Of a stretch of 64,000 bases of DNA, positions 1-64,000 are shown in pieces; positions within the stretch are counted from its first letter, which is position 1; the number at the start of each line of letters is the position of its first letter. The translations under genes were made by a program, and so were the position numbers. The notes under the pieces were generated by a model. That model saw only the letters and a program-made list of their open reading frames with translations, was not told where the DNA came from and searched no databases. This DNA comes from Lingula anatina (taxonomy: Eukaryota; Animalia; Brachiopoda): assembly GCA_051362555.1 (NCBI GenBank), contig CM120640.1, positions 24,786,225 through 24,850,224 of the forward strand, given 5' to 3'.

Positions 1-887
1 CAGTGAATCTCAAAAATACTGTACAATTTCATGAAATATAATGTCAAGATAAGATTACTTTGATAAAAAGAAATAAAGGAAGGAAAAATAATGGTTTTGT
101 CACGTTTCTTTCCCATATTTACCACTTGCAGTTTTACACCATTCATTTTCGGATGCGCCATCACTAGGGTTTGATCGTTCATAATTAGCTTTGTATGTCG
201 CCTAGTGAAAATCTACAAACCCCAAAGAAGGCTTAGATATAACTACGATACTGTCCACTGGCAGTAAATTATCATCCTTTTCATGTTACTCTAGCAAAAA
301 TATTGTTGATATTACTAAAATGTTCGTACACATACCCCGGTAGTTGATAAAAATTATATTTTAATGTTCAGTCCACGGATTTTAAAACATATCTATTTGT
401 CACAGAAGAAGACACGCATTTCTGTCTTTTTGAGAGGTTGAGAGCTATGGTTCTAAGACGAATCATGTTGACTGTAGAACGCTGTAGACATGTCGTCCGA
501 GTTCTTGCCTGTTCCACTCGTATGAAAAAAATTATGACTATAGGAAAAGTCATTTAAAAATGTTAAGATATTGTGCAAATTAAAGAAAAAGTTACCTTTA
601 AGACAAATGAATCAATTACATTCAGCGAAGAGAAACATTTTCAAGTAAAAGTCAGGTGCATTTATTATGTCTTTGCACGAAGTTGCCCGATTTATATTCG
701 CTGCGGCAAAACGGGTAAAATGCTGAAGCAGGGCTAAAAAAGATCGAACGGCCGAATCAAAAAGACAGCTTAATTGACAGGTGTATCTTCGAGAGGCTTG
801 CTTGTCGTTTGGTGTGATACCCATTCTTATGTGTGTAAAACCGCCAACCTCCTGACAAAATTGGATATCCCCATTTTAACTACTTAC

Positions 888-1055
888 CAGCAATATAAAT
901 GACGTTGCATCCAAAATGCCGGCCATGCCAATGAGCGATTTCAAAGCACGGATTGCCGCAGCTGATCCTTTGAGAGACAAACCAGCAAACACAATCAGAG
1001 TAATGGAAACAGAATAATCTGCAAGTAGACCTACAAACACCGACACTTCTGCCAT
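888..1055 (-). CDS. Possible first coding exon of an unidentified hydrophobic protein continuing left of the window
   Basis: attATGG start at 1055 and 56 hydrophobic codons (MAEVSVFVGLL...TSFILL) ending at a strong CTG|GTAAGT donor. No convincing next exon or family assignment. Confidence 0.3.
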
Positions 1056-3372
1056 AATAACTGAAGACAACCAATTTAGAAATGAATTAACGACGTTGAG
1101 TCGAATCTGAAACTTGGAGAATGTAATGTTTCATTTGCTCCAGTATAAAAGGCATTTTGTCCGCCTTTTCATTAGCTTAATACTAGGGATGCATGAGGAT
1201 AAAATAACCGCCAACTATAGGGTGCGCCCTCGCCAACGGGTCACCCTCTTTTCTGAATTTTTAAATAAAGTAGTACTGAACTTTTCTCTCTTCCCCCTCT
1301 CTCTCTCTCTAGGTTGTGAATTTGAAAAAAAATCTAAGAATATAGCTGTAAAACTGTCAAATGGACAGATATATAAAATATAAAACTGTCAGAAAACGTT
1401 AAAACTTTTATAAATTGTTTAAACAATATTTCATAGTACATAGTAAAATATCAGCCTCTTAAAGGTCCACTGTCACTACTGAGTAAAATTTTAGGTTTTA
1501 TAATTAATAATACACCAAATGGAACAGTATTTATATATATATGGTCTATGCCCATTAGTATTACTAACATGAATATATCATTACCAAGGAGTAGAGAAAG
1601 GGAAAAGGAGAGAGGAGAACAGAAAAGTTACCAATAAAGAATATGCAAAAGGCAAAAGTTTTTTTGTGGTTTTACCTTGCATATCAATTAAGATTGGGGT
1701 CAATACCATCGTCACACCCAAACAATAACAAAATAACCTTATCCCAACTGAATACATCTTTATTAGATGCCTATAGATGGTTTTTCATAACAATCCAAAT
1801 TGCAATTTATAGTCTTTAAGAGGAAAAGAACAGGCAGATTGTAATTTCTCTGGAAGACATTTTATGCTTCAATATATAATATACAAAAATAAACAACATT
1901 TATTTTGAAAAGCTGTCCATTCAGGTGTTAAAAGGCATCCACAAGGCACAACATATCATTTGCTTTCAACCCAATGCAACATATAGGTATATCATGGTCA
2001 TTGTGCATCCAGATTGCATTAATAAAGAGTTCACTAGTTTACATATCACTATGCACTTAACAGAGATTTTTAAACAGCAATACTTTGTTTCAAAAATATT
2101 CTAGGGCATGTGCTTCCCTCATGATGCTATGATTACCCCAATATTTCAAAGCTTCACAACAACATGATCTTTGTTAAAGAGATAATAACTCTTTGTATGA
2201 GATCTATATTTCATAATAAGATCATTGTGAATAACTCATAGAAATATAATTTATTCTGTTTTACCACAAAAACAGCAGTTATAGCTATTATTCTGATATC
2301 TGAGCTTGTCTTTAGACTACGTGACCTCCATTGATGGCTATACTCTGGTAAAATCTCTTAAGAGATTTTAACAAAAAACCAAACTTTTTAGAAAAAAACC
2401 AGGGACTAACTATGAATGTAAAAATGGATTCATTAACCATTGGTAAGTATGGGAAAATTGTTTACTCCAGGAAAATTCATTTTTTGGCGGAAACGAAGAG
2501 TTATTATCCCTTTAAACATTATATCAAAACAATTTGTGTCCAAGATCCTGGTATCATACTTGCACTCAAATCAAGACAAATTTGAGTGCAATTCAAGGAA
2601 AAAATAACATCTTCAAACAGCAGCTGCAATAGTGCACAGATGGTACTTCATAATGCTTTTCAACAGGTGTTTGTACTGAAGAAAAATATGTATTTTGTTT
2701 TGTTTTACATTCTCTTAGTATTACACTTGATAAAAATGCAAACAACCAAAATAACAGACACCCAGTAAGCAAAAAGTACAAAAAAAAAAAAAAATCATAA
2801 AAAAGCAGACAAGTAAGATATAAAATAAACTGATGATAAATTAAAATTCAACCTGCAAATTGTCAAGCACTTATCATAATGTAATCAACTGTTATATCAA
2901 AATTATTCCCCCCTTTATATCATTTCTGCATCAAAGCTTATTAAAAATCATAACATATTATCAAACATAACTACAAAATGTTAAACAGTACATATACAAG
3001 TTACAATTATACCCTGTAATTTAACCCTTATATACTTTTCCAAAAGGATCATTTCTCACTTGGTACACATGAAAAAACTTTCTCTTACCAGAGAGGTTTA
3101 CTGCAACTGGGCCTTTGTCTGATTACATTCATCTGGGACTGTCATGCTAGTCAAAGGATAGAATCTACCCAAAAGAAAGTTACAGCTCTCTTCAAGCAAC
3201 CTACACATGGCAATAACTAGTATACTCAATATCACTGCAAAAAAATCCCTTTTTTATTTTTTGCAGTATTTCCCCAACTGCAAATGTCCAGTAATTCTCC
3301 AATCAAAACCAATAATATCAAAGATCCATGTATCAGGATAAATTTTACAATTGCCTTTGCACATGCATTGTC

Positions 3373-6300
3373 TCAAACTGGATTGCCATAGTAATGGTAA
3401 GATGTTAGAACTTTTCTCCTCCTGCAGGGAAATGCCCAAAATATTTTGTGTCCAGGTCCACAGAGATCTGTGTAAGCTTCATGACAAGTACGGAATTTCA
3501 CAGTCAGCGGTCTACTCCTGAAAGAAGGCAGTTTTGTTAAATATTAATTTTAAAAAAACACTTAATTTTTGAAAACACATTTGCCTCATTAGTTTTTTTC
3601 AAAAGTGGGGAATTTTAAACCAACAACTTTACTACCAAGCTTTAAATTAATCGTAAAATTAAATCAACATTTTATTTAAATGTTAGGATATCATTTCAAT
3701 ATCATAAAATAAAAACACTTAATAAGTTTCAATCATAGCTTAGATGAAAATGATCAGCATAAAATGTTGCTCTACAGAATGGTAAAATATGCAAAGGTTT
3801 TAATCCACTCAATTTTAAATTGAGAATCTACAGCAGTAACATTTCAAAGGTCACTAAATAACAGATCATTTATGTCCTTATTAAACTTATGACAGGTGAT
3901 GTAACAAAGATAAGACAAAATATTTTTCAATTGAAAAAACAACAACATAAACATACAAGTGAACCTTATCTGGAATAAGACGGGATTTTTGTTTAAACTT
4001 GCTCTTATCTTTCCAATATGTTTATGTTGAGGTTGCCAACAAAAACAAATCTTTATTTTACATTATAATCTTCACAATGAAGTTCTTGGAACATTGTATA
4101 CAGAGAATGTTCAGCATAATCTTTCATTTACTTATTTAAAACATGTACTTACTGATCTTTACCAAATGGATCCCTGAGGTTGTCCAAAGTTGTTCTGTCC
4201 TGAAAGAAAATCAAACTAGAGGATCAGAGAGGTGATGCCACCTCAGGGTATTGTACCACCAGCTGTAGTAAGAGCATTCATATGGGAAACAAAAAAAAAA
4301 AAAAAAAGGCTACCACCTCCAGTGTTGTGCTTAACAAGCTCTTCAAAATGCAATAAACAAGAGTTCTAAACTTTTATGTAAAAAATTACAATTCATAACA
4401 AAATTGTGGGAAAAAGTAAAAGGTTAAATCCAAGGTTGTAGTGAGATTGTGAATTTAGGACTTGTAACCTCTTGCTATATAATATGAGAGCTTAGATCTG
4501 TGTATTTCCTGAAAAATCCCATTTTTAGAAAATTTTGGCCTGTTTGACCTTGAAATAAAGATCAAAGGTCAAATACAAGGGCATATTTGGAATCTCCACG
4601 TATGACATTCGGTCAGCCTTCTGTGGTTCCTTTCCTAAAATTCCTTTGGTTTCGGAGATATTTAACATAAAATTTTGAAAATTGTGCATGGTGACGACAC
4701 CTAGACCAGTGCACCGACAGAGCCCATAATTTACTTGGATTGGGATGAAATTTTTTGTGACCTAAATCCAAGGGATGAGTACACAAGCCCTTGTAGTCCA
4801 GGAGGAGCAGTAATGGTGACATGGAGGGGGGGAGAGCCTATGCTGGTGGTACAATAAAAACCATTAACTAAGAAGTGATGTTCCAACTTAACAACTGACT
4901 TTAAGATATTCATTGTTCACAACATTAATTTTCTTAATTTTCAAGAGAAGTCAATTCATGTCTGTGCTATTGGGCTGATTTCAAAATGTCGATTGAGTAG
5001 GCTATACACATCTGATTATGCTACGCATACACACATATACAAACACACAATTTATTTCTTACAACAAAAAAGTTTCTTCATTTAATATGCAAATAAGCAC
5101 CTCCTTTTCATGCAGGGTTTTAACTGCCAAATACATACACACAGAGTCAATGATAATGTGATATAATGATAGCTTCTCTTACCATAATAAGATTAAAATG
5201 TTGTCCTGACACCATTAACAGCATGCTAAAGGCCATCAGAAAGGATAAGAAGGTAGAAAAGTAGAGTAAGGCCTGCTGATGCCGCATGTAATAAACAGAC
5301 TGAAAAAAACAAAGTCAATACATTAAAAAACAACAACTGAATATATAAAACAGCATCAGTTAGCATGATGTAGCTAACTTGTTTACCATGAGCATTTGCA
5401 AGTGGACTAAAGTACTGCAATGACCATACAGGCACTAAAGTTAACATTATACAGCTATTTTGCATTAAAAAAAGTTGATCTGAACTAGCATTCTGTTTTG
5501 CTGATTCCTCCCTGTCAAAACACAGGCAGGACTTCCAGTGCAAAACACAGGCAGGAGTTCCAGTGAAATGCCCGTGAAAATGTTTACTCTCTCTATCTCT
5601 CTCTCTTTCTCTTTTTTTTAAAGATATATCTTCATTTAAAGTTGGTTACATTCAAATCAAGTAAACAAAATATGTACATGGTCTACAAGCAACCAACACA
5701 AACCAGTTCCATTGTTTATCAATGAGACAGCATGAATAAAGGCTTGGGGTCACTGATGTGAATGAATGAACTATATTAACTTGACGCTGGCTGTAGCTGC
5801 TTCACCATACCTTATCACATATTGTCGCAGGGCATTTAGGCCACAAGTACCAGTGCACCATACACATCACAAAGGCAATAAGGCTCATTAGAAAGGCATA
5901 GGTACACAGCTGCATGAAATGGAAATGGTTGGCTTCACCAACACAATTGTTGATCCTAGAAATAATACACAAAAATATTCAAATATTCCTCACAGTTATA
6001 TGTAATAAAGCACATAATTTGCCAGTTTCACATTATCGATGTTCATGCATTCATTCTTACAACAGATGTATGGTTATTTAATTATGTTTCCTCGCATTGC
6101 TGCCATAATCTCACCAAGGACAGTGATGGTCCATTTTCATGACACACTGCTGACATCGTCTACAGTGGTGCGCTCTGGTGGGCCGCTGCTGTTTGCACTT
6201 CTGGCAAAATGTCCACTGATCTGCATCTAAAAATAAATAACAATAACAAATCTAATTTTCAAAAGTGAACCCTCAAACAAACAGCATCGAGTATAATATA

Positions 6301-6645
6301 TCAAATCAAATCATACTAAGTGCAAATATTGTACTCATTAAGTTTTCCTGTCACATCAGTGACATTTACAGCTGAATCTTTAAGTTACATTGGATTCTTA
6401 AAAAATAAAATAAATAAAAAGTATTGTTTCATTTCTTTTTGACACACCCTGCCCTTATATGCCAAACAGAAATATCAAAAGATAAGATTATTTTCCTTAA
6501 GTACAGGAAAAAAATCAAATACACAGATAGTTATTTATATAAACATAAGTGTTATCTAATTGTCCTGTTCTCATTTTATTTTCTAAAGCATTCATAAATA
6601 ACAAAAACAGACACATAAGGGCAAACAAACATTCATGCACAAAAA

Positions 6646-6676
<31 letters not shown>

Positions 6677-8917
6677 GGGAGGGAAGTAGTGCTGTATCTA
6701 CCAGAGGTCAGGAGGGTGAGGATGTGATTACTGTGAAAAAATCTTCATTGGACATAAACATGCACACAGCTAAAGAAAACTGGGAGAAATATCTATGAAT
6801 GTTTAGCAAAAAAAAAAAAATTCTGTGGCCCTGGTAAGGGTAGGGAAGAAGAAAGAATATTGAGAGATAAGTGCACAAACTCACTCACATACAAGGCACA
6901 TGCTACGTAGGAAAAATTATTGCTATCTATTACCAGTCACTGGAGGCTGCTCAACTAATGGTACCCTCCCTGGGTTGGTGGTAGCTGCTTTGAACAAGCT
7001 GCATATAGTCATAACACTGCAAAAGGCATATACTAGAAAGAAAATATAGAATATGTTTATTATAAAATTGAAAACAAGTTCATATGATTTTTATAACAAA
7101 TGAATGTTTCAATCAACATTATAAATAAAATAAACCACATATATAATTAATATGAAAATATTATACAATATTTTATAGAATGTATTATAAAGTGTGTGAG
7201 AATGTATATGTACATAAAAGTCTTTTACCTTTTTAAAGTCTACAAAAATATCTTTTTGCACTATTCTATTTGTTCCCCTCATCTCAGTGTCATAAACAGA
7301 CTTAATTTGAGTGCTACAAGTACTTTATACTCTAGTACTCCTGGGGGATGCCAGTCTTGTGGAAGTTGGATACACATCTTCAGAAACGATCCCAAAACTT
7401 ATTCCATTCTTATTTAACAGATCTACAATTTGTCCCCATTTGGTTGAGGTCAAACAGTTGTACCCCTTGATACATTTTAATTTCAACATATGGATGTCAC
7501 AAGTAACAGAGATAAGATGGCTCCAGATTACAGTAAGAATAGACTTTAGGTTGCTTGCCAATATTGATGTCGGGGATCATGAGGAGTAGACTAAAAATGC
7601 TGATTCATACATTTTCTGTAACTTTGATTGAAAACATTTTTACATATTTGAACCACAAACTACATTCTTTTTACAATGCCTTCCTTTGAAGGACCTGAAC
7701 CTAACCTTGCAAATACTGGCTCCAGAGTTCATACTTACAAGCTATGGCAACAACATTAAGGAGTCCTTGTTGGTACCTTGGGTAAATAATTAAGAAGCTC
7801 ATACTCCAGACCCCATATATCCAGTAGAGAACAATAAAGCTCAGGCATGCTATACCCCTTTGATCTCTAACAAAATGAAGTCTTCCAAAAACTGGACATC
7901 GATGGACAGTGACATTGGATGACACCTCACCCATTGTCTTATCACCACTTTCTTCCATAACCCATCTGAAAAAAAAAAAAAAAAAAGATTGATGCATACA
8001 GTAAAAACATATGATATATAACAGACCTTTACTTTGCTGATTACTTTGGTACTTATCCAGCATGCCCTCCAATCTTTTACATGTATGTGTGATTTCCAAT
8101 GCTTTTCTAAAATTCTGTTATGTATAGTGGCTTTGATCATTGGCTTTGCATAAGTAATAAAATATTTGGTACTTATGGAGTATCCCACCTCCCACCTTGC
8201 AACTCTCTAACTTTTTAAACTTTTTTTTAGCATTAAAATGCTAAGCAAAATTAAAAGACTTTGATCAACATCCCTGCTGTTCAAATAAATATGTTTAGAA
8301 TTTTACTAACGTATTTTATATTTATATTATACATTTTATATTAAGTTGTCAAGTTCTCTGCCCAATGGATTACTGCAAATTGTCCCTCCAGCAATTAATC
8401 GGCTCTCATAATATTTGGAAGACACACAGTTTCAAAAACAAAACATCTTAAATTTAGTAAATGAATGACCAAACTAATTAATTTGATGAGCACAGACATT
8501 GTCTTAAGTCATCACACAAAGAAAAGATATTGAACATGACATGTGTAATGTGTGTGTGTGTGTGTGTGTGTGGGGGGGGGGGGGGGGTCTGCAAAAAATC
8601 AGTCAGTAAAACGCAAAAACTAATTTATGTGAATAGCGGGGCATTGATCAAATATATCAATAATACATCGAACATCAAGACTAACATGCATGACTTTTGG
8701 GGGCATACTGCTCCTGTACCGGTGGTACCATACAAATGTACAATGGGTACCTAGCCCAGGTAACTTAGGTGACTTTATAGGCATTAGATCTTCTTATTTA
8801 GAAAGTTGGGTGATATGGTACATACCCCTGTTATATGACAGTTACTTACGCGGAGTGCAAACGAGAAAAATAGTCCTCAGTAACGCGTTTGTAATTATTG
8901 GGTGTTTCCTGAGCCAT
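3373..8917 (-). CDS. ZDHHC21: DHHC palmitoyltransferase, ZDHHC21-like (~319 aa, 8 coding exons)
   Basis: GT-AG exons 8917-8850, 7965-7739, 7032-6934, 6226-6115, 5955-5811, 5299-5183, 4199-4153 and 3517-3373 splice in phase. Contains [40 protein letters not shown] and TTLD motifs. N-terminal GRLHFVRD and C-terminal [11 protein letters not shown] resemble ZDHHC21. Confidence 0.9.
4355..4860. repeat. Unclassified interspersed repeat in a ZDHHC intron
   Basis: Intronic block with aaacaagag, tgaccttga/aaggtcaaa and gatgaaattt motifs typical of non-autonomous invertebrate repeats. No ZDHHC-coding frame. Confidence 0.45.
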
Positions 8918-9422
8918 CGTCGTCAGGAGGCTGCCATTTTGGTTATTAATAAAACATGGAATGCGACGACGCAACTAACGCAATCTGGTTTTACAATTGG
9001 CTACATGTATGTTTGACTGTCTCTCCGTGATTTCAAGCTTGTGAATACAATGCCTTCGTCCGCAAACCTGATTTAATTTTTTAGTCGCCCTTTATTTTAT
9101 TTATTCATCTTACATCCGAAATAGAGTCAATTTTTATATTGTCTCGTTTAAAACAATGATTATTATTTTTTAAATGAAAAGTCCTAGTAGGCCTACGTAG
9201 GCTAGGTAGCCTATAATTTAAAATCATGCAGAAGATCCTACATACTACGGTGCATTAGTTTGAAAAATTTTATTTTCTTAAAGAAAACTTGATGATACCC
9301 GACATTGCAAGAGACTTTAAAAATAGACAGATAAAGGGTAATGCTCAAGCGAGTTGTGAGTTACCAGACTCACCTGGAGTCTGCCACAAATATAGGCCTA
9401 TCGACCTTTTGATCCTTTTTCT

Positions 9423-9732
9423 TATTACCTCCGCCAAGGAGGTTATGTTTTCATCCCTGTTTGTTTGTTTGCTTGTATGTTTGTTTGTTTGTCTGTCTGT
9501 CTGACATCAACATAACTCAAAAAGTTATGGACCGATTTTGATGAAATTTTCAGGAACTGTCAGAAGTGGGCCAAAGAACATGATTAGTTTTTGGTGGTGA
9601 TCTGGATCAATAATCAATCAATAATCAATAATAAAAAAATCGAAAATTTAGGGGTGAAACGGCATTGGATGGAGTCTGATGGAGACTTTGCTGCCTTGGC
9701 GGAGGTCTGGGCTCTCTGAGTGCTTTTCTAGT
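9423..9732 (+). mobile_element. Helentron-associated non-autonomous element (HINE/DINE-1-like)
   Basis: Subterminal inverted repeat acctccgccaagg (9427-9439) / ccttggcggaggt (9694-9706), internal (GTTT/GTCT)n microsatellite, short 3' hairpin and ...ttttctagt end. Confidence 0.8.
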
Positions 9733-10333
9733 TTCGAAAGGGGTCACTCTTGGTTTCAAAAGTTAAGAATATTTGTTAACCGTTTGATAATTATTTCAAG
9801 GATTGTGAAGAAACATTTAAATAGCAAAACATTACATCAGTTTATTTTCATTATAAACATTTTGATCTAAAGAAATGACATCCGTAAAAGAAAAAAAACA
9901 CTGAAAAAAAGACTAATTAACATTTTTGTTGATTGGATCTGAAATACGCCTCTAAGGAGAAATATTTAATGTCTGATATTTTCCATATCTGCAAATACCA
10001 AGAAAACCTTGGTAACTGAAAAATCTTGAAACTAACAATGACAACCCAGCCCTCCCCCGGCAATTTCCAAAATATAAAGGTTTTTACTTTTGGGTGATTG
10101 GGATTTAAAAAAAAAAAAAATTTTGAAAATGTTTTAATGTTTTATCAGATTTTAATCACTTGTTTCATGGTTTTTAAATTACTAAGGTACTATTGGCCCC
10201 CTAAACAGGGACATATTAATACGAGTACGTAACTAATTTTATATAGACCTACATTCGGCCTCATATTGTTAGTTAATGTTCCTACTTTTTTCATCAAAAT
10301 AGAAAATCGCCAAAATGTTTGCATCCTCAATTC

Positions 10334-10371
<38 letters not shown>

Positions 10372-11816
10372 TTTACCATTATTTTAAAACTTGTTGCACT
10401 CGTCACGATTCGTTGACCTGGCGTGTCATTTCTTCTTCGATAATAATTAAGACTTTTTGGTGTTGACAAAAAAAATGTCTGTTTTGTGAGCCCTAGGTAC
10501 CGTGTCCTGACGCCTCCTCTCCTCATACATACCGTTCAACATTTCGTGCGAGCTACTGAAAACCGAAGCGTTTGTGATGCATTCGAAAAGGCGTAGACAC
10601 ATACTGGATTATTTGTGCGTATTATTATTATTATTATTAATTTTTTAACGTAGGGGAAAGGGATTTTAATTGAGGTCCACCGTGTAAAATTTTTTTCAAC
10701 CCAGGTTAATTCGGACGAGACTAAAACCGGGGTTCCTATTTTCATGGCTGAACTGAATCTTATCGTCCGGTGTTTTGATGATTAATTATCTTTAAACACA
10801 ACAAAACTTAATTTTGAATTACAGAAAACTTGCGCGCAGAATGTTGATGTGATTGTTTTTGCATCGCTGTTTCTCAGTTGTTCTCGTTTTTCTTTAATAA
10901 AATCAAACTTCTTTTGTGTGTCTCTCTCTCTCTCCAAACATATATATTATACTTCTGATCGTGTGTGTCTCTCTTCCCAAACATATATATTTTACTTCCG
11001 ATCGTGTAAAACAAAAAAAGATATTTTGATTTTGAAATAACCATTTACTTTCAAAGCAATATCTATTCTATAATACGAAGAGCACAAAATGGTTTCTTCA
11101 CTCAAGACCAATCGTATACATTATAAATATTATATTAATAACATTTGTTCAAATATGCTACCAATATATTGCTGTCTAAGAAAAGCATTGTCCATGTTAA
11201 GATTGTAATACAGGAGGTAGTAGCAGTTACACACACTGGACAATAGAAGTGTCACCCCATGAATCAGAGTAGGCCTAATCAAAGTTATAATGCCTGGTCT
11301 ACTTATAATGTGACTAATGAGTATAAAACTGCTGTACCATGGAATTATATCGTTGGTCTTTTTGGGAAATTTGATGTTAATAAAATGATACCAGGAGCAT
11401 ATCATTCCGCAGTCATTTATCTCCCCTAAAGTATTGGTTCAGTAGGGGTAACACTTCTATTGTTCAGTGTGTGTATGTCCCTGTGACTAAAGAAATATAG
11501 TGGTTGTATAGATGGTCTTTTATAAATTTTACCATTGCAAAATACAATAACATAATCCCCGTTACAGCTATAAGAAGAAAAAATACAGGAAATTTGCCTA
11601 ACTCCAGATCTAACAAATGTTTTGATATTATGCTAAATAAAGTTTTTGCTACTATTGTTATGTACACGATTTGCATAAAGACAGAGTCCTTTTTCGTCGC
11701 CGTGCGTCATTCAACTTACATAATCAAAGAATACCTCCTGTCAGTTAGTTTGCTTTCAACGCCCTAAAGAAGGGCGGGCATTCTGTATAATTGTGATTTT
11801 ACAAAGGAATCGGTGC

Positions 11817-14800
11817 TTAACGACAGCCACAACCAGTGGCTATCATACGAGGAAATGATAAAATCACCACATTGCCATCTTCATCGAAGTGCATCAATCC
11901 GTGTTGCTTATAAGTAATAGGGACGCAGTGAGCGACTGGGATGTGCTTTTGCCTATGCAGGATGCGATACAGGCTTTGGACAAGCCCGTGGTTGGTAATA
12001 TTCGTGTCGCCGAATTTCAAAGGTCGTGGACAAGAACCGGCGCAGTAATTTGGTGAAAACCCAGAGGGAGCTATGATCCAATCCCATCCTAATTCAGCAA
12101 ACTTGATGTCCCAGGAATGCAGCTTACAGGCAAGGTCTGCGTCCCTTCTCTGAAGACGTAGAGCTGGTGGAGGTGTCTCGCGAAGTCGCTGGAGAGCCAC
12201 TGAATAAAGCTGATCAACTGAGGTCGAGAAAAAAACCAAAAGCGGCGAATATTTGGGATGGTCATTTTTCAGATGATACATCCGACGCAAGAGGCTTTGC
12301 TTTCTCAAGGGTTCTCGCATTAGTGGCGTGATCTTGATGCGGAAACCATGTTTCGATCTTGATCTGTCAGCCCAACCAAGAACGATGTTTGTCACGTTGA
12401 AGGTATGGAAACCGTCCTTCAAAACATCGTTAGGTCGAACGAGCCGGTAAGCCACTGGTCCTTTAGCAGCGATGTCGGCATCCTCGATGGTGACCTAACG
12501 ATAGAAATTAAATACTGAAATATTCCGTCTTATCAGTTAGAGCTTTGAAAAATAAATAAATTTCGCTATAACTTCGACAAAAAAACGCCAATAATTCATG
12601 GAAACAATGGTAACTGAGTATGACAATGGTTAATCAAATGACACATGCATTTCAATAAGTGCAAATACGTATCTACAAGAATTGGTATCTACATGTATTA
12701 CGGGGGTTCCGGGATATCAAGAAAGGGATTTTTATCCCGGACCCTGCCCGGACCCTTTTCCCCGACTATGATCTATTCAAATTCATTCTGACAGATACTG
12801 TAAATTACTGTAAAATATTGTAAATCATATAGCTTCTTCGTACTTTTCGCATATCCAGACCAAAAAGAGTTAAGCAAAAGCTAGGAATATTAACTTATTG
12901 GATTAAAAAATTAACAGAAATACGTGGCCCCGTCAGTTTGATGTCAGATAACGTACATTAAACGGAGCTCCCAACTCCATGAAGTGCAGGATCGACAACG
13001 CCTTATGGTGGACTACAAGCTGTACCTGGCGAATTTCATCCAGGTGAGGGATGTTGATTACTTTGAAATCAATAATCTCTGGATGTCTACCTGGAATAGT
13101 AAAAATCGAGGATCAAATATGGTTTACTGGCAGTATGAAATGACAATTACCTTGAAAAAGTCTTTTACTATAAATATAGCAGTTTTTACAACGGATAAAA
13201 TACAGGCGTATTTGCGATTCGGCCATCAATTTGTTTGAATGTCCAACATAACTAAACCACAGTATACAATATATGCGATAGTAGAATAATTTTATGCGTG
13301 TGTTACTACAAATTCCCACATAACACGAGCAGTGCTGTGTATGAAATTAAGTTTACAGAGTTTACACAATTAAAGGGATGACAAGTCTTTATTAGGGCGG
13401 GAAAAGTGCCATTTTTCTGGGGTAGACGACGATTTTCCATGGTTAATAGGTCTGTTCCGACATTCAAAGTCAGTCGATTTTTTAACCGTGTTTTTGTAAT
13501 AATCTCTGAAAGAGACTAAATTTCAGGTCCAGTAATAGTTTAACAGATTATTGAGGAGGGTAGCCATCTACATATGAATGTCCACGTGGTTCGATGGCAA
13601 GCACAGATTTCTGAATAATTGCGACAGCCGCTGTTTTGGTGGTAAAATGGAATTTATTACATTTCAATGTGAGAATATTTGAGAGCTGTGTACTATCAAC
13701 TCTTCTCTATGGTTCAGAATGCTGGCGCATAACAGAAGAAGACCTAAGGAAGCTATCTTTCTTTTACACCTCAAGCCTCAGAATTTTTTAAAAATATTCT
13801 GGTCAAGATCTATATCAAATGACGATCTGTTAAAGCAAACCAACCAGAGAAACATAGGTGAAGTCATCAGGACAAGAAGATGGAAATGGATTGGTCATGA
13901 GCTGAGAAAAGACCCAAAGTCCACCACAAAAGTATCCATGTACTGGACACCAGAGGGACACAGAAAAAGAGGCAGACCTAAGACCACACGGGGAAGGACT
14001 GTCGAAGCAGAGGTAAAACAATTGGGAGAAAGTTGGGGGACAATCCTGGCTAGAGACAGAGAGGACCTCTGTTGATGCCCTAGACGCCTGACGGCGTAAA
14101 AGGAGATAGTTTATAGTATTTATGTGTAATTTTTGTGGTATTTTGAATGTCATGTATAGAGTAGTTATACATTTAATGAAATATTTTTACTTAACATACT
14201 ACTTTTTGACTACCGCATAACATTGCTCGTATGGATGAAAGTCTGCAAAACGAACACTAGTACTGAAACTCTGGATTAGTCTGACTAATGTGTATTTATG
14301 GTGTGTTACATGTACAACTACCCTTTTTTAGTTGAATTTACTAAGATCTGTCTATCATGAAGTATACGAAAACATGGTGAAATATGCTAACAGCTTTTAG
14401 TTATTATACATTGTAGTATCACATTAAAAATATTGCTGTTTTTAAGCTTCTGAAGGTTGTTATTTCGCCAACTTAAAATTTGACCACATGCCCAATTTTT
14501 TTAAACTGAAGAATAAGTAATGTTATAAATTTTTACCGTTTAAGTTGCAAAGATATCAATTTAATACAATCTAGTATCTTTTTAAGCTCACCTTCACGTC
14601 CACCTGAAGATCTGATTCCCTGGATACGTGTCGCAGTAGGCCGATTTGAACTAGATACACTTTGGGGTTCGAAGGCCGCACCATTTGTCATCTCCTTATA
14701 CAGTTTCCACATATACTTGTTCACAACCTTGTTACTTTTGCCGTTTACCCTAGGAGGTATCTGACGATCAAAGAAGTGGAGAAATCTATCCCGAACATAG

Positions 14801-14931
14801 TTGTTATTTTGAAACGATGTCTTTTCTGGAAAGACGCTGGCCAATTGACCGCTTGGGGTTGTTTCAGCCGATGCCTGACAAGCGGCGAAACAAATTATTA
14901 GAAGACTGAAAGATACGATCGCCACAGACAT
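11817..14931 (-). CDS. Divergent TGF-beta/BMP superfamily ligand precursor (~383 aa, 3 exons)
   Basis: Exons 14931-14592, 13090-12957 and 12494-11817 splice in phase. Signal peptide MSVAIVSFSLLIICFAACQA, prodomain (KYMWKLY; FKVINIPHLDEI), RLQRR furin-type site, and mature cystine-knot C...LGWDWIIAP...YCAGSC...HCVP...CGCR. Confidence 0.93.
13770..14110 (+). mobile_element. 5'-truncated RTE-clade LINE fragment in intron 1 of the ligand gene (antisense to it)
   Basis: ORF segment LKIFWSRSISNDDLL...IRTRRWKWIGHELR...WTPEGHRKRGRPKTT is the typical post-RT C-terminus of RTE-type non-LTR ORFs. Confidence 0.8.
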
Positions 14932-14944
14932 TGCGAATTGAAAG

Positions 14945-15045
14945 ATAACTGTGAACTCAAAGAAAACGCAAACCTATATATATATACTGTTTATAAAAGG
15001 GTCTGATTGGTTTTTAGTGACCCAATTGGCCATAAGCCAATGAAA
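14945..15045 (-). promoter_or_regulatory. TATA/CCAAT core promoter of the TGF-beta-like gene
   Basis: TATATATA run at ~14975-14986 lies ~30 nt upstream of an initiator-like tcacagtt just before the ATG. CCAAT boxes at ~15003-15042. Confidence 0.55.
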
Positions 15046-17287
15046 ATGGAATTGAAATTCGAATACACGTGTTTGTATATATTTGTACTTGTGATAAGTC
15101 CAGCTGTGTAAACGACGAAGATAGCACAAATAAAGTTTTTAAAGCTATTACTGGACTTGAAATTAGTTCTCAATCAGTCTGAGCCTTGGTGACGTATTCG
15201 CCTAAAAGTTCCAGCACGTCTTTGAGACTTCTATCTACAGAATTAAAAAATGGGGAAATATCGTAAGCCACGGGGTTTCATTCAGTATATAACGGGTACA
15301 TGTATATTTCATAATGATTAAATATAATATTTTGTATACTTTGCAAGTATCGTTGAACATCAATTGATTCATTATTTTCATAAACCTTGGACGGGTTGTA
15401 TTCAAACAGCACGTCCCACGAGACTTCATTTTACAGACGACTCTATTTCAGGAATGAATGAGTAGAAGGTAATCAAACTACGTTTAACTTATATGCGATC
15501 GCGTTAGTAGTAGTTTGTAGTTTGTAGTATTGAATAAATCAGATTTGCTGGAATTTCCTTTTTCAGGACAGGTTGTTCCTTTTTTGAGGGAGGTAAATAA
15601 TTGTGAAAGTCACAAGGACAAGGTTACATTCCTCCCCCGGATGATTATCGACCCGCAATAATACTACCCGAATGATCATCCCCACTTGGTAAAAATGCGA
15701 CATATAAAACACAATTCTTAATCTCAAAATCTTACCAGATCCTGATAGTGATATTTATTACATGTATTATTATTATTATTCATAAACCGATGCGAAGGCG
15801 TTTCGGTTTGGTATCGGTATTGGGTGCGTTTTACATCAAGACGGTATGAAAAATGTTTAAAAAACACAAGCATTTTCATTAAAGACGTTATACCACCGTT
15901 TCCCAAAGACGTCCGTCTCTGTTACCAAGACCAGTGGTTGACTGGATTGTAATACATGGAGACTCACGTCTAAATACAGTCTACCTTAAATTGCTGAGTA
16001 TGGATGATGTTGAGGTACATGTACATGTGCATGTTATATCCAGAACCAGCAACATTTTCTTTGATCAGGCCATTTGAATTTCTTTGTATAAATGTTCTCA
16101 CAGAGTTAACATCTAATTGCGTCTTAAATGCTGATAAGTACGCATACTTAAAAAACTGTTAATTCAGCCAACTTAAATGTTGTAAACACTGAGGAATATT
16201 ATTTTGCTATAAACAGTTTGCAAATTTTTGTTGAGTGAGCTAACATTTCTTTGTTTTTCAGTGAAATCCTAAGCGATTATGTCATGTAAATCACAGATGG
16301 TTAACGAAAAAAAAAACACGTGAAGACTACATGATCACAAAGTTTCGAAGTATCAAATCACGTCTGAAGAAAGTGATAATTGTGTATGCCTTTTTTTGTA
16401 TTGTTTAAACAGCCGCATATTTGTTAACGAAAGTGTTTATCCTACATCGCCTCTTTTTCTATTTAGCTACAGCTCCCTAGATCCGTTGAACTAAAAGACG
16501 CAATGAAAGGAGCTTTGTGAAGTGAATGTCTTCGTATGATATAAAATTTCACTCTATACTTCTTTCGTCCATATATTAAAGCACTTCAGTGTAAACAACT
16601 GTAATGTCATAATTAAAATATTTATTTATTGATAGGGGTACTCAAGACTAAAAATTTAAAGAAGAACAATAGTTGAAAATAGAACAGCTTTTTGGAGGGA
16701 GGGGGGAGGGGTCATGTCTTTATTTGTGCGCTTTTAATGAAGCACTAGATATTTTTGTCTTTAAATATTTTTAAATTCATTTAAAGCCTATTCAATAGGT
16801 TTTACCGTACTTTCATCTGCGACATAAATAAAGTATTTTGATTCAAAATTGATTCAAAATCTCCGCACGGAGAACAGAGACATAACGGAACACAAGAAAC
16901 CTCGTAAGGTACTGGTGAAGCAACGTAAGGCGTGTACTCATTCATCTTTGGAAAGATGCCAGTGGCCTTCGTGTATGTTTAGGGTGCGAAAATCAGTAAT
17001 AAGATTTTGACAAATTTCACGGAGGGTTGGCAAGTATAACCCCAGAGGCAGACAGGTCCCTCAGTATTGTTCTCGTGTGTTCGAATTATAAGATAGAAGG
17101 TAAAGGGACCGTTAACAGGAGTATCCATACGTCAGCACTTAATTCGACCCTTTCTAGAATGTGTCCAAGTTTAGATGTTCATCATATCTCACCTATTTCA
17201 TGGCAGCAAACGATAAGAAAGACAGTGCCCTCCTTAACAATCTGATGACTATTTGCGTAGATTGCAGGGCTGCGTTACACTAAACAT

Positions 17288-19852
17288 ATGGCACTTTTTG
17301 TGGTGAGAACAATCCTCACCCTCGTTTCCCTTTTGTGTGGTGCCCGGGAGGTGGTAGGGTGTGGAGAAGGGTATATAGATCCAACAATCTCAGAAAACAT
17401 CCAGTACGCAGAAGCTGTGGTCTATGGGAAGGTGTTGGCCCGTTATCCTGCGACTGACACGGGGCTGTCATATACGGTGACTTTGGAAACACACTGTATT
17501 TTCAAGGGACCCCGAGTAAAAGGGCTCATCAACATCACGAAGACTGGCAAGTGAAGTTTACAATTTCTCATATCATTTGTTTGGTTAGGATGTTTTAGTT
17601 CAAGTTCCATTATATCATGCTTAATCAATGCAACTGCACTGGTTTGAACTTTAGACAGTGTTATGATATCTGATGCCCACTAAGCAGGATAAGTCGTAAC
17701 CTCAACTTGCAAAGGTCAAAATAAGAAAATGACAACTGGATCATGAACCTTTGTGCATAGGTTATATGTTTGAATGCATTGCTGGTCCTCTGAAGCCCCT
17801 TTGGAATTTTCAAAATTTCAGACAAAAAAATTGATATAAAAGTGGGGCCGTTTGTAGAACGCACTGTCCATCACTTGAATCTTTATAAAATTGTTTGCAG
17901 CTGTGCCTTTGCTATGTTAACTAAACTATTACAAGATTGTATGTAAAACAATTTTTGATCGCCGGGTTTAACAGACCCCATCTTTTTGCTACACAGTCAT
18001 AATAAAGAGGCTTAATTTGTTGTTTATCATAAATGTTCATCCCAAATTTGGAGACAAAACTATTGTAACCTGGAGAGAATTATGGATGATATGGGTAAAT
18101 TAAGGAAATTTCATAATTTTTGCTCTTGTCATAGGTTCACCTTATTGGACACAAGTTCTTTTTTTGTCTTAATTTTTGTAATAAGATTTTCTCAATGGAT
18201 ACAACTTCATGAATAACCATTATCTGATTTTAAAATGTACTTAAAAACTGTTAAGTCTGTAATACTGTAAATACAATCTGAAAACGAAGATGTTCTTTAT
18301 GTCTCTCGGATGTCCATTCTAATGCAATTATCTATTTTTTTCTAAGTATTTGTCGCAAAAATGGCATTATTGAAGCAGACATTAAGGAAATTTGTGACTG
18401 TAGGCAAATTAGTGGTTCAAAAGTCGTATGAATAAAACCCTTATAGTCTTTAATCTTCTTTAACATTTATCACAAACAAAATCTTATTGATGGAAAATTG
18501 TGTCTTCATATTTAATATTACTTTAAGTCCAACAATGCATTTACCGCTAAGAGGCTCAAATCATTGTGAACGGAGGGTTAGAATATAATTATCATTATGG
18601 AAAACGCCCTTATCCCCATTTTGGCAATACCAGGGCATGTTGCGTCTTCAGTCGATCTCTGTTGAAAATTAAGATTAAATATGTTAGTTTAATCTTCTTT
18701 TTCTGTACAAGGTCATATTCCTGGCTGGTGCTACGAGACTAATTTTCAGGAGAACAGCTGGTACTTCGTGTTCCTGCAAGAGGAAGGCTCTCAGTGGGTC
18801 CCGTCGGAGGTCCCTGTAATCTCCAATGACGTGCGAAAGGTCCAGGAAGTCCTTGGCTCATGTGGTCTTTCTGCAGAAAACCTTCATCCAGTGGGTAAAT
18901 GTCATAATGCTGTTCATAGTTTATTCATTTTTTTAAAAGAAATGCATTTGATCGAATAGAATTAAGAAAAACAAATATTGAAAAACGCCATATGTGTTAA
19001 TCAGCATTAAAAAGCTAAAAAGTATCTCAGCATGTTTTGGTAGTTTCTTTTTTTACACAGCATATGTCATAATAAATGTTTTTGTGGATAATAGGGGACA
19101 AAACCGATAGCAAATACAAATGCCCACAAGTGGATGAAAAAACGTGTCTTGTTGAGTCTACGACCCAAGCAAACAAATCCAGTGCCGGAGTGACGCCTCG
19201 ACCTTCAACGAAAGCTGGGTCTTATCAGAAACAATCTCAGCTGCCTGAAGGTACAGCTGTCACAGTAATTCAATTAAAATATACTGACAGTCAATGAAAA
19301 CTCATTTATTTATCAAATAATATATAAGTTCCTTTGGAACATTAAGAAAATAACAGTTTTCGTGTGAAATATGACCCATTATTCAGTCAAACAAGGTGAC
19401 TTTCTTATGACCAAACAAGTGCATTTGTACTCGTTTATATGGTTGGAATCGATTCTCGGTAAAAAATGTACAAGAAAGTTTTCTGATGCGTTTTCATTGA
19501 CTGTCAGTATATATATGGTATGTTTTTTCTATGTCAATATTACGTTTTTAACAGCCTCTTGGAAACATTCCAATAATTAACTTACAACTAAGGTGTGAAA
19601 ATCATTAGAATTTTATAAGTATCATTTACAGTATGCATACATCTTTTGATTTCAGGCAATGCCGGTGTTTCCGTTCCAATATTTGTGGTGTCTCTTTTCT
19701 TGGTGGCTCTTTTCACAATGCTGTGCGTTCTCACGGTGCTATTTCTGCTTCGGCACAGGTTTGTTAAATACTACACAGATCACTTCAAGTTGCAGAAACT
19801 GAATGAAGACCCAATGCCGTCTGCACTTTCTGGGACGTTTCAGGCAAACTGA
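17288..19852 (+). CDS. Type I membrane protein with signal peptide, NtA/CCDC3-like (OB-fold) ectodomain, S/T-rich stalk, TM helix and short tail (~264 aa)
   Basis: Exons 17288-17546 (GC donor), 18712-18894, 19095-19250 and 19656-19852 in phase. C...AEAVVYGKVLA..P...YTVTLETHCIFKG...INIT..G....C...F....WYFVFL resembles the agrin-NtA/CCDC3 N-terminal domain. TM segment VSVPIFVVSLFLVALFTMLCVLTVLFLL is followed by RHR. Confidence 0.8.
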
Positions 19853-20243
19853 CTGTTAAAATGTTTCACGGCGGAGAGTAAGAAGTTAAAGATAAGGTTT
19901 TAATATTAGAGATAACTATTTGAATGACTATTTTGTATGTATTTTCACTCTAAGAACAAATCGGTTATTGACCCCACCGATAAAATCGGTTGACTTGAAA
20001 TCAGTTACAAACAAAGGTTTACTCGGTTAGTTGTCAACCAGTCAATTGGTCAACATGATGACCTTGTGGATCTGTTACTGAATAACTGACCTGAGAACAT
20101 TTGAAAGGAATATTGAAAGACTGTAAAGTAAACTTGTTGAATCGTGTTTGCTTCGCTTGCTTCACATGCTTGGGGATGGACGAGTTTGTGAAAAAATTCT
20201 TTCTTCCCTCATTCATTTTTAAAGATGTGTTCGTCAGCATCCT

Positions 20244-20317
20244 GTATCGGATGGCCTAGTGGTGAGAGTGCCCGCCAACGAAGGTGGAGAACATGGGTTC
20301 TACTCCGTTTGGGGACA
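20244..20317 (+). pseudogene. Degenerate tRNA-like sequence (tRNA pseudogene or SINE head)
   Basis: A box TGGCCTAGTGG (20252-20262) and B-box-like GGTTCTACTCC (20296-20306) at tRNA spacing. Acceptor and anticodon stems are imperfect. Confidence 0.55.
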
Positions 20318-20732
20318 TGCTAGTCTTTCAAGGCAAATAGTAATAACAGATATAAAGTGATAAGGGTTATGCATCTACTATAAAGACAAAAAACTTTGAA
20401 TTACGGAAACACAATGTAAATTTAATATATAACGCTTTACTTAAAATTGGCAAAATTCATAACAAATAAATGATTTCGAATAAAACCTTCCACAACTGTT
20501 AGAAAAAATATTAAACAGACATCCTTTAAAAAGTATAAATGTATCACAGTAAAAATTACAACATTCGTCTACCTAATGACATTTTGGACGGATAGCGTAC
20601 ATAAATTCATTAGTCTGTCATGGATAAAGATCTTGCACAATATTCAATACATGGCAAATAAAATTAAGGAATGAATTATCTTGAAATACTAGAGTGCATT
20701 TCATATATTGTATAGGAAGTGATGTGGAATGT

Positions 20733-23700
20733 TTACACGGGAGTCGGTGTCTTGGGATTTGCGTCTTGTCTGTTGGCGTTGGCAATGGCTTCGTTACTGT
20801 TCTCCACATATTTCTGCAAACAAAAAATTCAGAATATTTTCAGCAAATTACTTCATCAGCTATGTTATGTTTTTAACATTTTTTCAGGTCCAAAACAATC
20901 TAATTGCATTCTAATAAGATGTTGAGGTACATGTACAGGTCATCTGTACCAACAGTTCATTTAAATGCTTTCTTTATCTAAATGTCCAAAGATGGCATAG
21001 TGACGTAAACGATAATGGGTATCTAAATTGTAGAAATAATAAACCTATCATGTTTACCATTAGGTCTTTGCTCATGTAGTATGGTTTTTGCACGCCATCA
21101 TTGCGCTCACAATCCTCGCAGAAGCAGAGAAACACGGTGTCAATGGCCATCTTGACGACAAAATAAATACATCGGTTACCATTTTAACAACAACAACAGC
21201 AAAAAAAAAAAAAAAAAAACTTTTTGATTACGGACAGTTTTCCACTAAAAAGGAATACATGTAAAGACCGCTCTAACTAAAAGATGACTTCATTAATTCA
21301 TGTAACAAATATATAGATGGGCTATGTTTAAGATTGCTAGATGCACATGGAATTTTGACTCCCTAAATGCTTAAATAAAAAAAAAAAAAAATAATATAAC
21401 TAATATGACAAGATTCCTCACCTCATACACCGACAGGAACACATGAGCCACGAAAAAGGCAAAGAGTCCTACAACTAGCAGTGGCGCCCAAATGTAGTGA
21501 AGGGTAGGCTTAGTCTATGAAAAAATTATTAAAGCATAATAAAAATAAGTACCGGATACTCCTGCCATCCTCAGCAATGGCTTTGAAAATTAGGCCAGAC
21601 TATATAAAAGTAAGATTAAATACAGATATTACCCAGAATACTATATACAAAGGTTTTCAGATTAATTGTTTGTATTTTGGAACACTTCACGTGAACACAA
21701 TGGAAAATTTACACAGTCAACTGATGACAAAAATATTAGTTTAACACTATGAGGAAAACTAAAAATAATTAATTCCGCTCAGTGTTTAAAATATCTTATT
21801 TGCTTGTATTCGTTTGTCTCAAAATAAACCATAATTTCAATTATTATCAAAATCAAAAAGAAAGTATGGTACCTTAAGAAGTTCCAGCCCAACTGCTACT
21901 ACCACGCCAGCGGTGCCAAGTTTGCCGAGAAAAAGCAGAAAGTCGCCCACTGTGTTAATGGCGGCCACACGTAACGCGTTGGTGACAATCAGCGTGAACG
22001 CTTTCTTGGCTGCTTTGCAGAAGTTGTAACCATAGATAGCTGGAAATGAATATAATGCGAAATCTTTAACCCAAAGAAGTGGTAATTTTGGTAAAAATGT
22101 ATTTTTTTAATCTGTTGATGCAGTCAAAAATGTATATTCTTCAGCCATGGTTTGAAGTTTTGCTTAAGTCAAAATTCACCTCATATTGTTATTTTCGAAC
22201 AGCACATGATTACATATCACCCTGCACTGAAATAAAAACGCCTTGAATGAATTCTTTCATACAATTACCAGTTTCGATGTAGGCATTCCTGTTAATGTAT
22301 TTGAGTATCTTCTCGAAGCACCATAGGCAACACATCAAGCATTTGAGCAAAAAATCGACGATTTTAGAGGTTCTTCCTCTTAGTCTAGAAAGATAACAGT
22401 GGTTTGAATGATAGTAGATAACAATGATTTGAATGCTAACGATGATTGGATAAATATGAAAAAGGTTACACATTTATTGGGTAAACATAAAAAAGGTTGC
22501 TCCTAAACATAATTCAGCCTTAGTTAAAACATTGCGAGACAGAAAGCTTACTTCTTTTCGACGAATGCAAGTATCATTCGCATGAGCTGGATAATAGCAA
22601 TAATCAGCGACCCAAAAGCCACGGTGCCCAAATGGTATCTAGAAAAATACAGTAAAATTATCTTGAACTCTTATATAGTACCACATTGTCTGAGAATGAT
22701 TCTGTTGAAATAAGGAATACCACTTCAGAATCATTTTAGGCAAGAGTCGCATGTCATTCACAGCTCATATATCATTAGTAACTTGTACTTAACTTACTTA
22801 TAAGAGGCTTAAACTAATCTATGTTAAGTCAACCTTTGTAAAACTGATTCTGTGTTACCTGATGAGTCTTCCTGTAGATGCGAGGACAGGATACCCTATT
22901 TGGCTTTTGTCTCTATAAAACATGACAGGGAGGTATGAAAACTAAATACACTTCAAAGGTTTACAATATATGCTTGTGCTTGGATTCAATATTTAGCAAA
23001 TATCTCACTCATACATATATGTAGGCAGTTTGTAAAGAGTTGCGGACGCATTGGAATACAGACATTAATGATAATTATTATGATCATTTGAGAACTACCG
23101 AGCAGGCGAATAATGCGACACATAAGTTAAAAAGTTACACATTTCACAAAAGGCATTCATACATGTGTGGAAATAATTTTTCACCAACCTGTGGAAGTAC
23201 CAAGTGGCAATGGCGCCCGCAATGACCATCTGTTGGCAGGCAATGATGAATTGAATGATCCACAGTGTGCCGAATATGTGGTACCACTTAAGATACTGAA
23301 ATACAGAAACGATTTGGACGTACATGTACATAATCTTAATACAGTTTTATACAACAAACCAAATCAATTTCTACATTGAAACATGGATAATTGAAACTTG
23401 ATTCCACTTTCATGGCCCAGAAAACAGGGACAGGATGCAAGGGACCACATTAGAATTGGTAATAAATTATTAGAAAACTGAAAAAGGAAAACAAGATCAA
23501 TCACTACAGATACTCATGGATACTGGGAGCACTGCTAATCAATCTTTCAAACATGTGCGTTCATACGTATCTTGCACGGCTCGTTTCATCAATTAATTTA
23601 CGAATTAACGACGGTCTCTTTGTACTATACAAATAACATTTACAGCATACAGCATACATTATTTAGGCATGTGCAACTTATCACATTAAGCTGATGAATT

Positions 23701-26700
23701 TAAGTGATTTTATTGCGTAACAGCATACCCCACCAAGAGACCAGACGGTGAGTTAATGAACGGTAGGATCACACTGAGATCTACCTGATAAAATAGCCGT
23801 GATCACGACGATTCAATGACTTGGTTGGCTAGTAGTCTAAACTAATTGACAAAACACTTAATAATATGTGATAATATGTGGTAATGTGATGTCTACATGT
23901 ATGTATGTATGTAGTCTTTAATAGTTATATGAAGATATACCCATCTACACGTTTTCAAATACTTACGAAAAGAAGCTCGTCTACTTTATAAAACACCTGA
24001 CCCGAGGAATGGATTTCTGGGTCGCCTGAAAAAGCAATATTAAAATGGAACATATATATATATTTTTAATTTCTGTACATATTTGTTCAAATATTCCATG
24101 CTATTATACCGTGATTTGGACATAAGTTTATAACCATAAACCTACTCTTGTCCATTCCCTCTCCCTTTGAGCATCTTCATGCCAGCCCATAGATTAAGTA
24201 ATGGCTTTCAAACAGATTGCAAGATGTAACCAAGCCTAATGAATGATTTTGCAAAATTTCCACTGACCTGCAGTCTCTAAGTACATAAACAGGTATCCAA
24301 GCCCAGCAAGGCTTGCAGCGAGCACTAGGAATGTCTGAATATGAAAGAAAAACATATGGAAAAAGTCAAATATCTAAATTGTAAAATATGCCTGATAACT
24401 GGACAAAGAAAAGATCATTTCTAAAATGTTGATAAAACTCCTGTAGTTTCGAACAGCAAATAATTATCTGTCATTTAAATTATGCATTGTGTATGTTACC
24501 ATATCCCTTATTCATAGATCGACGAGGTGGGAAGTTTACCCCTACCCAAATTGGCTGTAGCAAGATTACTGGCATCTTGGCAATAGCTTTTCCCGCTTCC
24601 TTGAATAGCTGAACCACCTGCAAATACAATTAAACCACTTAATTATAAGGCAACATGCAGCTTTTTAAAAATGCCCTACGCTAGAACAATAGGTGAATCT
24701 ATCTGAACGTAACGTATGGCAATTTATTTATATTCTATATCAGCTCTTTTTGTTATTATTTACAAAAACGGGCATGCATACCAGAGCAATTCTCTTCCTC
24801 ATGACCAGCAATATGAGTAGAATGATCAACTGAAACAAATGAAATAAATATTTAAGTTCACGTTTTGTGGCATAATTGTTACAGTAGATGATACGGTGCA
24901 CATGTTATTTACTTGTTATATACATATATATTAATATTTTTTGGCTGAGAGGAATATAGCTGTATCTCTTATGTACATGGCTGTTTGGGGAACGTAATAT
25001 TCAAGTTACGATTAAGAGAAAGATAAATAACCGTCGCTTTAATTTTAGTTAATTTAAAAGTCAATATTCGTTAAAGCCTGTGTGTATTCTCATTGTCCAT
25101 CTGAAAAGCAAGCCATATTTGAATGACTCCTACCGTAATGCCTGACACCACACAAGCAATAATCAGCCATCTTGTCACCAGTTCCTTGTCTTCGTCAGTT
25201 TGGTCGGATACAGGTGTTTCATTCAGTGCCTTGTTGTATGTGTACCAGGTGTACCTGTGTTAAACATGACCATACCTTAACAATATAGGTTTCATGTCAT
25301 AGAAAAGTAACTTGACAATGTTGTGTGTTTTATAATTTTACTGATTGAAAATATAGTATTGATTGCGCTCATTTTTTCGCTAACGATGTGGAACATTTGG
25401 AAGCTACGAGAATAATTTTTCAATTGATTTATCAACGCAACTTATTGCCTTGATATTTACATGGCAAACAGAATATCAGGGCTGCCATTTAAAACTGAAC
25501 AACCAACACTTAGCAATGATTAGTTCGTGAAATGGTTCTGTAGGAGATTTGCTTACCAGCAAAATCCAGTTCCAGCCAAACTTCCCAGTGCGCAGACAAT
25601 GATTACTAACCATATGATGACGCCAGCAAAGAACCGCAGCAGAACCAAAATTATCAAAGCCACTCCTGTAGATTTATAAGAATAATATAAATTAAAAGAT
25701 AGAAATGAATATCTTTTGTCTTTTTGCTCTGTGCTACAGAGGCTATGCTGCAGAGGCCTTAGTGTATTGCTAAACAGTGGACAGACTCTACCTTGTAATC
25801 TGTTTTCGGTTTTACTTTTCCTTACCTACAGAGCCACTGCTAAGATATGCCATTTCGCGCCACGCAGTCTCCATGTCCGTGGTAAGCTTCTACAATTGCA
25901 TAAAATAATACCACTTTTCAAAGTCAGTTTTGAAAATTTTGACAATATTTGATGCCAAATGGATAAATTTACTATGTATAAGTGACGATCAAGACCAGTG
26001 GAATAATAATGTATATTTTTTGTGGGACACCGCAAAATAAAAATAAGTGATATAAAAATACCAAACGTGTATGCAAATTATAAATAACATATGATCCATA
26101 TTGATCAATATACGCGTCAATAAATATGCATTCTATCAGTGACCCAAGATATAATACCGATAAACGACATACTTACTTGGAGAAAATCCTCGTCCAAGGC
26201 ATTAAGTACAGTGGACATGCCTGATGCCACAGACTGAGCCGCATTAATAGCAGCGGCAGGGATACAACGGTGAAGGATGCTCGCACTACAGCAAAATAAT
26301 AATAAAAAAAAACATGATGGGGTAAATCTCATCTTTAATTTAGCCAGATTCTTAAGCATTCCCCCCCCCCCCTACCCTCAACAGTTCAGATTATTTTTCA
26401 CACGATGTCATGTCACACGTGACTTATCAAAATGTATATAATTGCTTTTTTGGGAGAAATTGATCACTCCATTTAGGTTTTTTTCTATATTCCTTTCTTA
26501 GCAACTGTAACCTTTCTTCTTACGTAGACAGTACTGGCAGTGGTGGACAAGTGGCATCAGCAGCAAGTGAACCCACGTGGTAGCTGGAGACACTCACGTC
26601 ATAGTGGCAAAGACGAGAGTCATTCACAGTGGCAAATTCTTGTAAAGCTGTCACGGTAGCGATGTCCGTCGTAGGGCAAGATTTAACGCACAGTTTTACA

Positions 26701-29208
26701 GTGTTTCCCGTTGGGTTGGCTGAATGCAGGAAGTTGTAGTGGTATAGGTTTCTGTAACGTAAGGAATTGGATTTTGTGCTAAAATTATATTTCATTAAGG
26801 TGAAGTTGTTGGAACCCCACATAACCAGTATGATTTAAAATGGAAGGTTGATTGTCATAGTGGAAGGTTACTGAGGGCACAAAACGTTGATAGGGATTTT
26901 CAGAAATGTTTTCACCGCAACATACGCAAATACAAATTTTTTAAAAGTGTATAACAAAATTTAAAAAATACAAAGACGTGATATTTTTTAAACAATTTAT
27001 AATCAACGCAATGGTCACTTACGCAATTCCAGTCATGTCCTTGCCAGAGCTGGTTACGTTGGGGATAATTTCATTTTTTTGATTACACACATTTCCCCAG
27101 CTGTCGACCCCGTAAACCAGCATGTTAGGGTTCCCTTTCGTGATGCCTAGATAAGACACATAGCCCTAGATGCAAACAAAGAAATTAAGGGAATATCAAA
27201 AATTATATCAGACGAGGGTGGCTGGATTATTAACACGCGTAGAGTAAAGGTGGTATACACAATAACAGCATGATATAAAACCGAGGACATCAATCTATTC
27301 ACACTTCCCTTCTTTTTCTCTGACAGAAAAACATCATAACGATTAAATTATTGGATAGATAAAAAAGGAAACGTGCTATTGTAGCAGGGTCAAGGTAATA
27401 TATTTCGCAAGTTTGTTCAATCGATTTTGCAACTGTCTCAATATAGGAATGACAAATATCGTGTCTGGTTTTGCTTGGAATGGAATACGTGCACTGTAAA
27501 TATATGGAATATTCACAAAATATATTTTTTCAACTATAAATGCTATGGGGGATTACTTGAGCAACAGTATTTTGAAAATAAAATACCGAAAGATTGCCTT
27601 TAATCGTTGTAAATCAATTGTCTGGTTGTGGATGTAATGCAAATAGTTGATAAAACCGAGTAATCCAAAGGACTTAAGTCTCACAAGCTTGTTTGATTTC
27701 GGTTCTATCATATTAACTTATAATCTAAATTTAATGTATGCTAAGATTCGACATAAGTCTGTTGGTTTTATCAACTTTGAACAAATTGCATAAACCAATA
27801 TTTATACGTATAGAGAAAAGAAACTACCATCCTAGCCATTTTCAGTATTGGCAGTAAGGGTTTGACAATGTAACAGACTCGGAAAAAAAAAGAAAAACCA
27901 CAGGCTCGCCTCCTGTACACGTGTATTTCTTACCATTCCCCCCAACGCAGCAATGAATAGTAAGAGGAAGAAAACGTCAGTGCAGCCCCTGTTTTTAAGT
28001 GGACCGTCAAAGCCATCGTCCACACGGTCAGCAGGGGAGACCTGGAACGTAAACATCAGTAAAAATTAAGTAAAAACTGCTTTACATTATGTTTGATATG
28101 CTTGGTGATACTGTTTTTTTTCCAATGAATTTAGACAAAATTTGCTTTGCTTCCAAGTGTAAAGCAGATGGAATATAGGCTAAATTACTCTCGAGGGAGA
28201 GAAAACAAAGCACCGCTGACATTTAAAAATAAAAGGTCCTCCCTAAACCGAAGCACAAGGCAATAATAAAAGATAGCTACAGATAAATAGAAATCATTGT
28301 ATCAATACATACTTATGTATTGTATTAATGCATACGTATGTACATGTAAATGATATTGGTAAATGAACTAGAATATCAACAAAACAATGTTTTACCTTTT
28401 CCGGATGCACCTGAGAGTTACCGTTCATTATGCGACATCATTCCTAGACCATTTTTTTCTGTTTCACGTTCAAGTGTATTTAAAATGTATGAGAAATGTT
28501 GATAAAAAAGTTTCTTATCCATTAAATACACACTACATTGTGTTTCCTCGATGTAGAGCTAATAAATTCATCGTCTGAAGTAAAACAGACCGTTCATACT
28601 TCGACAGTATGGCGGCAATCCTTGACGTACAGGTTAGCAATAGCAACCTCAGGTATATCGAAAGAACTAGTACAGTTGCATGTGTTAAAATGCAAAAAGG
28701 CGCATTAATCAATACACATTTTCCGGAACTCTGAACAGCCATTATATAACTCAAAAGAATTACATGAATGAATCCACAATGGACACAAAAGAATCAGTTC
28801 TTTCGACAGGTGTTATGAATAACTTATATTACCTGTACTTCCAATATCGATTTTTTACAAGCACTAGCATGGATGTTTAGAAATAGTCGCCTCGAAACGA
28901 ATATAATGAGCATAATACAAACTGCACATAATGAGCATAACATACAGATCAATATTTCATTCAGGTAGCTTTGGCAACATGGTCAAGTTAACCTACTCCT
29001 ATACATTGATACACCGCACACTATTTAATGATTAACATGTCGTTACAAAAAATGTATAATTTTAATTTTACGTTTTGTATTTTGGGGACGTTTTAATCAA
29101 GACCGTTAAAATAACTTAAAAAAAATAATACAAAAAAAAGAGGGAAAAAGAGAAAATTACCATAATGGGAACAACCCTCGTGTCCGCAGCTCGACCACAG
29201 CACACCAT
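20733..29208 (-). CDS. SLC44A1: Choline transporter-like protein, SLC44A1/CTL1-like (~20 coding exons)
   Basis: Exons from 29208-29161 (MVCCG...), 28041-27934 ([13 protein letters not shown]), 27165-27023 ([10 protein letters not shown]) and 26751-26524 (CVKSCP) through [43 protein letters not shown] and [10 protein letters not shown], to a last exon 20813-20733. Confidence 0.92.
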
Positions 29209-29759
29209 TGTCAGTATGATCTAGCATGCAGGAAAACGTGTAGTTCCCATTTCTACCTGGAGAAAACAATTATATCTTGTCTGTCAACAATCTGAAAATC
29301 CGGTTTGGTTTGTTAATTAAGCCATATGCATCGCAGAGACTTAAATAGCTCCATGTCAGTCGTCAACATTCGTGCATTCGTCAACAACCCACTTACTAAT
29401 ACACACATACCATGGGGGACACGAATGAAATTGAATTTATGTAAACTTGAGATAAAAACAACGCTAGGCTTTGACATGCAAAGTACCAATTTAAATGAAA
29501 ATTCACGGTTTTTTTACAACATAAAACAGAGACCGGCTCTCCAGCTGTAAATGATGTCAATAGTTAAATGAATCGGATTCACTGTTTGAAATACTATAAT
29601 CTTATGCAAAAAATTAAAAGGGAAGCGGGATTCTTTTGTTGGATAGTCGAACATTATAACAAAAACGGTGCACTCAGTACGGTGGGCACAATGAACCTAT
29701 CACTTGTATTTTGGCATTGGATGATACTATGTAAATGAATTACATGCCATAACTACCAA

Positions 29760-29797
<38 letters not shown>

Positions 29798-29847
29798 GGA
29801 AGTAAAATAAAAAGTTATAGAAAACATAAATCCTGCTGTTGACTCAC

Positions 29848-29912
29848 CTATTTCTCTTTTCCTCAAAGTAAATCATCACGTGGTACGTTTATGTCGTCAT
29901 CGTGACGTCAAC
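29848..29912 (-). promoter_or_regulatory. Probable non-coding first exon and promoter of the SLC44 gene
   Basis: G|GTGAGT donor at 29847, E-box CACGTG (29877-29882) and CRE TGACGTCA (29903-29910). Acceptor at 29257 ahead of the ATG exon. Confidence 0.45.
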
Positions 29913-31413
29913 AAATGGACCTTTTTTGTTCTTTAGAAACATGCACAGCACGTTTGCGCAACAGCAACAAAAACTAATTTCATCAACTTTTTTTTCAAAA
30001 ATGCATAATCGATTGTTAAGAATTTTTTGTACACAAAGGAAACCATGGAAACAACAAAACAAACAAAATGCAAATAACGAAAAATCTCTCCAAACCTTCT
30101 CACTCTTCTTTTCACTCAGGCATAGCCTATAAACATACCAATGGCATTTTCTGACAAATTTGAACTGAAATTTTTGAAAAAAAAAGAAAGTTTTCATAAA
30201 TGAAAATTATCAAACACAAGCCGAAAAACTTTCATACCGTTAGCTTACGGCCAACCTGGACGTAGACCTTCATCAGACTGATGTAAGCAGATGTTGACAC
30301 TCACTGACCGCTAGGTGGTATAGAGTCCAGGACCCTCTTATAAATGTCAGGTAGATCGAACCCCCCCCCCCTCCCCCCCATTCATGGGTGGCTGGTTACC
30401 GCTGATGTTGATATCCTCTCGTATCTTGCGTGGGATGTCAGATGACTCGGACTCAAGGATCTTGGTCAATACTGTGTCTGTTTCATGTTCAGAAACGGCA
30501 GAGCTGGTATTGCCTACAGTATTGTATTGATATTGCCTACAGTACGGTTTTAATAATTTTCACTTATGATCTAAATACCAAGCTAATGACCATTTTTGCT
30601 CAAGAAAGTTTTCCTCTGTTTTGTTGTATCTCTTCTTGTTTGTTCCGTTCTATATGAAAACCCTTAAGGAGGCCTATGCGCTTATCGTCTAAACGCACCA
30701 TTTGTATCTTAGAGTAAACAAATAATGATTATTTTTATTGATAAATGTAATAAACACATTTGCATTTGGAACGTAATGTATTGTCATTATCATATCTGTT
30801 TCCTTAGTGTTAATGTCACGCATCTTATGTTCACGTCACGTACCTCTCATCCCCGAAGTACCCTGGGTTTCAGTTGTCTAAAAAGGCAAGTTCGTCTTTC
30901 TTTCACCTATTTCTTGCTTGACCGCTAAACATTTTTTTCGAAATCTGTTCCGTCAATCATGGGTAATGCTCCCGGTAAATAAACATGTATATCCAAAATA
31001 TCGATACCAGATAAAACCGCTGTATTTTCAGCTGTGTATGGCATGTGAAAAAAAAAGAAAAATAAATAAATAAAATAAAATAAAATCTTTTCTGAAAACA
31101 AGATCACCTTCAGGAGTAACGGAGACTTTTGTGAAATGCTTGGATATTTGAGTCTCTCATTTATTAATTAATTAATTTATTTATCTATTTATTTATTTAT
31201 TTGTTTGTTTTTGTGTTTGTTTATCTGTTTATTTTAAGAGGAAATTGACAATAAAAACGATGCCAAATATAATTATTATAATAATAATAATTTATTCAGC
31301 TTTTAAAATGTTACATTTTAACATTGTTCGCTGTCCAAGCTACTTCTAACAGTACTCTATTATGCTTACATCAAAAAAGTTGATAAATATAATGATTTTA
31401 CTTCTCTCTTATC

Positions 31414-31529
<116 letters not shown>

Positions 31530-31917
31530 CTAATTGTTGTGAAAAATAGATATTCGGAGCTCCACTACCCCACCAAGAGCTAAAACCCATATATGCTGAA
31601 TAATATGCCCTTGCGTCATTTTTCTTTTACAAACTTTTATTGTGGAATGGCAGTTACCCATAAATTTTTTTTCTGTTAACCTAATGAAACATGACAAGAA
31701 GAATAAACACAGTAACTAACTCAGAAATATCTTCTACAGTTTTCAGTTTGAGTGTACCCAGGCATGGTGCGAAGCTGTTATCAATTTAAAACGCCAATAA
31801 AGCAATATGTTTATGCGTTGCACTTTACTCAAACATAGATTTGCTTTATTAACGGAAAAAGGGGGATCAGACCAGTTTGGCTTGAGCCCTTCGAAAAATA
31901 GCATCTATAAAATCACG

Positions 31918-35319
<3,402 letters not shown>

Positions 35320-37173
35320 TTAGACTGGGTTGTGTATGTTATATGTTCTCAACTGAAGTTTGACCGCCAGTGCATTTTGTGGGGTCGTCTCTTACGTCGG
35401 AAAGCGCGTCATCTTCCCACTTCTGCCGGAAGATACGGTTTCGCTGCAATGATTCCTAGGTGAGGCGTAACCACGAATAATTTTCTCGGTATAATCATCA
35501 GACACGTGCAGTGAGTAGATGGTCATGTTCTCTCTCTTCTGCGAAGCATGTTTATGCGACTGCATTGTTTCTAAAAAGCCAATCGCTTTCAATTGAAAAA
35601 GGTAGATGAAAAAGATCACCAAACGAAAAAAAAAAATCTTAAAAGCACAAATTTCACTAACATGATTGCCGATGATCTGTACTTATTTCCATTTGACCTT
35701 AGTAAAAAAGACCCTAGTACTGTTAATTGTCGACACAATTCCTCGTGGCCTTTAGTCATCAACAATTATCAACAAGCTGCGTTTGTCTTCATCAGTGTCT
35801 TCATGGCCTTAAAACAGTATATACACCACAGCAGCTGAGCTAAAATCTTTGCCCAACTGAATTTCGCGCTTTGTAGCTATTAAACCGAACACACACGGAA
35901 ATTCTGTTGTCTTGAAATATAATCATACCCCTCATCTCTAAAGATACATGTAGATTTTTCCAAAAGTATTATCGTGAAATAATGAAATAGGTAGGCCTAC
36001 GTTCAGGTGACCTAAAATGGGTTTTATCCAAAGTGGAACTGCAAGAAACGCATATAATCGAAAAAGGTGCTTTTACTAATGTATATCTTAAAGCCAGTTT
36101 TTTAGTCAGGTACTTGATAAATATATAACAAAGTGATAGTAGGCCAAAAGTGAATTGCTTCGGACGCAAGAGAAATAACAGTAACGTCATTTTTGCGTCA
36201 GTTTCTGAAAACGGGATCCCGTCAATTGTTAATTTCACTACTACCAGTACGTTCCAGTATGTTGTGTTTGATACATATTTTCATAAACTACATTGCCACT
36301 TTTGATACTCAGTATTTTCAAGCGTTTTCCTGGACACAGAAAAAATCCCAACGGAAAATAACTAAATCGAAACTTCTTTGTTGTTCACATTTTACCTTGG
36401 ACTGATTTTTCTTAGCTTATCAGCTAGTTAGTCTTTCAAACAGAGTACACATCACTTTACTTTTGCGTTGGCTTGCAGAGGATAGCTCTCCGGGATGCTC
36501 ATTTAATCGACCTTGACATCGTAAAAGTGAGAACTGTGTTTGCGCTAATGTCCTGTGGAATTAATTATTCACAGATTCCTTAGGTAAACATGTAGAAGAG
36601 AAGGAAGAGAAGAGGCGGATTTGTCTACATCGGATGCTTGCTACAGGCCACTCATTTTAACAATAGAACAGCTACTAATTTGTGACAAAAATCAATATTT
36701 CTATAATATTCTTTGACTCACATTTTGTTTGACAACAGAAAAAACCTTCCAAGCACGCTATCTAAACGTCTGCGCGAGCTAACTAAATAGACCCGAGGGA
36801 TATATTGCACTGCAATTGAGCACAACTGATTAATTTATTTGATCGCGTCAGCCTTACTGACAACGTCTTATCTGTTGACATGATGTTTTAGTATGCTGTG
36901 AGTCGCTGGGTAACGTGTTGGCCGGTGGCGTAGACATAACGCTACAGAACACACAGCAGAGAACTACATAATAGAACCAGCAACAAAGGTACACGTGAAA
37001 TAGCCACTACCAGCCGGAACAATGTATGTTTAAACAAGCACAGTCAATTTCCTGGTTTTACAATCTCTAATTTACTGTGCCGATTTGTCGTTGAAACATA
37101 TGCGTACTGTATCTATGAAAAGATGGAGAAGAGAGACCACTGACCTCCCATTGGGACTGATTGAAGCTCTGAA

Positions 37174-38663
37174 ATGGCTGTAAACGAGACATCCTCAAGT
37201 TTTATATTTTTTGTAGCATTTTTCTATATTATTATCACTTTTTTGGAAGGTAAGTAACTGTTACACAGTAAAGGATAGTTTACTATCTAGAAAAATTCCA
37301 CAGTGTTAAGAGTTTAGTTTCATGTTATCTAGGCTAATAAGTGGTGAATGTTGATTGTTTCTGCTCCCGTTTCCTAGCTGCGTCAATCTCGAAAAGTAGA
37401 TTAAACGAAGAGCGATTTTATAATATGGTATATAAGACCATAAAAACATCGACCTCAGAAGCAAATACTAATGCTATTAAGATACTATATTTAAAAAATA
37501 TATATATATTTCTATTTTGCAATATAATACTAAAGGTGTCCGCCAGGACGTGATAAATTATATGTGACATTGCATTAAAGGTTACTTTCCCGATCGCGAG
37601 TTGTTAACATATAATACTCTTATGACAGGTTCTTGTCGCATTTTATACGACATCATCCCACTTATATCTTTTTATAGCCCGGATATAACGCGATGGCTTT
37701 ATTAATTTTTTATTTTCTTTTCTTTGTTTTTTTGCATCTCACGGTTTCGATGATTTTTCGTCTTATTCTATATACATTCTAAAATAATAAATAAAATTTG
37801 ATTAAGCCATCGTGCAAAGTTAGCGATACACACTATATTTTGAAACAAAATTTTGTTTAATTCAGTGGAAAACCGTATGATAAATACTAGTTTGAGAATC
37901 TATATTATTTTCATCTCCAGAGTTCACTAGAGCCGTATGCCCACTTTTGTATGATTGTAGCTGTTCTCTCAAAGATAGATAAGCTTGTTTATGAGAATAT
38001 GTAGGTGACTTTAAATTTATTTTACAGTGCTGCAAGGTACAATTATCAATAATAATGAGCTTGCGTACTTGTTACGATTACTTTAACATATTTTTTTCTT
38101 TTAGTGCAAACCACTGAAGGGAATAACAACATTACTAATAATATTACAACAACAACAACAACAACTCAGGCGGCAACTCGTAAGTTACTTATACACAATT
38201 AAAAGGACAATCTGTAACTTCATTCTAGATCTAAAATTTCAGTAACGCTGATCCAGAGAATTCAATCTGTTTAGAAAACATCATGTCATACTTTGAAAAA
38301 AAAAAAAAAGAATTTCACAGTATCTGAATTCGTTTTGTAATTTTAGTATGGGCATCAATCGTTTAATTAGATAGAAAAACATTTTAAACTTTTTGTATTT
38401 ATTCAAATAGTCACATTTAACTTGACTACTTATTATTTGATGTCACTATCTGAGTCTATGTTTTTTATTTACATTACTTTCTTCCTCCAGTGTATCCATT
38501 AGTGGCAGGCACGGACCTTACAGTGCTGGACTTGGCTGCAATAATTGTTGGTGCCTTCATCCTAGGAAGTTTTATTATCATAGCCCTATATCAAGTAGTT
38601 CACCCCGAGGAGACAACAAAAGCGAAGCAAAACAAACTTTCACCAACTGCAAAAGAACATTAA
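37174..38663 (+). CDS. Small mucin-like type I membrane protein (~107-110 aa)
   Basis: Exons 37174-37249, optional 9-nt 38028-38036, 38105-38179 and 38491-38663, all phase 1 with canonical sites. Hydrophobic leader, NIT sequons plus poly-Thr, TM LAAIIVGAFILGSFIIIALY, short charged tail. Confidence 0.7.
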
Positions 38664-40725
38664 CTACGCAAAAAGAGGACCCATTTTATAGAAGGGCCTT
38701 TCTGGTTAATTTTGCTATCTGCCCACAACCCCCCCATTCTGCCATGTCACTTGCCCTAGCATTTTGTTCGGTAGGCCTAGTGAAATTCAGCTAAAAATTA
38801 CATCGAGCAGTGAATATTTAATAAATCTTGAAAAAAATCTTTCAGAATCAAGTTGCTGGTTAACTTGTTATTAGTGTGATTTTATTAGAGGCGTGGCATC
38901 CTTCTGGCGAGAAACCTGCATGTTCGATGGAATAGCCTACTTTTTATAATAATGAATGAAATAGTTCAGGAAGTAGGACCAATGAAATTAGTGTGACTTG
39001 GAGCGCATTCAGAACAGATGATCCGCGGACTAACTGATCCGCCGACTAACATGGCCGACTCCACTTAAAAGCAGCGTCGTTTAATCCCCAGATGGTCACC
39101 CCGCCTCCACACAATAGACCAAACAGTTTTCCTCGAAATGTGTTATCTATATTGCATATGTGGTGAAAAAATTTGAAAAAATTGGACCGATCAAACTTAT
39201 TTTCAGCCTTGATCTGTATTTTATGAATATTCAAGAGTTCTGTAAGTTTGAAGACAATAGGTCAAACAGTTTTCCACTTATCATGTTATCTCTGAAAGTG
39301 CATGGCGACGCCGACGACAGACGCAGGTGATGGCTATATGTACAGAGATTGTCACCCGATGTGTATGAAAAGAAAACAGTTCCATTAACTATGTTAGGCC
39401 TATGTTACACTCAAATCCCCTTAAACGTAGATTTTGACCCACGCCACAAACCCAAAAGGCTGTTACCCCCCCCCCCCCCCCCCCGATTCTTCGCGGAATC
39501 ACATCGAAGGCGTCGCTTACATAGATCCTGCAGACAGAAGTAACAAAATGTACACAGGTTCAATGTTACGACGGATCTCTTAGAAGTCAGAAACAGAAGC
39601 CTTGACGACATGCTTACGTAGCTTATTCAATATGCACATGCTGTTGTACAGGATGCATGTATGTAATAAAATATACATCTTGGTTAATATACATCTTTCT
39701 CTTATTATTATTATTGGTTCAACAATTTGTACAAACATGTAGGTATGTGACTGAGAAGGCCCTGTAATTATATTTCTTTTTTTTTTCCTTTTTTTGCGCC
39801 AACCTGCACAAGTTCTCCAATAGCTAGTCTTTTAAAAACATATAGGGGTCTACTAGTATAGGCCTACCTTTGTGTCAGCGCATCTCGATCATATTCTAAG
39901 TGCGGTGGGAGATTATAATTTTGGGCCAATGTCACCATAAATTTTCGGAGCAAAGAATAAAGTTTAATATAAAGAAAATGCAGAACAAAGGACGTCTATG
40001 TAAACAAGAAGGGTCTACCAGAACATTGGTAGGGGCCGACGACTTCATCCTACAGGGTATCTGGGATAAAAAAAAAAAAAAAAAAAAAAAAGGGAGCTTA
40101 AATTTGAGATTAATAGGACACCTGAAACAAGTAGGTTTTTTTTAAATATTGAATCAACTCTGTTAACATTTATGCCTACATTGTCACGAACCACTGACAA
40201 GCAGTACAAATCAGTCCCCCCCCCCCACACACACACACGTACACCTTTTTTCCAAGGTAGTAACAGTACTTTAGAATAAGATGTCTAAGACAAATAAGTT
40301 GACGTGAATATCTGACTGTTTGCATTTATATAAAGCATCCTAAATTTGCATTTCATGTAGCGTTTTAATGATGCCAGAACTACCGTTGTGTGAGAACAAG
40401 ACAAGGAAATTTGAAAATTCTTTTGAAAAATTAATGCACATTGTAATATAGGTCTTTATCAACTATCAGCAAATCTACAGACACTCTCTGATATAGCTTT
40501 GTTAAATTAAATGAAACAATAATTATCAACGATCAGTTTAATCGGCGAGTTTTGACACTGGACTCAGCATTTCTATGACCTTGACCTCAAAAGCTTTGGT
40601 GTTTAATTCCGCATTCAAGTCTCGTTTCTGATTATTATGAAAACAATGCAATGGTGTCCATAAAGAGGGAGGAGAGGAGCGGTAGTGGATAGTGTCAACT
40701 TAAGCCGTAGACGAAGCGATATAAG

Positions 40726-42673
40726 ATGGCTTTTCAAGCTCCTAATGCTGGCCAAGGTAATTTCTAGTATCAGAATCTTTCTATAACATGTATTTCTACC
40801 AATCATTTCAACATGGCCTGGTTTACCTGTTCAAAAATTCTTCACACCATCTCATCTAAAGGTATCACGAATAGCATAGTTGCCTCAGTCAGCGGCCTTC
40901 CACATGCGAACGGCACAGTCTCCCGTTAGCATGTAAGGCCGCAAACTGAGGCAAGTACCATAGGTACCGCATCGATAACACAGTTTCAAGCTTGTAAGTC
41001 TGTACCATATTGTGAGTTTTAAGTTACAGATCCTATACCCCCCCTCTCATCTGATTCTTGCACGCTCAGCTTAATATTAGAAATCCTTCAATAGATATAT
41101 AAGGGCTATATAGGGACAGAAATTTCAAATTAACTTGTATTCCTTCATTTTCACATATAAGCTTTGGGTAACTTAAAATTGTCTTTGGCACTAACACGTT
41201 GTTGAACGTGGATTTATGTACTTTTCAGGTCGACAAAACAGGAAAATATTGGAAGAACTAGAAGAACAGAAAAAGCGACTGAGAATACAGGCTGCGAGCC
41301 AGCCATCTGGGGCAGCATCTGGGTAAAAGACAATATTTTTAGAAACTTACTCAGAGAAAAGTAAAGTACACTGTCCCACACCAGTTAAGCAAAGATGAAA
41401 GGAGCTAAATTTATTAATTTTACCAAAAATATGATAAAAATATATGATCAGATTTTTTCACCACTCATTATTGTCCCTTTATAAACCTCATTGTTCCAAT
41501 ATGTTTTATTTGTAGTGCAGGAATTCAGCCTTCTATCCAACCATCACAAATGGTAAGATAATGCATATATATTAGACATGTTGATCATTAATAACTGTGC
41601 ACAAGAGTGTGTTTAGTACTATTTGCAAAAGAATAAAATCCGGTTAGTAACATGCTTTTATGGTACTTATATACATAGTTATTTTACTCCCTAGTCTGGC
41701 ATGAACATTTTAACCAGTACACTTATTTGGCATCATGAATGATATTTCTGTATGTTTGAATTACAGCTTACAATGGATAGCAACACATTGGCAGCACAGC
41801 AGAGAGTAGCACTTCAGGTGAGAACATTGTTATTGATAAGCAAGTCTTTGTAACTCACTAACTGTATACATGGTTCAGGGGCGGATCCAGAGATATTTCT
41901 GACAGTCTTCCACATTATCTTTGTTGATCCATCTTCCATTTTTGACCGTCTTCTGACAGAAAAAAATAGGTACTCATCAGTGTAAACTTAGAAATTTGAC
42001 CGTCTTCCGGAAGACCCAGAAGACCGCCTCAATCTGCCCCTGTAGTTGAAGTTGGATATTCTGACTCAATCCATCTCAGATGTGTGCTATTATATTTGTT
42101 GAGATGAACTCTTTGTTTGTATTCTGGACAGAGGCCAATGGAGCTGTTTGGATTACAAAATTTGATGTACTGGTATAGTTACAGGTCACATAACGGAAAA
42201 TGCTACAAACACATATTTTCATACGTTTGCAACTACGAGTATCTTCTTCGAATGTATTGGCAGTAAGGATGTGTAAGCATATTGCCTATAGTCTTTTCTG
42301 CAACTTGTTTTTTGAATTAAGTATGCTGAGTATGTCATAAATTGATCTAGCATTTTGTCTTCTTTTACACACAGTGCGCTTAAAATAATATGAAACTACA
42401 TATCGTGGCTTTCTTTGTCCCAAATGTACCCATAAAATATAGCACAGGTGGTAAGTTTACTTATGCCTTGGTTTTAGAGTGCAATTTTCCCACATCTGTA
42501 GCAAAAATAGCTTTTGTATATAGATCTCAAATGGTCTATAGTTTACTCTGAACATCTAAGTAAATGTATTACCACTATCTCCATTTCAGCATGCCCACCA
42601 GAACTCAGTGGGATTTTTCATTACTCAAGACTCTTCATTTGGGAATCTCATTTTACCAGTGTTACCAAGGTGA
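40726..42673 (+). CDS. INIP: SOSS complex subunit C (INIP/C9orf80), 98 aa, 5 exons
   Basis: Exons 40726-40756, 41229-41322, 41516-41552, 41767-41817 and 42590-42673 give MAFQAPNAGQGRQNRKILEELEEQKKRL...AAQQRVALQHAHQNSVGFFITQDSSFGNLILPVLPR, the SOSS-C signature. Confidence 0.93.
41876..42042. mobile_element. hAT-like MITE in INIP intron 4
   Basis: Terminal inverted repeat caggggcggat... / ...atctgcccctg. No clean TSD visible. Confidence 0.6.
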
Positions 42674-43429
42674 TACCTGTATACAAGCAAGAGACTGAGA
42701 ACTATAAGTGGAAGAAAATTATGAGGAAAACCTATTCTTCTGTCTACACAGAAGTGCTAGTATTGCAATTGTTTTCATTGCAAGTGTAATTTTGTAAAGT
42801 GGTGGAAATGACCTAGGTGCCAGAGCAGTTTAACAAACAACTTATCAGACGAGCAACATTTTTACTGATTCTGTTAAATTATGCGGAGTTGTGAACCAGG
42901 AATTTCAAGATTAAAATATCTCAAACATGAAGGAATAAGATAAGAGTCAGCAGCTGGAGAAATGCAGTCCAAATACCTTTTCCATTGTAAATGATCGTCT
43001 ACTTTTTATTATGGAAATTGTGTATAGCATCATGTGATAGAGATTGGTTGGGCAATTAATGAAATGTTTCATTTTAGTAAGAAGTGAACTATTTTTTTCA
43101 TTATTGAATGTGGACATTTTCCCCTGGCTATTTCAGAAAATATTTTTATAATAATAGTGAACAATTTTATACAAATGTACCAACAGTTATGATTGAAACT
43201 TGGAATAATTGACATTTATACACATTTGATGGCTAGATATGCTTACATTTTTGCAAAAATTGACATTTCTTTATGCTCATTTTGGAAATTGCTCTTCAAA
43301 CGTTAAATGTATTGATGTCATATTCTTTAAAGAATATATTTATGATGATGATAAGCAAACTTGGTTTTTGTGATGAATGATCCATTGCATTCAATGTTTT
43401 TTATATGTACAGACAAAGATATGTCTGTA

Positions 43430-44110
43430 CATGTAGCCGTCACCTGTGTCTGTCGTCGCCGTCGTTGCTGTGCACTTTCACCAATAACACATTGTTTTTC
43501 CTTTTGGCTTGAAACTTACAGAACTGATGAATATCTATTATACGCAGGTCGAGTTCGAAAATCTGCATGATTGGGCCAATTTTATGGAAGTTATGCTGTT
43601 TTTTCACTTTTTTCAGCACATATGCAACACTGATAATACGATAAGTGAAAATCCATTTTACCTTTTGGTTTGAAACTTACAGAACTGATTAATATTCATA
43701 ATACGCAGGTCAAGTTCGAAAATCAGCATGATCGGGCCATTTTAAGGGAAGTTATGCTGTTTTTTTCACTTTTTTCAGCATATATGCAACCCTGATAACA
43801 CGATAAGTGAAAAACTGCTTTACTTTTTGGATTGAAACTTACAGATCTGATGAATATTCATAATATGCAGGTCAAGTTCGAACATCAGCATGATCGGGCG
43901 ACTTTTATAGAAGTTATGCTGTTTTTTCAATTTTTATTTCAACATAAATGAAACACTGATAACACAATATAAGAAAAACAGATAGGCCAATTGTCATTAT
44001 ACTCACAGGAGTAGTCAATTTAACTAAAACGCAGGTTAAGTTCGAAAATCAGCATAATCAGGCCATTTTTTTAGAAGTTATGCTTTTTTTTCAGATTTCC
44101 TCAGATTCAA
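43430..44110 (+). repeat. ~3.5 tandem copies of a ~180-bp unit after a (GTC)n-like microsatellite, probably the core array of a Helentron-associated element
   Basis: Recurring ttgaaacttacagaactgat...gcaggtcaagttcgaaaatcagcatgatcgggcc...gaagttatgctgtttttt. Confidence 0.7.
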
Positions 44111-45959
44111 TTCATATGCATGTTAACAGTCTCATTATTGAACTAATAAGATACGTAAAAGTACTTGTTTGACATTTCCTGCATCTTTACAACATTGTTA
44201 GTTGATTATGTAAAAATGATGGTAAACTTGTTATCGGGTATTGTGTAATGAAGTGTCAAAAATGGAAATAAACTCATATCATTGCAGTTTGTCAGATTCA
44301 ATCATCCACTATGTTCAGAATCTCAGAATGGAGGAAATTGGACATTTAACACTGTTATGTTGCATCAAAATTTGAAGATACCCCTATTTTGAGCACTGCT
44401 CCCATGATAACCATGTCTACATGTCAAAATGTCACCTTTGCCTTGGCATTTGTCACTGATTAGCTCCTCCACCAGTGTAAAAGGTGTATTAGTGTGATCA
44501 TATGTGTGGAATTTCATGTCAGATGGACATATAAAGATCTAAAAATTCGTCAAAATATTGAAAAAAGATACAGCTTTGCACAGCAGTCGGAAATCGGTAC
44601 GATTCAGTTGTTAGTTACGAACTACTTCCTGGTTTTCATAAGGTCCTTCAAGACCTCTATAACATTGTTATAATTGCAGCCCATACCATAAAACACCCCA
44701 AAATACTTAGATATGGACATATCAGATTATATTAATGCCAAATTTCCACATGACAACGATTTATAGACTCCCGGGAATTATTTTCCCTTAACGCTCTTTG
44801 TCGCGCTGGCGGTCAATGCAGCATTTATTTCAAAACAAGTTGGCCGCAAATTAAGCACGATTTTGCAACTTCAGGTTCCGTGTCACTTTTTCATATCATG
44901 CATCTTTTATTTCTACAAGTATTCTCTGCCCAAAAATGCGTAAAAAAAGAGAGTTATCTTACCAGGTTGTTTAGAAAACTTCTTTTTCCTCCGACTACAC
45001 GTCTTCTCTCCCGTTCACCTCCAGGTTAAAATGACCACTCAGCTTCGCTTCTAACACCACTACACGTCACTTCCGGGCACAATCAGTCTTCTCCGATTCC
45101 CTTTAACACACGTAGGAACTGCAAGTCTTCAAAATGGTTGAATAAGTTTAAATCAGTGAAAAGGGATCCAAAAAATATTTTTTCATTTTAATACTTATCA
45201 TTCATCAGCTTTTGCATTTTCCATCTATTTTATCTCAGCTGCTAATGATAAGTGTTTAAATCATCAATTAATTCTCGTAAAATATAAATAGTTTAAGTCA
45301 TGAATAATCCTTAGATATACACCCAATGCATATTTTCAAAGATGCCAGTGTGTTATTGTGATGTTATACAAGTTGTTATTATTTTAACAAAAGTTAAAAG
45401 AAAATGATAAAAAAACACCAGACTAAGATATGGGTCCCGTGGCAATCTTCCTTCTACAATTTAAGTGTGAATTACTAGTAACTATGAAAACAGGAACTCA
45501 CAAACAATATTACAATCACCATTTACCGAATCTGTATTAATTATTACTTTCAACCTTAAAACATTTAAGTCAACCATGAAACAATCTATAAGAGAATTGA
45601 ATTGTGTTAATGGTATGGCAACTCCTGAGAACATCTTCAGTTATAATATAATGGCAGTGTTCCAAAACCACGATACATATTAAATACAGGCTTGCTTAAA
45701 TCTTAAACGGAAAGGAAGTATTATCAAGTGTTGCACCTGCTCAGCAAAGCTGCAAATTTTATTTTGCAGCATCACAATTTCACTAGCACATTTAAGATTT
45801 AATAATTGTTAGTATATTTGTAACATATTTAATATTCGTCATTTGCCTCTAATCTTCGCTAAACATTATTAAAATATTACCACACATATTTATGATAAAT
45901 GTATGCATATTTGTAATAACTAAATTTTATCATTTGCTACGGGAATGGGGGGGGGGTCT

Positions 45960-46570
45960 TAAAAATAAAAATTTTGGGCCGCAATTCCCACAGCAAATAT
46001 GAAGGAGTGCCAGTAGATAAGGCCGGTGCCATGAAACTGAGGGTCCGTGTGACAGACAGTCCGTCCTCCATATAGTTAGGGTTAGTTTGACCTCAGTAGG
46101 TCAAAATCTAGGGCGAGGCTCACTTGTACAAATGAATGGGAAGCGGACTCTCTGTCATGGGGGACTTTCTGGTACATGTCACCGGTGATGGCACAGAAAT
46201 GGGAAAATTCTTGGTTTTGTCTAGTTTTGCTTGCATTATACATTTATATAAAATCTGATTCTCAAAATAAATGCAATCGGCAAGTATTATGCTACAGGGA
46301 TGGGAGTGAGGTGTTCTTAAGAATAAAAAAATTGGGCCTTAATTCCCTCAGCAAATATAAAATAGTGCCAGTAGATAAGGACAATAATGGCACAAGGATG
46401 GAAAAAATCTTGGTTTTGTCTAGTTTTGCTTGCTATATGCATTTATATAAAAAATTGGGCCTCAATTCCCACAGAAAAAAAAAAAAAAAAAAAAAAATAG
46501 TGCCAGTAGATAAGGATAACAATGGCACAGGAATGGGAAAAAAATAGTTTTTTTTCTCGTTTTACTTGTG
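45960..46570 (+). repeat. Degenerate tandem repeat (3 copies) interrupted by a MITE at ~46023-46185
   Basis: Recurring ttgggcc..aattccc.cag...agtgccagtagataagg...atggcaca. The insert has ~40-bp imperfect TIRs ccggtgccatg...gtgacagacagtccg / cggactctctgtcat...catgtcaccgg. Confidence 0.6.
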
Positions 46571-46723
46571 TTATAGTCAAGAACATATACATTTATACAC
46601 AATGTGCCCCTTCGTTAACATTAAGAGGTGTTGGGTTCTTAAATCTACAGTGGGATTTATTTAAGTAAGATAGTTACTTCTCTAATTTGACTCAGGAAAG
46701 TCTAGGTAACGGCTCGAGTTATT

Positions 46724-46883
46724 CCTGGGACTCCGTAACTTAAAAGCATCGCGTATTGCGAACGGCGATATCACAGAGGCTACAGTGTATTACATGGGGC
46801 GAGCATGGGCAAGTACTCGTAATGGTATCGAGACGCTTGCGCTCGGTCGCAATGCGCGCTGCTTTCGAGTTACGGGGCCCGGG
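46724..46883. mobile_element. MITE-like element with ~45-bp imperfect terminal inverted repeats
   Basis: cctgggactccgtaacttaaaagcatcgcgtattgcga matches the reverse complement of tcgcaatgcgcgctgctttcgagttacggggcccggg. Confidence 0.65.
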
Positions 46884-49800
46884 AGAGCAAAGTAACGCAG
46901 CACCACAGCTTTGTATCCAAAAACCAAAATTCAACTCATTACCTGGACATCGGCTAGTTTTATGGAAGAAATTGGAGTGACAGAAATAGTGACGAGATTG
47001 TAAAAGTTTAAGTGAGAGGCGAAAGAGGATAATTTCTACTAATGATTAAACGAGCATACATGCGAGTCCATTTAAATTTATTTGCAAGTCTCGCTTTTTT
47101 TAGCGATCTGTACACGACCACTTTTTTTTACAAAAAAAAAAAAAAAAAGGAAAAAAGAAAATTATAGAATATTTTTTATTCAACTATTATGTATAATTTT
47201 GAATATTTACAGTTGATTTAAAAAGGACTAATAATCAGTAATGAACTACGTAAACGCAATGAATTAATACATAGCAGTATTATCAAAAGTTCTAAGATTT
47301 TCCATCGTCTTCATCTAGCGTCGGAACGCACACAGTCCGATAATGCAGGTCTTGTGGTCGGAAACTGGTATCAGATGCTCTCGGGCCGTGGGGAAAAACC
47401 CGTCTAAACCCTTCGTGGGGAATGCCGGGAAAGTGCCCACGCCCGGATAATTCTTCAAGAACCGTTTTAGACAGCATTGTGTGACGGAATAACCTTTGTC
47501 TTGACTAACTATTCTCTATATATACTATACACGAGGTGAAGCATAAAAACTTATTAAAGTAATTCTTACAGAAAAAGGCACTGAAGCCAATAAAAAACTA
47601 ACAAGAGACATAACAATTAAACAAAATCATTTTGACTTTATCTTGGAGAATTAAAACCATAAATAAAGTTAATCATTTTACAACTGCAAGCATCTTTCAA
47701 AACTTGATTATAGTTCTCTTTATGATAAAATGCAAACAGATTCAAGTAATATGATTATAACTCGGGAATATCAATGATTTCAACTAAACATTGATATATA
47801 ATTCGACTTAAAATACCAGGTTTCTAAAATGTAACTTTGCACTGAAATCGAAACTACCTGCATGATACAAGTACAGAATAAAGCAAGCTTGCTTCAAAAT
47901 ATTTCGGATCTCACATTACACTGTATGACCGCCCATGTAAATTTCAATCTGAATTTTTTTGATCCGGAGAAAAGGTGCATATGTGATGAAGTGGATGTAT
48001 TTGTCAACTATAACACTTGAGAAAATCTGAATATTAGTAATGTGATCTCTATCTTGAGAGATGACAGCATCTCTCAAGAAGAGCAGACTGTACAAAAATA
48101 TAATGAAATATTTTCTCACACGTAAAATATTTCATTACAGATTTTGCACAATCTATCAATGTAAAATCTCTTCATGTAAAAGCGTTTACATGAAGTCAGA
48201 TTTTACAAAGATGTGAGGGTTTGTTAGTAAGGTTAGTGTGCAGGTTAAGACCTTTTCAAATGCCATACTGACAAACAACTCCACATCATCAAAAGCACAA
48301 ATTTGAAAAATGACCATCTCAGATTGAAACAAAACACAGACGACCACAAGTGGTGGGAATGTTTTTGTGAGCAAAAAACTATCTGCATTCAGAATGTGGA
48401 TAAAGCAACTCTATATTCAAATTTATTAATATAATAATTATAGCAACTGTAGAGGTAGACTTTTCCTACAGAAGCACACATCTTATTCAATTGATCTTGT
48501 ATGGAATGAAGAATCATCTTGAACCTCAGTTTTCTCTTCTGTTATTGAAATAAAATGGTTCACTGCATAAGGCATAAAATACAAATGAAATTTGATGCAA
48601 TTTCACCTCGACATGTTTGTGACCCATGAACCCCAAATGTTCTCAGCATCCAAAAGACTGATACATTATTAGACCGTATTCCCACTACATTCAGTACTGT
48701 ATATTGCCTTCATTACCATTCCACATTCTCTATATTTGTTTGCAGAACAAGCCGTGTCCTTCAACACCAAAACTCGTGGGATGTCCGAGCATCCATGAAA
48801 GTGTCTACAGGGCTCCTTGCTAACGCTGTACAGTGTTTAACATCTTGGACATTTGGTCTTGGGTCGACGGTATCTGACATCACGCAGGCGTAATTATTGG
48901 AAAACTCCCAATTCGTAGCCTACAAATGAAATCCAACTTTTACTCAAAAGTATGAAAAGCTATATCGAAAGCTTGCAGTAACTGCAACAAAGAAAGTATA
49001 TCACTGGTATTTACACACCGTTAACATTAATGAAAAGCTTGGTTCTTAAATGATCAGAGCGTTATTTCCAAATGTACAGTGAAATATGCTTCCTTTATTG
49101 AAATATATATATATTAACTTTTTAGAGTAAGTAGACAGCAGTCTTCAAAAAATAAATTATTTCAAACATTTGACAAAAAAGTAAGAAAAGATGTTGCTAT
49201 ATTGAATATTGTAATGTTAGCCTACATGTTAAATTGTTGACTGTCTGTGCTACTTTTAATTCTACTGTTTGTTTACATAGGATATAGTTTTTGATCACTG
49301 TCAATAATAAGAAACGCCATAATACACCAATAATAATACTTTAAAAATTCAGAACCACTTTTCTTAAGTTGTTGATCCCCAATAACTTACAAAGTTATCT
49401 GTATAAAGATCCCTCAATCCTGAAGAAGTGTTTCATCTGGAGGTTTGGTAGTTGCAATCTTCATTTTTAGAATCCACCACTTTTGGTAGCCTGCAAATTT
49501 AAATTATTACTTCAAAATGTAATAAAAGTCAACCATTTGTATATGAAATGTGTTTTTAAAGTTTCAGCAGTTTGATGGGAAATAAATATCAAAAGCACTT
49601 TTGTCACAAACTTGGAAAAAACATTCAAGCGAAATATTTTGACATGCCACTGGCGACCTTCAGACTTAATGTCACAATGGGGTATTGCACAAATTAGTTT
49701 TAACGAAGGAAAAGGAACACTAACAGCATTCAAACGACTCTACTCAAAGACGAGTTTAAGTAAAGCCTGAACAATCTAGATCCAGCGGGAGGAGTGTACT

Positions 49801-50139
49801 AGTATTCCATCAAGTGTTTAATTTGTGAAGGATTTATATGGGAGAGACAAAGAGAAAGTTGAACGTTAGAGTTAAAGAACACGGGAAGGAATAAGAAAGG
49901 GTACCCGAAGAGGGAAAAATGCACTACAGCCCAAGGTAGCCTTCTGCTACAACGAGCCATCATAAAAAAACATTGATTGGGAGAGTGCCAAGATTCTACA
50001 AAAAGAAAGTGACTGGAGAACAAGAGGCGTAAAGGGAGGCATATAAACCAGGAAAATGCCTAACAATCTGAACAATATAGAGAGATGGAAATAAATACTC
50101 ACTTCTACGGTGGCCTTTTATTACCACAACCACAGCACT

Positions 50140-50540
50140 GGAGGTGGGGGTGGTAGCTGCTAGCATACAATTTCTGGACCAGTGACAACGTCCCGGAGTC
50201 ACATTGGTGGTGGGTGTTGGGGGCGGTAGCTCCAAGTAATCTGGACCAGTAACCACGCCCTGGAGTCACATTGGTGGTGGTGGGTGGTGGGGGCGGTAGC
50301 TCCAAGTAATCTGGACCACTGACCACGCCTCAGAGTCACATTGTTGGTGGTGGGTGGTGGGGGCGGTAGCTCCAAGTAATCTGGACCAGTGACCACGCCC
50401 CGGAGTCACATTGGTGGCGGTGGGTGGTGGGGGCGGTAGCTCCAAGTAATCTGGACCAGTGACCACGCCTCGGAGTCACATTGGTGGTGGTGGGTGGTGG
50501 GGGCGGTAGCTCCAAGTAATCTGGACCATTGACAACGTCC
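50140..50540. repeat. 70-bp GC-rich tandem repeat, ~5.5 copies
   Basis: ctggacca recurs at 50174, 50241, 50311, 50381, 50451 and 50521. Confidence 0.95.
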
Positions 50541-51994
50541 TGCAGAATATTGAGACTGTTGAGGATCTGAAAGTTGACGAATGGCATGTCAAAATATTTT
50601 GTATGAATGATAAGGTTTTTCCACATCTGTGACAAATTAAAAGAGCTTTTTACCTGTGAAAAATGAGCACTGAATTTGCTAGAGTAAATTGTAAATAGAA
50701 AACAAATGCCTGCACCGAGTGACAGGTGCCACACATTCTTAAAACAATTGTCTAAGACCTTGCACAAAATGCTCAGTTTGTTGGAGTTGCACTGATAAAA
50801 GGTTTGTATTATCTATACAATGAATGACAATCTAGTTCATTTACCCTTATCCTGTCCCATAACTTACCTTGAATGCTCTCTAATCACAACTATTGAAGGG
50901 CTCTTGAAACACTATATGATATATGGCTTTCTCCATTTTAGCCTTGTTAACCTTGTTAAAATGGACCGTCATCAGGACAGGCGCTCGCCAATGCTATCTG
51001 CCTCAACTACAAAATAAAAAAAATTATAAGTCAAAAGTTTCCCTCTTTACTTCTCCCACCCAAATCCAATCTACTAACCATAAATATCTTAATCCTAGGA
51101 GTGGGTCATGGGTAAAAGACATTGCCTTCTGAATGTGAGCTGTCAAATTAATGTGGCTAACGGTTTTTAGTTTTTCAAGGTATGAAAAATCACTTAAGTG
51201 TTTTGTTTTCCCCAAAAAACATGAGTGATATGTACCTTTTAAGGCTTGATAGGTTTCCATCTCTGTGAAACGCCATATGCTTCTGATGCTCCCCCATGCA
51301 GCCCCCTAACATACAGACCATGGCAGGACTCAACCATGCACCAAGGATTGAATGTGACCCTCTTCTTGCACCTCTTTCAAAAAAGCGGGACTTTATCAGG
51401 AATTGCCCTAATTGAGTTCTGTAAATAGAAAGGAAAATTTGATTAGTTTTCAAAAATTGTATATCAAAAGCAGTCTGCAGCCAGAAAAATTGTTGGAATT
51501 GGTGGATTTCCAGAATGTGTCAATTTGGTGACATGGCTGTTAGATTTTTTCTATAAGTTTGAAAAAGAGCTTTTGATTTATTTTAAATGTAACTGTTACA
51601 TCACGATTCGAGAAAAATGTCAAGGTCTTGTTAATACAAATATTAATGCAATCCAGTCTAGTCCTATTGAACTTTGTATTCGAACCAGTGAATCAAGATT
51701 CAGACATCTATATCTAGTTTTTAGGAAAGAAGGTGGACTGAATGGCCAGTAGGGTGAAAAGTTTATGGCACAGACTGCTGCTGAAAAATTAATTTTAGTG
51801 TATTGTTCTCGCCAGTAACACGGGTTACCTTGCAGGTTTTTCCGCCTCAGTGAAACACCATATGCTTCAGACGCTTCTCCAATGCAGCCTCCTCAACAGA
51901 CCGTGGCAGGACTCACTGGCACCAAGGATTGAGGGATGTATCGGAAGTGTGCACGTGGCCCTCTTCTCCTTGCAGTTGCCATGAAACGTTGGAC

Positions 51995-52575
51995 AGGACT
52001 CGCTGGACGCTTCCTAGTGCAGCCACCTCGTAGACAGACCATGGCAGGACTCGCTGGACGCTTCCCCAGTGCAGCCACCTCGTAGACGGACCATGGCAGG
52101 ACTTGCTGGACGCTTCCCCAGTGCAGCCACCTCGTAGAGACCATGGCAGGACTCTCTGGACGCTTCCCCAGTGCAGCCACCTCGCAGATAGACCATGGCA
52201 GGACTCGCTGGACGCTTCCCCAGTGCAGCCACCTCGCAGATAGACCATGGCACGACTCGCCGGACGCTTCCTTAATGCAGCCACATCGTAGACAGGCCAT
52301 GACAGGACTCGCTGGACGCTTCCCCAGTGCAGCCACCTCGTAGACGGACCATGGCAGGACTCGCTGGACGCTTCCCCAGTGCAGCCACCTCGTAGACGGA
52401 CCATGGCAGGACTCGCTGGACGCTTCCCAAGTGCAGCCACCTCGTACACGGACCATGGCAGGACTCGCTGGACGCTTCCCAAGTGCAGCCACCTCGCAGA
52501 TAGACCATGGCAGGACTCGCTGGACGCTTCCCCAGTGCCGCCACCTTGTAGACAGACCATGGTAGGACTCGCTGG
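51995..52575. repeat. 52-bp GC-rich tandem repeat, 11 copies (degenerate relatives at ~51870 and ~51290)
   Basis: Unit gactcgctggacgcttccccagtgcagccacctcgtagacggaccatggcag recurs every 50-52 nt. Confidence 0.95.
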
Positions 52576-52636
52576 CTCCAAGGGATGGTCGAAGTAGCTT
52601 AAGTGTAGATGTGGGGTGTCTCCTTGCAGTTGTGTC

Positions 52637-53440
52637 CTGTAAACAGAAATAAAAACGAGATTAGATTTCTTTCATTTCTCAAACCCCCCTTCCAAAAAGA
52701 AAAAAGATTACATACCTTAAGGAGTGTAGTCGAAGTCCCACAGGTGGCGCCCATCATCTTCTATGTCCTGTAAACAGAAATAAAAACGAGATTAGATTTC
52801 TTTCATTTCTCAAACTCCCCTTCCAAAAAGAAAAAAAAAAGATTACATACCTTAAGGAGTGTAGTCGAAATCCCACAGGTGGCGCCCATCATCTTCTATG
52901 TCCTGTAAACAAAAATAAAAACGAGATTAGATTTCTTTCATTTCTCAAACTCCCCTTCCAAAAAGAAAAAAGATTACATACCTTAAGGAGTGTAGTCGAA
53001 GTCCCACAGGTGGCGCCCATCTTCTTCTATGTCCTGTAAACAGAAATAAAAACGAGATTAGATTTCTTTTATTTCTCAAACTTCCCTTCCAAAAAGAAAA
53101 AAAGATTACATACCTTAAGGAGTGTAGTCGAAGTCCCACAGGTGGCGCCCATCATCTTCTATGTCCTGTAAACAAAAATAAAAACGAGATTAGATTTCTT
53201 TCATTTCTCAAACTCCCCTTCCAAAAAGAAAAAAGATTACATACCTTAAGGAGTGTAGTCGAAGTCCCACAGGTGGCGCCCATCATCTTCTATGTCCTGT
53301 AAACAAAAAATAAAAACGAGATTAGATTTCTTTCATTTCTCAAACCCCCCCTTCCAAAAAGAAAAAAGATTACATACCTTAAGGAGTGTAGTCGGAGTCC
53401 CACAGGTGGCGCCCACCAGTTTGCAGTCTGCTTCCTGGAC
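52637..53440 (-). repeat. 131-132 bp exon+intron satellite, ~6 units (left copy)
   Basis: Reverse complement of the array at 62522-64000. Confidence 0.95.
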
Positions 53441-53795
53441 CTGTAATAAAAAGAAACCTGGAAAGCATGGGAATATATTCGTAGTGTCATTGCATATATG
53501 CAATGACACTACGACTCCAGCCCACGACAGCAAAAAGGTGAAGTATCCTGCGAAGATGACCGAGCGACGATTCCTCGTGGGGAGAAGCGAAGATTTTAGC
53601 TGGCCAGCTAAGAGAAACGCCGAATCCACCGTCTAGACGTCTGCGTGTGCAAGGAACAATATGTCGAAGAGCGATGCGTTGACGTAGGATGAGTAGAAGA
53701 TTCGGAGAAATGGGAGTCGACTCCCATGTCCTTTGTGCTTGATACAGGGCGCAGCACATGGCATCCTTCCTGTTGCTCTAGATCTGTCCGCTGTT

Positions 53796-53885
53796 GAGTG
53801 AACGCACTTTTAAAATTTTGCGCTTTTATACCTTTGTTGACGTATAGTCACATGATGGCGTTCTTGTTGTCACCAATGGTCAACT
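53796..53885 (-). promoter_or_regulatory. TATA+Inr Pol II promoter of the left element copy
   Basis: TATAAAA at 53830-53824 with Inr-like TTCACTC ~28-30 nt downstream. CRE-like TGACGTA, TCATGTGA E-box and CCAAT immediately upstream. Confidence 0.65.
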
Positions 53886-55936
53886 TGTTCAAAGGGGATG
53901 GCCTTTGATAGTGATACGCAAATTTGGTAATAATATCTTATCAACATATATATATATATTTTTATATTTTATATTTTGATTATTCTGCCTATCAATTTTT
54001 TTATAATAAGAATAATAAGTTCAAAGCAATGTCTGTGAAATGTGCAGGCAAACTTGATGAAAATTTCTGAGCAACATACCTTCTCCCTAAAATTTTTATA
54101 GGTACGATGTCCGTTAAGCTGGTAGCTGTGAACTTCTCGCAGGCTATTTTAGTGTGCGTGTATTTGAAGACTGATCCAAAATGTGGATAATGTAATTTGG
54201 CGTAGGGTGACTGCATTTTTGAGGCAGCCTGAGGGAGTATGGTTGTTCTGATTGTAGTGAATTGTAGAGAGACAAATGAAAGTACACTAAACTTAGCATG
54301 TGCAGTCACCCAAGTACTCTGAGACACATTTTGTAATCAGCTGACTTGTTATTCTGAAAAATGAAAAAACAAATTATATTGATTTACAAAACTGGAAGAT
54401 AGAAGCAGTGGATCATATTACTTATGCCAGGCAGAAGAAACGACTGAATGTACATTTTTATATTCAAAACGTCTACTGATTTAGGTAATAATTAATAGCC
54501 TGGAAGATCGCAGCAGTGGATCATATTACTAATGCAAGGCAGAAGAAACGAGTGAATGTATATGTCTATATTCAAAATGTCTACTGATTTAGGTAATAAT
54601 TAACAAGAGACGTCTCCCTTCATGGCGTCGGGTTATCAGTACTCCCACACCAGTAACATGAGTTATGAGTTGAACAGAAACAGAAAAAAGATTTTTTATA
54701 AAGATAATACAAGTATATGTGTAGGCCCATTTATCTTTTTTTATATTACTAAACGTAAGAATTGTTTGTCCAAGTGAAACTTTACTTAAATCAGCCTACT
54801 TCTATGATCTGACGTTTTAACGTCTCCGAAAATAACTAGAACTTTTTGAATAACGCAATAATGCGGCCACCTTCGAGGTGTCGCCCGGTTTTTAAAAATT
54901 GGAAAAAGAAACTTTTCGGGGCGTCTTTTGTCGCGGGTCATTATTTTCAGGTGTTTGATGTTTTTTTTTGTAATATTTTAGGCATTAATAGAATCTTTAA
55001 TTCAGTTACATCCACGATTAGCTAGACGATATGGTGACAGGGAAAAGTCAAATTTTTTAAACGGCAAAAACTGCATTCTCTTAGAAAGTAATTAGCAAAC
55101 ATTCATTACTAGGCACTGTGAAAAATTCAACCGAAGTTGAAGACAAAATTTGTCAAAAATAAACGTGCATGTCGTAATACCTATTTAAAGCAGTCTAATT
55201 TTTGTTAGTATTAAAAACGTGTAAATATTATCCATATGGGATATTTTTAAAGCCTTTGATATTTAAAATATTTAAACTTCCCATACTTGAGGCATGCATG
55301 AGTCGGAAAATGTTTGCATAATTACACAAAAAAAAACTAGAATTATCTCTTTATGTGACCACAGTTTACTCATATGCCTTACATCATTCCCTTAAACCCT
55401 TTCCCAATATCGATTTCAGATATTTTTGACACATTTTGTCCTCATCTGAATCACGTGAACGTTATCAAGTGTCATGGACGTACATTACAAAAACATTTAG
55501 GTCTTGGAACGTGATTTGATGACCTTTTTTAAACGCATATACAATTATGAATTTATAATTAAGTTATTTAATATCAAATTATAAGTTCTGACCGAGTTTT
55601 AAATTTTATTTTAGGAGGGGTAAAAAAAAAACACCCCCTCTAATATACATGTAGTATGTTATAGATATGGTACTGTTAGGCTTATGAAAAGTCCTACTTT
55701 AACTACAGAAGTGTACATGTGATAAAGTATAAAGAAAAATTTTAAAAAATTAAAATTAAAATTCTGGTGAATTTGCTCACTCCCATCTCACATGGCAAAT
55801 TCAATTACTAATCCACCTGAGCTTGGTTATAATGTAATGTACTAACAATATGCAGCCTGTTCAGAGTTATGGCTAACTACTAGTAAAATAAGATAAAGAT
55901 AAAGTAAATGCTGAATGTAACGGATGAGTATTAAAT

Positions 55937-56100
55937 CAGGCGCGTAGCCAGGGGGGGTTCGGGGTTTTTAAAGAACTGCCACTTTTGCTGGAAGGTCCAC
56001 TGTGGGTAAAATTTGATCTAGGTACATGAAGTTTTTATGGAAAAAGGTCCACTTTTTAAGAAAAAGAACCCCCCTTTTGAAATTGCTGGTTACGGGCCTG
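55937..56100. mobile_element. hAT-like MITE upstream of the first visible MOV10 exon
   Basis: TIRs caggcgcgtagccag / ctggttacgggcctg, each flanked by taaat. Confidence 0.6.
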
Positions 56101-56136
56101 TAAATGCACAGACATCCCTTTTTATTCTCTCCACAG

Positions 56137-58046
56137 GTTCAAAAACTGAGGCAACTGCTGTTCAAGAAAAACTTTCGGGACATAAAGGTGGGCAGTGTGG
56201 AGGAATTTCAGGGTCAGGAGAGACGGGTCATCATGGTGTCCACCGTGAGGAGTAACCCCGATTACCTGGCTCTGGACGCAGAGTTCAAGCTGGGCTTTTT
56301 AAAGAACCCAAAGGTCAGTCATTTGTACACTTATGCATGTGGACACACAAACTGGGGTAGAGTTAACACTGCTCAATTAAGCCAAATGCTAAAACTGATT
56401 TCAATTGGTTAAACAAAATAGGGTTATTTTGACTTATTTTAGTCAAATTTAAACCATTTTGGAGAAAAAAGTGATGAAAAAGTAGTAATTTGGCTTTAGA
56501 AAAAATTGCTAGTGCCACCTCAGCATATGGTAATAACTTGATTTTTTTCAGTGGGGGGGAAATCGTGAATTTTACAGATGCGGTATTTTTTAGGCCATTA
56601 ATTTTTAAAATTTTAATACTCCTACCCAATTCCTATTGGATGGTCACAACAAAATAAAAAAGTAAGCTACTCTATAGTTCTAATCTATGCAGTAAGTGCA
56701 CCACAAATACTATATACAAATGTGATTTTTGTGCTTATAAAGGTATACATTTGAAAGTTTGATAAATTTTGCCCATTGAAAAGATAGTGTCATTACCATG
56801 ATTGTGCTGTGGCATGTGTATATGCGTGAACACATAATTCATAAGACTTTGTACATGTGGATGTGCACACACATATTTTGAAATGTAAGGTTATTTAAAC
56901 AGCTATAGTCCATACTATTTTCATCACCATTTCTTTCCACTATGGCACTGCAGAGATTATGCCATGTGATGCGGAATTCACAGAAGAGATATGAACAGTT
57001 AGTCTCAGACTATACTGTCTTCAGTGTTCACCCGCACATACAGTTACATGTGGGATTAATTTTTTTTCAGAGGTTTAATGTGTCGATCACAAGAGCAAAG
57101 GCCCTATTGATTGTTGTAGGGAATCCGTTTCTTCTTTCGCAAGATGAACATTGGAACAGGTGAAGTGAATTATTTTAATTTATTTGATCAGTAAGCAAAA
57201 AAAGTTCAATCAAATTATAAGACTTTTTCAAACCAAACACAAATCAGCCATGTTAGGTTCAAAATTTTTTTTCCTTTATTTAATCTTTATTTAATCTCAT
57301 TGTTTCTAAGAACTCTTGTTCAGACAGACAGACAAACCAACCAAAAAAGAAATATTAAGGATTTAATAAAGTTCATAAATTAAATTTTTAATGTTTGTTC
57401 AGACAGACTGACAAAAAAAAAAAAAAGAAAAAAAAACAAAGAGGATAGAAAGATTAAAAAGAGAAAGCTATCATGTTGTAGTTCAGAAAGACTGTTAAAT
57501 GAAAAAAAAATAGAAAAAAAAGGAAAGTTAAAAAACATGTAAATTAAACTCCAAACTGACAGACAAAATAGTGTCTACTAGGCAATCCTTTCTTTTATTG
57601 TGAATGAAAGTCCATACAGATAGACAAAAGAAATTAGGCAATTCTTTCTTTATTTTCAACTTCTCTTTGGTGTAGTTTCCTTAAGTACTGCCTCGAGAAT
57701 AAAGCGTACACAGGATGTGATTACGATGACCCTACTGATCAGCTCGACGATGTTGTAGAGAGGTTTGCTGCAGTGAATATTAAGCAGTCAGGTACGAGCA
57801 GGATTTATTGCAATCAATTTCTCTGTTGAATATTTTATTTTCTCAGATTATTGGCTATAAATAATCTAAATCATTAGGACTGAAAAGTCAGAATTTCAAA
57901 TAAATTGCATGCACATGTACTATCTACTAGCTGTCATCTTGCATTTTCATTACTTTAAGTCCATTTTCAAGAGCAACTATTTTCTTCTTGTCTGTCGTGT
58001 TATTCAGACGTACCACAAGTAATGTGTCCAAGATATATTGATTTTA

Positions 58047-58081
<35 letters not shown>

Positions 58082-58187
58082 TGCACCATTTAAACTTTTT
58101 TGGGAATATATTATTTTTCAAGATGTAACCATGGATGTCAGCCAGGTTCAGTTGCAAGAAGACCCCGAGTGGAGAGGAGAGGCCTAA
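56137..58187 (+). CDS. MOV10: MOV10 (UPF1-like SF1 RNA helicase), last four coding exons only
   Basis: Exons 56137-56313, 57071-57159, 57676-57791 and 58123-58187 in phase: IKVGSVEEFQGQERRVIMVSTVRS...[27 protein letters not shown]...EDPEWRGEA*, matching MOV10 motifs V/VI and its EPEWR-like tail. AATAAA at 59924. No upstream helicase exons found in the window. Confidence 0.9.
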
Positions 58188-61100
58188 TTTTAACTCTGTA
58201 TTCTCAACTGTATTCTCAACTCAGATTCTTCTGTGATCAAGAGGAAATGCAAGATCTTTTACTAGGGGAGCCTGAATTTGAAAATCAAAATATTATGACG
58301 AATAAGACATGGAGGCTAGAGAAACTGATATAATATAATATTGTTGACCACGATATAAAGCTGCCTCATGTATATTAAACTATGACATCTACCTGTAAAC
58401 GCAGACTTATCAAACCTTGCAAGTTCATCTTTTTTTCTGGAGAATGGTACATTCAAGTGACATGACGTTTATTATGAAACAATTGAGGATATTACTTACT
58501 TAAGCCATATTTTATGGTGCTTGAAACTGTGGTCATTTTTTGTCACTTGATTTTAGAGAGATTTTGATAGATATCATGTAGTCAAATTAGGTACAATTCT
58601 GTTAAAGAACTTGTGAATCACTAATTGTATGAAAATAATCAAAATTGGGGTTTGAATAATGCTTCAATAATTGTCTTAATCATTTTGACTTGAGCCTATT
58701 TTATCTGTGAATATCAAATTTTAATATTTTTAATAACATTTTATCAGTATATTTCAGATATGCTTTATGAAAAAGTTTTAAATTGACAGGAGTATTTTTA
58801 TAATAAGTCAGTTTTAGAAATCAAATTGATTCTATACTAGTGAAAATGTAAAATTCCAGAGTATATTTTTAACCAATGTTTTCTGTAATGTATCATACAG
58901 TGTGACTGTGTTTGTTCTCACCCTATGGGGAGGCAGAGCCTTCAAACTAACTATTCCTTGCACTTGCTTTACTAAATGTTTGAAGTTGGTTTGTAGTCTA
59001 AAATCTGAGCCTATAAAGACTTAGCTGGCTAAGTTGCACTTTACAGTTGTAAGAATCTTACAGATAGCCTAGGCCAGAAATAACTGATAAGTTGCAATGA
59101 CTCACTGTAAAAAAGGTTGGTAGATTGCATGAATCTATTTGTGGTCTAAATTTTGTCTTTTATGCATATGTTTAATGAGAATAGCATCCAAAGGTTAAGG
59201 TTAGGCTTTCACTACACCAATCCCCTATTCCCCTTTTTTCACTTACAAAATGGCAAAAATAAAAATAGGTGCAAGAAAAGTTCTGATTTAATCAAAACTA
59301 GAGTATTGTTCGCTCATTAACCAAGTTATCAATTTTGCCTCATTTTTTCCAGTCTTTTTACTTTCTTTTCACTTTCCTTTGATTTACATTTTGATTGTCT
59401 TGGCAAGTCTTTTACTTGCAGTGGTGTCAGTAGCCCATTTATGTATATTCTACTCATCAACTGTGGACCAATCATTCTTAAAAAATTGAAGTTGTAAGAC
59501 AATATCGCAAAGTTGACTTTGTATAGTTGGCTATCCAGATTTAGCAGTCTAAGCTTAATTTTTTTGTGAAACGGTTCCCTTTTTTCAATGAGCCAGTATA
59601 CAGTACCTAATCAGTATTGAATTTACATATTTTATCTTTATCAGCACAATAAGAATCTTGCCATCTACTTTGAATTTTCATTGTTATTAACATTTTAGAA
59701 TTGTTATGGAATTAAGCTAATTATGTTATCAGTAAGAACAAGATGTTATTATAATGATACATTTATGTACTGTGTAGATGCCAGTGCACTACTAAATTAT
59801 GAGGAGAAATTTTTAATATTTTTTGGGATGGAGGAAACACAATTAATGAGGTTTTGGGGATTATCTTAATTTTGTGCAAAATTGGGCAACAGACAATGGT
59901 TATTTATGTACTGAAAATATATCAATAAAGCAAAAAAGAATGATAGTGCTAAGCTTTGTGGTGGAACCAAAACAGATTTTGTGGGGTTGCGAAATATCGT
60001 GTGTATCACGTCTATAGACCTAGCAGTATAAAAAGCCTTATAATTCTTGCAAGTGGTTTCTTCTTAGTAATTTGGACATTTAAAGTAAATTGAGGACAAC
60101 ACCGCTTCACTAAGAAATGACGTAAAGTCACACACTACAACGAAGATGGACTGTGAATTATACAAAAGTAATGTCTGATCGGAGAGTGGGGTGCATTCGA
60201 AACACATGACCTTTTGTCACTCTTACGTAGTTTTTTTTTTAATTACACATACACCATAATAATAACTTTAGCTAGAAGACACATTTTGTACGCCTAGTTC
60301 TAAGGACATAAGCCTACGGATGTATCCAATATATATTAGATGGGGTTGGTTTTTTTTACCCCTCCTAAAATAAATTTCAAACTTCGGTCAGAACTTATAA
60401 TTTGATATTAAATAACTTAATTATAAATTTATAATTGTATATATATGCATTTAAAAAAGTCATCAAATCACTTTCCAAGACCTAAATATTTTCGTAATGT
60501 ACGCCTTATGACACTAGATAACGTTCACGTGATTCAGATGAAGACAAAATGTGTCAAAAATATCTGAAATCGATATTGGGAAAGGGTTTAAGGGAATGAT
60601 GTAAGGCACATGAGTAAACTGTGGTCACATAAAGAGATAATTCTAGTTTTTTATGTAATTATGCAAACATTTTCCGACTCATGCATGCCTCAAAGTATGG
60701 GGAGTTTAAATATTTTAAATATCGAAGGCTTTAAAAATATCCTATGTGGATAATATTTACACGTTTTTAATACTAACAAAAATTAGACTGCTTTAAATAG
60801 GTATTACGACATGCACTTTTATTTTTGACACATTTTGTCTTCAACTTCGGTTGAATTTTTCACAGTGCCTGGTAATGAATGTTTGCTAATTACTTTCTAA
60901 GAGAATGCGGTTTTTGCCGTTTAAAAAATTTGACTTTTCCCTGTCACCATTTCGTCTAGCTAATCGTGGATGTAACTGAATTAAAGATTCTATCAATGGC
61001 TAAAATTTTACAAAAAAAAAAAAAAAAACATCAAACAACTGAAAATAATGACCCGCGACAAAAGACGCCCCGAAAAGTTTCTTTTTTCAATTTTTAAAAA

Positions 61101-62099
61101 CCGGGCGACACCTCGAAGGTGGCCGCATTATTGCGTTATTCAAAAAATTCTAGTTATTTTCGGAGACGTTAAAACGTCAGATTTAGTTGCTAGGCTGATG
61201 TAAGTAAAGTTTCACTTGGACAAACAATTATTACGTTTAGTAATATAAAAAAAGATAAATGGGCCTACACATATACTTGCATTATCTTTATAAAAAATCT
61301 TTTTCTGTTTCTGTTCAACTCATAACTCATGTTACTGGTGTGGGAGTACTGATAACCCGACGCCATGAAGGGAGACGTCAGTTGTTAATTATTACCTAAA
61401 TCAGTAGACGTTTTGAATATAGACATATACATTCACTCGTTTCTTCTGCCTTGCATTAGTAATATGATCCACTGCTGCTATCTTCCAGGCTATTAATTAT
61501 TACCTAAATCAGTAGACGTTTTGAATATAAAAATATACATTCATTCGTTTCTTCTGCCTGGCATAAGTTATATGATCCACTGCTTCTATCTTCCAGTTTT
61601 GTAAATCAATGTAATTTGTTTTTTCATTTTTCAGAATAACAAGTCAGCTGATTACAAAATGTGTTTCAGAGTACTTGGGTGACTGAACATGCTAAGTCCA
61701 GTGTACTTCCAATTGTTTCTCTACAATTCACTACAATCAGAACAACCATACTCCCTCAGGCTGCCTCCAAAATGCAGTCACCTACGCCAAATTACATTAT
61801 CCACATTTTGGATCAGTCTTCAAATACACGCACACTAAAGTAGCCTGCGAGAAGTTCACAGCTACCAGCTTAACGGACATCGTACCTATAAAAATTTTAG
61901 GGAGAAGGTATGTTGCTCAGAAATTTTCATCAAATTTGCCTGCACATTTCACAGACATTGCTTAGAACTTATTACTATTATTATAAACAAACTGACAGGC
62001 AGAATAATCAAAATATAAAATATAAAAGAAAATGTATATGTTGATAAGATATTATTACCAACTTTGCGCATCACTATCAAAGGCCATCCCCTTTGAACA

Positions 62100-62190
62100 A
62101 GTTGACCATTGGTGACAACAAGAACGCCATCATGTGACTATACGTCAACAAAGGTATAAAAGCGCAAAATTTTAAAAGTGCGTTCACTCA
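62100..62190 (+). promoter_or_regulatory. TATA+Inr Pol II promoter of the right element copy
   Basis: ATTGG (62108), TCATGTGA (62130), TACGTCA (62141), TATAAAA (62155-62161) and TTCACTC (62183-62189). Confidence 0.65.
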
Positions 62191-62521
62191 ACAGCGGACA
62201 GATCTAGAGCAACAGGAAGGATGTCATGTGCTGCGCCCTGTATCAAGCACAAAGGACATGGGAGTCGACTCCCATTTCTCCGAATCTTCTACTCATCCTA
62301 CGTCAACGCATCGCTCTTCGACATATTGTTCCTTGCACACGCAGACGTCTAGACGGTGGATTCGGCGTTTCTCTTAGCTGGCCAGCTAAAATCTTCGCTT
62401 CTCCCCACGAGGAATCGTCGCTCGGTCATCTTCGCAGGATACTTCACCTTTTTGCTGTCGTGGGCTGGAGTCGTAGTGTCATTGCATATTCCCATGCTTT
62501 CCAGGTTTCTTTTTATTACAG

Positions 62522-64000
62522 GTCCAGGAAGCAGACTGCAAACTGGTGGGCGCCACCTGTGGGACTCCGACTACACTCCTTAAGGTATGTAATCTTTTTT
62601 CTTTTTGGAAGGGGGGTTTGAGAAATGAAAGAAATCTAATCTCGTTTTTATTTCTGTTTACAGGACATAGAAGATGATGGGCGCCACCTGTGGGACTTCG
62701 ACTACACTCCTTAAGGTATGTAATCTTTTTTTCTTTTTGGAAGGGGAGTTTGAGAAATGAAAGAAATCTAATCTCGTTTTTATTTCTGTTTACAGGACAT
62801 AGAAGATGATGGGCGCCACCTGTGGGACTTCGACTACACTCCTTAAGGTATGTAATCTTTTTTCTTTTTGGAAGGGGAGTTTGAGAAATGAAAGAAATCT
62901 AATCTCGTTTTTATTTCTGTTTACAGGACATAGAAGATGATATGCGCCACCTGTGGGACTTCGACTACACTCCTTAAGGTATGTAATCTTTTTTCTTTTT
63001 GGAAGGGGGGTTTGAGAAATGAAAGAAATCTAATCTCGTTTTTATTTCTGTTTACAGGACATAGAAGAAGATGGGCGCCACCTGTGGGACTTCGACTACA
63101 CTCCTTAAGGTATGTAATCTTTTTTCTTTTTGGAAGGGGAGTTTGAGAAATGAAAGAAATCTAATCTCGTTTTTATTTTTGTTTACAGGACATAGAAGAT
63201 GATGGGCGCCACCTGTGGGACTTCGACTACACTCCTTAAGGTATGTAATCTTTTTTCTTTTTGGAAGGGGGGTTTGAGAAATGAAAGAAATCTAATCTCG
63301 TTTTTATTTCTGTTTACAGGACATAGAAGAAGATGGGCGCCACCTGTGGGACTTCGACTACACTCCTTAAGGTATGTAATCTTTTTTCTTTTTGGAAGGG
63401 GGGTTTGAGAAATGAAAGAAATCTAATCTCGTTTTTATTTCTGTTTACAGGACATAGAAGATGATGGGCGCCACCTGTGGGACTTCGACTACACTCCTTA
63501 AGGTATGTAATCTTTTTTTCTTTTTGGAAGGGGAGTTTGAGAAATGAAAGAAATCTAATCTCGTTTTTATTTCTGTTTACAGGACATAGAAGATGATGGG
63601 CGCCACCTGTGGGACTTCGACTACACTCCTTAAGGTATGTAATCTTTTTTCTTTTTGGAAGGGGAGTTTGAGAAATGAAAGAAATCTAATCTCGTTTTTA
63701 TTTTTGTTTACAGGACATAGAAGATGATGGGCGCCACCTGTGGGACTTCGACTACACTCCTTAAGGTATGTAATCTTTTTTTCTTTTTGGAAGGGAAGTT
63801 TGAGAAATGAAAGAAATCTAATCTCGTTTTTATTTCTGTTTACAGGACATAGAAGATGATGGGCGCCACCTGTGGGACTTCGACTACACTCCTTAAGGTA
63901 TGTAATCTTTTTTTCTTTTTGGAAGGGGAGTTTGAGAAATGAAAGAAATCTAATCTCGTTTTTATTTCTGTTTACAGGACATAGAAGATGATATGCGCCA
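62522..64000 (+). repeat. 131-132 bp exon+intron satellite, at least 11 units (right copy)
   Basis: ...tttatttctgtttacag|GACATAG...CCTTAAG|gtatgt... recurs with exon starts at 62664, 62796, 62927, 63058, 63189, 63320, 63451, 63583, 63714, 63846 and 63978. Confidence 0.97.

Follow-up and report, generated by a model that had tools for sequence, protein, structure and literature searches.

Firre is a multi-exon non-coding RNA with local repeats as exons; in the parts of the source drawn on here, one repeat (RRD) makes up many of the exons, seven of 13 in human and 11 of 23 in mouse, other repeats lie in the introns, and RRD undergoes lineage-specific homogenisation and has been shown to mediate nuclear retention (PMC4820808). 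In the host gene of SNORD115 and SNORD116, SNHG14, each intron carries a box C/D snoRNA and the exons accumulate over the introns, according to the relevant portion of that account (PMC11608373). LL2R of the chicken is a strand-specific tandem-repeat RNA that is dense in splice sites and poorly spliced, and the section of the preprint considered here proposes that it recruits splicing factors (bioRxiv 10.64898/2026.03.19.712899).

We have analysed a locus of the brachiopod Lingula anatina whose layout, by analogy, appears to resemble such repeat-built lncRNAs most. The window is a stretch of 64,000 nucleotides (GenBank assembly GCA_051362555.1, contig CM120640.1, forward-strand positions 24,786,225 to 24,850,224), to which all coordinates refer, and it holds two tandem arrays whose unit is one short exon plus one complete intron. 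A first-pass annotation, made from the letters of the window, had known of no described element with this design, a claim that the three systems above do not support. Like Firre, as far as the compared part of its description goes, the Lingula RNA is transcribed, spliced and multi-exon, with local repeats as exons. Firre repeats are discontinuous over a large locus and are spliced in, whereas the Lingula unit is a contiguous 131-nt exon plus intron of 97% identity that is mostly unspliced and occurs at multiple loci; nuclear retention, shown for RRD, is only predicted for the Lingula RNA. SNHG14, in the portion of its account used here, shares the tandem non-coding exons and similar introns within one transcript, but its introns contain snoRNAs and are efficiently spliced, while those of Lingula are 79 nt long, box-less and mostly retained. 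The likeness to LL2R, as given in that section of the preprint, lies in a strand-specific, splice-site-rich and poorly spliced tandem-repeat transcript; LL2R has a threefold donor excess and few poly(A) signals, whereas in Lingula every donor has an acceptor of its own within a normally spliced, poly(A)-selected RNA. Unequal exchange also multiplies whole exon-plus-intron units in repeat-protein genes, which keep their reading frame on module amplification, whereas the Lingula array keeps none. Gene capture by Helitrons and Pack-MULEs leaves a gene piece with introns adjoining a dispersed repeat, but element termini were not found at the Lingula locus. Searches of the main texts of the open-access literature turned up nothing on this Lingula family or on short non-coding exon-plus-intron tandems.

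The units of both arrays (Table 1) measure 131-135 nt and follow one another head-to-tail, each with a 52-nt exon and a GT..AG intron of 79-83 nt. Parsing returned 17 introns, in agreement with the annotated exon-plus-intron unit and with its five full exon copies in the left arm; of the "at least 11" exons annotated on the right, ten are full, but the 11th had been counted although it is cut at the window edge, the right-array introns spanning 62585-63977 (+). TRF reported a period of 131 for both arrays, with matches of 97% and 96%. The right array is led by segment A, a 63-nt leader (62522-62584) that has 41 nt in common with the repeated exon by alignment, and the left array together with its own leading segment A covers 53440-52637 (-). 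A 33-nt intron word occurs 17 times in the window, against 0.00 expected from 100 shuffles. Introner elements are near-identical introns scattered through unrelated exons; within the window, all 17 intron copies fall in the two arrays.

Table 1. Coordinates of the two copies of the gene and of the gene piece between them
Feature	Position	Strand	Evidence
Exon F, last exon; putative 3' end	50100..50566	-	Joint 50868/50566, TRF, signal list
Exon E	50868..51006	-	Joints
Exon D, older duplicate of exon C tail	51236..51418	-	Joints 51829/51418 and 51236/51006, alignment
Exon C with intron-less tandem	51829..52636	-	TRF, units; donor in 29 and 21 reads
Left array, six introns (79-83 nt) and five exons of 52 nt	52637..53377	-	Parsed units
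Exon 1, left copy	53378..53799	-	Comparison of copies
TATA box, left copy	53824..53830	-	Sequence
Duplicated MOV10 3' piece, four exons with introns, ~aa 960-1112	56119..58187	+	tblastn of P0123
Upstream part of right copy, inverted duplicate of 55650-53831	60329..62154	+	blastn, TRF
TATA box, right copy	62155..62161	+	Sequence; sense coverage rise behind TATA
Exon 1, right copy, ending in segment A; putative start	62186..62584	+	Continuous sense depth ~7-21, alignment
Right array, 11 introns (79-80 nt) and ten full 52-nt exons	62585..64000	+	Parsed units, spliced and unspliced joints

Donor GTATGT, the CTAAT element and the acceptor CAG are identical in 17 of 17 introns, as the first-pass annotation had stated. 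Among the 15 aligned exon-plus-intron units there are eight substitution columns and four indel columns (eight variable columns of 131). Every indel column lies in an intronic T run and the one G-run length variant is found in the left copy's A intron, so the annotated restriction of length variation to intronic T/G runs also stands; the array exon has no homopolymer run for slippage, the only such runs of the unit being intronic. The chance that none of the eight variable columns falls in the 16 splice-critical columns is 0.34. Invariance of the splice signals is thus expected by chance, which suggests a young array, and it is no evidence of selection. The common array exon has stops in all three frames, again as annotated, and the GAAGAAG variant is open in one frame.

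The array had been labelled a satellite. Rather than standing free as a satellite, it occupies the middle of a gene whose RNA is spliced, poly(A)-selected and probably non-coding; the left array's six introns lie inside that spliced gene, and the right array is cut at the window edge. RNA evidence was drawn from five of the nine listed raw RNA runs (X1, X3, X4, X7 and X8; 6-26% of each run's reads), of which X1 and X3 are stranded. The downstream part of the left copy was covered by a mapping target at 50470-52052, to which 496 (X1), 408 (X3), 48 (X7) and 53 (X8) reads were assigned. Exon C was joined to exon D (51829/51418) in 29 and 21 reads of X1 and X3, with an intron depth of 0-2, and exon E to exon F (50868/50566) in 31 and 21 reads, with an intron depth of 0-4; the joint from D to E (51236/51006) was found in 3 and 12 reads with an intron depth of 4-16, and this intron is partly retained. 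All three introns are canonical and two of them are almost completely removed. X7 and X8 had none of the three joints and little coverage. The array thus belongs to a conventional poly(A)-selected RNA with several exons, whose length would be ~2.3-2.8 kb in the case of the left copy. Exon C contains about 11 intron-less units of 50-52 nt at 51994-52575 (-), and exon F a 70-nt tandem at 50173-50537 and an AATAAA at 50122.

Upstream, the first-pass annotation had the array in sense orientation just downstream of a TATA promoter. Sense RNA does arise from just behind the TATA box of the right copy, coverage climbing from bin 62175-62211 in both X1 and X3, ~30 nt behind the box, with an initiator-like TCACT at 62184-62188; the box itself, however, is ~360 nt upstream of segment A. 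No read joint was found at the acceptor before A and coverage is continuous across it, and A is therefore taken as the final part of exon 1. In the left copy, exon 1 contains a perfect 36-nt palindrome (53479-53514) that is missing from the right copy, the length difference being 23 nt. The palindrome region has a 66-nt fold with z -6.5, and the only Rfam match obtained fell on it (E 0.71; 24.5 bits, where the cut-off is 100) and was put down to chance.

Array reads were mapped to 61620-62727, a target that holds one unit, so that all units collapse there. It received 232 (X1), 156 (X3), 47 (X7) and 4 (X4) reads, most of which are 90-99% alike and represent several haplotypes, i.e. they derive largely from other copies or individuals and not provably from the two window loci. 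The array RNA is sense, with a depth of 142 against 4 antisense in X1 and 93 against 2 in X3. The exon-exon junction that had been proposed as a search word was found in three of four runs, as a joint going back 52 nt in 7 (X1), 9 (X3) and 10 (X7) reads and in none of X4, which had only 4 reads. Its three-letter ambiguity includes the exact GT..AG splice 62715/62664, a variant array exon was likewise joined at the same acceptor in X7, and the joined word is absent from the window sequence, in line with its claimed absence from the genomic unit. Unspliced unit-to-unit joints, going back 131-133 nt, were found in 32 (X1), 27 (X3) and 7 (X7) reads, and the mid-intron depth was 146, 95 and 26, respectively. 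The rough, length-corrected spliced share is 0.10 (X1), 0.19 (X3) and 0.48 (X7), where detection of spliced reads is perhaps incomplete and the near-half estimate for X7 rests on 10 joint reads.

In most array reads the intron is still present, and spliced joints are a minority; retention prevails in the two deepest runs. The main RNA is thus not the chain of 52-nt exons with many junctions that had been envisaged. Collapsed array depth is 3-9 times the single-copy exon depth, which fits several retained units per transcript, and as this depth matches 6-11 units per gene no separate satellite needs to be invoked. Retained array introns and spliced downstream introns probably occur together on one molecule, a linkage beyond the reach of short reads. 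The 61620-62727 mapping listed no joint from segment A to the first array exon, and an array-skipping joint was not present among 13/16 loose read ends. Loose ends at 62666 and 62658 included four X3 reads in which an exon D-like end is joined to the array exon, by another module order or back-splicing, and four X1 reads in which the array exon stands behind a different upstream sequence.

Alignments suggest that the gene was assembled from old duplications. The head of exon C, its tail and exon D are related to one another. Aligned with the tail of exon C, the array exon scores 37 (26.6±3.1 in shuffles, 0 of 500 as good), and the end of the array intron scores 40 against the end of the C-D intron (20.0±3.6, 1 of 1000 shuffles). 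The tandem within exon C has the same 52-nt period as the array yet an unrelated sequence, with a strong-context ATG in most units; a common origin of the two periods was rejected (array exon against exon C unit, 22 vs 24 under the null), as was the idea that array exons pair with the units of exon C (-59.9 vs -57.8±7.0, 180 of 500 shuffles as good). Three of the ten unit types are present in both arrays. From the promoter on (62079-62663 vs 53297-53900) the two copies differ at 2 of 584 positions, against 64 of 1750 (3.7%) upstream (P=2e-6), a near-identity attributable to gene conversion or constraint. Unequal exchange, with gene conversion between the copies, probably made the array.

The account that we favour, and consider somewhat better than even, is a recent tandem amplification of an old exon-plus-intron module inside a multi-copy, repeat-built and likely non-coding RNA gene, with introns that are mostly retained and an RNA that is likely nuclear. 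Unequal exchange would expand the array and gene conversion would homogenise the copies. A purine-rich stretch pairing with the polypyrimidine tract may account for the weak splicing of the array, and repeated U1/U2 landing sites on the retained introns may hold the RNA in the nucleus, the product being a probable nuclear RNA studded with repeated splice sites. In folding predictions the pyrimidine tract of the array intron pairs with a purine-rich stretch before the branch point that is missing from the spliced, homologous C-D intron, and the unpaired share of the tract is 0.16-0.40 in array introns vs 0.57-0.84 in the three downstream introns. The case for tract occlusion as the cause of poor splicing is weak, because the D-E intron is partly retained although its tract is predicted to be open, and two Smad1 acceptors are predicted to be fairly closed (0.23-0.38, one of them cut one base off).

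By analogy, a Firre-like scaffold role would be the most likely function of this RNA if it has any, with near-neutral expansion about equally likely; any action that it has is likely to be that of a nuclear RNA carrying repeats, not that of a splicing counter. On the favoured account, amplification of an exon-plus-intron module supplies a lncRNA with repeats and introns in a single step. The locus also offers a natural splicing experiment: 17 near-identical introns with consensus donor, branch point and acceptor mostly stay in the RNA, whereas an older, homologous acceptor of this gene is almost fully used. A dependence of retention on unit number would amount to a new kind of dial; failing that, the locus cautions that flawless splice signals in a young array are no guarantee of a design that is spliced and selected.

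The arrays lie inside a 3-kb inverted duplication (52633-55650 vs 63323-60329, 95.4% over 3034 nt by blastn) with the two copies arranged head-to-head, and a 108-bp doublet was found by TRF at 61385-61596 in the upstream part of the right copy. The MOV10 piece between them is 90-97% identical to the full 1112-aa Lingula MOV10 protein, whose full-length gene is located on another scaffold. An intact MOV10 as host gene around the left copy was ruled out, aa 1-956 having no match in the window. Minus-strand RNA at 61620-61841, upstream of the right promoter and directed toward the MOV10 piece, reaches a depth of 12.7 in X1 and 5 in X3; part of these reads run on into unrelated sequence, which makes their source locus ambiguous.

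Such a setting raises the possibility, which we regard as serious though unlikely, that the RNA is the transcript of a non-autonomous mobile element, either Helitron-like or of Pack-type, which took up the 3' piece of MOV10 and carries the array as a neutral passenger. At least three related loci on other scaffolds, an arm similarity that begins sharply at a small hairpin, several internal tandems and the intron-bearing gene piece alongside would all be accommodated, and this reading is compatible with the RNA findings. Against it, no transposase or Rep/helicase domain was found in 98 frames of 44000-62600, the 60 nt that flank the left copy at its 5' end and the 1.1 kb beyond its 3' end have no 9-nt direct repeat in common, and canonical Helitron ends were not seen, the far end of the right copy lying beyond the window. 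A different and rather improbable proposal is that copy-number-variable, self-occluded introns form a landing strip of splice sites, in which unit number would set nuclear hold or spliceosome load, regulated splicing would release the RNA, and MOV10 might be damped. In its boldest form, both copies would transcribe the trapped MOV10 piece from two sides and so damp an anti-transposon helicase.

The frame of exon C matches two 'uncharacterized' Lingula proteins and HMMER added a third, each on a different scaffold; with the two window copies the family would comprise at least five loci. The HMMER search, over 1.84 billion proteins, gave 12 matches, two in Lingula at 75-76% identity and ten outside Lingula at 21-30%. 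The ten were judged compositional, and the two of them that were inspected are unrelated repeat ORFs. Exact motif scans of metagenome contigs and viral contigs gave 0 matches. In P0242 (LOC106153014), the NCBI model appears to carry translation across a relative of the array intron at residues ~44-70 (weak tblastn, E 0.9), and such read-through would fit intron retention at another locus.

It is very unlikely, in our estimation, that the gene codes for protein, whether as a Cys/Gly/Ser/Trp-rich repeat protein from exon C, with the array as a 5' leader whose upstream frames and retained introns throttle translation, or otherwise. A frame of 216 codons does run from an exon C ATG and would reach 262 with the last array exon spliced to it, and the three NCBI relatives in Lingula are modelled as short proteins with one frame in common over ~35 residues. 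But these models translate a single DNA module in different frames, 18% of shuffled 52-nt units are equally open in all frames, and the exon C tandem contains 50-51-nt units as well as two stops. The reads often carry frameshifting indels: a 7-nt insertion in exon E is carried by 14 of 26 and 17 of 26 reads, and exon 1 shows 1-nt and 7-nt deletions. Pfam comparison of the 98 frames of 44000-62600 (89 in one set, the other nine within a separate set of 13 frames) gave no match above the cut-off in the transcription unit, only sub-threshold DotD/SH3 noise. Because of these indels, the repeat periods of 52 and 70, the 15-26 ATGs ahead of exon C and the lack of a Pfam match, the RNA gene is likely non-coding, in keeping with the stops in all three frames of the common exon that the first-pass annotation had pointed out.

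We hold it to be highly improbable that the array is efficiently spliced and tunable, either loading many exon junctions or releasing identical intron RNAs, as the first-pass annotation had supposed. The signals are of consensus type, the donor matching seven of nine positions of the consensus and being as good as those of the spliced introns; joints occur in three of four runs, near half of units in X7; and, as five of the nine listed runs were used, a fully spliced stage is possible. Retention is nonetheless dominant in the two deepest runs, and the invariance of the signals is no more than chance predicts. Nor did the intron give structural support to small RNAs: it folds into two weak hairpins (-13.3 kcal/mol, z -0.47), and Rfam on 45000-64000 had no match in it. 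A mirtron was ruled out, as there is no single end-to-end pre-miRNA hairpin, and a tandem snoRNA host likewise, since the intron has no C box, D box or H/ACA signature and the introns are not efficiently excised. It is scarcely credible that splicing of the array introns never takes place and that the joined reads stem from another genomic copy of the 52-nt exon, one without introns: the joined form is known from RNA reads, and exon C proves that intron-less 52-nt tandems occur in the gene, but the joint lies exactly at GT..AG, the joined word is not in the window, the unit of exon C has no relationship to the array exon, and a variant exon uses the same acceptor.

Other features of the window were also recorded. 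A divergent Smad1/5 paralogue lies at 31921-35310 (-), and one Smad exon within the window matches a Lingula anatina protein at 100% identity. A TGF-beta family ligand gene is found at 11820-12494 (-) and a choline transporter-like gene at 21840-22106 (-). A 162-bp repeat at 43494-44093 runs to 3.7 copies (82%), and a dispersed relative lies at 39178-39349 in opposite orientation.
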